64,000 nucleotides of DNA from a virus (IMGVR_UViG_3300048997_000130:32001-96000); one strand, 5' to 3'. Positions 1 to 64,000 are shown, counted from the stretch's first letter. Made by a program: numbers and translations. Notes: generated by a model not told the origin, from the sequence alone.

Positions 1-206
1 GAATCCGCGGCACTTATAGAGCCGGATCCATTATTACCATATCCGGAAAACCCACCACTACTGATCATAGCAACGCGTATGGATTGCGAAGCTTCTCTGC
101 GAGCTTGTTTTTCTAGTTTAGTGAGTTGACGAGTCGGAACCGATTGGACATCCACGTGTTTAACTGGATGACCTACTCGAGTTTTGTTACGGGATTTGTT
201 AGCCAT
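1..206 (-). CDS. 5' end of a CDS running off the window (possibly portal protein)
   Basis: Hand translation from ATG at 206: MANKSRNKTRVGHPVKHVDVQSVPTRQLTKLEKQARREASQSIRVAMISSGG..., open to the window edge. Portal is only a positional guess (downstream of terminase). Confidence 0.5.
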   Translation of the reverse strand, partial: MANKSRNKTRVGHPVKHVDVQSVPTRQLTKLEKQARREASQSIRVAMISSGGFSGYGNNGSGSISAAD

Positions 207-236
207 ATTTTATGAAGCCGTCCTAAAAAGATAGTA

Positions 237-809
237 TTATTCAAAAGCGGGAGGTGAATTAATATTATCTTCCACAGAAGCAAATACCGTTGAGGAAACT
301 GATTGCCATCGACGAACAGTACGAATAAGCAGTTTAGAGGCCGCCGAAATCTTCCCTAATAATATAACGGGATCAGGGAACCCAGGGTTTATAGGAGTTT
401 CGTTCAATATTTGAACAGATTCTTGAAGCAAAATATGAGCCGTGTAAATCTTGCCTAATGCAAGCTCGATGGATTCCAATTTATTATCTGCAGGAGGATT
501 TAATTTTTCGAGACGAGTTTTATAATTAATAATAATCGCCAATAAACCATGTGAAACGTTAGCAATTATTCGAGCATTACTAACTGGACGAATTCTATCT
601 AATATCCGATGTCTAGATACGGCGTTGGCTGTAATAGTTTTATGTAGCTTATCCAAGCTATTCAGAGATTTCAATAATGAATGGATAGATGATTCCAGAA
701 CATGCAGTGCATTCGAATAATCAGTAGATATTATTCGAAATTCATTATGCTCTCGAGCTCGAGCTGATTTAATCTGTCGTTTCCTGCGAGAATCTGATAA
801 ATCGGACAC
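237..809 (-). CDS. hypothetical protein (helical)
   Basis: 190-aa ORF co-oriented with the terminase block; no recognised motif. Confidence 0.6.
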   Translation of the reverse strand: MSDLSDSRRKRQIKSARAREHNEFRIISTDYSNALHVLESSIHSLLKSLNSLDKLHKTITANAVSRHRILDRIRPVSNARIIANVSHGLLAIIINYKTRLEKLNPPADNKLESIELALGKIYTAHILLQESVQILNETPINPGFPDPVILLGKISAASKLLIRTVRRWQSVSSTVFASVEDNINSPPAFE

Positions 810-828
810 ATATAACCTTACTCAATAT

Positions 829-1077
829 TTAAATTGACCAAGACATTAATTCTAGTTTCTTGGGAGCAATTAAAGTGTCTATCGATTGTTCTAGATATGT
901 GAAATTGGATATATCACCATTCATTAATTGCTCCCAAGATCCACCTAGTCGATGGAATGACTGGCAAATATTGATTATCTCTGGATCTTCCAATTCAATA
1001 TCAGATCCCCAGGTATGATCTATTATTTGACGAATAATCCGATAAGCAGTAGTATCTCGTATACCGATTTTATCCAT
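829..1077 (-). CDS. hypothetical protein
   Basis: 82-aa ORF tightly packed between co-oriented genes. Confidence 0.55.
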   Translation of the reverse strand: MDKIGIRDTTAYRIIRQIIDHTWGSDIELEDPEIINICQSFHRLGGSWEQLMNGDISNFTYLEQSIDTLIAPKKLELMSWSI

Positions 1078-1104
1078 TCCAAAATTTGGAATTTAACAAC
1101 AAGT

Positions 1105-4100
1105 TTATCTTCTACGATATTTAGGTATACGGCGTTCTTTTGGTGGAAGACCATGTAAATAAGATCGATTCCGCTGGAATTGATGATATCCAACAGACAC
1201 CGGCCGAGTGATTACATTAGTATTAATATCACCCATCAATAAAGCAGATGGATTCTCACGAATATATTCAGCAGCTAAATATGCACTACGTACAAGCGAA
1301 TCTGAAAAATCATCGTGTTTCCCTAACATATCTGGAGCTTCAACTACTAAAATATTCTTTCCGCCGGATGTAGCTTGAAGCTCTAACAATTCTCGAATAT
1401 GCGGTGAGTGACGAATTTGAATTGATGCTAAAGAGTTGTCGATTTCTGGAAGTGGATAATCATATAAAGCTAGTTGTCGGCTATACATCAACATCTTAGC
1501 AGTCTGATACATGACCGAGCTATCAGATGTTGTGAAATTTTTCATATCAAATTGAATTAAACCGGCTTTATGTAATTTTTGTTCAAATATAATGCCAGCC
1601 CATTGATCAAATAAACCTCTTTGAATATAGAATCGCTTCGAAATAATTACTAACCAGTTAATTATTTCATCTAAATCTAACTTTGATTGATCTTGAAGCG
1701 TTAGAGCATATGGTACTAATGGAGTAGATAAGTGTGGATTAATTTCTTTCCAATTCCGACCTGCATACCACATTTCATGGTAACCAAGTTGAATTTTCCC
1801 ATTATTGATATGAGTCAAAGATATTGAAGTCCCGTCTTTGACCAAAGCAAAATCAAGTCCAGCAAAGAATGGTTCCCGAGGATTCCCACGGATCAAAGGA
1901 CGTAAATCAGCCACACAACAATCCAATAAGTCATGAGCATTTTCGATCCAACCGCGGATACGATCTGAGAATTGAGCGCCATATTCTGTTTCGAATCCAT
2001 TAGGATCCTTGGCAAATTCTATTTCATATTCCATCGGATCAATGGTCGGATTCACTTCCCAAGTAGGGGCTTGAATCATCAACATATTGGACGATGCGAT
2101 ACCATTCGAAAGCGCTAATTCATATAATTTATAGAACAATCCAGCCTTCGGACCAGGCGAAGAAATACAAATCATTCGACCGTCACTGGGTCCAATAGGA
2201 ATGCGCCGATCGTTGGCGTCTTTAGGTGAAAATTGCTTTAAAGAAGGCGACATCGCCTTATACACTTGTTCGTCGGAGCTTTTTCCGTCATTGATGAAAA
2301 AAGCGAATTCGTCAAGAATACAACAAATAACGCCACGACCACGAAGACCTTTGGCGACTGAACTTTTAAATGTCGATGTTATAGTTGCTTTTCGCGCGTC
2401 ATCTTTAAATTTTTCGTTATCATTAGCAGTCCGGAACTTCATATATACTTGCGTATCATGAGTCATGGAACTTTTGAAATAATCTACTTGAGCAACATGG
2501 CTAGACATTTCACCATAAACAATGCTAGCTTGGTCTTTATCATTGGCTATGCAAAATAATCGAATCTCAGATCCAGGGAGCATGCCATAATATGCTTGCG
2601 GACAATAACGACGAAGAAGTTTATATGTTTCATAAGCAGAAATTAATCCAGCCAAAGCGCTGTTATGATTAGTCATACCATTCGCAACAAATGACTCACC
2701 ATTTGGCACTGTCAAATCATAGACTCTGCATTTATCTTGACCAATCGTTACAACGGGATCAAAATAATAATTATTATTTTGAAGTGTCTCAAGTTCTGCA
2801 ATAAGAACTGGGTCTGCAAAATATTCTTTCGCTTTCTGAATTACCCGATGCAGTCTTATGTAACTTATATTTTCTCCTGAACCAGGCTTTGCGACGTTTC
2901 CGCATGTTTCTTTTAACCAAGTTCGTTTCCTATTAGGAACACTTCCGGATTTGTTATTACATGCAATCGGGATAGATTGTATTAACTTGCGTAAACGTTC
3001 TTTTTGAAATGGAATAGCTTCAGTATCAGAATGCCCATTATTACCGTCTTCAATCCCTCGAATCAGTATTTTTCGTTTTCTATCCGTTATAAATCCAATT
3101 TGCTCAGCAAACAACTTCCTCGATTCATATCCAAGGATATGAATGCAATAATAATATCGCTTATATTTCTTATTCCATTTCTGACGGATTCTAGATATGA
3201 TTCCGAAATTCAGAAGGAGTATTTGGATTTCTGTCGCTAAACGAGTAGAAGCCGTACAAGCACTAATAAGCGATCCTGATTTTTCAAGACCTCCGTCTGT
3301 CTCAAAGAATCCTCTTAAAAATGCCGCTACAACAGATTTTGGACTTTTAAAAATCGACCACGGAACATGCTTATTGCTAGGTTTAGATGAATCATATCCA
3401 AGAAGCCTCAAAAGCTTTCTTACAGCTGTGGAATATATAGATATTGACCAAGGAAATTTTGGACATGTGGATGATCGAGATTTCTTCCTGTATATTGTGT
3501 GATGATCAAATTCGCTGTCTAGTAATAATTCGACAAATTCACGAAGTTCTTCGCATCCACCGGTTATTTGAATAGAGCTGGTTCGTCCCCATGTTCCATC
3601 ACCGACCAATAATCCGAGCAATAATCCCCAGCGTTCATTTAAAATATCAGGAAATTGAATATTACGACGATTGCAATATTTATATTTATCAAATGGGATA
3701 TGGGTTGGCAACCACTCAATGGTTGATCCCGATCGTTTATTAAACAGAACCTTGCGGAAAATTATTCCAAATTTGGCACGCAATGTTGCCAGTAATTTTT
3801 GCAGTTCAGGAATCGACATTCCGAGTTGCTTTGCAACCTCAGCTCGAGACATCGTGACTGGATCATCCAATAAACGGAGCCATTCACAAAATTTTTCTTT
3901 ATTAAGTTGTGGCCGGCTCAAGTGTGGAGGTATTAGACATTGTTCATGGAACTGTTGAATTGATAAATAATCTTGAGTCCATAAATCAGTATTCCTGTGA
4001 ATGGCAACAAAATCGCCGGTTTGAATATCTGTTAGATATTTCCAAGTTACCACTCCATCATGACCGAGGACTTTAATTCGATGATTATCAGTCCCTGTAA

Positions 4101-4707
4101 TATTATAACCACAGTAAGTCGTTATTGATTTAACATCACGAACACCATCATTATAAAATTTAGCAGATTTGCTATAATGCTTACGACCTTCTTGGGCTAC
4201 TGTTACGTTCAAATCTTGCCATTCTGGTCCAGCAGGGTCTCCGAGTTCCTGGATTGATATAATACCTTTCTCAGTTAAAACTAAAGTATCACCTTTCACA
4301 CATTTCCCACTTCTCCTACCGATTGCCAAAATCAGTTCGTGGCGTTCTTTTTTATCTTGTTCTTTAATATTGCATCGACCATTATCATACAAATATCTGA
4401 GATACTGGACTTCAGTTAAATCAACAACATCTTTTTTCCGGAAAGTTGATGAAACTCGTATTCTATCAGATGGTTTTTCCGGAAGTATAGTATCCAACTG
4501 AATATTATAATATATTTTAAGAATAAATTTCTGGACTGGATATAGTCCATTAGGTATTAAATTAAATTGATCAATAAATTCAATAATATTTAAGAATTGT
4601 GGATTATATTCATCTTTATCTGGAGTTTTATGTTTTCGCTTCTCATGTAAGAATTTATCAAGTGTTCCAGATAAATCACTTTTATCACGCTTTTCATTAC
4701 TAGGCAT
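1105..4707 (-). CDS. terL: terminase large subunit, intein-containing
   Basis: Walker A GRRSGK/S (interrupted by intein), adenine-binding LYPVQK, Walker B CILDEFAF, RCISSP coupling motif, RNase H-like nuclease with FAGLDFA and KHDDFSDS. Confidence 0.9.
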   Translation of the reverse strand: MPSNEKRDKSDLSGTLDKFLHEKRKHKTPDKDEYNPQFLNIIEFIDQFNLIPNGLYPVQKFILKIYYNIQLDTILPEKPSDRIRVSSTFRKKDVVDLTEVQYLRYLYDNGRCNIKEQDKKERHELILAIGRRSGKCVKGDTLVLTEKGIISIQELGDPAGPEWQDLNVTVAQEGRKHYSKSAKFYNDGVRDVKSITTYCGYNITGTDNHRIKVLGHDGVVTWKYLTDIQTGDFVAIHRNTDLWTQDYLSIQQFHEQCLIPPHLSRPQLNKEKFCEWLRLLDDPVTMSRAEVAKQLGMSIPELQKLLATLRAKFGIIFRKVLFNKRSGSTIEWLPTHIPFDKYKYCNRRNIQFPDILNERWGLLLGLLVGDGTWGRTSSIQITGGCEELREFVELLLDSEFDHHTIYRKKSRSSTCPKFPWSISIYSTAVRKLLRLLGYDSSKPSNKHVPWSIFKSPKSVVAAFLRGFFETDGGLEKSGSLISACTASTRLATEIQILLLNFGIISRIRQKWNKKYKRYYYCIHILGYESRKLFAEQIGFITDRKRKILIRGIEDGNNGHSDTEAIPFQKERLRKLIQSIPIACNNKSGSVPNRKRTWLKETCGNVAKPGSGENISYIRLHRVIQKAKEYFADPVLIAELETLQNNNYYFDPVVTIGQDKCRVYDLTVPNGESFVANGMTNHNSALAGLISAYETYKLLRRYCPQAYYGMLPGSEIRLFCIANDKDQASIVYGEMSSHVAQVDYFKSSMTHDTQVYMKFRTANDNEKFKDDARKATITSTFKSSVAKGLRGRGVICCILDEFAFFINDGKSSDEQVYKAMSPSLKQFSPKDANDRRIPIGPSDGRMICISSPGPKAGLFYKLYELALSNGIASSNMLMIQAPTWEVNPTIDPMEYEIEFAKDPNGFETEYGAQFSDRIRGWIENAHDLLDCCVADLRPLIRGNPREPFFAGLDFALVKDGTSISLTHINNGKIQLGYHEMWYAGRNWKEINPHLSTPLVPYALTLQDQSKLDLDEIINWLVIISKRFYIQRGLFDQWAGIIFEQKLHKAGLIQFDMKNFTTSDSSVMYQTAKMLMYSRQLALYDYPLPEIDNSLASIQIRHSPHIRELLELQATSGGKNILVVEAPDMLGKHDDFSDSLVRSAYLAAEYIRENPSALLMGDINTNVITRPVSVGYHQFQRNRSYLHGLPPKERRIPKYRRR
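2662..4302 (-). mobile_element. intein with LAGLIDADG homing endonuclease in terL (547 aa)
   Basis: Starts CVKGDT after Walker A Lys, ends VYDLTVPNGESFVANGMTNHN followed by Ser; LAGLIDADG blocks LGLLVGDG and FLRGFFETDG. Confidence 0.92.
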
Positions 4708-4779
4708 TAGAATTAATATTGTTCAAGAGGCCGTGCCGATAATGTAAAATTGAAATATAATACCAAAAGATCTAATTGT

Positions 4780-5394
4780 TTAAGTATCAATCCCAGCCAT
4801 ATCCATTTTTTTCTCCCAATCCACCATATCTTTCTTCATTTGTTGGAAAACAATATCAATTATACGTGGTTCAATACCGACTTTTTCCATAGAATTATGG
4901 AAAAAATCTAACCACACTTTAAAAACTGCTTGAAAACGCTCAGATTTGAGATCCAAACGTTCATTCAAAGCGACTTCTTTGCGTTTTAGAAGAAGATCAG
5001 CAAGGCTTTTTAATGAATGCGTACGGCTAATAGTGTAGTTAGCCGTATTTTTCCCTTCTTTAGTAGCTTTCCGGCGCTCAAATTTAAGATGAGCGAGTTC
5101 TTCGGAAATTTCAAGAAGAATAACATCAATAATATCTATAGTACTAGCTTTATTAGAAACCGCCTTAACTAATTCTTGATTCTGAACATATCTCGTACGC
5201 TCTTGGATTTCTCTATCAATTTGTACAGGATCAAGTATATCAGTAGTTGGAACCTCCCCAGCAGCCCCGACTATATAATTGGCTTCAATATCCGGTAGAT
5301 CTTTTGGATCTATTCGTTTTCCTTGACGAATAAAAACGATTTTATCATTTGGATCGTTTTTATTATCATTCCCGTCTCCGGGTCCATCGCCCAT
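4780..5394 (-). CDS. hypothetical protein, possible terminase small subunit
   Basis: 204-aa helical ORF immediately upstream of terL; assignment is positional only. Confidence 0.4.
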   Translation of the reverse strand: MGDGPGDGNDNKNDPNDKIVFIRQGKRIDPKDLPDIEANYIVGAAGEVPTTDILDPVQIDREIQERTRYVQNQELVKAVSNKASTIDIIDVILLEISEELAHLKFERRKATKEGKNTANYTISRTHSLKSLADLLLKRKEVALNERLDLKSERFQAVFKVWLDFFHNSMEKVGIEPRIIDIVFQQMKKDMVDWEKKMDMAGIDT

Positions 5395-5414
5395 AAATGA
5401 CTATACCTATAACA

Positions 5415-7379
5415 TCATTCATCAATTATCTTGATTGGCAATTGAATATCCAGCATTGTTCTTCTTGGATTAATTTCTACAACCATTTCAGAAGCTAATT
5501 CATATTTTTCAACTGGATTTTCCACAGGCAAATTAACAAGCACCGGCAATTTCCGGCGTTCATTAGCTTCTGCACGGATGGAATCCGGGATTTGTCTAAT
5601 CATAGATTTGGCATATTTAGAACACCAACTCGGATGAGTTTGATATACACATCCAGTACAAGATGAACCTGCTAAAATATGTTCCGGTAGACTCCGTTTT
5701 AACTGAGATGCTCCAACAGAACATCCTTTCCCATAATCCGAATAAACAGTTGGATCAATAAAATAATGACCTTGGATTCCATCGTCCATGGCTAATTGTG
5801 ACACAATAGTAGATGGAATCTTGGCTAAATCTACAGCAGCATATCGGCTTAAAATAGAATATTGTAGTTGAGACCCGGATAGTCCGTTATTCATCATCTT
5901 GGAAATAGAAATACGAACTTCTTCGGGATTAATAAAAGTACTTCGAACTTTGTCATGGACATCACCATGGTGGAATGATAACTTAGGGGCGATTTGCACA
6001 TGAACAGGTTGAACAACTTCTGGCGGAATATATAAATTAACTTGAGATATTAAATTAGGCCAATCCGAATATTGTTGATTAGCCACATTAAGAAGTATAT
6101 TATGTGTTTGTTCCAAAGTCAGACGATTAGATTCTAGAGCTCTTCCGCAAGCTTGACGTAAATTATCGATCGTCAATTCAGGGCGTTTGGAGACCACTGG
6201 AGCGAACATTTGCAGTCGTGCTGCTCCATCAATATCAGTCGCCGCAACACGATATAGAAGAAAATCAAATCTATGATCGGAATTGGCTTGTAAATATTTA
6301 AATGATTGCTGGACTCCGCCGATAGCATCAACATCTAAATAAGTATGACCAATAAGCCCGTATTCCTTAGCGAGTTTACGAACTTCAGAGTCTGAAGATG
6401 CTCGAATAGAATTGGGATCGACATTCCCTTGTATCATCTTGCGTGCAGCAATCAAATACATTGCGCTTGGCATGGCCTCAGCATCAATACTGGCCATGCG
6501 ACGATCCCAAAATGACTGAATATCGGATTGTGAGATTGTCGGAACAGGCTTCTGAGCTTGCTGAATAATCGATTTGGAATTTTCAATATAAGCCCGTCTA
6601 ATTGGACGCTGGAAAGCCACTTGTAAATGGCGTTTAATATCTGAAGATGACGAATGGCGTGTGAAACAAGCAATATCTTCTTCAGATAGTCGAGATGATT
6701 CATTCAAATGTACAGAATATTGTGCCGCTAATTTAGCATCATATGGCACGTCAGCTGTTAGTCGTTTCTTGAATGAAGAACAAATCCCGTGGTTATTATG
6801 GACGCAACCGATACATTCCGATTTCGCTAAAACATAAGTGGCTTGTCCAGCAAATTTATGGACTATAGTCCGATGATCACCATCTTGAGCACATCGGGGA
6901 AAATGTGCTGAATTAATATATATGTTACCCAATAATCCACGTTCAGCGATTATGGCGTTAGCATCTTGCGCAGCTGATAGAAGCTGTTCAGGTCCAAATT
7001 CCGATTGTAATCGGACGGCAATATCCTTATCAGACAATCCTATTATAATATAAGTGGCTAAGCGATTGGCAACAGAAGCGACAGAACGGATAGGAGGATT
7101 AGTGTCGAGCGGATTGGAATTTACGACAGTGTGCGGACGCAAAGGTATGATGGACGGGACTTTATCATCTTTCCCATCCCATTGCAAAGCTTCTTGGAGC
7201 TCCGGGATACAATCCAAATTCTGTTTAGGAAGAGCTTCCATACGTCGATATTCTTCCATATCGACGGACAACCAAGAATGATCAGCTACTCCTTGATTAT
7301 GGAATAATTCCGATACATCTCCAAGACCTTCATTAGACATATCTAAAGGCTTTTTAGCCATTCCGCTCCTCCAATGCAC
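5415..7379 (-). CDS. hypothetical protein with two Cys clusters (probable head-associated)
   Basis: 654-aa ORF (probable start MAKKP at 7361 after GGAGG); two similar Cys motifs CIGCVHNNHGICSSFKK and CTGCVYQTHPSWCSKYAK. Confidence 0.6.
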   Translation of the reverse strand: MHWRSGMAKKPLDMSNEGLGDVSELFHNQGVADHSWLSVDMEEYRRMEALPKQNLDCIPELQEALQWDGKDDKVPSIIPLRPHTVVNSNPLDTNPPIRSVASVANRLATYIIIGLSDKDIAVRLQSEFGPEQLLSAAQDANAIIAERGLLGNIYINSAHFPRCAQDGDHRTIVHKFAGQATYVLAKSECIGCVHNNHGICSSFKKRLTADVPYDAKLAAQYSVHLNESSRLSEEDIACFTRHSSSSDIKRHLQVAFQRPIRRAYIENSKSIIQQAQKPVPTISQSDIQSFWDRRMASIDAEAMPSAMYLIAARKMIQGNVDPNSIRASSDSEVRKLAKEYGLIGHTYLDVDAIGGVQQSFKYLQANSDHRFDFLLYRVAATDIDGAARLQMFAPVVSKRPELTIDNLRQACGRALESNRLTLEQTHNILLNVANQQYSDWPNLISQVNLYIPPEVVQPVHVQIAPKLSFHHGDVHDKVRSTFINPEEVRISISKMMNNGLSGSQLQYSILSRYAAVDLAKIPSTIVSQLAMDDGIQGHYFIDPTVYSDYGKGCSVGASQLKRSLPEHILAGSSCTGCVYQTHPSWCSKYAKSMIRQIPDSIRAEANERRKLPVLVNLPVENPVEKYELASEMVVEINPRRTMLDIQLPIKIIDE

Positions 7380-8433
7380 TCAAACCAACAAGAACAGTCA
7401 CAGTGTCGGTAGCGCATTTCCTAAGCTGTCTAGCTATAACAGGATCATGAGCGTGTTCGATCATGGCTTCAACCAATTTATCATGAACATATGAAATGCG
7501 ACGAATAGTATTAGAAGCGGTCTTAGCAATTGGAAATATATCCATGACATCAGGAATAACGATATCATATTGATGCTTCATACATCGAATAATATCAGAT
7601 GCCAAATATTGAGGTTCATTACGTTCTTGCAAAAATGCCAGAACGTGGCGTCTAACCAAATTCTTTCGACCAAATTCCTTAAGGAATTGTTGGGTTAGGT
7701 TTTCCACCAAAGAGATATTTGTGGCAATTTTATTCATAATACTACCTGAAGACGCGTAACCAAAAGGCTGAAGATGCCAAACTTCTGGAAGAATAGGATT
7801 TTCATCTAAAAAATCAGCTTCTTCAGTGAATTGATCACTAGGAAATCCAAATGGTACAGCTAAATCTTCAACTACATATCCTGAATCAGAGTTCCCCAAC
7901 GCTCCTAAAAAATTATCCATGTAATTATCATTGAATTCCGGAGTAGGCAGTGATTCGACTTCAGGTATAAATGAATCGCTATCTTGTGTTGCATATACAC
8001 CAGAATCTTCATCTGCCCAAATATCAGATGTATTACCAATAATCATTTCGTCATAATAATCGGATCGTGATACCGGATCAGTATCATCATTTGGCAATTT
8101 CGCATTAGATATCTGAATATCTGAAGGTGGAGAAGCTAATCCATCATAAATTAGATCACTGGGTTGAGGTCCTCGAGCTGGTCTAGATATATCGCCAGGA
8201 AGCATGCCGCTAGCATGTTTAGGGCCTTGAGACAAATCTTGCGGATATCCAAGATATAGTTCAGGTTCAAAGCCCTCTACTCCATTAGTCCCGGGCAATG
8301 ATTGACCTGTTGGTTCGCGAGATTCGTCATCTTCTCCATGCAATGATGAATCTGATAGAGAGTCGTAAGTCCCTATCCCGAAAGTATCTACTGCCTTAGT
8401 GGCAGCCGAATCAGTCGGCAGAGAACTCGCCAT
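7354..8433 (-). CDS. acidic hypothetical protein
   Basis: 359 aa, D/E/P/S-rich N-terminal two-thirds, helical C-terminus. Confidence 0.6.
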   Translation of the reverse strand: MASSLPTDSAATKAVDTFGIGTYDSLSDSSLHGEDDESREPTGQSLPGTNGVEGFEPELYLGYPQDLSQGPKHASGMLPGDISRPARGPQPSDLIYDGLASPPSDIQISNAKLPNDDTDPVSRSDYYDEMIIGNTSDIWADEDSGVYATQDSDSFIPEVESLPTPEFNDNYMDNFLGALGNSDSGYVVEDLAVPFGFPSDQFTEEADFLDENPILPEVWHLQPFGYASSGSIMNKIATNISLVENLTQQFLKEFGRKNLVRRHVLAFLQERNEPQYLASDIIRCMKHQYDIVIPDVMDIFPIAKTASNTIRRISYVHDKLVEAMIEHAHDPVIARQLRKCATDTVTVLVGLSALEERNG

Positions 8434-9706
8434 GTTTATCTTGCCTTAATTCCCATAATGGATCAGTAGGAGGGCGAATTAATTTAGAATGTGGAGAAAA
8501 CGGTGGATCTGGAGCGTCGTTAGCGCGCATCCATAATACGTCATCTTCTGTTACATTGAGATCGTAATATGGCATCATTTTCTCATTACGAGATCCTGGA
8601 AGCCAAGAATATGATATTCTTGTATCAGCAAGCTGCATGGCGAAGCTTCCGAATCCGGTCACTCCATCAGCCGCTTCGTCTTCATAAATCCTGTCTAATT
8701 GAGAAAATCCTTCTCCAAGAGGATCATCTGATGGACGTTCATCTAATTCTGTAGAATATCCAAATTCTTCCGGAGATTCTCCAGGGCCAATATGCATAAC
8801 TCTCGGCCCTGGCAATGTCGATGGATCCACCGATGAATCTGCAAAACGAATATCCACCGATGAATATCTACGATGAATATCATGGAGTACCGATTGAATG
8901 GCTCCGGAATAATTTCCTTGATGGCGTTCGCCAGTAGTATCCATAAGCATCTCTACTGCTGAACACGCTTCTCCTTGAGGACCATCATCATCTGGTAATT
9001 TAGAACCTGGCTCATCGGGATCAATTACAGGTTCTTGCGATGACGAAGTCTGGGACTGGCCAGGACTAGTGTCTTCTTCTCCATCCCAACCCCAGTCATC
9101 AATAGCTTCTTCATCTCCAGCGTCTTCCTCATCCGAGTCAAATGGATTGAAATCATCTGGCGAAGGATTAGCGGTTTCTAAATCAAATTCACTTGGATCT
9201 TGAGGTACTTCAGTCTCATAAGATTGAGTTACAAAATCCTCAGGATGGGATTTAACATCTACTGCTTGTTCAATAATATCTGATGTTATTGAATCATCTT
9301 CAATAGCAGAATGCCAATGATCAGCATTAACTTCATCATGCAAAGTATCAGCAAAAGCTGACATAACTTCTACAGCTTGACTGAGTTGAGATCGAAGATC
9401 TTTAACTTTTTGAATATAACCTTTTCCTCCGAGAAGCCCATCAGGACTAAATTCAGAAGAATTCATTTTGGAGAACAGTCGTAATGCAGCTATTCCATAA
9501 CTATGGGCTCGTTCAATAGCCCATAATGTCTTGGCTAAATTCCGATGTACATCTGGATTCCATTTAAATCCTTGAACACGAATATCACGTCGTAACGGAC
9601 CTTGGTCTTTCTGGAATTGAATAACTCCAGCGGTCCGGAATTTAGTATTACACTGCAGTCCAACAATTTGTGCAGCGATTTTATTTAAATCATGATTTCG
9701 CATCAT
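8411..9706 (-). CDS. acidic hypothetical protein
   Basis: 431 aa, helical N-terminus then a very acidic, Pro-rich region; ATGA overlap with upstream gene. Confidence 0.6.
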   Translation of the reverse strand: MMRNHDLNKIAAQIVGLQCNTKFRTAGVIQFQKDQGPLRRDIRVQGFKWNPDVHRNLAKTLWAIERAHSYGIAALRLFSKMNSSEFSPDGLLGGKGYIQKVKDLRSQLSQAVEVMSAFADTLHDEVNADHWHSAIEDDSITSDIIEQAVDVKSHPEDFVTQSYETEVPQDPSEFDLETANPSPDDFNPFDSDEEDAGDEEAIDDWGWDGEEDTSPGQSQTSSSQEPVIDPDEPGSKLPDDDGPQGEACSAVEMLMDTTGERHQGNYSGAIQSVLHDIHRRYSSVDIRFADSSVDPSTLPGPRVMHIGPGESPEEFGYSTELDERPSDDPLGEGFSQLDRIYEDEAADGVTGFGSFAMQLADTRISYSWLPGSRNEKMMPYYDLNVTEDDVLWMRANDAPDPPFSPHSKLIRPPTDPLWELRQDKHGEFSAD

Positions 9707-10005
9707 GTTTCCTTTATTGGACCCTCATCATCACTTACCAAGCGTTCAATAAAATATCCACTTTCATCTTGCCCTAAATGCCAAAAATCATTTTGAGAAA
9801 GACGAACTAATTTATCATCAGCAACAAATCGGAATCCAGAAAGTTGGGAAACTGAACCCACTCGGACTTTCCCCATAGTTGCAGTTCGTAATGATTTTTT
9901 GGATGGCTCAAAAAAATCATCAATAGAACTGGATGAAAATCGGAAATCTTCGATTTTGAGGGTACTCATGTATCTGAATCCTTCTTCGGATACATGAGAC
10001 AACAA
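9703..10005 (-). CDS. hypothetical protein
   Basis: 100-aa ORF in the operon, coupled to the next gene. Confidence 0.55.
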   Translation of the reverse strand: MLSHVSEEGFRYMSTLKIEDFRFSSSSIDDFFEPSKKSLRTATMGKVRVGSVSQLSGFRFVADDKLVRLSQNDFWHLGQDESGYFIERLVSDDEGPIKET

Positions 10006-10016
10006 GTTTAATGCTA

Positions 10017-10922
10017 TCAGACTAATACATTCAATTCTACTTGAATATCTACAAAACCATTGGAAGCTGTTGGAGAACTAACTCGAACAGAGTCTTTATA
10101 TAGGCCGGGAGTAGAAGGAATGCCAGAAGGATTAATACTGAATACAGCATCACCAGACTCGCTAGAAACCAACGGGCCTCCATTAACTGGTGAAACGGTA
10201 AGCCAGGGGGATGTATTATGCACTTTAGAAGCCAGCCAATTTAAAATGGAATTGGCGGGTCCAGCATTTTGAATACTAACTGTTGCTGGACTAGAACCAG
10301 AAGAAGTAGACAAGAAGTAGACAAGATTCACAAGTGGAGGTGATATCGCTATTATAGGACGAGGGAGAACGTTAATAATGAAATCCAGAGAAATCTGCGT
10401 AGCAGGAATACGATTATCTTGCAAATGAACCGTTCCTAAATATGGAGAATCCGATTCAAATAACGAAGCAGTTAATAATGTGACGTTAAAATAATCAGAT
10501 TGATTTTTACCGAGTCCAGGAATGGAAACTGGACTGGAACGTAGCCAAGGTACGCTAGGTGTTGAAATCACAGTCAAAAATGAACCAAAAGCACCGGCAT
10601 TAAATATGCCAATATTAGCAACGGATTTATTGGAGTCGCCTTCAACAATAGTTATATTGTAAGCATTGATACTAGGATCAATCAAAGCTACCAAGGGAGA
10701 TAATTGCTGTTGAATCTCAGATAGAGATTCTGCCATGGACGTAATTATATCTCCCGGAATAGGAATGGCAGTTTGAATCAGAGGACCATAAGGAGTGTTG
10801 ATGTCAGTCAATTCATACAATTGACCACCACCTTGAATATTATTGGCACGAATGGCCCAACGCCATATTCCTCCAATAGAAGTCTTCTGGAAAATAAAAC
10901 CGCCACCTTGAACAATGTTCAT
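10017..10922 (-). CDS. BACON/Ig-like domain structural protein
   Basis: Two beta-rich repeats with PWL-x-x-SP motifs (VPWLRSSPVS, SPWLTVSPVNG) typical of BACON/Ig-like folds. Confidence 0.55.
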   Translation of the reverse strand: MNIVQGGGFIFQKTSIGGIWRWAIRANNIQGGGQLYELTDINTPYGPLIQTAIPIPGDIITSMAESLSEIQQQLSPLVALIDPSINAYNITIVEGDSNKSVANIGIFNAGAFGSFLTVISTPSVPWLRSSPVSIPGLGKNQSDYFNVTLLTASLFESDSPYLGTVHLQDNRIPATQISLDFIINVLPRPIIAISPPLVNLVYFLSTSSGSSPATVSIQNAGPANSILNWLASKVHNTSPWLTVSPVNGGPLVSSESGDAVFSINPSGIPSTPGLYKDSVRVSSPTASNGFVDIQVELNVLV

Positions 10923-10971
10923 ATATCAACCTGTTTGAAAAGAAGGCGATAGAATAAAAGAGATATTAACC

Positions 10972-11430
10972 ATGAGGAAGGAATTGGAATTATTCTGGGA
11001 ATGTCCACTATGTAAAACGATAAATATCGATAATTCATCCATATGTAGTTTATGCAGTCGCCGGAAAGATGGAAGAATAGAACCATTTCATAAGCAACTT
11101 CCTCCTGAAATCAGAAAATCTAAAAAAGACCGACCAAGTTTAATGGTGGAAGAAGTTATAATACATGATTCTCTATATAAGAAAATCCGTAGACCTCAAA
11201 AAACTGATCCGGATATGTTTCAAAATAATATAAAAAAGGCTGATAAATCGGAACAGTTGATACAACAGATAAACGATAGAATAAAAGAAGCGCGTCGTAG
11301 TTCATCAGAACTCCAACTCAAATCTGGCGCATCAAATAAACCTGCTATTACTGTCCCTAATACGTGGTGGGGATGGATAATATTAATACTAATATCCATC
11401 ATAATTGTTGCCAGCACTATAATTAAATGA
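10972..11430 (+). CDS. zinc-ribbon membrane protein
   Basis: N-terminal WECPLCKTINIDNSSICSLC (RanBP2-type ribbon) and C-terminal hydrophobic helix WWGWIILILISIIIVASTII. Confidence 0.6.
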   Translation: MRKELELFWECPLCKTINIDNSSICSLCSRRKDGRIEPFHKQLPPEIRKSKKDRPSLMVEEVIIHDSLYKKIRRPQKTDPDMFQNNIKKADKSEQLIQQINDRIKEARRSSSELQLKSGASNKPAITVPNTWWGWIILILISIIIVASTIIK

Positions 11431-11431
11431 A

Positions 11432-13258
11432 TCAATTCCGCATCAACACGAATTTGGTCTTGGATTTACCATATACCTTCAAATAATCATATTTGGAAAC
11501 ATAATCTGATTCTTTCATATTATTTTTGATTGCATGATTATATAATGTCTTTTTATGGATTACAAAACCTTCTGAATTAATATAATGATAATCCGGTTTG
11601 GTTTGATGGAGTTCTTCCCAATTCGCAGCTTTGTAAATTATTCCTAAATGACCAAATGTGGAATCGGAAAAGCTGACAAGGGTAGAAAGTCGTGAGAATT
11701 GCTTAAAAATGGAAGCCGAACAGCGTGAAATGAACCAAGAAGCAAAATTTTTCTTTTGATATTGAGGATGAATGCAGAATCTATCAAGTTCCAAAACTTG
11801 AGAAGGGCTAAGATTCATGGAAGTTGCAACTTCCATGCGGACGGGAGTTGCAAATTTGCAGATGGCAATCAATTTATCATCAAGGAAGGCTCCGAAGATT
11901 TGTTTAGCAGAACGCCCAAATCCTGCATAATGAAATGATTGTAAAAATTCTTCGGATTCCGAATAATAAGAATTCGGCAATTTATCTTGAACGTTCAACG
12001 GCCGAATGGAAACATTAGTAAACGAAAAATCTTGAGAAGCTATTGGCGAATCTTCACCAAATAATTCACGAATCAGCTTTTGTTTAATAATGCCCGGATT
12101 CAAAAATTCTCTCTCCCACAGATATATTAATTTATATTCGGGGAAATATTCATCAACATAAGTGAATTTAGATGCGTCCTGTGATTGTCGCGTGGAGTGC
12201 CAATATTCGCCTTGACATTCAATGAGTAAATTATGTGAAGGAATGAATAAATCGAATTCCCAATAACCAATCACATGATGTCTAACGTAGGGAATGTCCA
12301 AAGCATTCAATAATGTTTGGACAACCCTCTCCAGAATACTATCTTTCCCATTAATTAATACTGAAGCACGAGCTCGAGCCATTTTCTCGCGGAATGCTGG
12401 ATCTTTCCATAATTTATCCATCTTCTCACGAAATATAGGATCTTGCCATTGCTTCTTAGCATTCTCTGCCTTCAATTGTAGAAGAGCTGGATCAATGGCT
12501 GCAGCTTTTTGTTTTTCAATATAAGCAGGATCTTTCCAAAGTTCTCGAATCCGATTGGTCATGACTTCCCGATATTCAGGAATGGTCCACAACAACTTCT
12601 GGGACTCGATAATCAACTCACGATATTCAGGATCGTTCCAACGTTCAATAACTAATCGAGATTGGAGCTGCCTGTGTTCAAGGCTGGAATGCAACGAGTC
12701 TTGCTTAGCTCGGTATTCAGGATCTTTCCAAACATCGCTGATGATTTGCGCATGATCAGAAACTTTCTTTGGATCAGACCAAATCTTTTCATAATGAGCT
12801 TTACGTTCTGGGTCCTCCCATAGTCCTTTAACTAATTCCGAGGATTGTTGTCTCTTTTCGGGATCATTCCAAATCGCAGTCGAAATTTGTTTTTGTTTTT
12901 CTGCAAACTCCGGGTCGGACCATAAATCTTTAGAAATTTGTGATTGGCGTTCGCGTTTTTCATCTGACCAAGATTCAACCATCCCAACTCGATGTTTCTC
13001 TTTATATTCAGGGTCTTGATGTTTCTCTTTCATGCCGCACGATAAACAACGATAAACTCCAACACGGCTGATTGTCCGAAGCACAGAAACAATTTTTAGT
13101 GTTTTCTTATCACCACAACCACAAATGACGCCGATATCAGATTGACGAGTGATATGGGATAATTGAGAAGCAAATTTTAGATCAATGATTTGTTCTGGAA
13201 TTCCATATTTCTTAATCTTATCTAAAATACTCATATAATATAATAAAACAACCAACAA
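11432..13258 (-). CDS. helical-repeat + Vsr/DUF559-like endonuclease + Mom-like GNAT fusion
   Basis: About 11-13 W-x-D-P-x-(Y/F)-R repeats; nuclease motif EFDLFIPSHNLLIECQGEYWH; C-terminal HYAG...LELDRF...LVSFSDSTFGHLGIIYKAANW. Probable start MSILDK. Confidence 0.7.
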   Translation of the reverse strand: MLVVLLYYMSILDKIKKYGIPEQIIDLKFASQLSHITRQSDIGVICGCGDKKTLKIVSVLRTISRVGVYRCLSCGMKEKHQDPEYKEKHRVGMVESWSDEKRERQSQISKDLWSDPEFAEKQKQISTAIWNDPEKRQQSSELVKGLWEDPERKAHYEKIWSDPKKVSDHAQIISDVWKDPEYRAKQDSLHSSLEHRQLQSRLVIERWNDPEYRELIIESQKLLWTIPEYREVMTNRIRELWKDPAYIEKQKAAAIDPALLQLKAENAKKQWQDPIFREKMDKLWKDPAFREKMARARASVLINGKDSILERVVQTLLNALDIPYVRHHVIGYWEFDLFIPSHNLLIECQGEYWHSTRQSQDASKFTYVDEYFPEYKLIYLWEREFLNPGIIKQKLIRELFGEDSPIASQDFSFTNVSIRPLNVQDKLPNSYYSESEEFLQSFHYAGFGRSAKQIFGAFLDDKLIAICKFATPVRMEVATSMNLSPSQVLELDRFCIHPQYQKKNFASWFISRCSASIFKQFSRLSTLVSFSDSTFGHLGIIYKAANWEELHQTKPDYHYINSEGFVIHKKTLYNHAIKNNMKESDYVSKYDYLKVYGKSKTKFVLMRN

Positions 13259-13275
13259 CTCATTTCCAAGAATGA

Positions 13276-14037
13276 TTAGTCAGTCGGAAGAATCTGCGCA
13301 ATACCTCTGTCGACAAATTGTGGTAAGGAAACCTCGTGAAGAATATTAAAATGTTTATCGCTAATGGCGAAAAACACAGTCCAATATTTCCCATAGCGCG
13401 AATCGCGAGTAGTTTTTTCAACCTCTTGTTTTATTTTTTCAGGAGTAATATCAAGTCCTCGCCTACGACTTAATTGTAAATTGACTTCTCGTTCTCGAGC
13501 TTCCTCTGCGATCAAATCTCGAATCTTATTAAGAGCACGAAAAAATCGATGACGAACGCGACCTTGTGTCAATTTAAGTCGTTTAGCAATTTCAGATTGA
13601 CAAGTCGTTTCATACATTAACCATAAAATTTCTCGGTCTTGGTCTGAGAATTTAGGACCAAGTTCTAATTCAAATTCATCAAATTCAAGTTCAGGAATGG
13701 TGCGTAAAAATTGAATACGTTTAATACCTCGATGCAATCGATATGAGACAGCAGCTTGCGTAATACCGAAAATTCTTGCAATTTGCTCTTGCTTCATCTT
13801 ATCTCTATAATATAGAACGATAAGATCAGTCTCGCGTTCAGGAATCCGATTCAAATGATGTTCGATAACACCAAAATCCGGTTGATATCCCTCCGCTATC
13901 AAATCTTCTTCGGGAGCAGGAGCAAGTTGTCTTTCTATCAAATCTTCGATAGAAATTTCAGACTCGGCGCCTAATCTATCATTATTACTAAATCGTGTGG
14001 AAATATTCGAAGGATCTTGAATTAAAACGTGCGACAT
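13276..14037 (-). CDS. sigma-70 region-4-like protein with two tandem HTH domains
   Basis: IPERETDLIVLYYRDKMKQEQIARIFGITQAAVSYRLHRG and FSDQDREILWLMYETTCQSEIAKRLKLTQGRVRHRFFRA; GGAG SD upstream. Confidence 0.7.
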   Translation of the reverse strand: MSHVLIQDPSNISTRFSNNDRLGAESEISIEDLIERQLAPAPEEDLIAEGYQPDFGVIEHHLNRIPERETDLIVLYYRDKMKQEQIARIFGITQAAVSYRLHRGIKRIQFLRTIPELEFDEFELELGPKFSDQDREILWLMYETTCQSEIAKRLKLTQGRVRHRFFRALNKIRDLIAEEAREREVNLQLSRRRGLDITPEKIKQEVEKTTRDSRYGKYWTVFFAISDKHFNILHEVSLPQFVDRGIAQILPTD

Positions 14038-14184
14038 CCCAGATCTCCAACCGCTCGAAATAAGCGGAATGGTTTAAAATATTCATATTGGTCTCGATAA
14101 ACATCAGATGTTGTTTAGTATGAATATCGGCATAAGCCTGGGATGGCCGCCAGTTTAACATTACCAGACAGAGATATCGAACAG

Positions 14185-15186
14185 TTAAATATGTTTCAAA
14201 AAATCGGGTAATAAATCATAAGAATTGGACGTTCTCAAGTGAGATACTTTATTACATGCGAACACACTAATATTTATACTACGAATCCCCAAGTCATTAT
14301 GTAAAATTTGAGAAGCCATCCGATGATCACTTATAGCTTCACGCTTGGAATCTGATAAATTCAAATCGCGATTGAATCCGATTAATTTATAATTCAGATG
14401 AATACGATCTCTACATAGTAATGCTCGAGATTTTTCAGATTTAGAAAAACCTGGGAATCCCGTCTCATATAATTCATCAATTGTTCGGGAAGAACATAGT
14501 GGTGCAGCGGCTTTTTTCCGGAGTCGAAAAATCCCGGATATCCCATCTGATGGATCACCAGTCAAAGCTTTAAACATACGAATATTGGATGGTGGTATAT
14601 GAGCACCATATTTGTTCATCAAATCTTCAGTAGCACGTTCTGCGTCATAAAATCGATTGCCACTCACGCCGGGTCTATATATGATGATGCGATCATTATC
14701 AGACAATAATTGATAATAATCTCTATCTGATGACATTATGACGTTAATGTCGTCCCGATTTTGATCAATATAACTGGCTATTAAGTCATCGGCTTCTTCA
14801 TCGGGATTATGATAAATATCAATCCCAAATAGCTTAAATAAATGAACAAGAATGTCTAATTCATTTTGTGCAACAAATCCGTCAGATAATGTGATGGGAC
14901 ATGGAACACTTCCAGGTCTCTCGGAATCTGTCGTTTTTTGTTTATATTGAGGATCCAATATCAATCGACGGCGAGGCACGCCATCTAAAAACAATAATAT
15001 TTTAGATGGCGTGGCAATGTCTTGAATCCAATCGGACAACATCGATAACATACCATAAATAAGCCCGGTCGGATATCCAGTCGGAGACATAAATGGTGAA
15101 GATGTTTTGTTCATAACATATACTGCATGTGCCCTATGCAATATATTGTTACCGTCAATTAAAATAGTGCGATTAGACACTGACAT
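14185..15186 (-). CDS. 5'-3' exonuclease / flap endonuclease (Pol I N-terminal-like)
   Basis: LIDGNNILHRA, EADDLIAS, SSDRDYYQL, ALTGDPSDGISGI motifs. Confidence 0.9.
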   Translation of the reverse strand: MSVSNRTILIDGNNILHRAHAVYVMNKTSSPFMSPTGYPTGLIYGMLSMLSDWIQDIATPSKILLFLDGVPRRRLILDPQYKQKTTDSERPGSVPCPITLSDGFVAQNELDILVHLFKLFGIDIYHNPDEEADDLIASYIDQNRDDINVIMSSDRDYYQLLSDNDRIIIYRPGVSGNRFYDAERATEDLMNKYGAHIPPSNIRMFKALTGDPSDGISGIFRLRKKAAAPLCSSRTIDELYETGFPGFSKSEKSRALLCRDRIHLNYKLIGFNRDLNLSDSKREAISDHRMASQILHNDLGIRSINISVFACNKVSHLRTSNSYDLLPDFLKHI

Positions 15187-15770
15187 TATTTTTTAATAAT
15201 AATCTTTTCTAGATAAGAAGCTGGATAAGGAGCTATAAGCGGTTTGGATAACAGTCGAGCTGATACTACGACTCGACCATCTTCTAATATATCAACAACA
15301 TATCCGGGTAAATTTTTATTTTCACCACGAATAATTTTGACTCTATCGTCTACTTCGAATGGTGTATTCCCGATGGCTTCCAGCCCGTCTCGCATCGGGT
15401 TTAATTTATCATCATCAATTAATGAATAAACCGGTCCACCTTTACTAGTACCAGGATTACATAATACTTCCCGGAAATAATTCGTATCTCGTAATTTCAA
15501 ATAATGGACGCCATCTTCATATCTAATGAAGATATAACCTTCCATATAAATCAGGATTTGAGAATCCGATCGAATCTTAGATGATACCGCAGGAACAAAT
15601 ACATCTATGTTGGGACGACCAAGTATCCGGCGCGCAGCACGGATTAAAATTGCTGGATCCATCCCGTGTTCCCCATTAGATGATAACTCCACAATCACCC
15701 ATTTAGGGCGCGGAGAATCACTGGAATCCACGGAAGAGTGTGGAGAATTCTTGATCTGTGATTGGGACAC
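15186..15770 (-). CDS. nusG: NusG-family transcription elongation factor
   Basis: NGN domain (KWVIV, VFVP, YMEGYIFIR) plus KOW motif FEVDDRVKIIRGENKNLPGYVVDI. Confidence 0.75.
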   Translation of the reverse strand: MSQSQIKNSPHSSVDSSDSPRPKWVIVELSSNGEHGMDPAILIRAARRILGRPNIDVFVPAVSSKIRSDSQILIYMEGYIFIRYEDGVHYLKLRDTNYFREVLCNPGTSKGGPVYSLIDDDKLNPMRDGLEAIGNTPFEVDDRVKIIRGENKNLPGYVVDILEDGRVVVSARLLSKPLIAPYPASYLEKIIIKK

Positions 15771-17157
15771 GGTTCGGATCTAACAATACCTGTTCCGACG
15801 GAGAAGAAACATTCTCGACTGTCGAATTTTTATCCGGACCGGTGGAAGGTTCGATTTTATTATCTAGTGACGTGAGATTTTCGGAAGCTGTAAATTTGAC
15901 GCCATCAACTTCAATGGATTTTTGAACAATCCTCTTAGGGGCAGTATTTTTGGTGTTCTTCTCATTAGGTTCCGAGGGCTTCGGGGCAGACGACGTCCCA
16001 ACTTTTGGAACTGAACTAGCAAGGCTCGCATCCGGTTCCGGAGATGGAAGGGAAGTAGACGTCGTCCCCACTACTGTAGGAACCGAATTACTAATAAACT
16101 TTGTATTTAGTTCCGGAGGCCTAGAAATAGATTGATGTTCTCCTCCAGTATTAGGATGATGCAGAAGTATAGCCTCGATATCTGAATAAGTAGGTTTAGA
16201 TAATGCACCCAATTGACGAGATACTTCAGTCCATGATCGTAATCGAACTTGAAATGATCGAAGAGGAACAGGATACGTAGATTGCGCACCAACATCTGCT
16301 CGAAGCCCGCTGGCGATCGCCCAAATTATAGAATCTCGTGCCCAAGTAGGTCCTTCATGTTGTGCCAGTTTATCAAGTAATTCGAATCCTGATTTTGGAT
16401 CTGAATCGATAGTAAATAATATTTTATCAATTAGTGTATAACTATCAAAATGATAAAATTCTCGAACAGAATCTAAAATCAAAGGCCCGAGTTTAGAAAG
16501 CGATTCCACAGCCAAGATACTACTACGTGGCGTACCACCGTTCATACGAATAATAAGTGTTAAAGCATCATCTTGAGCTTCAATTTGTTCTTGAGAACAA
16601 ATTGCGCGCAATCTATCATGTAGAGCATCAATAGGAGGAAGATATACCGGGTATTCCTCAATCCTATCGCGAATTGGACCTTGGACTTTAAAAGGTTCGG
16701 TAGTACATAAGATAACTATGAACAATCGAGATTCTATGGCTTTAAGCAAAGCATCTTGAGCTGCTTTAGATAATCGTTGAGCTTCGTCTAGTATATAAAT
16801 TTGTAAATCTTGACCATCAATTGATCCATAATCTGCATCACGGACCATAGCTCGTATTTTATCTATCGTGCCTTGAGATGCGGCGTCGAGTTCCTCAACA
16901 CCGGAATAAGTATCGCTTTCGATAGCTTTGCAAACTAAACAATCATTACATGGCTCCCCATCTTGGAGATTTTGACATTTAATGGCTTTAACTATAATCC
17001 GTGCTAAAGTGGTCTTCCCACAACCCTTGGGACCACCTAACATCATGGATTGATTGATCAACGATCCATCACGGCTTCTAATATGTAATAGCTTCCGGAT
17101 TCCAGGATTCCCTAATACATCAGCAAACCGGACGGGTCGATATTTAATATCAAACAT
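15718..17157 (-). CDS. dnaX: DNA polymerase III gamma/tau-like clamp loader ATPase
   Basis: KYRPVRFADVLG, GPKGCGKTT, CxxC zinc module (CNDCLVC), ELDAAS, ILDEAQRLSKAAQDALLK; low-complexity S/T/P linker. Confidence 0.88.
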   Translation of the reverse strand: MFDIKYRPVRFADVLGNPGIRKLLHIRSRDGSLINQSMMLGGPKGCGKTTLARIIVKAIKCQNLQDGEPCNDCLVCKAIESDTYSGVEELDAASQGTIDKIRAMVRDADYGSIDGQDLQIYILDEAQRLSKAAQDALLKAIESRLFIVILCTTEPFKVQGPIRDRIEEYPVYLPPIDALHDRLRAICSQEQIEAQDDALTLIIRMNGGTPRSSILAVESLSKLGPLILDSVREFYHFDSYTLIDKILFTIDSDPKSGFELLDKLAQHEGPTWARDSIIWAIASGLRADVGAQSTYPVPLRSFQVRLRSWTEVSRQLGALSKPTYSDIEAILLHHPNTGGEHQSISRPPELNTKFISNSVPTVVGTTSTSLPSPEPDASLASSVPKVGTSSAPKPSEPNEKNTKNTAPKRIVQKSIEVDGVKFTASENLTSLDNKIEPSTGPDKNSTVENVSSPSEQVLLDPNRVPITDQEFSTLFRGFQ

Positions 17158-17158
17158 A

Positions 17159-17656
17159 TTACGTCCTCAATGATTTTTCGAGATTTATCAATCCATCATG
17201 CCATTGACCATGACGTGCAGCAACTTCAGGAAATTCTTGAACTTCGGGCGGAATTATGCGCCATTTATATTCACCCGATTCTTCTACTTCCTCACCAATG
17301 CATCGCGAAAGCAAATGATCGATGAGTGCTTTGCGTTGATTAACAGCCAAGTCATTCCAAACTTCCAGCGCGATTTCAAGAATAAAATCGCAATCAATCA
17401 AGAATTCAAATTTACTGGACACCTTATAAACATTGCCAGGGACTGGCTTCCCAGCTCGTTTAGTAGCTTTATTTCTACATATATATTTAATGCGTGCTTC
17501 CACCAAATATGGATGGAATCTCGGAATCAAATCTTTTGCAACTTCTTCGGCAGCTTCGAACGTATCAAATAATAATGGGATTTTTTCTGCTTTCTGTTTC
17601 ACATCACGCTGAGCTGGATCAAAATTTTCGCGCGAATCATTCATAATTAACCTCAA
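17159..17656 (-). CDS. phage metallopeptidase-like protein (degenerate)
   Basis: Resembles the small phage metallopeptidase family (DFILEI..EVW..L...QRKALIDH), but the expected HExxH reads HLLSR. Confidence 0.5.
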   Translation of the reverse strand: MRLIMNDSRENFDPAQRDVKQKAEKIPLLFDTFEAAEEVAKDLIPRFHPYLVEARIKYICRNKATKRAGKPVPGNVYKVSSKFEFLIDCDFILEIALEVWNDLAVNQRKALIDHLLSRCIGEEVEESGEYKWRIIPPEVQEFPEVAARHGQWHDGLINLEKSLRT

Positions 17657-18447
17657 TTCATATTATTCAAAAAATAATGCCGGAATTTTTCGTCACCAAC
17701 TCGTCGCCAGAAATCATTCACATCTTTGTCTTTATCGTTCAATTTCGGATATTTTATATTTTGAATTGAAACAAATTTATCTGATTGGCGTTGGATGAAT
17801 CGAAGCACACCATATCGTCCAGCTTCATCTAAATCAAAACAAAGATTTACTTTATCGACAAATCTATAAAGGAATTTGAGTTGCGCCTCACCAAGAGAAC
17901 TGGTTGTAATGGCAGCAACGCAGGGTGTAACTAAGCGACTTATGACCATAGAGTCCATAGCGCCTTCGACCAAACATATCTCACGACGAGCCCAAACATT
18001 ATCCATGCACGCGGATAATCCAAAAAAATATCCTTCAGGACGCCTTTTCATCAAGAATGAATCATAAGATTTTTCAATCAACGATCGAACTTGGAATCCA
18101 ATTGGATTCCCAGTATAATTCGTCAACGGAAAAACTATACTTCCAGCGATTCTCCTGCCAGCAATCGGGATTTTCGGAACATCGTCAGATTCTCGAACCC
18201 AAGACGTAGACCAGCGAGTAAATTGGCAAACGTCACACCAGTTATTAGGCGAGTTAGAATCATTACATCGGATTCCATGATTCGGATCGTGTGTTGGATC
18301 TGCTACATAATCACCTCCAACATAACCTATACGATGACGTTTCCATTGATCTTCTGACGAACCACGGCTTATTAAATAATCTCGGGCAACATCGGATTCA
18401 TTTAAGCATCCTGATGCCCAATCTAAAAAAGGCTCCAGAAAATTCAT
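17653..18447 (-). CDS. DnaG-type primase catalytic core (TOPRIM)
   Basis: YLISRG, IVFPL...GFQVR, LVEGAMD, LCFDLDEAG TOPRIM motifs; no N-terminal CHC2 zinc domain. Confidence 0.85.
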   Translation of the reverse strand: MNFLEPFLDWASGCLNESDVARDYLISRGSSEDQWKRHRIGYVGGDYVADPTHDPNHGIRCNDSNSPNNWCDVCQFTRWSTSWVRESDDVPKIPIAGRRIAGSIVFPLTNYTGNPIGFQVRSLIEKSYDSFLMKRRPEGYFFGLSACMDNVWARREICLVEGAMDSMVISRLVTPCVAAITTSSLGEAQLKFLYRFVDKVNLCFDLDEAGRYGVLRFIQRQSDKFVSIQNIKYPKLNDKDKDVNDFWRRVGDEKFRHYFLNNMN

Positions 18448-18450
18448 GAT

Positions 18451-19068
18451 TCAAGTTTCAGATTGAAGGAAACTCATACCCATTCGAATATTATGTAAAA
18501 TGATCCCAGAATTCCCACCAAGTATTTGAGTATACATTCCAACCATGTCTGGTCGAGAAAGAAATGTTACTGTATGGACTTTAGATGGTACTACATGACA
18601 AATGGAATGGAACTTGGATGTTTTGGAATCGAATGCCTTACCGAATCGTTTGGAACATTGAGCAATAGTCCATGAATCTGGAACTAAACACATGTGTGGT
18701 TGAGTCTTCAATCCAGAATTGTATCGAACAAAATTATAAGCTGCAGTCAAAGATCCACGTCCGGAGAAGATATTTACCCATTGTTCAGCAACACTCAGTT
18801 CATAAGCAGCACGTATCATAGGCTCTATAACATCATCTATCCTATCAGAATCATGCGGGAACATTCCAACACGAATATATCGATCATTAAATATACGACG
18901 AGACGTAAGGAATTGTGCTCGAGTCCCGCTAATAATCGCGGGCAAAAATTCAGGACGTGCTGGAACTTCAATAGCTAACGGAATAGCATCAACGTTAGAT
19001 CGAGGCCTATGCAAATCATGATCTAGGATCTTTAAAAGAATCATTATTCCAAATCCAAGAAATATCAC
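18451..19068 (-). CDS. hypothetical protein
   Basis: 205-aa ORF in the operon. Confidence 0.55.
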   Translation of the reverse strand: MIFLGFGIMILLKILDHDLHRPRSNVDAIPLAIEVPARPEFLPAIISGTRAQFLTSRRIFNDRYIRVGMFPHDSDRIDDVIEPMIRAAYELSVAEQWVNIFSGRGSLTAAYNFVRYNSGLKTQPHMCLVPDSWTIAQCSKRFGKAFDSKTSKFHSICHVVPSKVHTVTFLSRPDMVGMYTQILGGNSGIILHNIRMGMSFLQSET

Positions 19069-19609
19069 CAGATGGTAATTGCGGAGATTCTGGTTTTATT
19101 GTATGAAGCCTAATCCATGTTCTGATTTGATCAACAACACGAATCCACCAGGAACGGTCATTAAATTTAATACGATATCCAAGAACCCATTGCAAAGTGG
19201 CGATATCTAAAAAATTATCATATACATATCGATCATCTTCCAGTAAAACATCAAATTCTTGAGCTAAAACAGCGACAGTCTTTTTGGGTTGGAAAAATGG
19301 ACAAATGCGAGCGATTGAAGTATCATCACAAATCAATCCGGACCATGTTTCAGGATCAGATTGTCCATATGTACAAATATGGATTGGTCGAGAATTATCC
19401 TGAATTACTACTAGAGTAGTAACAGTCCTAGGAGCAATTTCCAAATTCGTATTTAGATCTTCTTGCACATATGGGAGTTTTTTAGGATAATGGACAATAT
19501 TATGTAAACAGTTATCATGTCGTCGTGAAATAGCAGCTTTTATATATTGATTTTTATATCTATCTTGGAGCCGGCGCAGTCTTCTGCGGATGACTGATTC
19601 TATTTTCAC
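19016..19609 (-). CDS. hypothetical Cys-containing protein
   Basis: 197 aa, basic N-terminus, four spaced Cys, C-terminal Trp-rich amphipathic segment. Confidence 0.55.
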   Translation of the reverse strand: MKIESVIRRRLRRLQDRYKNQYIKAAISRRHDNCLHNIVHYPKKLPYVQEDLNTNLEIAPRTVTTLVVIQDNSRPIHICTYGQSDPETWSGLICDDTSIARICPFFQPKKTVAVLAQEFDVLLEDDRYVYDNFLDIATLQWVLGYRIKFNDRSWWIRVVDQIRTWIRLHTIKPESPQLPSGDISWIWNNDSFKDPRS

Positions 19610-19614
19610 AATAG

Positions 19615-20262
19615 TTACCGTACACTTTGGTCTCGTAACTTCAAACTCTTTATATTATTCGAATCCCGAATCGTGTATGCTTCATATGATTTATGAGCAT
19701 GATTCAAAAATTCTTCATTATGAGTCACCATGAGTATATTGATTCCAGTATCTTCAGATATTTGGCGCATAAAACTGGCTGCATTTGGAATATAACGAGC
19801 AGCAAGCCCGGACATGGATTCATCAAGCAACAATAAATTCCCCATATTCAATCGAGTCATGACAGCAAGTCGCAGAATAAAAGAAGCCATAAGAACGGCT
19901 CCTCCCCCAAATGAAGACATAGGATCAGCTTCTATACCATCCTCTTCGATAACAAAACGCATAGCCAAACGGTTATACTTTAATTCTTGTTTAATATTGA
20001 ATTTGAGTGTTTGATCTCGGATCGTATGTTGAAGACCACTAGTAACCAAATCCGATATTGAATCAACATTAGATTTCAATAAGTCTTCAAGCCACTTCTT
20101 ATATACTTCAGAACTCTTTTGATTTAATTCAGCTGAATATTTCAATTTAGCAATCTCATCCTCCAGACTTTGGAGTTGAGATCGTAATACATCTCGATGC
20201 GCTCGTACTCGAGCCACATTATGTTTAAATGATTCCAAACGCGTAGATTGAACGGATGTCAT
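19615..20262 (-). CDS. SbcC/Rad50-like ABC ATPase, C-terminal half
   Basis: Coiled coil then signature-like SFGGG, Walker B LLLLDES, H-loop MVTH; no Walker A. Confidence 0.75.
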   Translation of the reverse strand: MTSVQSTRLESFKHNVARVRAHRDVLRSQLQSLEDEIAKLKYSAELNQKSSEVYKKWLEDLLKSNVDSISDLVTSGLQHTIRDQTLKFNIKQELKYNRLAMRFVIEEDGIEADPMSSFGGGAVLMASFILRLAVMTRLNMGNLLLLDESMSGLAARYIPNAASFMRQISEDTGINILMVTHNEEFLNHAHKSYEAYTIRDSNNIKSLKLRDQSVR

Positions 20263-21392
20263 CGACGTACCATGCTAGTTATATAATGACGAGCTTTAAT
20301 GCCCAAGTCCAAATTAGATTCTCGTATGCAAGCTAACGCTGGTAATTCTTTGTGTTGATATTCCAGAGTTATATCGTTATCTAAATATCCTAAAATAGAA
20401 ACAAAATGTTTGACCGGAAAATCAGCTTCGAAATTCCCACCACGCATAATTTGGCATTCCAGACGTGATATTTCTTCAGTACCATTCCGAATTTCTAATT
20501 CACCACCGTTATCATCATTTTTTTGAACTAAAAAGCTTAATCTCTGAGTACCATCCATGGCCAAAGATACCCAACTCAAACATTTCTTTAAACTTTCTCC
20601 ATTTAAAGAAATAGAATGTTGATAATCCGTTTCTGGCATCGACTCATAACTGGGTTTATTACAAGTGACTTTGCTGAACGCTATGATAGACTGGGTTGCA
20701 GGATCAATCATATAGAGCCGCGCGGCATCGTGACATAGCTGAACGGTCTCTGACGTGGCTTTGGAACAAAACGATCGAATAACAGGTAAATCAGAACTAA
20801 TTATGCTCAAGTCAAAATTCAATCCATTCATAGAAGCAATGGTCGCATAGAAGCGAGCGATGGACACTGCACATCCATAATCAGAATAAAAATGAATTTG
20901 ATTAATTCGCATATCATCTTCAGTCTTAGTTTCTCGGATCAGAGCTGAACAGGATAATTGCTTCAGCAAATGATCAAAGCTCTTAGACTGGACTTCATAT
21001 AAATCCAAATCAGCTGGAAAATCTGGAATTTTCGGACGACGAGCCTTAAGCGCGCGCGGCTTTAGACTCACCATTCGATTAGTTCCGTCACCTTCAACGC
21101 GAATTTTTAAATTCTTATCGTTAACAGTAATAATTATCTTATCTAAATCCGTATCAAATAATGCAATCCTATCAGTAGTTATATAAAATTCTTCAGATCG
21201 ATAATCCGGCTCAACATCTGATTGTTGAGAATATTGAACAATCGATTTTACATAACTCCGTTTGTTATATGAAAATATAACAGCAAATCGCTCGAAAAAT
21301 TGGAAACTAAAATCATTAGTTTCCGGTTTAACGAGCCGAGCAATAGCAATACCGCGTTTTAAAGCATTGGCATCAAAGATGAATTTAGACAT
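20259..21392 (-). CDS. diverged DNA sliding clamp (DnaN/beta-like)
   Basis: 377 aa (beta-clamp size), threefold alpha/beta pattern, clamp-like segments (KPSY...ISLNGESLKKCL; ADFPVKHFVSILGYLDNDITL); context with dnaX/holA/holB. Confidence 0.55.
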   Translation of the reverse strand: MSKFIFDANALKRGIAIARLVKPETNDFSFQFFERFAVIFSYNKRSYVKSIVQYSQQSDVEPDYRSEEFYITTDRIALFDTDLDKIIITVNDKNLKIRVEGDGTNRMVSLKPRALKARRPKIPDFPADLDLYEVQSKSFDHLLKQLSCSALIRETKTEDDMRINQIHFYSDYGCAVSIARFYATIASMNGLNFDLSIISSDLPVIRSFCSKATSETVQLCHDAARLYMIDPATQSIIAFSKVTCNKPSYESMPETDYQHSISLNGESLKKCLSWVSLAMDGTQRLSFLVQKNDDNGGELEIRNGTEEISRLECQIMRGGNFEADFPVKHFVSILGYLDNDITLEYQHKELPALACIRESNLDLGIKARHYITSMVRR

Positions 21393-21395
21393 ATA

Positions 21396-21707
21396 TCAAG
21401 ACTTATTGATATCATCTACCATCGGACGAAGCAATTTTTCAGCAGCTTCAATGTCAGATTCATAAGTATCTAGCTTTACTCGCATTACTTGATTCAAATG
21501 GTGAACTTCTTGCCGAATATTATTCGGATCGAGTCCGGCTTCTCGAGCAGCATCCATATGTTTCTTCAAATTCCGTTTCCGAGCTGCAAGTTCAGCTTCA
21601 ATATGGCTCTTTTGAGTTACTAAAGAGTCTCTTCGGATAGAGAGCTTCTGATGGCGTTTTACAAGTTCGTCAATTGAATTGGACATTTCATCACGCATGG
21701 ATTTCAC
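21396..21707 (-). CDS. coiled-coil hypothetical protein
   Basis: 103 aa with heptad pattern, beside the SbcC half. Confidence 0.55.
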   Translation of the reverse strand: MKSMRDEMSNSIDELVKRHQKLSIRRDSLVTQKSHIEAELAARKRNLKKHMDAAREAGLDPNNIRQEVHHLNQVMRVKLDTYESDIEAAEKLLRPMVDDINKS

Positions 21708-21718
21708 CTAATTATAAA

Positions 21719-22585
21719 TTACATTAACTCTATGTCAAACACAGAACTCTCTACACGATTAACTGAAGCTACACGATGATCAGCCAAATATTTGATACCA
21801 GGCTGACATGTTTGGTTATACGAACATAGTTTACAAGCAGCTGATGGAGTCGGATCGAATTTTTTATTTAAAATATTTTGAACGGTAGTCAAAGTACGAT
21901 TTCGAAGCTTCCGAAGAGATTGAGCATCATAATCTACCCATTGCAAAGCATCTTTAGGAAAGCGCCAATAAATGAATCCGATTCTAGACGGAGCAACACG
22001 AAATTTCAAATAATGTAGTAATGCATACCATATTAATTGATTGGTATCTGAATATAATTCTCTATGTTTAGATGCTTTTCCATCTAATATTGATACTCCA
22101 CGATCATAATGAATAAAATCGGATTTCCCACCAAATTTAACAGTTAGATTATGTTCGGCACTATAATATAATTGAGTTAGATCAAGTTCAGCCACGCTGT
22201 TTGGAGAAATCAAATGATATTTCCGAATAACTTCCAGCGCATGTGGAACTAACTGTTCCAATTCATATTTTATATTATCGACATACCAGGTATCGGATAA
22301 TGGATCGAATTTTTCATGTTGAAAAATTCGATCCATAGCTTTAGGTATAAGTGCCATCACATTCAATAGCACATTAGGACCCGCCCAAATCCGATTGTTA
22401 TAGAACCATTCAAAAATTTTTCCAATAATTGATCCGAACATTGAATCGCGTGGATCGCGTGGTTTTCCGGGCTCCTTTACAATATAATGCAAATTATATT
22501 GTAAAGGACATAAATTATAAGTACGATCGCCTGAATAACTTAAATACAGATCGTATCGAGATATTGTGGCATTAGAACGATACAT
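21719..22585 (-). CDS. PD-(D/E)XK exonuclease (RecB/AddB/Cas4-like)
   Basis: LSYS...YNLCPLQY, GKSD...ILDGK, QLIWY, C-terminal CKLCSYNQTC (4-Cys Fe-S arrangement). Confidence 0.8.
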   Translation of the reverse strand: MYRSNATISRYDLYLSYSGDRTYNLCPLQYNLHYIVKEPGKPRDPRDSMFGSIIGKIFEWFYNNRIWAGPNVLLNVMALIPKAMDRIFQHEKFDPLSDTWYVDNIKYELEQLVPHALEVIRKYHLISPNSVAELDLTQLYYSAEHNLTVKFGGKSDFIHYDRGVSILDGKASKHRELYSDTNQLIWYALLHYLKFRVAPSRIGFIYWRFPKDALQWVDYDAQSLRKLRNRTLTTVQNILNKKFDPTPSAACKLCSYNQTCQPGIKYLADHRVASVNRVESSVFDIELM

Positions 22586-22603
22586 TAAATATTAGTATAC
22601 CAA

Positions 22604-23710
22604 TTATTCATCAACAAGGCCAGCTTCAGCAGCTTCAGCGGTATCAAGAATAACTTGTTTCAGATCGGTCGGATAATCAGTCCGCTCTAACTGCGCCAAA
22701 AAATTTTGTACTCCACCATCTTGAGGAGTTTGAGACTGCGTGCGTAATATGTGTATGAAATCTTCTAAATCGCGGCGATTAGTATCAAGTGTTTTTTTGA
22801 GTTCTAAATCAAATATTTGTTTAGCGTCATCACATGGAATTTTATGAACATCAATAGAAATACCTTGAGAATTGCATGTAATATGAGTAACTTTGGGGAT
22901 CCTATCTAAATTCTCAAAAGTTAATGCACCACGTGATACTGCTCCAACATTCACAAATTGAACACCTAAATGGGTTTGGACACCTTGGTCTTTGTGATAA
23001 TGTCCGAACACATATACATCAGGGCATCCTTCATATACTAAATCGCGATAATCAAAAATTTTCTCGCTGAAGAATGAACTAAATTTCTCACTCGGAGAGT
23101 GAGCAGCAAGTGCATGTACTAAAGCAATTGTATAGGTATCGCCGTCTCGCTTCCGGACTTTATCACGGAGTCCTTCATCATCAAGGTCAACAGTGAAATC
23201 GACACCAACCACTCGAACATTCATAGATCCAGATGTAAAAGTCTGATCTTGAATGTGTTGGAACACATTCGATCGATATAATACTCCAATTGGTTGGCGT
23301 GGTATTGATCCAGGATCATTATAAGACATATCGTGATTGCCGGACACTGCATGCGTCGGACAGGAATATGCACGGTGAATGCGAGCAACTTCAGCCACGG
23401 TCCCCATAGTAGTTTTGTTAGAGGCCTTTACGTGAAAGAGATCGCCAATTCTGAACAAAGCGTCCGCTGAAACTCGCTTCGCAAGCTCGCCTTGCCAAAT
23501 CATTTTCTGCAAAATTGAATTTTTGTAATTATCTTTGCGAAAACCCGGAGCTATCTCGCAAAGATGCTCGTCGGATGACGTGACAAAACGAATTTCAGAC
23601 ATATTAAATATTACACTCCAAAATCCAACGTTTATTATTGGAATTGTTTCTTTATAAATTAAACAATCACTCGGTAACGTATAAATTACGCGGGCATAGT
23701 CTAATTGCAA
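22604..23710 (-). CDS. sbcD: SbcD/Mre11 metallophosphoesterase nuclease
   Basis: SDEH, GDLFH, GNHD, GHYH motifs; probable start MSEIRFVTSSD. Confidence 0.85.
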   Translation of the reverse strand: MQLDYARVIYTLPSDCLIYKETIPIINVGFWSVIFNMSEIRFVTSSDEHLCEIAPGFRKDNYKNSILQKMIWQGELAKRVSADALFRIGDLFHVKASNKTTMGTVAEVARIHRAYSCPTHAVSGNHDMSYNDPGSIPRQPIGVLYRSNVFQHIQDQTFTSGSMNVRVVGVDFTVDLDDEGLRDKVRKRDGDTYTIALVHALAAHSPSEKFSSFFSEKIFDYRDLVYEGCPDVYVFGHYHKDQGVQTHLGVQFVNVGAVSRGALTFENLDRIPKVTHITCNSQGISIDVHKIPCDDAKQIFDLELKKTLDTNRRDLEDFIHILRTQSQTPQDGGVQNFLAQLERTDYPTDLKQVILDTAEAAEAGLVDE

Positions 23711-23749
23711 GGCGCAAATTCACCCCGGATTTGAGATGTTAGGTCAAAA

Positions 23750-26700
23750 CTAACTGCCCGCTCCAACAGCTTGAAGTGCTTCTACGAGAGTCTCGGGAGC
23801 ACGCAAACTCTCTAAAACAAATTCGGAAATTTGTTTTCCTAAATCTGAATTCCGAACGTTATCGCGTTCATTGGCAGCAGCATATAAAAATGCGTTCGGA
23901 TCACCGAATAGAAATACCTTTTTCTTGGCACGAGTAATAGCTGTATAAATAAGATTCCGATATAACATCATCCCGTATTGCATAGTCATTGGCATAAGGA
24001 TATAATCGAACTCTCTACCTTGGCAATTCCATCCGCAAAATCCATTTTGAATAAAACGATGACCATCCGGGACTTCAACACACATAGATGGTCCATCAAA
24101 TATCTCAATACGCGATATAACACTATGATGGAATTTAATCCGCTCCCGTAAAGCTCGTGATTCGTTGTTTTCTATCTGAATCCGAGATAATAGGGATTCC
24201 AATTGATGGCGAGACATATAACCACGCGTCAGAACATTTTTGTCCGCAAAAGTAAAAAATTTAGGACCACCGTTAATATCTCTAATTGATAACGCTTCAG
24301 CTTTAAGTATTGGAACTTGATAATGGCATTCATTTCCATATAGAGATTTCGCTCGTAGTTGTTTCTCATCAGTTATGAAACCGATAACATCAGCAAATCG
24401 ACCAACATTCCGACCATATATATAAATAATACGATAAGTTTTCACACACCCATCACTCAGTGTTTGACGACGCTCGCCATATCCAGATATGATGCCAAAA
24501 CGAAGTAACATCACTTTCACGTCTTTATATAATGATTCATAGCAGGTTAGTAACTCAATATGATCAACAGTCCCTAGATCTGGATTCATATTGACAGTGC
24601 CATCTTCAAACAAACCGCGCAAGAAGGCTGCTTGCACGGTCAGTGAAGAACGTAAAACAGATAATGGAACAGATTTATTTTCCGGTCCGATTCCTCCAAT
24701 ATCTAGAAGCCAGCGAGATAAAAATGTGGAATGGACTTCAATACCAGCGGTTCCGTTATGATCAATATGTTTCGGATGGCATTTAAAAAGTAACTTACAT
24801 AATTCATCGAAACGTATGATTACATCATTGGATGATGTAATCATACGAAATCCACCATCAAACACAGTTCCATCTGCGACCATTATGCCAAGAAATTCCG
24901 CCATATGAACATCCAATTCCGTAGGCACCGGATATTGGACTTCATTATAATGACCGCTGATAGGAGCAGGAAGAAACCTATTCGATTGCTCCCCCCATTG
25001 AACGCCAAGACGCAAAGCCAGTAAATTTCCTTCCACAAGCTCTGAAGCCGGACGACGAATATATCCATATTTAGAATCCCAAGTATCCATTCCATGATCA
25101 GGAGTGGTTTCAAGTACGTAACCATCTGAAGTGGTTATACGAAGCATACGACTGGAAGGATTATTGACTTTGGAATGATATTCAGCGCCGCCAGAAGGAG
25201 TAGCAATAGAACCATCAGATGGTATATCAGAAATCCGAATTAAACCTTCTGGAGTCTCAACTAGTGTATCCGGAGACACACATTTATGCGCTGTACATGC
25301 ATATGCAACATTCAACATTGAACGACATTCTTCAATCTTGAATGTGAATGTCTTATCTATATATTCAGGAACAGTAGATTCATGATTGAACCATTCAAAT
25401 ATTTTGACTTCAACCACGTCATCTTTAGCCGATATACGTTGGACTTTTCCAACGTCTCCATTGAAAATCATTCTATCATAGTCATTCTTCACGACCATGA
25501 TTCGATCCCCTTCATATAAATCACAAACGCCATGTTTTATTTTATAAGCATTGCCAGCGATATACATAGGATTTAATATCTCTCGCAATTTCTTATTTAG
25601 ATTATTAACTCCAAGTTCGCCATCATATTTAGGAGCAATAACTTGAAATAATGCGTCACGTGTCATCATTCTTTCAGTGAGGGCACATATTTCGTCAGCT
25701 ACTTGAGGCTGTGGGAAACGGAAAAATACGAATTGAGAATCCTTTCGAAAATCAGTATCTATTGCATCCCCAGCAAGTATCTGATGTGCCACTGTTATAA
25801 TATCAGACCTATCAGTCTGTCGATAAATCCGAGTCAATGATACATGCGGAACATCATCACAACGCATCAGATTATTGAGAACATAACCAGCGCCAACTGA
25901 TGGTAATTGTGCAGAGTCCCCAACACATATCAAAATAGTAGTAGATGGAAGCGCCGAAATTAAATGATAAAATGTTGCTCCATCAACCATTGAAGTTTCA
26001 TCAACAATGACAGCATCAACATGGAATTTATTCGATGAATGAAATTCCCATCCGCCATCTCGTTTATATCCAAGAGCCCGATGAATTGTAGAAGCCGGTT
26101 TCCCCGTCACTTGTGATAATCGTTTAGAAGCAATACCAGTTGGTGATAATAATACATAATGTAGATGATTCTCTTCGAATAAATCAACAAATGCAGAAAT
26201 TAATGTGGTCTTCCCGGTTCCAGGATAACCTGATATAACACACACTTTGGAATGTTCAAGCAGCATTAATGCTTGACGTTGATGCTCCGAAAGCGTTATA
26301 TTACGACGTTTTTCATATTTATCCAAAAATCCAGATAGATCACCCAAATCTTTTGGTCCATTGGCAAGTAAGTCCACTAAATATTTAGCAGATTCAGATT
26401 CATATTGCCAATTTTGGATTGAATATATTCGGGAATTATCAACGACTATATCATCATCTTCTTTTAATTGATCAAGAGCTGTGTAGAACGAAATATCTGA
26501 TAAATATTCACCATGAGAAAATGGATCGAGTCCAATTTTTTTGAACAGCCTTTGAACATACTCACGAATCTGATCCGCGGATACATACATATGTCCTTCA
26601 GATGATGATAATTCATGGATGATATATAAAATCATTGCATTAACACGGCGTTGATCGTCTCGACCGACTCCCAATTGCCGAGCAACGTTATCGGACGTTT

Positions 26701-27277
26701 GAAATCCAACGCCAGGACATTCATACAGCCAGTATGGATTTTCTTTGACTAATCGAACTGATTCAATTCCGAATCTAGTATATACGGATCGAATCTGAGA
26801 AGCAGTTAAACCTAAATTACTAAGGAATATTGCGGCCGTTCTCTGTTCAGAAGCTACTCGCCACTCATCAATTATAGATTCAATCTGTTTCTGGCTAAGA
26901 AAATCACAATCGGCAAGCTTTTCGGGCTCCGTATCCAACAATGTTATAAGATCATCACCATAAACTGCATATAATTTTCCAGCTGTTACTGGACCAATGG
27001 ACGGAACGTTATTCACTAAATATGTGATTATTCCAGATCTACTTTTTTCTGGTAATACTTCACAAGTAGTCATTCGAAATTCACGTCCATACTGGGGATG
27101 ATCGCCCCAGATGCCACGTGCATGAATTTTAATACCGACAGCTACAGGTTGACCAAGGAATGATCCCTTAACTGTAACTACAGACGCTGGTTTCTCAGGT
27201 TGAACCTTAAGAATATAATATCCAGTGCCCCGGTTGGAATACATAATTCCAACAATTTTTCCGATGAGTTCTTCCAC
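23750..27277 (-). CDS. recD2: RecD2/TraA-family SF1B helicase, intein-containing
   Basis: N-terminal HhH (IGPVTA), GYPGTGKT, IVDETSM, GDSAQLPSVGAG, IYRQ, AYACTAHK/CQG, IYTAITRAK. Confidence 0.92.
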   Translation of the reverse strand: MEELIGKIVGIMYSNRGTGYYILKVQPEKPASVVTVKGSFLGQPVAVGIKIHARGIWGDHPQYGREFRMTTCEVLPEKSRSGIITYLVNNVPSIGPVTAGKLYAVYGDDLITLLDTEPEKLADCDFLSQKQIESIIDEWRVASEQRTAAIFLSNLGLTASQIRSVYTRFGIESVRLVKENPYWLYECPGVGFQTSDNVARQLGVGRDDQRRVNAMILYIIHELSSSEGHMYVSADQIREYVQRLFKKIGLDPFSHGEYLSDISFYTALDQLKEDDDIVVDNSRIYSIQNWQYESESAKYLVDLLANGPKDLGDLSGFLDKYEKRRNITLSEHQRQALMLLEHSKVCVISGYPGTGKTTLISAFVDLFEENHLHYVLLSPTGIASKRLSQVTGKPASTIHRALGYKRDGGWEFHSSNKFHVDAVIVDETSMVDGATFYHLISALPSTTILICVGDSAQLPSVGAGYVLNNLMRCDDVPHVSLTRIYRQTDRSDIITVAHQILAGDAIDTDFRKDSQFVFFRFPQPQVADEICALTERMMTRDALFQVIAPKYDGELGVNNLNKKLREILNPMYIAGNAYKIKHGVCDLYEGDRIMVVKNDYDRMIFNGDVGKVQRISAKDDVVEVKIFEWFNHESTVPEYIDKTFTFKIEECRSMLNVAYACTAHKCVSPDTLVETPEGLIRISDIPSDGSIATPSGGAEYHSKVNNPSSRMLRITTSDGYVLETTPDHGMDTWDSKYGYIRRPASELVEGNLLALRLGVQWGEQSNRFLPAPISGHYNEVQYPVPTELDVHMAEFLGIMVADGTVFDGGFRMITSSNDVIIRFDELCKLLFKCHPKHIDHNGTAGIEVHSTFLSRWLLDIGGIGPENKSVPLSVLRSSLTVQAAFLRGLFEDGTVNMNPDLGTVDHIELLTCYESLYKDVKVMLLRFGIISGYGERRQTLSDGCVKTYRIIYIYGRNVGRFADVIGFITDEKQLRAKSLYGNECHYQVPILKAEALSIRDINGGPKFFTFADKNVLTRGYMSRHQLESLLSRIQIENNESRALRERIKFHHSVISRIEIFDGPSMCVEVPDGHRFIQNGFCGWNCQGREFDYILMPMTMQYGMMLYRNLIYTAITRAKKKVFLFGDPNAFLYAAANERDNVRNSDLGKQISEFVLESLRAPETLVEALQAVGAGS
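24026..25282 (-). mobile_element. intein with LAGLIDADG endonuclease in recD2 (419 aa)
   Basis: Starts CVSPDT, ends CVEVPDGHRFIQNGFCGWN followed by Cys; blocks LGIMVADG and FLRGLFEDG. Confidence 0.9.
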
Positions 27278-27295
27278 TGAATTGTACTTATTAGG

Positions 27296-28108
27296 TTAGG
27301 ATTGGATAGTGATTAAGTTATATAAATCAGTCTCACTAAGCACAGGAACGTTATATTTCCTGGCATTCTTCATTTTACTAGAATTTGTATCTGGATTATT
27401 GGTAACTAAGTAGGATGTGGTCTTAGACACAGAACTTTTAGGGAATCCCCCGACATCCATAATATCTCTTTCAACTGCTTTCCTGGGTCGAGTAAGTTCT
27501 CCAGTTATGCAAAGCGTCTTTCCTGATAGTATACCACCAACAGCTTGACGTACGTTTATTACTGACACTAAATCAATAAATAATTCACGTCTAAATAATA
27601 AACCTTCTTGAATTTGACGAGCTGTCTTCTCTCCAATATTCGGAACTGCTCTTAAAGCATCATAATCAATATTCAAGATTTTGTCAACAGTATTAAAACC
27701 AGCTTGAATTAAATCAGTAGCCGTACTTATTCCAAAATTTGGAATATTTAATGATGCAAGAATTAATTCTAAAGACAAATCTTTATTACTGTGTAATACT
27801 TCATAACATTTAGCAGCCATTTTCGGACCAGAGCAATATTGTTCTAAATCAGCAACAGTTAATCGATATAAATCAGCAACAGATTTAACGATTGAATTGG
27901 ATGAAATAATAGCATCTATAGTAGCATCTCCCCAATGCAGAAGTCCAAGATTTCGAATCCAAACTTTTAGAGAACCCGATAATTTCGATGGACAGACGTT
28001 ATTCTTACAATATAAAAAATCACCTTGAATTATAGTTACACTAGAACAAATCGGACAGAATTCGGGAATTTTGAATAATATGGGATCCACTATAATATAA
28101 ACATACAA
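27296..28108 (-). CDS. ligA: NAD-dependent DNA ligase, C-terminal half (Zn finger, HhH, BRCT)
   Basis: CPICSS...YCKNNVC zinc finger, HhH repeats (IPNFGISTA, VPNIGEKTA), BRCT GKTLCITG...SSVSKTTSYLV. Confidence 0.88.
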   Translation of the reverse strand: MYVYIIVDPILFKIPEFCPICSSVTIIQGDFLYCKNNVCPSKLSGSLKVWIRNLGLLHWGDATIDAIISSNSIVKSVADLYRLTVADLEQYCSGPKMAAKCYEVLHSNKDLSLELILASLNIPNFGISTATDLIQAGFNTVDKILNIDYDALRAVPNIGEKTARQIQEGLLFRRELFIDLVSVINVRQAVGGILSGKTLCITGELTRPRKAVERDIMDVGGFPKSSVSKTTSYLVTNNPDTNSSKMKNARKYNVPVLSETDLYNLITIQS

Positions 28109-28130
28109 GAAAGACTATCATTCAAAACCT

Positions 28131-28682
28131 TTATTCAGTTTCAGATTCCTCTTTAGGTTTTTCTTCTTTATCATCTTCGTATTCATCGAAATCCTCCGAA
28201 CCTTCCAAATCTAATTCCGTTTCAAAATCTTCTTCTGGTCGTTGCGGAGCAGGGGCTGGAGTTGGTTCAGGAGTCGGAGCAGGGGCTGGAGACATTACAG
28301 GTTCATGCCCAAAGGTCTTCTCGCGAACCATTGCGGCATCACCATCATGGAATCCTTTCATAAATTCATTCATATCTTCCCCAATATCCAAGACACGTGT
28401 GGAAATAGATTCCAATCCACTGAGTTCAGCTCCGACGAAATCACTTTGAAGCCGAGCTAATTTAGAATATGTAACTGATAAGTCCTTCAGAATATCGGCA
28501 ATATATGAATTGACTCTCTGCCATTCAGCATCATGTTCAGAATCATGTTCAGAATTATTACCAGATAATGCTGAATTTACTTCATACGCCACTCGTGAAA
28601 AAGATTTTCCAGTAATAGAGTCCACTGAATTATCCAATAATACAGAAGTAGTTCTGGCGACATTTGCAAAATGGGAATCCAT
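28131..28682 (-). CDS. acidic hypothetical protein with Pro-Ala linker
   Basis: 183 aa; helical body, PAPAP repeats, D/E-rich tail. Confidence 0.6.
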   Translation of the reverse strand: MDSHFANVARTTSVLLDNSVDSITGKSFSRVAYEVNSALSGNNSEHDSEHDAEWQRVNSYIADILKDLSVTYSKLARLQSDFVGAELSGLESISTRVLDIGEDMNEFMKGFHDGDAAMVREKTFGHEPVMSPAPAPTPEPTPAPAPQRPEEDFETELDLEGSEDFDEYEDDKEEKPKEESETE

Positions 28683-28767
28683 GTTATTATTAAAATAAAT
28701 TAAAAATCCAGGTTCAGTAAATTTAATATAAATTCATTTTATTCAAATAAGATAATAATTATGTTAA

Positions 28768-29322
28768 CGCCGTTACCTGAATAAATTAAATTTAATAGTT
28801 AGTTCCAAATTACGAGCCATTAATATAATAATTTCGAAAATCCCAGCAATTGATGCTGACTCATTTTATGATGCATATCATTATATCGGAAAATGCAAAG
28901 CTAAAATAAACTATGGTGTATATTTTGAAGAACAATTAATTGCATGCGCCACATTCAAACCTCCAACTCGCCAATCCAAACATCCTTGGGAATTAGTCCG
29001 AATGACTTCCCATCCACAATTCCGCGTTCATGGCATTTGGTCCAAAATCTTGAAACAATTTATTCAAGATTTTGGACCAAAGTCAATTGTGAGTTTTTCA
29101 GATAATAGGTTATTCTCTGGGAAAGTTTACGAGAAAATTGGATTCCAGTTTGATGGTGACGTCCGACCTGATTATTATTGGGTGAAAGGTCAAAACCGAT
29201 ACCATAAATCGGTATTGCGTAAAAAACCGGGAGAAGTTGGTACTGAAACTATACTCCGTCAAATTGATGGTTTCCGGAAAATTTGGGACTTAGGAAAGAA
29301 ACGTTGGGTGTTAACATTATGA
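28768..29322 (+). CDS. stand-alone GNAT-like module of Hef/Mom-related endonuclease proteins, no canonical start
   Basis: The frame of the tracked ORF (29002) stays open back to a TAA at 28765-28767 and reads ...YDAYHYIGKC...YGVYFEEQLIACATF...WELVRM...VSFSDNRLFSGKVYEKIGF...GFRKIWDLGK; TGA overlaps the ligA-N ATG. Confidence 0.6.
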   Translation, partial: RRYLNKLNLIVSSKLRAINIIISKIPAIDADSFYDAYHYIGKCKAKINYGVYFEEQLIACATFKPPTRQSKHPWELVRMTSHPQFRVHGIWSKILKQFIQDFGPKSIVSFSDNRLFSGKVYEKIGFQFDGDVRPDYYWVKGQNRYHKSVLRKKPGEVGTETILRQIDGFRKIWDLGKKRWVLTL

Positions 29323-30428
29323 ATGATAACATAGATTTAGATGAATTAAAATCAGAACTTAAACAAGCGCGTCTAGCTTATTTTAATTTAAATCCTGTCA
29401 TATCTGATGCGGAATATGATGCCAAAAAAGAATTATTAGCTAAATACGAACCTGACGCAGCAGAAATCAAAGCGGTAGGAGCGGATCCGCCTAAGATATC
29501 AGTGTGGGAAAAAGTCCAACATAAAATACCGATGGGGTCTCTAGATAAGGTTAATACTGAATCGGAATTCCTAGAGTGGGCTAATAAACTAGGATCTGAT
29601 ACATCATTTTTATTTATTCATAAAATTGATGGATCGAGTATGGAAGTTGTCTATGAACATGGTCAGTTAATTCGATGCGTCACCAGAGGGAACGGGATAA
29701 TTGGGGAAGATATAACCAATAATGGAATACAGATCCCTAATATTCCTAAGTTCATTCCGATACAACATGAAGAAATAATCATACGTGGCGAAGTTGTCAT
29801 GTTGAAAGATGTCTTCCATAATAAATATGCTCAAGTATACGCCAATCCAAGGAACACAGCCAACGGAAAACTTCGAGAACGTAAGTCTGGAGGTTTAAAT
29901 TGTGCCGATCTCATATTTTTAGCGTTTACTTTGGAATCCAGTTCTGCACCAAAGCTGGAATATCTAAGAATGAAAGCTCTTCAAAAAATGGGATTTTCTG
30001 TTCCAGAATTTGAAGTAGGATCTGCAGCACAAGCAGTAAGCTGGCAACAATCAATAATAGGAAACAGGAATTCGATTCCATACGAAATCGATGGAATCGT
30101 AGTTCGAGCCAATAATATTTCTCTCCAAGAAGAGCTTGGAGAAATAAATATGAGACCTAGAGCTCAAATCGCTTATAAATTCGAATCTGCTACCGGGATT
30201 TCCCAAGTCATAGATATAAAATGGCAAGTAGGATTGACTGGTCGAATTACAGCAGTAGCATCTGTGGAACCAGTTAATATTGGAGGCGTAGTAATCACTT
30301 CCATATCACTTCATAATTTAAAATTATTCCAAGATTTAAAATTATTTAAAGGATGTAGAATATTGATCTCACGTCGTAATGACGTTATTCCGTATTGTGA
30401 AAAAAATTTAGATGCAGCGTCAGATTAG
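29319..30428 (+). CDS. ligA: NAD-dependent DNA ligase, N-terminal half (adenylation + OB)
   Basis: ISDAEYD, MGSLDK, KIDG adenylation motif, TRGNG..GEDIT, IRGEV, NPRN, EIDGIVV, AYKF, WQVGLTG, RRNDVIP then stop. Confidence 0.92.
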   Translation: MNDNIDLDELKSELKQARLAYFNLNPVISDAEYDAKKELLAKYEPDAAEIKAVGADPPKISVWEKVQHKIPMGSLDKVNTESEFLEWANKLGSDTSFLFIHKIDGSSMEVVYEHGQLIRCVTRGNGIIGEDITNNGIQIPNIPKFIPIQHEEIIIRGEVVMLKDVFHNKYAQVYANPRNTANGKLRERKSGGLNCADLIFLAFTLESSSAPKLEYLRMKALQKMGFSVPEFEVGSAAQAVSWQQSIIGNRNSIPYEIDGIVVRANNISLQEELGEINMRPRAQIAYKFESATGISQVIDIKWQVGLTGRITAVASVEPVNIGGVVITSISLHNLKLFQDLKLFKGCRILISRRNDVIPYCEKNLDAASD

Positions 30429-30430
30429 AT

Positions 30431-31438
30431 ATGATTTATAATACTATCACAGGTATCACTAGTTATTTAACATCTCTAGATGGATTCAATAGATTAATTA
30501 TTGATAGAAGGCGAGCTGTAAAAAATGAAGAACTGTTAGATGAATTTATAATTTTAGGCCATTGGACAATTGATAAATTTGGTCAATGTATCAAAATTGG
30601 AAGCAGTGAAACTCCAGATGGATATCGGAGACCCGGTGTACAAGAATTAATTAATATATCCAATCCAGGAGAAACTGTGATTTCTAAACAGGGATTTTAT
30701 GATGAATGGCCCGGAGTTATATTAACTACGCATTTTGAATCACAAATTCCTAAGTCATCTTTAATATGTCCAGTATGTGGATTGGGTTGGAATATTAAAA
30801 ATTGTTATGATACTCAAACGCTCGAAAAATCTATTGATTATCAATTATCCAAACAAATCGGAAAATCATTATACGATTTTCTGAATGAAAATCTCCCACA
30901 AGATGAGCTGTGGATATATAGAGGCGAGATTCGGAATGATGCATTAATCGATAATGCTCCTCATCCAAGTGTGATAGGAGCAAAAGTTAATGAACATGGC
31001 TGGTATAGACCAGCCGTTGAATCATGCCATATGATACAAGATGGAGATTATGCAGCGTTTGCAGTGCAAACGTTTTTTCATAAACAATGTTATTCAGCAA
31101 GGATTAGTCAACAAATTAGAAAAAGTTATGTAGAAATGTTAGAAAAATCTGGTTGGGGAGATTCTGAATTGATAGCTATTCCCAATGAATATTCAACATA
31201 CGAGAAGTTCGAACCATGGTTTTTAGTCAAACATCCATTAGGGACGCTCAAAATCGGGTGGAGGAAACGCGTTCTCCAAATTGATTGGTCAGGGACCGGG
31301 ATTCCAATATTTGATGAATTTCGTGATGAAAAAACAACTCATAACACCACATTTATACATGCACATAATCTAGAAAAAGCGGCTGATTATTTAAAAATAA
31401 TCAAATTTAAGATTCAACAGGCGACCGCGTTGCGTTAA
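30431..31438 (+). CDS. conserved-looking phage hypothetical protein
   Basis: 335 aa; CPVC...C motif and IPNEY...PWF...IGWRKRVLQIDW segment. Confidence 0.6.
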   Translation: MIYNTITGITSYLTSLDGFNRLIIDRRRAVKNEELLDEFIILGHWTIDKFGQCIKIGSSETPDGYRRPGVQELINISNPGETVISKQGFYDEWPGVILTTHFESQIPKSSLICPVCGLGWNIKNCYDTQTLEKSIDYQLSKQIGKSLYDFLNENLPQDELWIYRGEIRNDALIDNAPHPSVIGAKVNEHGWYRPAVESCHMIQDGDYAAFAVQTFFHKQCYSARISQQIRKSYVEMLEKSGWGDSELIAIPNEYSTYEKFEPWFLVKHPLGTLKIGWRKRVLQIDWSGTGIPIFDEFRDEKTTHNTTFIHAHNLEKAADYLKIIKFKIQQATALR

Positions 31439-31664
31439 GCATAGACTCGAGCGCTTCCATGGTTTCAAACGAAACTATAGTAAGTCGTATTCTTTTACCG
31501 TCCAAATGTTGTAATGCGACTTGTAAATCCAGTCCTTTATTATCTTCATCCACTAATACAAATCGTTGAGTATTAGGATCTAATGTGACTATGCCATCAA
31601 TAATTAATCCGGCATCAAATCCATGTTGGAATTGATCTCGTTTATTATCATAATCAATTGCCAT
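31407..31664 (-). CDS. hypothetical protein
   Basis: 85-aa ORF. Confidence 0.5.
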   Translation of the reverse strand: MAIDYDNKRDQFQHGFDAGLIIDGIVTLDPNTQRFVLVDEDNKGLDLQVALQHLDGKRIRLTIVSFETMEALESMLNATRSPVES

Positions 31665-31761
31665 TTATAATCTCATGCATCGAATAAATTCCTGAATTAT
31701 ACTCAACCATACTATTATTAGATATAATCCAAGCATCAGCCCTATAATTTCTAATAAAAAT

Positions 31762-32004
31762 ATGGCATCAGGATCTCACGCCTTATTCTTGCAAGGCGCT
31801 AAAGAGTTATATTCTAAGATTAAATCATCTTCTGATTTTAGAGTCCAATCATATACTAGTCCAGTAGAACATTTGATATCGGAATTTGAATCTTGGGAAT
31901 TAGAACCTCCTGAAGATATACGACGAGTTCAATCAATTGTTAAATTGATTGAACTCACCAGAACCATCAATGAGCTCATAGTCAACAGTTCGAAACCAAG
32001 TTAA
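31762..32004 (+). CDS. hypothetical protein
   Basis: 80-aa ORF. Confidence 0.5.
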   Translation: MASGSHALFLQGAKELYSKIKSSSDFRVQSYTSPVEHLISEFESWELEPPEDIRRVQSIVKLIELTRTINELIVNSSKPS

Positions 32005-32111
32005 ATCGTTGGTTCTCCGGGATTTAGAAAATTAAATTGAATAAATTGCCTTAAACAACATCAAGCCATTAAGTGATTCTTCGTGAATATATGATTTCCG
32101 ATATCAGGAAA

Positions 32112-35100
32112 TCAACTGCATCCCGTAGTATTTCCACAGCTACTACATAAATAGCAACTCCCGCATCTGCGAGTAATCGATCCACAATTGTTACAAGGTG
32201 GAGCATCAATATTCATCTCATTATTAGGAGATGATGATAATTCAGAAGCCGGGATTGCCGTAGGAGTTATGGACTCCGGAGTAGTAGTTGTATTCCCGTA
32301 AGCTTTATCCAAACCAGAATTTTTCCCAGAAAAATAAGTCAAATCGATATATTTAAATATATAGTCATATAGACTATCTGTAAATCGAATCTTAGGATTA
32401 CCCGTATATCCAGATGGTTCAAATTTCGTATTTACGAAACAACGCACCAATTTTTCGAGTGGAACCCCGTGCTGAATAGAAATACTAAGAAGTTTAGTAA
32501 AACTATCCACCAAACCACCCATGGTGGACCCAATTTTCCCTAATCGCACAAATACTTCGCCGGGAGATCCGTCATCATATTCACCAACAATAATATACCC
32601 AGTATGTCCTGCTATATTAAATTTATGACGCCGACTATGTGAATCTATAGGCATTTTGCGTCTATCTGTCACACGGACTTCTCGTATGACTTCCCGAACA
32701 GTTTCCTTAATGCCTGATCCGGATTCCTCTGAAAAACGATTTTTAGTCTTTAGAGGTTGTGATTTCTTGCATCCGTCTCTATATAAAGCTATACATTTGA
32801 GACCGAGTTCCCAACCGATTTTATATAAATCTGCAATTTCTTCCGGAGAAGCTGTTGTTGGTAAATTTACAGTCTTGCTTTGAGCACATGTAATGAGCGG
32901 CTGAATAGCCGCCATCATTTTTAAATGCCCAAGCGGAGGAACGCAACGACCTGATGGTCCGGAAGCCATAGCACAATCAAATATCGGTAAATGTTCTGAT
33001 AGAAGTCCTGGAGCACCTTCAATGAATGAATTTTCCTCTAGATATTCACAAATCCCTTGAATAACCGGCTCTGAATATCCAAGATTGACGAGTGCGGCCT
33101 TCACAGACCCATTCACAAGTTTCATAACACCGCCACCAACAAGCGATTTATATGAAACTAAAGCAAATGCTGGTTCAATCCCTGTCGTATTCATCCCCAT
33201 AAGGAATGAAATCGTATTATGCGACACGAATCCATTGGCAATATATGTAACATTCCCAGGGACTGATATATCATAAGTAAGTTGACGGCCTTGCGATTCC
33301 ACCGTAGTAATTTCATCGTAATAAAAAGAAAGCGCATGTTGCAATCGACCAGCAAAATCAGGAATAAACTTTTCAGCAATATGCCTTGGAATCCGACCAT
33401 CAATATATCTCATTGTAGCGATTTTGCGAAAATCATGACCTATCGGACACACTTCATTAAATAATTCTTCATCAAGATAAATATAATCTCGAGCCCATTC
33501 AGTTTTCCCAAGCACTTTATCAGCCTTACGCGAACATGTAAAACCAACACGTTCCATGAACACACTAGTGAAGTTCCGAGATGTTACCGTTAAACGATAA
33601 ACAGGTTTATCACTATAACCGCCCGTCTGTATATCAAATCTTGTTGGAATCCCAACAGCCAATAACATAGTTTGCACATCACGAATGAAAGCTTCTGATT
33701 TGTTCGTGAGAGATGGTAATCCGTTGGTTACCGAACCATCACAAGTGAATAAACCTCGCAAATAAGCCCCGTATGCTCGCTTATCATTTGTAGCAAGAAT
33801 CGCATCGGGAACATGAGCTTCGAGATGGTCTATTACTTCGATTTTTGCAAATCCAGAAATTGACCACCAAGTTTTGATTTGTGTAGAATTCAAACATAAT
33901 GATATACAGTTATCAGCTGACGTAATAGTTGGATCTTTTCCGAAAAGCTCACGAATGAATCCAGCGCAACGCTCGCGCGCGTCACAATCTTGAGCGTCGA
34001 ATGCAAATCGTAGGCCTTTATGATGCGTCGAACCGTTGGCCGCAAATAATCCACACAATTCCGCCAAACGAATATCGACAATGTTTGGAATTCTAACGCC
34101 TCTATCATAATTCGGGACTAGAGAAGCAGGTAATTTCGGTAACGAAATTTGACGACTCTCGCCGAACAGTTGATTCATACTCAACGGAACAACATCTCCT
34201 TCTTTCAAAGCATCAAAACGGCGCCATTCCCATTGTCCATTCACAATAACTTTGATTTGATGCTTTGGGGTCCCGCGAAGTTGGAATCCACGATCAGTAG
34301 TCACGCCAATAATATCATCTTCACCATTTACATAAAATTGTGTAGCTTGACGTGGTCCAGCATCTGTTTGAACCATGAATTCTACATCTTGCCATTTTTC
34401 ACCATCAGGATTCCCGAGATCTTCAATTCGAATAAGTCCAAGATCTGTTGCGATAAGCGAACCTGCGATAAGGCATCCGAGTGGGGCCTGCAGACTAGCT
34501 TGTGATATACTGAATCCATGGCGCTCACCGAGTTTAATTACTTCTTCCCAAACACTATCCGATAAAGCGCAAACATCATCACCCAATGGATCAAAAGTCC
34601 CTAAATTCCAGCGTTTAGAAATATTCCGGTTGGCTTCTCGATGCATATGCATAATATTCAACATTGCATCGCGATTTTTTTCAAATTCCGAAAATGCAGC
34701 CGTCCGAGCAGCTAATTTGGCTGACCATAAATAAGCATAACCAGTCATGAGACTTGCTAACCGAGCAGCAATAGCACGGCCTTCATCCGAATTATAAGCA
34801 TGACCAAGTTGCATGAGCAGCGATCCAAGATCGCCGTAATTGAGACCGATCGGTCTCAATGCCAACGAATTCTTAGTAATAGAGTCTGTCGGATAGTCGG
34901 CTTTGGCAATAATAGCATTTTGCGCGGTCACGAAAACGCGGACCGAATGCATGAATCGCTGCGTATTTAATTTGCCATCATCAAACATTCGAGTCAAATT
35001 GATAGCACATAAATTGCATGCAGTGTTATCGACATGAGCAAATTCAGCACAGGGATTCGTAGCTCGGATCCTCCCACTACTTGGTGTGGTGTGCCAACGA

Positions 35101-36212
35101 TTTATAGTGTCGGTAAATTGGACACCAGGATCACCGCACATCCATGCAGCCTGTGCTATTTCAGTCCACAGTTCGCGCGCTTTATATTCATGAACAACTT
35201 CTCCAGTTAATCGTTCACGCGTCTTCCACATCCCATCATCAACAACCGCCTGCATAAAAGCGTCGGGAATGCTCACTGAATGATTGGCATTTTGGAATGA
35301 TACCCATTTATATGCAGAATTAGGATCGTCGTAAGCTGCACTATATCCACATTCAATAAGATCATGCGCTCGTTTTTCTTCTATAGCTTTACATCGAATA
35401 AATCCAGGACGCCCATCCATGGTCTCTAAAATATCTGGATGATCCATATCCATAATAGCCATTTTAGCCGCATTCCGAGTGGAACCACCGCTCTTCATGG
35501 CCTTGGCGCCCTTATCAAGCTCCTCCATCCATCCAAGGGGGCCACATACATACGCCCCTGAAGAGAGTTTTTCATATGATGAGCGAATTTTAGATAAATT
35601 GGCTCCTGAACCAGAGCCACCAGCAAATATAATTTTTTCAGATTTGCTGAATTCCATGATTGAATCCAACGTATCATCAACCCCAGAAATAAAACAAGCC
35701 GATGCGGCTTGGCGTCTATCTGGAATACCTACATTAAACCAGACTGGAGAATTGAATGCACCATATTGATGAAGGAGCGCATAAATTAATTCGGCTTCAT
35801 AAATTTCAGCATCTTTAGGAGAATTAAAATATTGTTGCTCATCAGCCCATTGAGTTAGCGTACGAGCAACTCGGCTAAAAAGTTGTTTAGCCGAGGTTTC
35901 TTTCACTCCATTTACCATTCTAAAATATTTACTAACTACTACATTAATGGTTGTCTCGTTCCACCAGTCAGGGACTTCGACATCGAGTTGTTCGAATACC
36001 TTCGAACCATCAGCTCGAACCATCTTAGAATCAACTATTTTCCATTTAATACTGTCAAAAGGATGGACTCCTTCTTGTGTAAAGATACGAGTCCATTTAC
36101 CAGATTCCCTGCCTTCTTTAGAAACACCAATAATGGAATCAAATACTTTCCCTACAGGTGAATCTGATCCGGATTCGGTGTTTTTATTAAGAGCGGCGGA
36201 TCCGTTTGACAT
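32112..36212 (-). CDS. nrdJ: class II (B12-dependent) ribonucleotide reductase, intein-containing, with C-terminal TSCPD/zinc-ribbon
   Basis: AFNSPVWFN, SACFI, GSGSG, NPCAEF active site, APLG/TIS, TTGIEP, SKTVN, YRDG; C-terminal CNNCG...CSSCG. Confidence 0.92.
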   Translation of the reverse strand: MSNGSAALNKNTESGSDSPVGKVFDSIIGVSKEGRESGKWTRIFTQEGVHPFDSIKWKIVDSKMVRADGSKVFEQLDVEVPDWWNETTINVVVSKYFRMVNGVKETSAKQLFSRVARTLTQWADEQQYFNSPKDAEIYEAELIYALLHQYGAFNSPVWFNVGIPDRRQAASACFISGVDDTLDSIMEFSKSEKIIFAGGSGSGANLSKIRSSYEKLSSGAYVCGPLGWMEELDKGAKAMKSGGSTRNAAKMAIMDMDHPDILETMDGRPGFIRCKAIEEKRAHDLIECGYSAAYDDPNSAYKWVSFQNANHSVSIPDAFMQAVVDDGMWKTRERLTGEVVHEYKARELWTEIAQAAWMCGDPGVQFTDTINRWHTTPSSGRIRATNPCAEFAHVDNTACNLCAINLTRMFDDGKLNTQRFMHSVRVFVTAQNAIIAKADYPTDSITKNSLALRPIGLNYGDLGSLLMQLGHAYNSDEGRAIAARLASLMTGYAYLWSAKLAARTAAFSEFEKNRDAMLNIMHMHREANRNISKRWNLGTFDPLGDDVCALSDSVWEEVIKLGERHGFSISQASLQAPLGCLIAGSLIATDLGLIRIEDLGNPDGEKWQDVEFMVQTDAGPRQATQFYVNGEDDIIGVTTDRGFQLRGTPKHQIKVIVNGQWEWRRFDALKEGDVVPLSMNQLFGESRQISLPKLPASLVPNYDRGVRIPNIVDIRLAELCGLFAANGSTHHKGLRFAFDAQDCDARERCAGFIRELFGKDPTITSADNCISLCLNSTQIKTWWSISGFAKIEVIDHLEAHVPDAILATNDKRAYGAYLRGLFTCDGSVTNGLPSLTNKSEAFIRDVQTMLLAVGIPTRFDIQTGGYSDKPVYRLTVTSRNFTSVFMERVGFTCSRKADKVLGKTEWARDYIYLDEELFNEVCPIGHDFRKIATMRYIDGRIPRHIAEKFIPDFAGRLQHALSFYYDEITTVESQGRQLTYDISVPGNVTYIANGFVSHNTISFLMGMNTTGIEPAFALVSYKSLVGGGVMKLVNGSVKAALVNLGYSEPVIQGICEYLEENSFIEGAPGLLSEHLPIFDCAMASGPSGRCVPPLGHLKMMAAIQPLITCAQSKTVNLPTTASPEEIADLYKIGWELGLKCIALYRDGCKKSQPLKTKNRFSEESGSGIKETVREVIREVRVTDRRKMPIDSHSRRHKFNIAGHTGYIIVGEYDDGSPGEVFVRLGKIGSTMGGLVDSFTKLLSISIQHGVPLEKLVRCFVNTKFEPSGYTGNPKIRFTDSLYDYIFKYIDLTYFSGKNSGLDKAYGNTTTTPESITPTAIPASELSSSPNNEMNIDAPPCNNCGSITRRCGSCYLCSSCGNTTGCS
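33216..34475 (-). mobile_element. intein with LAGLIDADG endonuclease in nrdJ (420 aa)
   Basis: Starts CLIAGS, ends YDISVPGNVTYIANGFVSHN followed by Thr; blocks CGLFAANG and YLRGLFTCDG. Confidence 0.92.
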
Positions 36213-37113
36213 TTTTTGCCTCCTCGGACAAGCGAATTATTTCTATTTCTAGGCCAGTGCGTGCAGAGCCGTCGCCACGTTTATGGAGGATATCCAAATC
36301 ACATAGCATATTATAACTTGTAATTAAAGAGTCCATAGTCCATAAACCTAAACGCGACTCGAACATTTTCTTACACACAAAAGGATGAATGTTCAATAAC
36401 TTGGCAATCTCTGTTTGAGATATACCATGCGATGCAGCATATTCCATTCGTAACTGTTGAATGACATGACGCTGCAGATATGCTAATATCCATCCTGTCT
36501 CATCCATCCGCTCTTGGAGTGCGTCCAAGTAGGCTAATGCTTTGGCAGGATGTCCTTCGCATATCGAATCTATAACTTCCTTCGGAGTAAGATCTGCGGA
36601 AAAACACAATACGGATTTAGCATCTGCTGGTGTTATAACACCAGCAGATGCTATAACCGATAGTTTCATTATCTCAGACGAAATCTTCCGCAGACTCTTC
36701 CCTGAGCTCACAAAAAGCGCACTGGCAACGCAACTTAGATCGATATTAAGCCTTTCGCCTTCTTTTATGATCCAAGGTAGGTATTCATTCTTATCGTCAT
36801 ACGCTTTCAATTTTGAAAAATTATGAATGCGTTTGGCTCGAGAATCTGTTAATTTAATTTTCGGAGTCGAAATTATTATTAATATATCAGATTCCCCAGC
36901 TGGTAGTTGCACAGGGATTTCTTTAGCATTCCATAAAATGAAAACATGACTAGAATGATTGAAAGGTTTGATTGAAATATCATCTAAGTATTGATTTAAA
37001 TTTATCGATGCGTCATATTCAGAAGATTCAAGCAGACTACACGAGACTTCGTCCTTAACTGCTCGTTCTTTCAGGAAATCTTCATCACCATTAATAAGGA
37101 TTAATTGCGGCAC
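36187..37113 (-). CDS. holA: DNA polymerase III delta subunit-like
   Basis: LILINGDEDFLKERAV start, SLRKISSEIMKL, C-terminal IHPF...DILHK...LEIEIIRL pattern. Confidence 0.75.
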   Translation of the reverse strand: MPQLILINGDEDFLKERAVKDEVSCSLLESSEYDASINLNQYLDDISIKPFNHSSHVFILWNAKEIPVQLPAGESDILIIISTPKIKLTDSRAKRIHNFSKLKAYDDKNEYLPWIIKEGERLNIDLSCVASALFVSSGKSLRKISSEIMKLSVIASAGVITPADAKSVLCFSADLTPKEVIDSICEGHPAKALAYLDALQERMDETGWILAYLQRHVIQQLRMEYAASHGISQTEIAKLLNIHPFVCKKMFESRLGLWTMDSLITSYNMLCDLDILHKRGDGSARTGLEIEIIRLSEEAKNVKRIRRS

Positions 37114-37916
37114 GGATCAAAACATCTCGATTGAAGATTAATACAAATCCTATGCCAATGTAATAAAATGTTTGCTGATGGAATCGATTCTAATAGAGCC
37201 GCAAATTTTAAAAACATAATAGCTCCAGGAATATGTTCCTTATTGATAGCAATAGCATGAACCGCCTGCTTGATAACTAATGAAATAGCATCACGTTCAG
37301 GACCATATTCATTTTTATGTTCACAAATAACTGTTGGAATAGGACACAATATTGAATCCATTCCGCCGGTTATCATCTTTTGAACAGTTATATTTAACTC
37401 TGCAAAATTTGAACAGTTAATGGTTCCAAATAATCCAGGGCGACCATAACAAAGATTAATTTTCAAGGCGTCCTCAGATTCAAAAAGGACTGCCATCTCT
37501 GCTGGGTTTAAAGTAGTCCAAGTAATGATTCTTTCGAATCGAGATCGTAATGGAGAAATTGTTGAATCAATATCTGAAGTAACAAAAATGATACGGGAAG
37601 CCGATGGTGTATCTTCACATAATTTTAAATATACATTCTGTGCAGGTTCATTTAATCGATGTAGATTATTGATAACAGCTATTCGAGTAGATCCGAATAT
37701 AGAACGATGAGAAAAAAATTCTCGAACTTCTCGAGCCCCTTCAATACCTTCAGGGACTAATAAATAATCAGTAGATTCAAAATGGTCTTTCAGATATTCC
37801 TGAATGAATGAGTGTTTTCCGATATAATCAGGTCCCGATAATACTAAACTCCGTATATTATTCGGAATTAGATTTTGGATAGTCTGTTGTTGCGAGCAGA
37901 GATTGCCGTGAATCAT
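37101..37916 (-). CDS. holB: DNA polymerase III delta-prime-like
   Basis: Degenerate Walker A SGPDYIGK, LNEPAQNVYLKLCEDTP, TISPLRSRF. Confidence 0.75.
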   Translation of the reverse strand: MIHGNLCSQQQTIQNLIPNNIRSLVLSGPDYIGKHSFIQEYLKDHFESTDYLLVPEGIEGAREVREFFSHRSIFGSTRIAVINNLHRLNEPAQNVYLKLCEDTPSASRIIFVTSDIDSTISPLRSRFERIITWTTLNPAEMAVLFESEDALKINLCYGRPGLFGTINCSNFAELNITVQKMITGGMDSILCPIPTVICEHKNEYGPERDAISLVIKQAVHAIAINKEHIPGAIMFLKFAALLESIPSANILLHWHRICINLQSRCFDPCRN

Positions 37917-38040
37917 AAGTATTAATTTCAGTTAGTTTTATTTCTATTTTATACAATCGACGACATTTCATACATTCAACAACATTAATCAGTCCAGTTG
38001 AATCCAGTCCAGTTGAATCACAAAATAAACAAAAAAACAT
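37858..38040 (-). CDS. small zinc-ribbon protein
   Basis: CLFC and CMKC pairs; contains a 15-bp tandem duplication (DSTGL x2). Confidence 0.4.
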   Translation of the reverse strand: MFFCLFCDSTGLDSTGLINVVECMKCRRLYKIEIKLTEINTYDSRQSLLATTDYPKSNSE

Positions 38041-38045
38041 AACAA

Positions 38046-38246
38046 TTAATAATTAAATGCACCACCAACGGGAACAGACCAAATAAAATTACAGGTCACA
38101 CATTTGAAAATAGATACTGATGAACCTTGTGGATTGATTGAATAACAAGATGTGCTTTTACAACTTTGACCAGAGGTCAATTGATCAGAACCACGCCGGC
38201 ATTTTGCCATTACGATTGGATAACTAGGTGTTTTAGGATCAGACAT
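38046..38246 (-). CDS. small Cys-rich zinc-ribbon protein
   Basis: 66 aa; C...CKSTSC...CVTC. Confidence 0.55.
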   Translation of the reverse strand: MSDPKTPSYPIVMAKCRRGSDQLTSGQSCKSTSCYSINPQGSSVSIFKCVTCNFIWSVPVGGAFNY

Positions 38247-38249
38247 GGA

Positions 38250-38582
38250 TTATTTAGTAAACGTTACCGCTACGTAAGCTGCTATACGATTCAAGATATC
38301 TGATGGAGGTTCTGTAAAAAATTGCGATATAGAGATTTGTCCGGCTATTTTCTGGCAAAGTAAAAAATCCGATAATAATAAAGTCCAAGATTCGTGTGAT
38401 TGTTTAGTTTTCAAGAATATAATCTTCGGCATATCAGGCGATTCTTGAATAGACCACAGTAATTGATCTTGCTTATAACGATAAATTAATTTAGGTAATA
38501 ATCGTATAGCTTCCGTCTGAAGGAGCGGACGAAGCCGTCGCCCCTTCACAAATTGATCATTCAGACTCCCGTCAAAGGCCAT
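38250..38582 (-). CDS. hypothetical protein
   Basis: 110-aa ORF in the operon. Confidence 0.55.
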   Translation of the reverse strand: MAFDGSLNDQFVKGRRLRPLLQTEAIRLLPKLIYRYKQDQLLWSIQESPDMPKIIFLKTKQSHESWTLLLSDFLLCQKIAGQISISQFFTEPPSDILNRIAAYVAVTFTK

Positions 38583-38588
38583 TTAATA

Positions 38589-39740
38589 TTATTGATCGAG
38601 TAAACGGCTGGCAATGCTAAATAAATCAAAACTATGTTTTGATTTAGCACCTTTAGGATCAGTCTTAGTGCCTGGATCTGCAAGGCGCTTAGTTAGACGC
38701 GCAAGATCGGCTTCTTCCTTGGGATTCAGTCCATCGGATTCTTGTTTTTCCTTCAAACGCGATAACTTCCGTTCATCCAAACCGCGTTGATAATCATCTT
38801 TCCCTTTGGATTTAGCTTTTTCTAATTCACGAACAACACTCGGATCAACATCTGAAAAAAATTGATCTCGAAGCCGAACATAATCATTATATGACATTTC
38901 GGTTTCAATATATTTCCAAATTTCATCAAGTAATTTTTTACGTAAATCACCAACGAAACCGGACCAACGTTTGGCATTCTTCTCAAACAATTCCGGATAC
39001 TTCTCTTTTAAGGCCGAAGCTTGACCCATATTCTCTTTAATATCAGAACCAAATGAACCAATATCGTCTTCAAAGATCAAATCAAATAATTTCAGAGAAT
39101 CAGGAGATAATGCAGCTCGCAAATCTGGTAAGTGTTCATCAATCAATCCGATAAATTCTTTTATTGCCGCCTTATCATCCAGCGCTTTCCCTAACGCAGT
39201 TTCTTCTCCAGTTGGAATTCGCCCTTCAGCATCTTCGAAATTCCCGTCATCAGTTCGCCGGCCGAATGATTCGTCAATACCTTTTTCGTATTTTTTCTTG
39301 GTTGTCTTGGATTGTGATTGTCCCATAGCTGTCGATTTGATATTGGAATACATCGCCTCAAGAGCTTCTTTCGGTGATTTGAAATCACGAGTGAAATCCC
39401 AAGATTTAGGGTCTTTCCTCGGAATAGGACCATTTTCATCGTGTTGAACAACACCATTCGCATCAGTTTCGTATTTAGATCCAGTCGTTATATAAGTTAG
39501 GAAGTCTTGGACCGAATCCATTGCATCAGAATCATTGCCTTGGAGTTGTCTCCGAGCAATATTCATCAAGTCTCGGCCGATTTGGCCGGGAGTCTTATCG
39601 ACCTTCTGACCCGGGAACTGTTTATTTAAAACATCAATAATTGCTTTCCCGAACTGCGTCTCAATATCCGCATATAATCGGAATAAAGCAAGAATCAACC
39701 GGACAGAATTTGCGATATGAACACGGGAGTAGGTAGCCAT
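38589..39740 (-). CDS. diverged sigma-like / HTH protein
   Basis: RRQLQGNDSDAMDSVQDFLTYI resembles ECF region 2; LSPDSLKLFDLIF resembles the start of region 4. Confidence 0.45.
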   Translation of the reverse strand: MATYSRVHIANSVRLILALFRLYADIETQFGKAIIDVLNKQFPGQKVDKTPGQIGRDLMNIARRQLQGNDSDAMDSVQDFLTYITTGSKYETDANGVVQHDENGPIPRKDPKSWDFTRDFKSPKEALEAMYSNIKSTAMGQSQSKTTKKKYEKGIDESFGRRTDDGNFEDAEGRIPTGEETALGKALDDKAAIKEFIGLIDEHLPDLRAALSPDSLKLFDLIFEDDIGSFGSDIKENMGQASALKEKYPELFEKNAKRWSGFVGDLRKKLLDEIWKYIETEMSYNDYVRLRDQFFSDVDPSVVRELEKAKSKGKDDYQRGLDERKLSRLKEKQESDGLNPKEEADLARLTKRLADPGTKTDPKGAKSKHSFDLFSIASRLLDQ

Positions 39741-39769
39741 CGAATTTAGCTACCTACTAAAGGTTTAGT

Positions 39770-41206
39770 TTAGATTGAAACTGGATTGATATTCAATCGA
39801 GTAGCACGCAATCGGGCTGCTACAATTTTATCTCGAGGATAATTGAAATAACTCGACATCATATCTTCAGATATTCCCATAAGATGCAGCCGAGAAAATA
39901 AATCAGTCCGTGCCAATACGCATGATCCAAAAGCACGAATGCCGAATAAATCGGCTCTAGAACAAGAATAACGCTGGCATACAGCGTCGACTACTGATTC
40001 AATCGTAATATCAATATGCGCTATTTTCAATTTCTCAAGTGCAATATTCCGAATCTTATTAATGACATGTGGTTCAATTCCAACAGTTTTGGCATATTGA
40101 CGAACCGTTACTTCCATCAAATCCACGGCTAACAATGCATCACGTTCTTCATTATTTAACTGCGCTGATGCGATGAGTGATGCAATATCTCGTTGGCATT
40201 CCACATTCATATATGAAGCCGCAGAATCTTTATCTCCGGGAATGTTAGATACATATTCATTATCATTGATCACATCATGGTTAGATACTTCTGAATTATC
40301 AGATATTGACTCGGAACCATATGATGTTCGAGACATATCATCAGTTCGACTCAATCGTTTGAAATCATTGATGGTTTCATTATTTATGATTCGACTAACA
40401 TATGCTAAAAGCCCGGCATCAATACCTGGAGGTTGCCCATTAATAGGAGCCAATCTCATAATATATTGAGGTGTCGAAAAAACCATATTGGTTTTGCGCC
40501 AACGTCTTAGGAATCCTTGCAATTGAGAATCGTTCCAGCGCATACGTTTCAATGTTGGAATCAAATCGGCGTTTTGCCAATCGGTGGCAAGCGTGATTCC
40601 ACGAGCTCGAAGCGAAGCCAAACCTCGTTTGCATTCATTACATTCTTTAGGTGACATACCAACATGATTGCGTCGATAGCATTCATGTTCAGTCAATTCT
40701 GCTGGCAAAATGCGCCCCTGTCGCCACAAAGATTGTAATTTATGATATTCATGTGGTTCATATGCCAATAACTGCAACATATGATCGCTATCTATCGTAT
40801 GATTCTGAATCGAATAAAAATAGCGTTCATGATTAAATCGAGCGAAATGAAGTAAATCCGAAACTCGCCAGAGCGAAGTGGATTCAGTCCGGTGACCAAC
40901 CACTGGTTTCAAAGTCCCAATGAAAGTTATTGGAGCTCCACCAAGAATGCGTTCGGCTTGAGTCTTATCAACAAGTTCTTCTTTCAAATGTTTGAAAAAC
41001 CAACGAGCTGTAAATTCTTTCTGCAGAAGTCGGCAACGAACTCGCTGCACAGAATCAGCTATTCTAGATTTATCTCGTTTAAATAAACGAGCCACGCGCA
41101 TATGTGTCCATTGATACCATTGTTTAAGGAAAAATTGTTCATCTGGAATAGGAACAGGTTTATAACAACATTCGGAATCAATAGAATCTATCGCATTCTT
41201 GTTCAT
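39770..41206 (-). CDS. sigma-70/ECF-like protein with large insertion, fused to a DnaA domain-IV-like HTH
   Basis: IADSVQRVRCRLL and YVSRIINNETINDFKR (region 2), LNNEERDALL...TVRQYAKTVG...ALEKLK (region 4), then IESVVDAVCQRYSCSRADLFG...VLARTDL. Confidence 0.6.
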   Translation of the reverse strand: MNKNAIDSIDSECCYKPVPIPDEQFFLKQWYQWTHMRVARLFKRDKSRIADSVQRVRCRLLQKEFTARWFFKHLKEELVDKTQAERILGGAPITFIGTLKPVVGHRTESTSLWRVSDLLHFARFNHERYFYSIQNHTIDSDHMLQLLAYEPHEYHKLQSLWRQGRILPAELTEHECYRRNHVGMSPKECNECKRGLASLRARGITLATDWQNADLIPTLKRMRWNDSQLQGFLRRWRKTNMVFSTPQYIMRLAPINGQPPGIDAGLLAYVSRIINNETINDFKRLSRTDDMSRTSYGSESISDNSEVSNHDVINDNEYVSNIPGDKDSAASYMNVECQRDIASLIASAQLNNEERDALLAVDLMEVTVRQYAKTVGIEPHVINKIRNIALEKLKIAHIDITIESVVDAVCQRYSCSRADLFGIRAFGSCVLARTDLFSRLHLMGISEDMMSSYFNYPRDKIVAARLRATRLNINPVSI

Positions 41207-41302
41207 CTAAAATCTCCTTGCGGTGATCACTTCACCGGCTTAATGGAGTCAGTTAAAACTGGCTTGCCATATAATATCACATAGTAAGGAACATTGGCAA
41301 TA

Positions 41303-42115
41303 TTATAAGTCCAGTTCTGGGATTTCCGGACTGACGATGGGAGAAATATTTAGAATATTCAATACTTCAGAATCCGGAAGAGGAGGACGAGAACGCGCTA
41401 ACCAACTCTGAGCCAATCGGACTCGCGAACGAGATACTGCTTGACCATCAGGATTATTACATTTTCCAGAAGCAAAAGCCGATAATCGCTCTTCGAGCGG
41501 TAATCGAGAACAAGCTGAAAATGATTGACGAGCCATACGGAGCCCGACACGATAACACTTAGTTCTATCTTGGACTAAGTCTTCACCACCCCAACCACGG
41601 GAAAAAGTCGGATCGTAAATGAATTTATAACCTGAATTGGTCAACAAAATCCGAGTCTTGGTTTTCCCATCATGATTAGGTTTATCCAACTGAATTTGAA
41701 CTAAACACCACGATCTTCCGCTATCACCACGAGATTGTGAGCCAAGCCCTAAGTCAACATCTTTCCTGTAACCGCTTTCGAAGAATGAAATAGACATCAG
41801 AAGAGCTAATGTTTGAGCCCTTCCATATTTCCCTTGGAATATTGGTTTTTCGGCCGGATCGTACGCCACATGAATGGCAGAAGTAGCGATTTCTTCATAA
41901 CGAATCCGTCCAATATCGGATGATTCTTGAGCGACTTTTATAAAAGAACGACCCGGAGGAGACCAAGTAAGCATTCGATTCACTGCCCATTGATGAAGCG
42001 ATGTTACGTCTTGAGACGTTCTTCCAGAATCATCATTAGCATAACTGACATGAGGACATATAGAAATTAAGAGTATTGATATGATAACTGTTAATATAAT
42101 ATATACGATCCGCAT
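41303..42115 (-). CDS. secreted/anchored lytic transglycosylase-like protein
   Basis: N-terminal signal/TM; LMSISFFESGY (catalytic Glu) and GDSGRSWCLVQI. Confidence 0.6.
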   Translation of the reverse strand: MRIVYIILTVIISILLISICPHVSYANDDSGRTSQDVTSLHQWAVNRMLTWSPPGRSFIKVAQESSDIGRIRYEEIATSAIHVAYDPAEKPIFQGKYGRAQTLALLMSISFFESGYRKDVDLGLGSQSRGDSGRSWCLVQIQLDKPNHDGKTKTRILLTNSGYKFIYDPTFSRGWGGEDLVQDRTKCYRVGLRMARQSFSACSRLPLEERLSAFASGKCNNPDGQAVSRSRVRLAQSWLARSRPPLPDSEVLNILNISPIVSPEIPELDL

Positions 42116-42188
42116 ATTGACACCTGCTTCAAGATTAGATGGAACGGAACTTACTGCGGAAATTTTAAAAAGTCAATGATTTGAGGAA

Positions 42189-42455
42189 TTATCTATTCGA
42201 ACAAGGTTCCCATTCCATATATTGGACAAGCCCTGAACGTTTAGAAGTCAATTTTTCATTAGATATGTACGTGAGTTTACAATTCTTTAAATAATATTTC
42301 CCTTTGATTTCTCGAATTTTCCTTGGATCTTTGGGATTCCTCAACACTAGATCGAATTCTATGATCGTTCCTACAGCCAAATGAGGCATAGGAATGACAC
42401 TATATTCCATATGAACAGGAAGATCCAAAAAAATAAAATAAGTCTTCATATTCAT
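42189..42455 (-). CDS. hypothetical protein
   Basis: 88-aa ORF. Confidence 0.5.
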   Translation of the reverse strand: MNMKTYFIFLDLPVHMEYSVIPMPHLAVGTIIEFDLVLRNPKDPRKIREIKGKYYLKNCKLTYISNEKLTSKRSGLVQYMEWEPCSNR

Positions 42456-42701
42456 ATGAATACCATCACATTCTATTTAATAACATATATATTTTTTTAT
42501 TCTTTTTTCTTAACTTTCTTCCAACAACAACATTTCTTTTTCTATTGAATTTTCTACTGCTGTCACTTCTACTACTGCTGTTGCTTCTACTGTTCCTACT
42601 GCTACTACGTTCGTTTCCACTGAGTTATCATGCTTTGGAAAAGCATTTGTTGATTTCTTTGTTTATTAATAAACATAGAATGAGATCAAAAAAGAATAAA
42701 G

Positions 42702-42742
42702 AAAAATAAAAAGATCTAAAAAATAAAAAGATCTTTTTATTT
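42702..42742. repeat. 16-bp direct repeat with overlapping 22-bp perfect palindrome
   Basis: AAAAATAAAAAGATCT at 42702-42717 and 42719-42734; AAATAAAAAGATCTTTTTATTT (42721-42742) is self-complementary. Confidence 0.85.
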
Positions 42743-43000
42743 GCTATAGAGGGGCGATGAACGCAAGATTCAGCTACTCTATAGGATCGCAGGTCCAGTG
42801 TCTTTGGATTGTCTGACGGATCTTCAGTTATTCTAGGTTTTCTGGGTAATCCCACCAAAGGATCATGGATGATGAAAGACTCGTTAACACTTCTAGCAGC
42901 ATCCATGGAGGATCCATGTATTGTCATTTGTAGATCCTCGGCCCATTCCATGCGAATATACTCTACATTCAAAAGAATTCGAAGAAATTCATAGAATAAT

Positions 43001-43034
43001 TATAATAGTAATAGGCCGGTTAACCGGCCTATTA
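43001..43034 (+). promoter_or_regulatory. TATAAT box followed by a 26-bp perfect palindrome
   Basis: TATAAT at 43001-43006; TAATAGGCCGGTTAACCGGCCTATTA at 43009-43034, 15 bp before the ATG at 43050. Confidence 0.6.
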
Positions 43035-43049
43035 GAATAGTTAATCAAA

Positions 43050-43835
43050 ATGATGAAAAAAAGCAGCAAGAAAACCAAGAAACCGAAAAAAGCTTCGGAT
43101 TTGAAACGAGAAAAAGATAATAAACAAAAATTGCTTGATAAAGCCATTGAAGACTGCGTCTACAGGGCTTCATCTTCCAAAGAACGTGAATATTTCCGAG
43201 CAATGATAGTGGAACTCGTTAAGAATAATGTTATCCCTAAAGAATTATTAGACGCAGTCCCCGCTCGTCCAGAAGATACTCAGAAGACTCGTTTTGAGCA
43301 GTTATATGATATGGCTTTGTTCCTAGCATTTCCTGGATATGATCATGAGACTCTAAGGAAATTATTAGGTCCAGAGTCAGAAGATCTCGAAGATTTGAAA
43401 ATCTGGAGGGTGATGTTGCCCCCTAAATTCAAAATAACTCATGTGCTCATTCGGGCAACTGATTTTCGACAAGCATTCGCTTTAGGGTGTGATTATGCCT
43501 GTCGAATGTCCCTGAGGCTTTATAGAAAGATTCCTGTTGACTTAACTATCCGTATTCAATTCGTGAGTCTAAGAAGTGTTCGAAGGATGCTCGAGCTCCG
43601 TTGGGCTAATCGAATGCAGTTGCGACGGAAATATAGACTCGTTGGCCGTGAATTCACCAGTAAAGAACTCACAGGGGCTCGAATGGTGGCTTTAGGGAGT
43701 CCGACCCATCCGGAATATAATATATTCAAATATGCGGAATGGAGAGATCTAATTAAGATTTTGAAGAGTGGGAATCAAATAAGAATTTCTTCGGTCGAAA
43801 CTGAAACCTTCCGACCAACCATCAATGATGATTAA
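43050..43835 (+). CDS. basic hypothetical protein
   Basis: 261 aa, Lys/Arg-rich; first gene after the strand switch. Confidence 0.6.
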   Translation: MMKKSSKKTKKPKKASDLKREKDNKQKLLDKAIEDCVYRASSSKEREYFRAMIVELVKNNVIPKELLDAVPARPEDTQKTRFEQLYDMALFLAFPGYDHETLRKLLGPESEDLEDLKIWRVMLPPKFKITHVLIRATDFRQAFALGCDYACRMSLRLYRKIPVDLTIRIQFVSLRSVRRMLELRWANRMQLRRKYRLVGREFTSKELTGARMVALGSPTHPEYNIFKYAEWRDLIKILKSGNQIRISSVETETFRPTINDD

Positions 43836-44020
43836 TATGATAGTATCATCCGGGCTTCGGAAATACTTTCTTTTGAATTCATATATTATATATGGCTATT
43901 AGATTAGCTTCTAAAGATCACAGCGTCTCGGAAATATCTCTTCGAGATTCGAACCCTATTAATAGTTATTGATGGTATATTAATATATAATCCAAATATT
44001 GAAAGAAAAGATAACTAAAT

Positions 44021-45202
44021 ATGCAAGCTGGCAAATTCAATATAATAATCGACGGGTTTTGGGGTTCTTCAGGAAAAGGTAAGATATCTACATACCTCGC
44101 CGATCAATATAATTCTACATTCATATCATCGGCCAATTATCCGAATGCAGGTCATAGTGCTGTGTTTGAGAACGGCGTCAAATTCGTTGCCAAAGCCATT
44201 CCGACTTCAGCCATTCTCAAGAAGGTCAAAGGCACAGACATACAGTGTTTCCTTTCTCCTGGATCTGGATTCAATCCCATACAACTCTTAAAAGAATGGG
44301 AAGAATGCGACAGACCAAACATATTTATCCACGATCGAGCCTCAATAATGACTTCAGAACATGCACTTCGGGAGCGAGAAGGTTCGGATTCGACCAAACA
44401 CATTGCCTCCACCATGCAAGGTTCTGGAGTCGCTATAGCAGATAAAATAATGCGTAGACCGGATGTTCAATTAGCAAAGAATTGGGATCCGAAAGTGACC
44501 CTTCATGATAATGATCATCTTGAATCTGTGTTTGGGGATGATCTCGAGCGGATCCGAATTACGGATGGAATGGAATTCAGGAATTTAGTTCATTCTATGG
44601 TTAATAACGGGCAAACTTGGCTCCATGAAGGTTCCCAAGGTTATTCGTTGTCCATAGATCATGGGTCACAATATCCATATACTACGAGCAGGAACTGCGG
44701 AGTTCAAGCCGCCATGGATTATATGGCGATCCCACCTCAAATAGTTGGTGATGTATATTTGAATCTTCGTACTTATCCTATTCGAGTAGGGAATGTTGTT
44801 GAAAATGGACAACAACTCGGATACTCAGGTGATTTTTATCCGGATTGCACGGAACTCACTTGGAAAGAAGTTGCCCGGCGAGCTGGAATGCCTGATGAAG
44901 AAGCTCAAATGCTAGCTGAACGCGAGCGGACTACAGTGACAAAACGAATTAGAAGGGTTTGTAATTTTTCGTATCTTGGATTACAAGATGCCGTGAGAAC
45001 GAATGGTGCGACCAAACTTTCCATGAATTTTATTCAATATATTGATTGGTCTGACGCTGGTTTACGAGGAGGAAAAGAAGCTTTCAAGAAGCTTTCCAAG
45101 AAAAGCAGAACTTTCATTGATAAAGTCGAAGAAGTTGCTGGAGTCCCGGTTGTTCTTATTGGAACAGGCGCCAGTCATGAAGAAATCATTAATTTGCTGT
45201 AA
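44021..45202 (+). CDS. purZ: PurZ-type N6-succino-2-amino-2'-deoxyadenylate synthetase (adenylosuccinate synthetase family)
   Basis: WGSSGKGK (Ser where PurA has the catalytic Asp of GDEGKGK), PNAGHS, ASTMQGSG, EGSQGYSLS, YPYTTSRNC, YPIRVG, YPDCTELTW, TTVTKRIRRV, and NFIQY in place of the PurA KLD guanine-specificity motif. Confidence 0.85.
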   Translation: MQAGKFNIIIDGFWGSSGKGKISTYLADQYNSTFISSANYPNAGHSAVFENGVKFVAKAIPTSAILKKVKGTDIQCFLSPGSGFNPIQLLKEWEECDRPNIFIHDRASIMTSEHALREREGSDSTKHIASTMQGSGVAIADKIMRRPDVQLAKNWDPKVTLHDNDHLESVFGDDLERIRITDGMEFRNLVHSMVNNGQTWLHEGSQGYSLSIDHGSQYPYTTSRNCGVQAAMDYMAIPPQIVGDVYLNLRTYPIRVGNVVENGQQLGYSGDFYPDCTELTWKEVARRAGMPDEEAQMLAERERTTVTKRIRRVCNFSYLGLQDAVRTNGATKLSMNFIQYIDWSDAGLRGGKEAFKKLSKKSRTFIDKVEEVAGVPVVLIGTGASHEEIINLL

Positions 45203-45865
45203 ATGGCAAAATCTAAGCATGGGCATTATGTTGGAAATAAACCAAGCCCAGAATATTATACGTGGCGTTCTATTAAAGCAAGATGTTTAAATCCAAAACA
45301 TCATAATTATGATGTTTATGGTGGAGCTGGAATAATTTTAGATGAAGTCTGGGCATCTAATTTTGAAATATTCTTACGTGATATCGGGCTTCGTCCTTCA
45401 CGGCATCATACTTTAGATAGAATCAAAAATGATTTAGGATATGTTCCAGGCAATGTTAGATGGGCAACTCGACACATTCAAAATCGGAATCGCAGTGATA
45501 ATCATTGGATTACGTTTAATAATGAGACATTATGTCTCAAAGATTGGGCTAATAAATTAGGTTGTACGCCCAATGCAATACGTACAAGGGTATTACGTGG
45601 TTGGTCTTGGGAAGCTGCGGTTAGTACTCTACCCAATCCAAAATTACAAACCAAAAAGAAAATATATAATCAATTAGAGACAATCGATAAAGATATTAAG
45701 GTACATATTACACAACAAGCAATAAAATTATATAATGGCGGACAATTGATTCGATCTATAACGAAACATGAATTAAATAATGATAAATCGTTGTCGAATT
45801 CGATATCCAATATTATTGATATAATTCGTGTTTTAGAATCAAATACTATAGCTACGCCGATTTGA
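45203..45865 (+). CDS. free-standing HNH homing endonuclease
   Basis: YYTWRSIKARC...YGGAGI...TLDRIKNDLGYVPGNVRWATRHIQNRNR; abuts the purZ stop. Confidence 0.85.
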   Translation: MAKSKHGHYVGNKPSPEYYTWRSIKARCLNPKHHNYDVYGGAGIILDEVWASNFEIFLRDIGLRPSRHHTLDRIKNDLGYVPGNVRWATRHIQNRNRSDNHWITFNNETLCLKDWANKLGCTPNAIRTRVLRGWSWEAAVSTLPNPKLQTKKKIYNQLETIDKDIKVHITQQAIKLYNGGQLIRSITKHELNNDKSLSNSISNIIDIIRVLESNTIATPI

Positions 45866-45895
45866 AAGCCTCTAGTATAATTCTGATATTCAGTA

Positions 45896-46144
45896 ATGGA
45901 TATTCCTAAAGTTTTCCAAACCGGCGTAGCGACAACTGTTCTCAATAAATTTGGGAACCGAGTTTATATTGGTCAGCATGAATTGAAATTCATAAAAAGC
46001 ATTTCAATTCATGCTGACATCCCCTTAGATAAATACCAAGTCACTATTCAATTTCAAAGTCCAGAGACGCTTGACGTCCAAGACGAAATTGAAGAACAAA
46101 TTCGAATTGTTAAGACTTGCGCGTGGATTTCTGTCGTCGAGTAG
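45896..46144 (+). CDS. hypothetical protein
   Basis: 82-aa ORF. Confidence 0.45.
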   Translation: MDIPKVFQTGVATTVLNKFGNRVYIGQHELKFIKSISIHADIPLDKYQVTIQFQSPETLDVQDEIEEQIRIVKTCAWISVVE

Positions 46145-46415
46145 AACGAACTTTTTTAGCGTTTCGCTTAGCAGTGAGTTCACGCATGATTTGAATTAAA
46201 TAGGCCGTACACCGATATCCATACATCTCGTCTTGATTTTTGAATTTGGTATCAGCTTCAAACAGTTTGATAGTTTGAAATTCAACTTCGAATTTTTCAG
46301 GATTTTTTATATAGCGGCGCATCCATTCATTGAATGCTTGCGCCATATAAATATTAATATTTGGATTTGAATTTTTGGATTGTAACCGGGACTTATTTAT
46401 TGTTTTAGATTTCAT
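46110..46415 (-). CDS. hypothetical protein with basic tail
   Basis: 101-aa ORF. Confidence 0.5.
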   Translation of the reverse strand: MKSKTINKSRLQSKNSNPNINIYMAQAFNEWMRRYIKNPEKFEVEFQTIKLFEADTKFKNQDEMYGYRCTAYLIQIMRELTAKRNAKKVRSTRRQKSTRKS

Positions 46416-46975
46416 TATGGTGACTTCTTTTTGCGTTTTAAATGAATACCAATTTGATCGGTATTCTCAATCATATATTTATGAACTGAATTGAAATATC
46501 CAGCTATCGGATGTGCTGCATCTTTTCGCATTAATCGTTCTAAAATCAACATATTTTCATAATCGGAAAACAACCAATTTTCAGTTATCGGGACTCCGGG
46601 ACTAATTTGACTCCAAACATTTCCAAATGGCAGCATTATTAATACGTATTCAGTCTTTTGGAAATGCGGAGGACTAGAAGTCGGTATGAATTCTTCACGG
46701 CGTTTAACCGAAAAAAAGACTCCAGGAGGTAAATCTATTCCGTTAGGAGTTTGAGTTACCCATCGTTTAATACTTACCCACTTAACTTCAGGGGTTTTTA
46801 TACCTGACAGTTTTCGACATTTTAAAGAACAACTATATAACGCTGATGGTGATAGTTCACATGTCCATGGTCGGAAGTCCGATGGTAAATCGGTATTTAC
46901 ATGTAGTTCATTAAACCAAAAAACTCCAAGCGATGTTATGCGTTGTTGTAATGTTGGTTTTTGTTCTTCATCCAT
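46415..46975 (-). CDS. hypothetical protein
   Basis: Probable start MDEEQK at 46975 (track start 47011 would overlap thyX). Confidence 0.55.
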   Translation of the reverse strand: MDEEQKPTLQQRITSLGVFWFNELHVNTDLPSDFRPWTCELSPSALYSCSLKCRKLSGIKTPEVKWVSIKRWVTQTPNGIDLPPGVFFSVKRREEFIPTSSPPHFQKTEYVLIMLPFGNVWSQISPGVPITENWLFSDYENMLILERLMRKDAAHPIAGYFNSVHKYMIENTDQIGIHLKRKKKSP

Positions 46976-46991
46976 AGAAAGACTCCATAAA

Positions 46992-48335
46992 ATGACGCAT
47001 AGATCAGCCAATATCTTCTGTCTTACCGATTCAGAAGGGAGATTATTATCTCCAGCTGTACAAGCTACTGTACTAGCAAAATATTCAAGATCCCCATTAT
47101 CAGCTCAAGAATTACTTGCGCAGTTAACTGAAGAAGAAGCTGATAAATTCCAAAGCAAATGGGTTGTTGGATATGGTCATGACTCCGTTGCAGAATTGGC
47201 AACAATACCAATATGTTTAGAAGGTGTATCTATCATAGCTTCCAAGATTCTAGAGTCTTGGCCGCGCGCGGCTTATTCTGAAAAAAGCACTCGATATCAA
47301 ATTTTTTCGAAGGATTCGTTTGTTACGCCTCCTGGCGCTCCTGATACAATGAAACAGTTCGCCGGACGATTTTACGAAGCTTATGCTGCATTAAATGTTC
47401 GAATGATTCGTAAAATCGCCGAACTTGTAGGTGATGATCCGGAAAATCCTAAAACAACTACTAAGGCACGAGCGTTCGATAACGTCCGTTATTTGCTGCC
47501 AGCCGGAACTGGCACTAACGTGGCTGCTGCAATGAACTTACGTGACGTGCGCGACATGATAACAACGTTGCGCGGTCATACCAATAGTGAATTCAAAGCC
47601 ATTGGTGAAGGAGTTTATACTGCTGCCATGAGGATGGCTCCGGCACTCATCAAATATACTGAACCCGATACTTTTTCATTACCAGTTAAAAGCTTAGGAG
47701 CAATAAACTCGGCATTCTCATATGAACATCCACAGCCGTGCGTCAATATTTATAATTCAGAATGCATATCTGATCCTCAAATGGAAATGTCCATTTTTAA
47801 AGCCGCTGTCCAAGATAGACATACTATGAATTGGGAAACATTTAATCAACACATGTTATCTCGACCTTCTCATGCTGGAGTCCCAGATATTTTTAAAACT
47901 ATCAAAATCTCGTTCGAAATTATTATGGATTATGGCGCATTCCGCGATTTACAAAGGCATCGGCGTTGTGATCAATTCACAGAACCCTTCCGATCCGATT
48001 ATGGATATGTGGTCCCTGAAGATATAGTGGGAACCGATTTGGAACCGGATTATCGGTCAGCCATGGAATCTCTATCGTCATATCAAGACGAACGCGTAGT
48101 CCACGATCCGGATTGGTTCCAATATATGATTCCGCTTGGATATTTACATAGATCAATCTTTCAAATGGATTTGAAAGAACTCTATTACATAACTGAACTT
48201 CGTACTAAACCACAGGGACATATTTCGTATAGAAGAATTGCTTATGAAATATATCTGTTAGCACAACAGCGATTCCCGGAGCTTATGCAATGGTGTCGTG
48301 TTGTTAAGCCCGAATCTGTAGGTTTACATACATGA
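46992..48335 (+). CDS. thyX: FAD-dependent thymidylate synthase, double-domain (Thy1/ThyX) type
   Basis: AKYSRS, GYGHDSVAELA, EKSTRY, FDNVRYLLP, second-domain DYGAFRDLQRHR; start MTHRS at 46992. Confidence 0.88.
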   Translation: MTHRSANIFCLTDSEGRLLSPAVQATVLAKYSRSPLSAQELLAQLTEEEADKFQSKWVVGYGHDSVAELATIPICLEGVSIIASKILESWPRAAYSEKSTRYQIFSKDSFVTPPGAPDTMKQFAGRFYEAYAALNVRMIRKIAELVGDDPENPKTTTKARAFDNVRYLLPAGTGTNVAAAMNLRDVRDMITTLRGHTNSEFKAIGEGVYTAAMRMAPALIKYTEPDTFSLPVKSLGAINSAFSYEHPQPCVNIYNSECISDPQMEMSIFKAAVQDRHTMNWETFNQHMLSRPSHAGVPDIFKTIKISFEIIMDYGAFRDLQRHRRCDQFTEPFRSDYGYVVPEDIVGTDLEPDYRSAMESLSSYQDERVVHDPDWFQYMIPLGYLHRSIFQMDLKELYYITELRTKPQGHISYRRIAYEIYLLAQQRFPELMQWCRVVKPESVGLHT

Positions 48336-48559
48336 AAGATATCAATACACCTGGATTTCTATCATTCGAACTCAGTGGACCAGTTTGTGGAATAAAGGAA
48401 TGTTCAGGTGTATTGATATATAATATCGATTTAAATACCAAAAAGTCTTTTTATCGTTGTTCTGAATGTAAAACCGAATTCGATAGACAATCTGAGTTGT
48501 ATAAAAAACAAAAAGAAACTTTGGAACTCTTAATAAGTTTATTAATAATTATTTTATGA
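48332..48559 (+). CDS. small zinc-ribbon protein
   Basis: CGIKEC and CSEC pairs. Confidence 0.5.
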   Translation: MKDINTPGFLSFELSGPVCGIKECSGVLIYNIDLNTKKSFYRCSECKTEFDRQSELYKKQKETLELLISLLIIIL

Positions 48560-48777
48560 GAGTCCATATATTCGGAACGCACTTTGTAAATAGGTTCCCG
48601 AATATTCGATTTTCAGAAGAACAATTTGAAGCAATTTGGTTATGTAGTCGCTGTCATTATCGAGTGTCTCGATTTTATTTGATTGACTGTCGGGTCATCG
48701 ACAATCCGCAGCGACTTGTTCCAGAAGAATATAGAGATTGCGATGTTGAAATTGCCCGCCGTATCATGACGAGCTAA
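48556..48777 (+). CDS. small protein with C-terminal IMxS motif
   Basis: CSRC pair; ends CDVEIARRIMTS. Confidence 0.6.
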   Translation: MRVHIFGTHFVNRFPNIRFSEEQFEAIWLCSRCHYRVSRFYLIDCRVIDNPQRLVPEEYRDCDVEIARRIMTS

Positions 48778-49701
48778 TCATATGCTAAAAAATTGATGAA
48801 CCCATCCTTTAATTGTTACCCAATGTTGAATTATCCATTGAGCAGCTGTTCCAACTGCTGCTAAAGTGGAAAGCGGGATAGTAATCTTACGTGAAATCCC
48901 TTTACTGGCTTTGTCCGTCTGATTTTGGATCGATTGAATAGCAATATCAGTCGAATTTTTAATATGGGTTTCAAAAGCGTCCATGCGCCGATCATGGATT
49001 ACATTAGTAGTAATTAATTTTAAAATTTCTTCAGTATGTCTGGCTTGAGAATCTTCATAATCGCTGAATGTTTTCTTGATTTGAGTTTGTACAGCCAATG
49101 AAGTATCTCTAGAAATACCAGCATGTTCTAATGCATTCTTTGCAGCAGTCTTAACATTTTCTACACTGTTTTCGATTTTAGTTAAATGATTTTGTAAACC
49201 TTGGACTTCACGACCAAGTCCCTGAATTTTTCCTTCTGTTGATTTAGTTAAATGTCCAAGCCTATTATTTAACTCCCATTGACGATTTAAAGCTTCCATT
49301 TGCATTTTCATAAATGCAAATGTATGGCCTCCATCTTCAGTATTATTGATGCATTCGACTTGCATCCAATATATTGGAGCTTCGAGCTTAAAGAATGTGT
49401 TATACCACCATATTATTGTATTATTTAATGATTTACTTGGCCAAATAAAATATTGTTGAGGATCCCCAGTTAATGTATTCTGAATCGCTATTCGTAATTG
49501 ATCATGGAACTGAGGTTGGATAAATTCAAATATAGATAGAGATTGCAGTTTAGATAAATCACATCCAAGTTTGGTTAATACGAAATCGTTTGCCCAAGTG
49601 AATCGTTCTTGATCCAGATTGACTTCGAACATACCTTTATCAGTTAGAGATCTCCCATGAGATCGCATGGTTAAGATAGTGCTATCCATCTTATGTTTCA
49701 T
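48778..49701 (-). CDS. PAS-domain + coiled-coil + C-terminal membrane helix protein
   Basis: GMFEVNLDQERFTWANDFVLTKLGC...SIFEFIQPQFHDQL (PAS), long heptad region, hydrophobic ITIPLSTLAAVGTAAQWII. Confidence 0.65.
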   Translation of the reverse strand: MKHKMDSTILTMRSHGRSLTDKGMFEVNLDQERFTWANDFVLTKLGCDLSKLQSLSIFEFIQPQFHDQLRIAIQNTLTGDPQQYFIWPSKSLNNTIIWWYNTFFKLEAPIYWMQVECINNTEDGGHTFAFMKMQMEALNRQWELNNRLGHLTKSTEGKIQGLGREVQGLQNHLTKIENSVENVKTAAKNALEHAGISRDTSLAVQTQIKKTFSDYEDSQARHTEEILKLITTNVIHDRRMDAFETHIKNSTDIAIQSIQNQTDKASKGISRKITIPLSTLAAVGTAAQWIIQHWVTIKGWVHQFFSI

Positions 49702-49779
49702 GGCTTTTATGTTTCATGTTGATAAAAGCCTCCGAAATCCATCCCAATAATACTCCAATACAGTTGGTATTGTCACGAC

Positions 49780-50133
49780 ATGGCGTCATCAATACCTAAC
49801 CGATTAATTATGCAATGTGATAAATGCAGAGTTGCTCAACATTGCCAAAAGCAAGGTTCAAGCCCGCTCTATAATAATACTACGATGTTGTTATGTAGAA
49901 TCGTAGGGGGATATGGGAAAGAGCCAGTTCCTCTTGCTATTTTATCTGAATCTAGTAAAAAGTTGGTTGAAGAACACGGTCCATGTCTTACGATTGCAGA
50001 GATCCCGATTCGAGATGAAGCTTCAGGAGACGTTTATTTCGAAACCATTAAGATTTTCCATGAACCAATATTACATGAAAGAGAAAAGACAAATTTCCAC
50101 TTGGATATGTTATATCCAAGAAGCCATAATTAA
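49780..50133 (+). CDS. Cys-rich hypothetical protein
   Basis: CDKC...C...C...C pattern in 117 aa. Confidence 0.55.
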   Translation: MASSIPNRLIMQCDKCRVAQHCQKQGSSPLYNNTTMLLCRIVGGYGKEPVPLAILSESSKKLVEEHGPCLTIAEIPIRDEASGDVYFETIKIFHEPILHEREKTNFHLDMLYPRSHN

Positions 50134-50138
50134 AGAAA

Positions 50139-50732
50139 TTAATCTATAATTAATTCTCGGAGTCTGGATTTTATGTATTCCATTCGTTTTTCATAATCCA
50201 AGTGATTTTTACGATATACTCGAATTATATTTTGCGATAAATTTGCTTGCTCGAAATCTTGATTCCAAGGTTGATCTAACATCAACACTAGACCACGAGG
50301 TCTCCATTCTAACCATCGAGTGATATATGGAGGCCAATCATCAAACAAAACTTTCCCATATTGACCACCTTTATCTTGTGTAATAGTTACACTAGCATCA
50401 GGGAGATGTTCCATACACCATTCATATTTTTCAGTCCACGCTGTACTACACCGCTTAGGTCCTTTAGTTAAGACAACCAAAATAAATTGCAATTCTCTGA
50501 ATAAATCAATTATTTTTATGCCTTCTTCAATGAGAGGAAGACTTTTCCAATATCCAGGATTATTTTTAATCAACTCCATTCGGCGCTCAATATAATCAGG
50601 AGCTCCTTCTATCTTGGTAACTGGTGATTCAAATGGAGAACGCAGTTCTTCCAATTTAGCTAACATAGTGGAATTATAATCCACCATGGTCCCATCCATA
50701 TCAATCAAAGCGATGAGTTCAGATTTTTTCAT
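50139..50732 (-). CDS. HAD-family 5'(3')-deoxyribonucleotidase (NT5C-like)
   Basis: IDMDGTMVD motif I, ILVVLTK motif II, K..W motif III, LFDD motif IV, DQPWN. Confidence 0.8.
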   Translation of the reverse strand: MKKSELIALIDMDGTMVDYNSTMLAKLEELRSPFESPVTKIEGAPDYIERRMELIKNNPGYWKSLPLIEEGIKIIDLFRELQFILVVLTKGPKRCSTAWTEKYEWCMEHLPDASVTITQDKGGQYGKVLFDDWPPYITRWLEWRPRGLVLMLDQPWNQDFEQANLSQNIIRVYRKNHLDYEKRMEYIKSRLRELIID

Positions 50733-50767
50733 TTTAATTTAATGAAAAAATACAATTTGGAATAAGC

Positions 50768-51115
50768 TTAATTACTAAATAACACTGGCAGATATTCAGG
50801 AATAGAATAATCTGGAGTTTCTCTCCATCCAGATTTTTTCCCATCAGGAACCATTTGCATCACTTGTAGACGAGATTGTAATCGAATATGATCTGTGACA
50901 ATTATAACACCTGCACAAGTTTCTCCACGTATTTCCGATGGACAAATATTCCCAGATAACGAATAGGTTATACCTATTATTCCTTCACGAGAAGATTCTG
51001 CAATTATCCAAGATCGAATATCATCATTCGGACTGGTGGCTTTTATCCAGCCAGTCCGAGTATATAAAAAACCTTCAGAAGCAATCTCTGTACATGGATG
51101 ACCTTCATCCAGCAA
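50768..51115 (-). CDS. hypothetical protein
   Basis: 115-aa ORF. Confidence 0.5.
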   Translation of the reverse strand: MLDEGHPCTEIASEGFLYTRTGWIKATSPNDDIRSWIIAESSREGIIGITYSLSGNICPSEIRGETCAGVIIVTDHIRLQSRLQVMQMVPDGKKSGWRETPDYSIPEYLPVLFSN

Positions 51116-51165
51116 TTTATCGATTGCTGACTTTAAAAAGGAAATTCGGGCGTCAAACGTAGAAA

Positions 51166-51408
51166 TCAGTGATTTGATTTCTTGTGAGAATTATGTAGAT
51201 CGTCTAAAGCCGATCCAAAAGCTTCCGTATCGCCTTCGCCAAAAGCTTTATTCACTGCATCCAGTTTATGTTTCACCATGTTCAATCCGGGTTTTGACAT
51301 CGGAAGAGCTTGATGTTCTTGTGGAGCTGGAGCTGAATGCTCCGGCATATCGTCCTGAGCTTTGATGAATCGAGTAGCAACACGTGATGCGAGCTTAGAT
51401 AATTCCAT
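51166..51408 (-). CDS. small hypothetical protein
   Basis: 80 aa; N-terminal LSKLASRVATRFIKA. Confidence 0.55.
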   Translation of the reverse strand: MELSKLASRVATRFIKAQDDMPEHSAPAPQEHQALPMSKPGLNMVKHKLDAVNKAFGEGDTEAFGSALDDLHNSHKKSNH

Positions 51409-51568
51409 GTCATTCTTAAATTATCAAAAGTTTACTGAATTAAATAATACATTTCGAATCAATTCCATGCGCATATGTTGGTAATGTGAATGGCCAAGAA
51501 TATATTATTTATTTGATTATAGAAAATGTCTGTTTGATAAATAATCAACCTCTAGTAATTATTAGTAA

Positions 51569-52180
51569 TTGGAGAACTCAACCATGAAAAAGCCCAGTTG
51601 GTTTAGGCCTATTGATTTCCTATCTTTTGCATTACCTGGTGTTGTCCTAATTGGTCTCACCATTTATGCTATGATTGCCGGTGCCGATGCTCCCAAAGGT
51701 GGAATTTGGGGTTGCTGGTTAGTAGCATTTAGCTTCGTAGCGATTTGGGGCCGATTCTGCTGGCTTCGAAAGAAGTGGCTTGATGAATTTACATGGTATC
51801 CAACGTACGGCGTCATGATGCATCCAGGAGCTGGTTATAAATTACCGTCTCCAGAATATTTGGATTCGACAATACAAGCTATTGTGAAGAAATGGACAGT
51901 ATTTTTCCCAAATGCTGAGAGCGCTTTGTTATCTGATGTAAATTGGTGCTGGTTTAAGAAAAATCTTAACGAGACTCCGATGAATCCGGCTGGAAGGAAA
52001 GTTAACGGTTTTACGATTCCTGGTAGCCATGAATTTGAAGTGGATTATGATACGGATACGCAAAATTTAGTCCAGACTGCTTTTCCACATGAACTTGGAC
52101 ATGTAATAATGGGGAATTCGACTGGCAAATGGGATCAAGATACGCATCATAACTTCATGAAAGAACACGGATTGCAATAA
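51569..52180 (+). CDS. membrane-anchored zinc metallopeptidase-like protein
   Basis: Two N-terminal TM helices and HELGH (HExxH); GGAG SD upstream. Confidence 0.65.
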   Translation: MENSTMKKPSWFRPIDFLSFALPGVVLIGLTIYAMIAGADAPKGGIWGCWLVAFSFVAIWGRFCWLRKKWLDEFTWYPTYGVMMHPGAGYKLPSPEYLDSTIQAIVKKWTVFFPNAESALLSDVNWCWFKKNLNETPMNPAGRKVNGFTIPGSHEFEVDYDTDTQNLVQTAFPHELGHVIMGNSTGKWDQDTHHNFMKEHGLQ

Positions 52181-52269
52181 TTTTGTAATTGTAAATTGTA
52201 TATGGAATTGCCCGATCATAATTTTCATGATCGGGCAATTCCATATTTAACATAAGTATAGTAGCCAAT

Positions 52270-53181
52270 ATGGAATTGCCCAAACATTTTATGGTATGTA
52301 TATCAGGATATTCTGGAACTGGAAAAGACGAGGTTGCCAAAAGATTAATAGCGAAATTCGGAGCTTTCCAAACAGGACTCGCAGATCCAGCCAAGCGCCA
52401 TATGGCGGATTTATATGGATTTAGTGAAGACCAATTATTCGGTCCTTCGGCTTCTCGAAATGCCGGAGATCTTAGATATCCTAAAGATTCATTTTTTGAT
52501 AAGAATTTGACAGTATCTGAATTCTGTTCTGAGAATTATCCGAAAGATTTGATCGGAAACTTAGAACCAGGAGTTATTTATTGGCAAAGTTCTGGTCGCG
52601 GATTCCATCTTCCTAATAAACCGGCGCTTCCATATATACCACTACGTTTAGGAAGTGGTATAACACTAATTCCGGATAGGCATCCATATTTTTGGCTATC
52701 GCCTCGTGAAGCATTACAAAAATACTGTGAAATCATGAATTCAATGTATTTAGATACCTGGATTCGTAAAGGTATTGAAATCCATAAAAAATTAGCAGAG
52801 TTAGATACTAATAACAAAATATTTACTTATAAATATTCGCCTATGCTTGGGTTAGAATTCAATACTTTAGGTACACGACATCGAGCGGTTGGGAATAGTC
52901 CCATCATCACTTGTTTTGCTGATTTCCGGCATAAGCACGAAATTAATTTAACTCGCAAGACTACAGATTTGATTCCTGTCCTTGTTCGGATTAAAAGGCC
53001 TTCTGTTCCCGATCCACCATATGATCATAGATCAGAAGTTGAACAATCAACCATTCCAGATTCAGTATTCGATTTTATAATCAATAATGATAGCACATTG
53101 GAGAATCTATGGACCAATATCGATAATATGGTGGATGATTTCACAGCATCTCAATGGGAATCTTCAGGAGACACACTATGA
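52270..53181 (+). CDS. deoxynucleoside monophosphate kinase (T4 gp1-like)
   Basis: GYSGTGKD P-loop, ADPAK, SPREALQ, ADFRHKHE, VRIKRP, HRSE, DFIINND. Confidence 0.85.
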   Translation: MELPKHFMVCISGYSGTGKDEVAKRLIAKFGAFQTGLADPAKRHMADLYGFSEDQLFGPSASRNAGDLRYPKDSFFDKNLTVSEFCSENYPKDLIGNLEPGVIYWQSSGRGFHLPNKPALPYIPLRLGSGITLIPDRHPYFWLSPREALQKYCEIMNSMYLDTWIRKGIEIHKKLAELDTNNKIFTYKYSPMLGLEFNTLGTRHRAVGNSPIITCFADFRHKHEINLTRKTTDLIPVLVRIKRPSVPDPPYDHRSEVEQSTIPDSVFDFIINNDSTLENLWTNIDNMVDDFTASQWESSGDTL

Positions 53182-54164
53182 AACTTACCGCTGATAATTT
53201 AGTACCATTTACCCACCAAGCTCTTGAACAAATAGAAATAATTTATACGCACGCATCATGTCCGGATGGTACATCAGCTGCAATGATAGCAGCTGCAGCC
53301 TTTGCATCGATTGGGAAATATCCAGCGATTAAGACCATTCAATATGGGACGGAAGAACATTTTCAATTGCTTCCAACTCCCAATACTCTATTTATTGATA
53401 TTACGCCACATATTAATAACTGGAAATCATGGGAATCATATTCACCCATAATTCTCGATCACCATATAACTGCTCGAGATGTTACGTTAGGATTAAATGG
53501 GATTTATGGCGGGACTGATGATTCAGGAGCAACGTTAGCTTATAAATATGTTATGCTACAGTTATGTCCGTTTATTGCTGAAGAATGGAAAGAATTTGCA
53601 TATCTATCGATGGTCAGAGATACTTGGAAAAAGGACCTATCTGAATGGCCGAAGGCTCAAGCTCTGTCTCAAGCTCTGATATTTTATAATATCAATGAAT
53701 TGATTGAAAAAGTTCGTAATGGAACCATTGATTTTGATCCATTTTATTCATTAGGATATTTATTGATTAAGCGTGCACTAGATAAAGCTGAATTATTAGC
53801 CAAAGGCGCTTCATTGGCTTACTTAGTTGTCGATGATCATAAATACAAAATCGGATTTTTCAATTGCACTGAAAAATTGATATCTGAAACTGGAAATCAT
53901 TTGATAGAAGCGCACGATTGTGACATGGCTGTCGGTTATTTTTATTTACATGAAGATAATTGTGACAAAGTTGTCGTATCTTTGCGTTCTAAAGCTGGCG
54001 GAGACATTGCCGTAAATGTCATAACAGAACAGTTCGGGGGCGGTGGACATGCGGCTGCAGCAGGTTTTTCGTTGAAAGATTCAACTACTTTAAGTCTTAA
54101 AAATTTACAAGATTTGATTATTGGAAAGCTTTATAACCTCCTTGTTGAAAATCAAAGGAAATGA
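53178..54164 (+). CDS. DHH/DHHA1 phosphoesterase
   Basis: HASCPDG, FIDI, ILDHH, GGGHAAAAG. Confidence 0.88.
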   Translation: MKLTADNLVPFTHQALEQIEIIYTHASCPDGTSAAMIAAAAFASIGKYPAIKTIQYGTEEHFQLLPTPNTLFIDITPHINNWKSWESYSPIILDHHITARDVTLGLNGIYGGTDDSGATLAYKYVMLQLCPFIAEEWKEFAYLSMVRDTWKKDLSEWPKAQALSQALIFYNINELIEKVRNGTIDFDPFYSLGYLLIKRALDKAELLAKGASLAYLVVDDHKYKIGFFNCTEKLISETGNHLIEAHDCDMAVGYFYLHEDNCDKVVVSLRSKAGGDIAVNVITEQFGGGGHAAAAGFSLKDSTTLSLKNLQDLIIGKLYNLLVENQRK

Positions 54165-54961
54165 AATGTAGCATTTCTGTACTAACTTCTCCCCAAGAAC
54201 TTAAGAACTATTTTGGTAAAGGTGAGGTATGGAAAAAGGCATTATGGTCGGATGACGGAGCATTTGATGGAGAATCTGATTCATTTTTGGTTCAGTTTAA
54301 ACCTTCGCATATAGAATATAAAGTCGATATTTATGCGATAGATGATCCAACAGATTCTGAAGAAATCATAACTACTAATCCGACCAAAGAACTGGTCAAA
54401 TTCTTGAGTAATGGGGTTCCGGGCGGAGAACACCTTGAAAGAGCTGCAACGAGCCCTTCTGAATTTGCTCAATTGCTCAGATATTTATCCGAAGAAGAAC
54501 CTTCTTCGAACGTACTTAGACGGGTAGCGATACTTCCTGATCAAAGATTAACTCGACAAGTGTTAGCTAGAGTTGTAAGTTTAGCTACAGACACGCAAGA
54601 TGCTGAACTTGATAAAATCAAAGAAGAAATGAAACGGAAGGGGTGGAAAGTGTGGACAGATATTGAAAATAACCACACTCAATTACATGTAGATATATCA
54701 GGGATCTACGAAGCTACTATTGCTGTTGAACAATGTTTGTATGAATACAAATTTTCATTACGAGATAGATCTGATATTGAAGATAGTGGCACGACAGATG
54801 ATCCAATAAAATCCTTTAAGAAATTTTATCGTGACGAAAAAGTGGAAGAATCTAGAAAAGACGCACAACATGAGCGAAAAGAAAAAGCTCGCGAGCAAGA
54901 TGATGTTAAAACAGTTGCTCCTCCACCCAAACGCAAATATGTAGAGGAAATTCCAGCATGA
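54161..54961 (+). CDS. hypothetical protein with two similar domains
   Basis: IEYKVDI...EEIITTNPTKELVKF resembles YEYKFSL...DSGTTDDPIKSFKKF. Confidence 0.55.
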   Translation: MKCSISVLTSPQELKNYFGKGEVWKKALWSDDGAFDGESDSFLVQFKPSHIEYKVDIYAIDDPTDSEEIITTNPTKELVKFLSNGVPGGEHLERAATSPSEFAQLLRYLSEEEPSSNVLRRVAILPDQRLTRQVLARVVSLATDTQDAELDKIKEEMKRKGWKVWTDIENNHTQLHVDISGIYEATIAVEQCLYEYKFSLRDRSDIEDSGTTDDPIKSFKKFYRDEKVEESRKDAQHERKEKAREQDDVKTVAPPPKRKYVEEIPA

Positions 54962-55185
54962 GCTTATGGGATCCGCCAAAACAAGATAGTGAATTAACAG
55001 AAGAAGAAAAGAATTCGCGAGACCGAATGAATGCGGCTCTGGCTAAAGCTGGCAATACTTTGAAAAGTATGACTGAAGTTGAAATCATCCAACTAAAGAA
55101 AAATGTTGAAGAAAGAAATCAGGATCGTTTAAAAGCATATCGGACTAAAATATCCATGCAAACATGGTTCAAAAGATTAGATTAG
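54958..55185 (+). CDS. hypothetical protein
   Basis: 75-aa ORF with ATGA overlap. Confidence 0.5.
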   Translation: MSLWDPPKQDSELTEEEKNSRDRMNAALAKAGNTLKSMTEVEIIQLKKNVEERNQDRLKAYRTKISMQTWFKRLD

Positions 55186-55221
55186 TAATTTCGAATATGC
55201 GTCGGATTCGAAATTACTGTT

Positions 55222-55590
55222 ATGCAGAAATACAAAAGACTGCGAACATGGGCTTTGAAAGAAGCCCGATTACCAGCATTTAGTATAATCTGGGCATTAA
55301 TTCCAGAACTCCGAAAATTTGTTACGGAATGTTGTATAGATATCGGAGTAGATCATATTCCACTAAATCACAAAGATTTCCAAAATTGTATAATTGTTCT
55401 CAATATAATTCCGGGTAGTCGTTCTAGATTATTTGAAATTCCTACTATTTTCCCGACTTGGAAAATAATAATCAATAATTGGGAAAAATTGGAAATCGTG
55501 TGTTCCAATAATAATGATATAGCACAGTTCAACGACATAATGACAAGATTGTTGTTAGAATCTCAATATGGAAAAATCCAAGTTCGTTAG
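55222..55590 (+). CDS. hypothetical protein
   Basis: 122-aa ORF. Confidence 0.5.
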   Translation: MQKYKRLRTWALKEARLPAFSIIWALIPELRKFVTECCIDIGVDHIPLNHKDFQNCIIVLNIIPGSRSRLFEIPTIFPTWKIIINNWEKLEIVCSNNNDIAQFNDIMTRLLLESQYGKIQVR

Positions 55591-55978
55591 ACCCGGAGAA
55601 TTCTCGGTAACTATTAATCAATATAAACGGGCCGATTTATTAATGAATTTGGTTGATTGGTACCAAATCATTAAATGTTTGACAGAAAAGATTCGGCGAT
55701 TGACTTGGGCATCAGATCCTACGCCATTAGTATTCGCAGAAATCCATCGAACAGCTCGTTTGGCTTTTGAAATTTCCAAAGCTGAACCTGATGATCAGTG
55801 TAAACTCACTGATTTATCTAAAGCGGACTGGGAATTAATAATTCGACTACCTTGTTTAAAAGCTCCAGTGTTTAAGAAACTGGACGTATATACCGAAGCA
55901 TTGCGCAACGATGATGATGTAGATCCGTCAACTGCTGATAAATTAGTAAAAGGATTAACAGAAGTCTTCGAATCTTGA
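55568..55978 (+). CDS. hypothetical protein ending LTEVFES
   Basis: 136-aa ORF; C-terminus resembles the IMxS family. Confidence 0.55.
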   Translation: MEKSKFVRPGEFSVTINQYKRADLLMNLVDWYQIIKCLTEKIRRLTWASDPTPLVFAEIHRTARLAFEISKAEPDDQCKLTDLSKADWELIIRLPCLKAPVFKKLDVYTEALRNDDDVDPSTADKLVKGLTEVFES

Positions 55979-56668
55979 TCAACGAGCGCCTGATTCTCGT
56001 ATAGCTAGCGTTCCAAAATGGCTGGCTGAATACCAAAATATTAAATCTACTATGCCGAGTGGCATTCCTTCCGGACGTACGTTCCTACACATAGTTATTG
56101 GATCTGCTATATTCCAATATTTGGCTAATCTAACAAGATGTAAATCAGGTTTTACGAATTCAAGCAATCCGATATTCCTAGCCAAATGATAACAAGTTAT
56201 CTTCCCGATATATGGAAGTTTTTGCAGCAATTCCGGTTGGGATAAATAATCCGATTTATATTTATCCCAACCAAATACATCAATTCCATCTTGTAATAAT
56301 TTAGAATTCATCCAGATAGCTTTGGCTTTTTGAGGATTATTACATACTCTCAAAACGGGCTCCAGGGCTTCGTTGGATTCTTTCTTGGAAAGTACGCTCC
56401 AATGTCCATACGCTGGAATTAATCGGGCCATCATTTTTCCTACCTGTTTAGCAGAAAATCCAGTAGCATGGACTACCCATATATATTCCAAAAAATACCT
56501 ATCAGGATTGATTTCCTCGAATCGTATTTCAGAAAATTGTTGGAGTTCTTCCGAATAGAATTCGAGAACAAATTGATAAGCTTTATTGAAATAAAGCTGA
56601 GGGCCCGCCGTATGATCAGGCTTCCAATATTCTAGTTGATCGATATTTAATGTTTTATGTGGCTCCAA
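55979..56668 (-). CDS. HhH-GPD superfamily DNA glycosylase (Ogg2-like)
   Basis: FLEYIWVVHATGFS, HhH LQKLPYIGKITCYHLARNIG, conserved Asp in KPDLHLVR. Confidence 0.7.
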   Translation of the reverse strand: MEPHKTLNIDQLEYWKPDHTAGPQLYFNKAYQFVLEFYSEELQQFSEIRFEEINPDRYFLEYIWVVHATGFSAKQVGKMMARLIPAYGHWSVLSKKESNEALEPVLRVCNNPQKAKAIWMNSKLLQDGIDVFGWDKYKSDYLSQPELLQKLPYIGKITCYHLARNIGLLEFVKPDLHLVRLAKYWNIADPITMCRNVRPEGMPLGIVDLIFWYSASHFGTLAIRESGAR

Positions 56669-56684
56669 TGTTCCTTAATATACA

Positions 56685-56933
56685 TTACGCGACTGACATC
56701 ATACCTGACGGTTGGACTGGCATGTTACTAACAATAAATATAATATTCTCGTCGTTATTCCAATCGAACGTTATGACATGATAATTGTCAGTATTGGCAT
56801 TCCAACATGCTTGACAAAAAATCCTATGCCAATATTGTGTCGTATATCGACGTACTAGACGAGATATTTGCCCGCACACAGAACATTGGCCGTGTTCAGG
56901 ACTCCATAAGATATACATACTAATGCATTCCAA
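56685..56933 (-). CDS. small zinc-finger protein
   Basis: CSVC and CQAC pairs. Confidence 0.5.
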   Translation of the reverse strand: MECISMYILWSPEHGQCSVCGQISRLVRRYTTQYWHRIFCQACWNANTDNYHVITFDWNNDENIIFIVSNMPVQPSGMMSVA

Positions 56934-57008
56934 TAAGGTTATATGATAAATCAGAATTCATTTCTTAATATAATATCATAATAGATAGATTCCGATGTAG
57001 ATTATCAT

Positions 57009-57524
57009 ATGACTTCGAAACGAGTATCTATTCAAAATATTGGACAAGTTCGTACCATAAATATATTAAATAATCAAGTTCGCATCACTATCGAATGTCC
57101 TGACATTAAAACAGCTGTTTATTATGAATCCAATATAAATGCAGATTTACCTCAAGTTTGGGAATGGATTTATGTGGAAGCCTGGGGAGAAGTAAATTCT
57201 GGAAAATCGGATGATACACTCATATATAAACCATATTACCATGTGCCATTAGATGGGACTCACAAAGATCAATGGAAATTTATGGAACTGCGCGATTTCA
57301 AATTCATACGTATTCCACCACGGAATTTAATGAATATTTTGGAAAGCTTGTCAGAAAGAATAAAATTACATATTGACCACTGGACTAGTACTAATTCCGA
57401 AGAACAATTATCTAAAACTCTAGAGATTGTGAACCAATTGCAATCAACCATGGAACTGGCTACTCGAATAGCCAGTCGAATCAATATTATTGACTCTTCA
57501 CGCGAGAAAAAGCCATATCTATAA
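57009..57524 (+). CDS. hypothetical protein
   Basis: 171-aa ORF with a C-terminal coiled coil. Confidence 0.55.
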   Translation: MTSKRVSIQNIGQVRTINILNNQVRITIECPDIKTAVYYESNINADLPQVWEWIYVEAWGEVNSGKSDDTLIYKPYYHVPLDGTHKDQWKFMELRDFKFIRIPPRNLMNILESLSERIKLHIDHWTSTNSEEQLSKTLEIVNQLQSTMELATRIASRINIIDSSREKKPYL

Positions 57525-57702
57525 TAGATCGTATCGGATCCGTATCAAGATTAGATGTTGATAATAACTGGTTCCGTCTTTTCAATTCCGAAGACACTTT
57601 ATCTAAATGAGAAAGTAATTCATTATCGGACAATTGTTCTAAATCAACCGAATCCAGTAATGTCTTAGATGCGGATTGTTCCATATCGATAATTATGTCC
57701 AA
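57487..57702 (-). CDS. small hypothetical protein
   Basis: 71 aa; LEQLSDNELLSHL helix; overlaps neighbours. Confidence 0.4.
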   Translation of the reverse strand: MDIIIDMEQSASKTLLDSVDLEQLSDNELLSHLDKVSSELKRRNQLLSTSNLDTDPIRSIIDMAFSRVKSQ

Positions 57703-58162
57703 TCATACGATGAAATGGTTTTTAGATGAAATCCGGATCGAATTTTCTAATTTACCATACCTTAGGATATGTGTATCTCCACAACATAACATCATTAATT
57801 TAAATCCATTATATGATGATGGATTTGAACCCAAACTTATCATAATTGATTTAAGTAAACAACCAATGAAACAAACAATTTATGATGAATTATCCAAAAA
57901 TATAGGAATAATAACTAATCATCATATAATTCGTGATATTGTGGATTCATTATATTCAACATGTGGAATTGATAATATATTAAGTATTGATCCACAATCT
58001 GTCCATGGATTATCGAGTGTGGAATTATTTAATCAGAAATGGAATATGAAACGTTTTTATGAACTACTGCATCGATTTAATATTAAAGATAATATTAAAT
58101 ATGAAGATGCTCTAGCTATACTCGATAAATATTATATAATAGATCCGATCATGAAGTCATGA
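57695..58162 (+). CDS. hypothetical protein with C-terminal IMxS motif
   Basis: Ends YYIIDPIMKS. Confidence 0.6.
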   Translation: MSNHTMKWFLDEIRIEFSNLPYLRICVSPQHNIINLNPLYDDGFEPKLIIIDLSKQPMKQTIYDELSKNIGIITNHHIIRDIVDSLYSTCGIDNILSIDPQSVHGLSSVELFNQKWNMKRFYELLHRFNIKDNIKYEDALAILDKYYIIDPIMKS

Positions 58163-58758
58163 ATCATCAAGGGAAACATGCACCACCCAGTGCAATAATT
58201 TTGATTGATTGCAAAGAGTATGATATTAATTATTTGAAAATATCATTTATTGAATCTGAGCGCTGGGTACTTGATGCTATGTCCAATAAAGGCGAGCGAT
58301 TCGTAATTGATTTAGTCCAGGGAAAGATTCCGGATACGTCCGGAATCGATTTATCTCAGATAGTTGGAAGCCGACCATTTAAAGAATTGACTAGTTCGCT
58401 ATATCAACGTAAAATCGGGGAAATGCTTCGAATATGGATTGAAATGGTATTCGGATCGCCAGTCGATTTATATGATAGTGGGCTTTTTCCGATTTCTAAA
58501 TCAGAAGATACATATCAAGTCCCGTCTGATGATCATATTATATGCGCTTGGAACACCGTTGCATTTTGCGAATATATAACTCAAAAATCGTCCGACTGGA
58601 TAGCATTACTGGAAAGACCAGCTTTAATTGAAGCCCTTGATCATTATTATTCAGAACAAATCCCGAAATCTAGTTCCAATCCAGACGCTTGCGATGGAAG
58701 TTCTCCTCCCTTAGGTGCAAATACTTCTAATACTATAACATCGGAAGCCGATTCATAA
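58159..58758 (+). CDS. hypothetical protein
   Basis: 199-aa ORF with ATGA overlap. Confidence 0.5.
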   Translation: MNHQGKHAPPSAIILIDCKEYDINYLKISFIESERWVLDAMSNKGERFVIDLVQGKIPDTSGIDLSQIVGSRPFKELTSSLYQRKIGEMLRIWIEMVFGSPVDLYDSGLFPISKSEDTYQVPSDDHIICAWNTVAFCEYITQKSSDWIALLERPALIEALDHYYSEQIPKSSSNPDACDGSSPPLGANTSNTITSEADS

Positions 58759-59084
58759 TATATTGAAGTGAGTTGAAGATATGTTGCGAATTCTGGTTGA
58801 CGAGCTTTTAAAGTAAATCTTAACTGCCTCTCTATTGGATTGCAAATTACTAATAGATCCGAAATTAATATTGGACCTAATGAATCCTCTGAATGTGCAT
58901 TATATAATGATAATTGCCAAGACTGGTTCCCAGTCTTGGAAGAAGTAAAACTCGTGGCCAATATCTCAACCGGAGTAGGATTGACTTCAATACTGACTGG
59001 ATTATCAGGAATATGATATGATTCCTCATTTGCACAACGACAAGATATGAACATCAAAGCCAACCATGTATATATAATCTTCAT
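58647..59084 (-). CDS. putative lipoprotein beside the endolysin
   Basis: Probable start MKIIYTWLALMFISC (signal peptide II-like) just after the endolysin stop. Confidence 0.45.
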   Translation of the reverse strand: MKIIYTWLALMFISCRCANEESYHIPDNPVSIEVNPTPVEILATSFTSSKTGNQSWQLSLYNAHSEDSLGPILISDLLVICNPIERQLRFTLKARQPEFATYLQLTSIYYESASDVIVLEVFAPKGGELPSQASGLELDFGICSE

Positions 59085-59088
59085 AAGA

Positions 59089-60216
59089 TTAACATTGATG
59101 ATGAGCTTTCCAAGCTCCAATTAATTCAGTTCGTGTATTCAATCCAACAGAACCCCTGGAATCAATCGAAATTTGATTATCCTGTTGGAATTCTCCGATG
59201 GCCTTTTGGGTCAATTTTCCCATAACGTCGTCTGCACCAGCAGGACCTACGTCATATCCTAAATCAATAAGTAATTCTTGAATATCCTTAGTCGATGTGA
59301 ACGTCGGAGCATTACCAGCGTCGCAAATACTATTTAAATCTAAATGCCAATTTTGCAAATCCTGAAAAAAATCTGGGAGATCTATCCCATAATTTTTCTC
59401 AAGATATGGACGGATTTTATTATATCTATCAGGATAAATCGATATTTTGGGTCCGAATGTTAATTCGCGCAGCATCGTTATGCACCAGTCTTTGGACCAT
59501 TTCAAAGCAGTACTTGATGACGAAGCTACTAATAATGATTTGGAAGCTGCAGCTGGTAAGTTAGATGCAAACGATAAATATGCTGTTCGCATCGCACCCA
59601 CCCACCCTTCGTCAGGGAACGAGGCATCTCGACCCCATAAAATGGCTTGGGCTTCAGGTGTTGCGAATCCTCGTAACCTAGCAATAGTCATGTCCACTTG
59701 AACCGATTCAGCTTCGGGATGCAAGAGCACATCCGAAATACAAGCTGCCCATAACTTAGCGTGAGATTTGGAAACACCGTCCCACGATCCAAGCGATCCG
59801 TTAGAATTTAGAAAATATGTTTGGTGTTGTTCTGGCAATGAGTCTACAATATTGTTAGTACCGCGAACACGTAAACGCCACTTACCAGAACCAACATCTA
59901 CAAAATCTACGTTTGAAGCATCAAGCGCCGGTTTTAGAGGAGTGAGTAATGATAAATTTTTTTCAGCAATTTTCCCTAATAGATTTGAAGACGAAAAATA
60001 CGACGCTTCGCACCATTGAATATATCCAATGGATAATACGCATCTATCATACATATTGATGGCATCAGGAGCCCCGCCTTCAGTCCGTGTTATGACGTCA
60101 AATGCACGTTGACCGGGCGTAGGAGACACCGGGAGAATATATTTTTTGGATCCACCAAAGTATGGGCCTTCCCAGTTTTTATATTTCCCCCAACGTATGT
60201 TAGCAACGCTTGTCAT
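59089..60216 (-). CDS. endolysin-like: lysozyme-fold catalytic domain + C-terminal peptidoglycan-binding domain
   Basis: ITRTEGGAPDAINMYD...SIGYIQW; PG_binding_1-like IQELLIDLGYDVG..ADDVMGKLTQKAIGEFQ. Confidence 0.75.
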   Translation of the reverse strand: MTSVANIRWGKYKNWEGPYFGGSKKYILPVSPTPGQRAFDVITRTEGGAPDAINMYDRCVLSIGYIQWCEASYFSSSNLLGKIAEKNLSLLTPLKPALDASNVDFVDVGSGKWRLRVRGTNNIVDSLPEQHQTYFLNSNGSLGSWDGVSKSHAKLWAACISDVLLHPEAESVQVDMTIARLRGFATPEAQAILWGRDASFPDEGWVGAMRTAYLSFASNLPAAASKSLLVASSSSTALKWSKDWCITMLRELTFGPKISIYPDRYNKIRPYLEKNYGIDLPDFFQDLQNWHLDLNSICDAGNAPTFTSTKDIQELLIDLGYDVGPAGADDVMGKLTQKAIGEFQQDNQISIDSRGSVGLNTRTELIGAWKAHHQC

Positions 60217-60292
60217 GATTCAATTCCACCTTACTTAATCTATCGAATTAAAACCTTCGAAAATCAATTATATATTTTGGTATTGGTGACTG

Positions 60293-60787
60293 ATGTATAT
60301 AAATAGATATTATGAAGCGGTTTCCAAACTAGACAATGAACAACTATTAAGACTTACTGTTTTAGAATGGCTCTACGACAAGTCCCCAGCTGCGAGCAAA
60401 ACAGGTCGTACTTATTTAACTGCATTGGCTGTTTTAGGTTGCTCGCTTCGGAATCCAAATTATCCGATATTTATAACAGATCACGCTGGAAACGGCACGG
60501 TCGTTAAACAAAATTTGTTTAATGAAATTTCTAAATTAATAGGAATCGTGGATGAAAAAAATTTCATCCAATTTGGAACTCAAATTATGTTTAAATTGCC
60601 TGAAGAAGAACAACCCGACCAGCATATGATTCCGAATATCGCTCCATCTTTGCGCGGGGTTTTTAGACGACTGCTTGTTAAATTGCTTAAAGACGCAGTA
60701 ACATTAGTTATGCGCAACGGACTTTCTTACGAAGAAGTCTGTATTGCGACAAACGAAGTGATTATACTAGGAGTCCAAGACTCTTGA
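60293..60787 (+). CDS. hypothetical protein ending VIILGVQDS
   Basis: 164-aa ORF; C-terminus resembles the IMxS family. Confidence 0.55.
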   Translation: MYINRYYEAVSKLDNEQLLRLTVLEWLYDKSPAASKTGRTYLTALAVLGCSLRNPNYPIFITDHAGNGTVVKQNLFNEISKLIGIVDEKNFIQFGTQIMFKLPEEEQPDQHMIPNIAPSLRGVFRRLLVKLLKDAVTLVMRNGLSYEEVCIATNEVIILGVQDS

Positions 60788-61335
60788 AGAAAAGAATTTT
60801 ACTTGACGTGGATGGAGTGCTTGCTGCATTCCATGAACGCGCTATTAAAGAAATACGAGAACTGTTTGATTTAGATATAACAATGCAAGATTTCCCGGAT
60901 TGGGACGTTACTCATGTTCTGGAAAATGAAGAAGACAGGAGTTTATTAAATTCTCGAATTCATGAACCCGGATGGGCAACGTCTCTCGAGCCTTATCCAC
61001 AAGCTATCCATGCGGTCCAAGAACTGCGTCGGAACAATATTGAAATAATGTTCGCGACCAGTCCCAATCAACATTCAGATACTTGGATGCGAGAGCGAGA
61101 CAAATGGCTAATTCGGCACTTTGGTATGAAATTTGACGAAATTGCGCATATTCATAAAAAATATTGGCTGGTTGCTGATATGTTGGTAGATGATAAAATA
61201 TCTAATGTTCTGATTTATTCTCAACATCATCCAGGAAAACATGCGTTGTTGTGGGATCAGACTTATAATAGGAAGGACATACAATGCAAGCGCGCTCTGT
61301 GTTGGGACAAAGATGTTCTAGCTGTATTTATCTGA
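60784..61335 (+). CDS. HAD-family 5'(3')-deoxyribonucleotidase (NT5C-like), second copy
   Basis: LLDVDGVLAAF, FATSP, RDKWL, LVDDK, WDQTYN. Confidence 0.85.
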   Translation: MKKRILLDVDGVLAAFHERAIKEIRELFDLDITMQDFPDWDVTHVLENEEDRSLLNSRIHEPGWATSLEPYPQAIHAVQELRRNNIEIMFATSPNQHSDTWMRERDKWLIRHFGMKFDEIAHIHKKYWLVADMLVDDKISNVLIYSQHHPGKHALLWDQTYNRKDIQCKRALCWDKDVLAVFI

Positions 61336-61365
61336 CACTCTAGGCTTTTCAAGCAAGGTGATGAT

Positions 61366-61590
61366 ATGGACAATTCATTCCAAATGACTCCAGACGAATT
61401 CAGACATTTGGTAAAGACTTGGGCTATGTGTTCCAATCAATCGCAACGTCCTCGTCAGCAAACTATTGCTGGATTCGATGCAGATATTGCTAAAGCATAT
61501 CAAAATGTTTTGGATGCAGAAGAAGAACTTTTTAAATTGTGCAGTTTCAAAGTGAATGCTAATCCGGATTTCTATAATATAACGGCTTAA
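61366..61590 (+). CDS. hypothetical protein
   Basis: 74-aa ORF with AAGGTG SD. Confidence 0.5.
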   Translation: MDNSFQMTPDEFRHLVKTWAMCSNQSQRPRQQTIAGFDADIAKAYQNVLDAEEELFKLCSFKVNANPDFYNITA

Positions 61591-61904
61591 CTATTCATTA
61601 TATTGTGGAGTATTGCTAATTTTTGAGCTTCCGAACACGATTCAGGGATTTTAGATTTGAATCGTGTTAGCAGTCGTTCAAGAATGTGAGTGAATAATGA
61701 TTCATGTTTATGGCGATTGATGTTCAGGAATTTATCTGTGACTTTCAAAATGGCAATCCAATCACAATTTTGACAAGTCAGCATATAAGAAGGTAAATGG
61801 GAACTCAAGTCTTTATCTAAAGATTCATGGATGAACAAGATGTGATCACCATGATTGGAGTCGATGTTAAAAGATTTTGGAATGATTATTTGAGGCGAAT
61901 TCAT
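61587..61904 (-). CDS. small CxxC protein with C-terminal IMxS motif
   Basis: LTCQNCDW; ends CSEAQKLAILHNIMNS. Confidence 0.6.
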   Translation of the reverse strand: MNSPQIIIPKSFNIDSNHGDHILFIHESLDKDLSSHLPSYMLTCQNCDWIAILKVTDKFLNINRHKHESLFTHILERLLTRFKSKIPESCSEAQKLAILHNIMNS

Positions 61905-62224
61905 GTTCGCATGATTTGGCGAATTATTGAAGATTTTTCACAGTCTTTGCATTGTATTGGATGTAAAAATATTTCTTCAGGAGCGACGCCATGGAAGACA
62001 GCGTCAGTGAAGCGTTTATTGTCCTCCGAACATGCTTCGAAAGCGCATCGGAACAAATGGATGGAGTGGCGTTCTTTGTGCAAATCCACGTTCGACAATG
62101 TGAATGATTTTCCATCGCGTGATGTGAAACCTTGGAAACCTGCATGGAAATCTATTATGGGAAAGACATACAAGCCAGTTTGACGAATGTGTTGCGAGAC
62201 TGCGTCGAGGAGCGCTCGTATCAT
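61901..62224 (-). CDS. small Cys protein with C-terminal IMxT motif
   Basis: FRCAFEAC; ends CKDCEKSSIIRQIMRT; ATGA overlaps at both ends. Confidence 0.6.
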   Translation of the reverse strand: MIRALLDAVSQHIRQTGLYVFPIIDFHAGFQGFTSRDGKSFTLSNVDLHKERHSIHLFRCAFEACSEDNKRFTDAVFHGVAPEEIFLHPIQCKDCEKSSIIRQIMRT

Positions 62225-62493
62225 GACTGCATTATGTGCCAAACGGTTTGATACTTTTCAATGTCTTGCGGCGAACAACTTTGTCCAACGCGATGAATGA
62301 TTTGGCGAATGATGCCCGAAACTGGGACGTCAATGTTGGAATTCAAAATGGGAACGTGGTCTGATTTGTGCGAACCGCAAACGGAACAACTGACGTGAAT
62401 GGGGATGCCATGCCTGACATCTCGGATTTCGGAAAGTTCAAACTGGAAAACATGATTTCCAAATTCAGGACGATGGACGACTTCGGATTTCAT
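62221..62493 (-). CDS. small CxxC protein with C-terminal IMxS motif
   Basis: Probable start MKSEVV at 62493; VSCSVCGS; ends QTVWHIMQS. Confidence 0.6.
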   Translation of the reverse strand: MKSEVVHRPEFGNHVFQFELSEIRDVRHGIPIHVSCSVCGSHKSDHVPILNSNIDVPVSGIIRQIIHRVGQSCSPQDIEKYQTVWHIMQS

Positions 62494-62540
62494 GTTAGGA
62501 CGTGGAAAATCCAAGATTTGGAACGGTACAATGACAAACC

Positions 62541-63347
62541 ATGACAAAAAAGGAAAAACCTCGAGCTTTGGGCCTGACCGCAAGAGACTGCGTCGAAGCG
62601 CTTCGAAAAGCGTTCCCGATGCCCGCTTACGCGCTGTTTGAACAAGTGGGAAATGCGACTGGAGCCCGAACCCAACGCTGGGCAGACGTGCTCATTTTGT
62701 CCATTTGGCCGAGCCGTGGTTTGAACCTTTCCGGATTTGAAATCAAAGTGTTTCGGTCGGACTGGAAAAAGGAACTTGCGGAGCCGGCCAAAAGCGAGGC
62801 TGTGCAAAAATTTTGCGACAACTGGTTCGTGGTGGCTCCGCAAGGTTTGATTGAAGCCTCGGAAATGCCTGAATGCTGGGGCTTGCTTGAAGTGACCGAA
62901 AAGCGAAAACTGGTGACTGCGAAACCAGGGCCGACGTTGCAAGCTTGCCCGATGACCAAAGATTTCTTGGCCGCTTTGTTGCGAAGGCAGGCGGAGAGCT
63001 TTGAAGCCGTTGTGGAAAGTCGATGCCGGGAAGCGCGCCAAGCTGGAGAAGAAACCGGGGCGCCCGAAATGGCTCGGAGACTGAACGTTGTGCAAGAAAA
63101 CTTTCAAGAGCTGTCGAACCAAATGACTGAATTTGAACGTGCCAGCGGCGTGGACGTGCGACATGCTTGGGACTGCGGAAAAATTGGGGAAGCCGTGCGC
63201 AAAGTGATGAATGCAGGCTTTCGACAAACGGCTTCGGAAGTGGCTCGAAATGCTATTGCCGAACACCGGCAAATGATTCAAGCGCTGGAATGCGAACTGT
63301 CATACTTGGAGAGCGTTGGCCAAGACAAGACGCCGAGCTTGACGTAA
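62541..63347 (+). CDS. MmcB-like PD-(D/E)XK nuclease with coiled-coil tail
   Basis: FEQV...RWADVL...GFEIKVFRSDWKKEL...K...CDNWFVV...WGLL. Confidence 0.75.
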   Translation: MTKKEKPRALGLTARDCVEALRKAFPMPAYALFEQVGNATGARTQRWADVLILSIWPSRGLNLSGFEIKVFRSDWKKELAEPAKSEAVQKFCDNWFVVAPQGLIEASEMPECWGLLEVTEKRKLVTAKPGPTLQACPMTKDFLAALLRRQAESFEAVVESRCREARQAGEETGAPEMARRLNVVQENFQELSNQMTEFERASGVDVRHAWDCGKIGEAVRKVMNAGFRQTASEVARNAIAEHRQMIQALECELSYLESVGQDKTPSLT

Positions 63348-63944
63348 AACTGCAAGCTGGATGGAATGGAAGCTTTCGACGCTGGAAATGGGGACGATTT
63401 CCGAAAGCCCATGTTTTCGGCAGAGACTGGCCACGAACTGGCTGGCCAGACTGGAAGAAGGCGGAGCAAAATGCAGAATGCTGTGAAAGCGCCGAAGCAA
63501 CGCTGTATCCAGCATGTCCGGCCGATTGGTGGTGGCAATGAGAATGCCGTTGGGAACGTTGTCCAGAAGCGCAAGAAGCGTGCAAACTATGCGAGACTCC
63601 TCACGCGACGCCTCGTTGGAATGCGCGGCTCGAACGGTGCCTAGAGCGTCGATTTCATCAAGAATGAGAATGTGGTTCGAACGCAGGACGTCAAAAAGCT
63701 GATTCAAATTTTGACCGGTGGAGCCCAGGAAAGATTCAACGACGCGCGGCAAACTGACCAAAAATGCTGGACGGCCAAGTTCAACCGAAAGCCATTGAGC
63801 GGCTGCGGTTTTGCCGTTGCCAGGTAAACCCTGGAACAAAATGCGAGACCGAGGAACGAGATTTCGAGCGGAAAGCAAATGGGAATGCGCTTGTTCTAAA
63901 ACGATGTCCCGAAGCTCGGACCAAATGTGCGATTCCAAGAACAA
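63300..63944 (-). CDS. AAA+ ATPase (single domain)
   Basis: GLPGNGKT, ILDEIDAL, ATTNRPDMLDTALLRRF. Confidence 0.85.
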   Translation of the reverse strand: MFLESHIWSELRDIVLEQAHSHLLSARNLVPRSRILFQGLPGNGKTAAAQWLSVELGRPAFLVSLPRVVESFLGSTGQNLNQLFDVLRSNHILILDEIDALGTVRAAHSNEASREESRIVCTLLALLDNVPNGILIATTNRPDMLDTALLRRFHSILHFAPPSSSLASQFVASLCRKHGLSEIVPISSVESFHSIQLAVLRQARRLVLANALQV

Positions 63945-64000
63945 ATGCGGCTGAACGCACGGAACTGGATGCGTGAGCTCAAGAACGCGCGCAGAAAGCT

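Follow-up and report, generated by a model that had tools for sequence, protein, structure and literature searches.

A PurZ-type synthetase gene in an uncultured huge phage, candidate for a 2-aminoadenine genome

The stretch of DNA analysed here (the window, 64,000 nucleotides) comprises bases 32001-96000 of a single linear IMG/VR contig of 196,676 bp, and positions are counted from the first base of the window. At 44021-45202 on the plus strand lies an intact reading frame with an ATG start, which encodes a divergent PurZ relative of 393 amino acids; judging from its residues, profile matches, phylogenetic trees and an AF2 model, this purZ-type gene is predicted to specify an N6-succino-2-amino-2'-deoxyadenylate synthetase. 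Directly upstream is a conserved 261-aa ORF (43050-43835, plus strand), for which Pfam, PHROG and NCBIfam hold no match and Atlas nothing usable, but which is found at the equal position and with 48-52% identity in two related genomes (G001 and G003). Downstream, an HNH homing endonuclease gene (45203-45865, plus strand; PHROG 3377 at 1.9e-43) begins at the base immediately following the purZ stop codon and has no counterpart in the syntenic loci of these two relatives.

Several surrounding genes belong to nucleotide metabolism. A 465-aa thymidylate synthase of the ThyX type (46938-48335, plus strand; PF02511 at 3.4e-33), with counterparts of approximately 60% identity at the syntenic positions in G001 and G003, is part of the same nucleotide-metabolism module as purZ. 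A deoxynucleoside monophosphate (dNMP) kinase follows at 52270-53181 on the plus strand (PHROG 139 at 6e-22, a weak PF21448 match and 49% identity in G003), and on the minus strand a class II (B12) ribonucleotide reductase (RNR) carrying a LAGLIDADG intein occupies 32112-36212 (PF02867 at 2e-101, together with PF08471, PF14528 and PF14890). The order RNR, holA, holB-like gene, three ORFs, 261-aa ORF, purZ, 198-aa ORF and thyX is common to the contig, G001 and G003, at 30-70% identity; the 198-aa ORF downstream of purZ is without a match in Pfam, PHROGs and NCBIfam. The window also contains a Mom-like DNA-modification domain, at a distance of 31 kb from purZ.

A hallmark of the purZ product is the set of motifs GSSGKGK (residues 15-21), YPIRVG (252-257), TTVTKRIRRV (304-313) and NFIQY (336-340), all of which had been quoted in the first-pass annotation and are indeed found in the 393-aa ORF. 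In an alignment with the PurZ proteins of S-2L, phiVC8, SH-Ab 15497 and Bm1, the PurZ0 proteins of Wayne and Ghobes, and E. coli PurA, Ser16 of the purZ product shares a column with S14 of phiVC8, S23 of S-2L and the catalytic D13 of E. coli PurA. This aspartate is reportedly 99% conserved in PurA and replaced by serine in every phage PurZ (PMC12884076). Ser16 is invariant both in the alignment of 21 relatives, which have 64 invariant columns in common, and in 13 tabulated huge-phage homologues. Further along the chain, PIRVG is found where PurA has (S/T)TRVG, and TTVTK where PurA has GATTG or G(A/T)TG. The donor pocket, N336-F337-I338-Q339-Y340, aligns with N305/F306/Q308/Y309 of S-2L and F295/N297/Y298 of phiVC8, among which N305, F306 and Q308 of S-2L and F295 and Y298 of phiVC8 are adenine-binding residues (PMC8342488; bioRxiv 10.1101/2025.10.22.683976). 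The guanine-motif aspartate is kept in PurA and PurZ0, whereas the K/D motif has become F/Q-Y in the purZ product.

On the side of the nucleotide substrate, 16 of the 20 contacts of S-2L PurZ are identical and three are changed conservatively. The residues that make room for the 2-amino group, Ser16 and Thr304, are conserved, as is Val256, the equivalent of S-2L V241, which acts as a steric gate against the 2'-OH. From these residues we infer the substrate specificity of the enzyme and its use of an ATP-type donor. A preference for deoxynucleotides is suggested mainly by the conserved Val256; since Arg309 occupies the column of PurA Arg303, which touches the 2'-OH of the ribose, the sequence by itself does not settle this preference.

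Profile searches place the protein safely in the PurA/PurZ superfamily (PF00709 at E 1e-35, with 123.7 bits against a Pfam gathering threshold of 27) and closest to PurZ within it, although outside the family as it is now delimited. The best PHROG is 1211, annotated '2-aminooxy adenylosuccinate synthetase' (E 5e-58). The top NCBIfam model is that of PurZ (NF038379, succino-amino-deoxyadenylate synthase), on which the protein scores 195.3 bits, below the curated cut-off of 300, whereas the controls, S-2L PurZ and Wayne PurZ0, exceed it with 349.8 and 366.7 bits, respectively. The model of archaeal-type PurA (NF003295) follows at 189.6 bits, 6 bits under the PurZ score. Because of the sub-cut-off score the protein is best termed a new PurZ variant, with a PurZ-like working. 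Sequence searches of the PDB rank the short PurA of P. horikoshii (phmmer 5e-31), S-2L PurZ and phiVC8 PurZ level at ~1e-30 to 1e-31, and E. coli PurA at only 1e-15. Among 50,697 phage records, the closest match reaches 34.6% identity, and S-2L PurZ 31.5%.

The AF2 model (pLDDT 86.8, pTM 0.88) has its best Foldseek matches in S-2L PurZ (7ODX, E 8e-29), phiVC8 PurZ (6FKO/6FM1) and P. horikoshii PurA (5K7X), with TM scores of 0.8-0.88. As 7ODX, 6FKO and 5K7X are matched about equally, the fold does not discriminate PurZ from the P. horikoshii enzyme. With the PurZ proteins of S-2L (7ODX) and phiVC8 (6FM1/6FKO/6TNH) the purZ product shares the fold (TM 0.83-0.84), the serine in place of Asp13, PIRV, TTVTK and the adenine pocket N-F-x-Q/N-Y. 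However, it is only 31-35% identical to them and 30-50 residues longer, with insertions at ~150-180 and after RVG, and its C-terminal segment is P. horikoshii-like and unlike theirs. Short archaeal-type PurA (P. horikoshii 5K7X/2D7U; NF003295) is similar in length class and in the C-terminal segment, and is matched at a TM score of 0.88; it uses IMP and GTP, however, and has GDEGKG and PTRVG where the purZ product has Ser and Ile.

Phylogenetic trees were computed with FastTree on 176 sequences and with IQ-TREE (LG+G4, 1000 UFBoot replicates) on 61 sequences; the Asp-type outgroups comprised E. coli PurA, the short protein of this type from phage LR756501 (735 kb) and three sequences of bacterial type taken from phage records. 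Ser-type proteins separate from Asp-type PurA with a UFBoot of 100 in the IQ-TREE tree, and FastTree agrees. In both trees PurZ0 is the earliest branch of the Ser-type side, and the group that carries the F..Y motif and leaves out PurZ0 has a UFBoot of 98. The purZ product thus falls with PurZ, sharing with the S-2L and phiVC8 enzymes its side of the PurZ0 split and standing apart from PurA and PurZ0, in trees that do not contain archaeal short PurA. It resides in a clade (UFBoot 100) from phages and contigs of 160-440 kb, whose position as sister of the classic small-phage PurZ is weak (UFBoot 66 only). A phylogeny of PurA, PurZ and PurZ0 had been proposed as a check in the first-pass annotation, and no clustering with canonical PurA is observed. 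The residues and the phylogeny together support its principal claim: 44021-45202 is predicted to encode an enzyme that works like PurZ and is not of the PurA type.

Two comparisons help to delimit this assignment. PurZ0 (Arthrobacter phage Wayne, Gordonia phage Ghobes and Archimedes, 7VF6) has the serine at Asp13, PIRV and TTVT in common with the purZ product, but keeps a PurA-like aspartate in the donor motif (TMLDQ, SFADQ) where the purZ product has NFIQY; PurZ0 phages carry DutZ, DmtZ and DUF5664 (PMC12884076), none of which was found in the contig or the relatives searched. Flavobacterium phage MaF61 (168 kb, PQ858689) encodes a 'putative adenosuccinate synthetase' with the Ser/PIR/TTxTK/NFxNY signature in common, and is likewise a large phage, which also encodes adenylosuccinate lyase. 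Its PurZ-like protein is 28% identical, contains a long insertion behind the RI motif and differs in position between the two trees; no paper on the chemistry of MaF61 DNA was found.

The phage that bears this gene is uncultured, and its genome is expected to measure roughly 400 kb. CheckV estimates the completeness of the contig at 44%, and relatives with terminal repeats are 363-436 kb long, so that its description as giant or jumbo-like in the first-pass annotation was right in spirit. Homologues of the purZ product form more than 120 clusters at 62-69% identity in metagenomes, on contigs of up to 445 kb, and an alignment-based scan of IMG/VR yielded 78 loci. Five complete genomes with direct terminal repeats (G001-G005; 363-436 kb) encode PurZ proteins 57-67% identical to the 393-aa protein. 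The purZ neighbourhood conserved with G001 and G003 assigns the contig to the G001-G005 clade. A second group (G008-G012; 354-408 kb) has PurZ at 43-46% identity, and in its neighbourhood purZ alone matches the locus of the contig. Several of the homologues are interrupted by inteins within the active-site motif, YP|CTSRN; inteins in active-site motifs are typical of indispensable genes.

The first-pass annotation had linked the gene to a replisome of the Pol III type, with DnaX-, HolA-, HolB- and beta-like factors. Of these, the clamp-loader genes are recovered in the window, all on the minus strand: a DnaX-like (gamma/tau) clamp-loader ATPase at 15718-17157 (PF13177 at 4e-20; TIGR02397 with 175 bits, under the cut-off of 250), HolA (delta) at 36187-37113 (PF21694 at 1e-12; TIGR01128 with 103 bits, above the cut-off of 80) and, weakly, a HolB-like (delta') protein at 37101-37916 (PF13177 at 4e-9). 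The beta clamp is not: PF00712 is without a match in the contig and four relatives, and a 383-aa ORF beside holB belongs to no recognisable family. Further replication genes of the window encode a DnaG-type Toprim primase, an intein-bearing RecD2-like helicase, a FEN-like 5'-3' exonuclease and an NAD-dependent ligase. With respect to the polymerase, the Pol III designation does not hold, as Pol III alpha (PF07733) is found neither in the contig nor in G001-G005. No DNA polymerase of family A, B or C was found in the contig, and the family A polymerase encoded by G001-G005 measures ~950 aa and includes an exonuclease domain; that of G002 scores 51.4 and 28.8 bits on the DpoZ models NF038380 and NF038381, respectively, far below their cut-offs of 500 and 350. 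Pol III alpha is seen only in the distant PurZ-bearing group G008-G012, which has no HD gene, and the initial picture of PurZ and Pol III without DatZ therefore fits that lineage better.

In the contig, profile searches detect no DatZ-like, MazG-like, DUF550, DUF5664, dUTPase, NDT or MazZ-2 gene. The contig represents only ~44% of the genome, and the absence of helpers from it is thus uninformative. PF04447 (DUF550/MazZ-1) and PF18909 (DUF5664) match neither the contig nor 12 relatives but respond in the positive-control phages S-2L, SH-Ab 15497, Bm1 and Wayne, and phrog_9860, PF00692 and PF05014, which stand for MazZ-2, DutZ and DmtZ, match neither the contig nor four relatives (phrog_9860 without a genome-search control). 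One HD-domain ORF of the contig, at contig positions 161189-162073, was considered as a DatZ and rejected, since it resembles an HD protein of the CCA-adding/poly(A)-polymerase type.

Relatives, on the other hand, do carry candidate helpers. In G001-G005 and the partial genome G006, PHROG 7076, 'dATP triphosphohydrolase', matches an HD-domain protein at E 1e-17 to 1e-21 (S-2L DatZ, for comparison, at 6e-22). The gene is YfbR-like by Pfam (up to 1.5e-24), and comparison with four genuine DatZ proteins by hhalign yields a probability of 96%. The hallmark residues of DatZ are R19, W20, I22, K81 and K116, with I22 excluding the 2-amino group (PMC8065100). The enzyme of the relatives retains R19, K81 and the metal ligands, whereas W20 is replaced by Y/F and I22 by S/T (R-Y/F-S-S/T versus R-W-G-I in DatZ); the combination Y20-T/S22 is reportedly prevalent among the HD enzymes of contigs that resist restriction and are enriched in dZ (bioRxiv 10.1101/2025.10.22.683976, section 6). 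The nearest relatives of the HD enzyme among cultured phages are not PurZ phages, and its subtype is found at 15 IMG/VR loci, mostly fragments and all apparently from the G001-G005 clade. A synteny search of the contig for the DatZ region of the relatives matched one small unrelated ORF, which indicates that this region falls outside the fragment.

Always directly downstream of the HD gene in these relatives is a MazG-like gene with E-x-x-E and E-x-x-D helices. The AF2 model of its product (pLDDT 85) resembles all-alpha NTP pyrophosphatases, the dCTPases DCTPP1/RS21-C6 best, followed by iMazG and MazG; its likeness to MazZ-1 is weak and limited to one helix (hhalign 21%). The pairing of an HD gene with an all-alpha MazG-type gene is the same as that of datZ and mazZ in S-2L, phiVC8 and SH-Ab 15497. 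In the huge phages, however, the pair does not adjoin purZ, the HD motif is not R-W-G-I and the pyrophosphatase is neither DUF550/MazZ-1 nor MazZ-2. The pair lies ~10 kb from the family A polymerase gene and far from purZ (~234 kb in G001). Judged by the co-location criterion for Z-clusters (PMC8342488), no HD or MazG gene is located near purZ in the window, G001 or G003. Two further genomes, G007 (315 kb) and G017 (251 kb), have PurZ without the HD/MazG-like pair. A Lyase_1 protein is encoded by G002, G005, G006, G007 and G009, and that of G002 is a bona fide PurB (TIGR00928, 474 bits versus 326).

These findings qualify the statement of the first-pass annotation that datZ, mazZ and dpoZ are missing. 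It is correct for the contig, but cannot be extended to the genome as a whole, given the 44% completeness and the HD, MazG-like and family A polymerase genes of G001-G005. The accompanying suggestion of a new route to Z-DNA is weakened by the helpers of the relatives and survives in a weaker form, as a non-canonical helper set: MazZ-1, MazZ-2, DUF5664, DutZ and DmtZ are lacking, the polymerase is not DpoZ, the HD enzyme is a variant and some relatives have their own PurB.

In the literature consulted, Z-genomes are described for phages of tens of kb, namely S-2L (45 kb), phiVC8 (39 kb), SH-Ab 15497 (43 kb) and the PurZ0 actinophages. Compared with S-2L and phiVC8, the genome of the huge phage is about ten times larger, and the helpers of its relatives are far from purZ. 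PMC13128860 mentions more than 2000 viruses whose prediction is based on PurZ homology; full-text literature searches returned no paper linking PurZ or 2-aminoadenine to jumbo phages, huge phages or megaphages. On the strength of the PurZ-type residues and the phylogeny, it is reasonable to predict a Z-genome for a very large phage, and the lineage that bears this purZ probably makes Z-DNA, in which 2-aminoadenine takes the place of adenine; the Z content of the DNA and the roles of the helpers are inferred.

Synthesis could proceed in the following manner: PurZ, as its residues and family membership suggest, would join dGMP and aspartate at the expense of ATP or dATP to form dSMP. PurB would then convert dSMP to dZMP, the enzyme being that of the host for the phage of the contig and phage-encoded in some relatives. 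Phosphorylation of dZMP to dZTP would fall to kinases, among them possibly the phage dNMP kinase encoded at 52270-53181, a candidate for the step from dZMP to dZDP, with host kinases contributing. Up to dZTP, the scheme draws on residues and family membership. In the relatives, the dNTP pool is probably biased by the HD hydrolase (YfbR/DatZ family) and the MazG-like pyrophosphatase, through removal of dATP and provision of dGMP; for the phage of the contig, the equivalents would be encoded in the part of the genome, half or more, that the contig does not cover. A non-discriminating polymerase may finally write Z opposite T, such that much or all of the adenine is replaced. There is precedent in the PrimPol of S-2L, which writes Z without discrimination (PMC8065100).

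The avoidance of A-containing restriction sites, suggested in the first-pass annotation as a further check, says nothing about Z. GAATTC and GGATCC, which had looked frequent by eye in that annotation, are near expectation in the contig, whereas GATC is under-represented (808 observed versus 1050 expected, z -9.6). In phiVC8, a proven Z-phage, GATC is depleted to a much greater degree than in the contig (4 observed versus 152 expected), which renders the measure uninformative.

Because the lineage has neither a proven dATP-specific DatZ nor a Z-selective DpoZ, the PurZ-type enzyme might make dZ for a genome that is substituted in part, or for pool manipulation or counter-defence, which we consider unlikely. 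The absence of the W20/I22 specificity pair from the HD enzyme, the non-DpoZ polymerase of the relatives and the PurZ-bearing genomes G007 and G017 without the HD/MazG-like pair are compatible with partial substitution, and a Z-cluster placed in E. coli without full dATP exclusion leads to partial replacement (PMC8342488). Yet S-2L replaces A fully without a Z-selective polymerase, by means of DatZ (PMC8065100), dATP is also consumed by S-2L PurZ itself (PMC8342488), and Y20-T/S22 is reportedly prevalent in the HD enzymes of restriction-resistant contigs enriched in dZ (bioRxiv 10.1101/2025.10.22.683976). It is distinctly improbable that the enzyme acts on a different substrate, GMP or another 6-oxopurine nucleotide, and thereby feeds a different purine modification or the ribonucleotide pool: Val256 (S-2L V241), Ser16 and Thr304 are conserved, and neither of the two relatives compared has an enzyme for a follow-on modification linked to its purZ. 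Such a substrate would be in line with a deep-branching clade that scores under the curated PurZ cut-off, with Arg309 in the PurA Arg303 column, with insertions after RVG that are longer than in classic PurZ and with the Mom-like domain 31 kb off in the window. As to the repurposing of PurZ for another purine modification, raised in the first-pass annotation, nothing found in the analysis points there.

Finally, the gene could encode an ordinary adenylosuccinate synthetase (IMP, aspartate and GTP), acting as an auxiliary metabolic gene that boosts the AMP supply. Homologues are annotated as 'adenylosuccinate synthase' in the source databases, the model of archaeal-type PurA nearly equals the PurZ model in score and the fold of P. 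horikoshii PurA matches equally well; the catalytic Asp13, 99% conserved in PurA (PMC12884076), is however a serine that is invariant in the relatives, the guanine-specific K/D motif has become F/Q-Y, and the separation from PurA has a UFBoot of 100, all of which makes an ordinary PurA very improbable indeed. The preferred reading thus remains that of a PurZ-type enzyme in a lineage that probably makes Z-DNA.

A wider proposal is put forward tentatively, at slightly less than even confidence: the lineage of 360-440 kb, together with a second PurZ lineage that uses Pol III alpha, may build Z genomes with independently assembled helpers. These would comprise an HD dNTPase of the Y/F-S/T type, a DCTPP1-like MazG, in some cases a phage-encoded PurB and dNMP kinase, and a family A polymerase other than DpoZ that works with a bacterial-type clamp loader. 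If true, these genomes would exceed all other natural non-ATGC genomes in size by a wide margin, and 2-aminoadenine modification would not be confined to small genomes. Inteins, homing endonucleases and phage-borne CRISPR systems would then prove compatible with Z-DNA, and huge-phage metagenomics and long-read basecalling would have to allow for it. The lineage would also offer a second, independent set of pool-control enzymes, along with Z-tolerant polymerases, for study and for synthetic biology.

The base that directly follows the stop codon of purZ, the gene encoding the PurZ-type protein, is the first base of an HNH homing endonuclease gene (window 45203-45865, plus strand; PHROG 3377, 1.9e-43). 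The syntenic loci of the two relatives compared, G001 and G003, have no HNH gene at the corresponding place, and this one therefore looks like a recent mobile insertion adjoining a conserved gene. Intein-like insertions were observed within three metagenome homologues of purZ (P0121, P0123 and P0132; 747-1197 aa): they total ~370-380 aa, and each starts with Cys, ends with Asn and interrupts the YP|CTSRN motif of the active site (at residues ~219-221 of the query). In the PurZ-bearing relative G007, the purZ ORF is 811 aa long, approximately twice the normal length; the alignment resolved no single large insertion there. LAGLIDADG domains are found in three large genes of the window, all on the minus strand: those for the large terminase (1105-4707), a RecD2-like helicase (23750-27277) and a class II ribonucleotide reductase (32112-36212), the terminase and the reductase also containing an intein-splicing domain. 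This LAGLIDADG/intein load is unusually high for 64 kb.

At its C-terminus, a 608-aa protein (window 11432-13258, minus strand) bears a domain of the Mom family (PF25680, 2e-20). The Mom protein of phage Mu modifies adenine at N6; by analogy, a second DNA modification might therefore operate in a phage that is predicted to swap out adenine.

A dUTPase (PF00692) was not found in the complete relatives G001, G002 and G003 (393-436 kb), the 315-kb genome G007 (rated complete) or G000, the whole contig to which the window belongs, although genes for ThyX and ribonucleotide reductase are present in them. The relatives G003 (L091 2782-3081) and G001 (L094 2602-2973) each have an ORF with the C-terminus ...VMES shortly after the MazG-like gene, which in complete relatives follows the DatZ-like HD gene. 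The sole HD-domain ORF of the G000 contig, 294 aa in length, lies outside the window (G000:C1:161189-162073, plus strand); it shows weak domain matches to tRNA-nucleotidyltransferases and poly(A)-polymerases and is no candidate for DatZ.

PurZ-type genes, 43-45% identical, also occur in a second huge-phage lineage, represented by five IMG/VR contigs of 354-408 kb (G008-G012; loci L048, L042, L049, L044 and L067). This lineage has split Pol III alpha genes, and its family A polymerase is a short fragment only. No clear DatZ-like gene was detected in G008-G012, the single match being a marginal one in G012 (E 0.05); G010 yielded a MazG match and G009 a PurB-like match.

Among cultured phages, the 168-kb Flavobacterium phage MaF61 (PQ858689; locus L003) encodes a protein with the PurZ signature (GSSGKG, PIR and NFVNY), annotated as adenylosuccinate synthetase, together with an adenylosuccinate lyase; the two genes are positioned at 118051-119394 and 129735-131090. 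As a large phage that can be cultured, MaF61 may allow a direct examination for Z-DNA, that is, DNA containing 2-aminoadenine.
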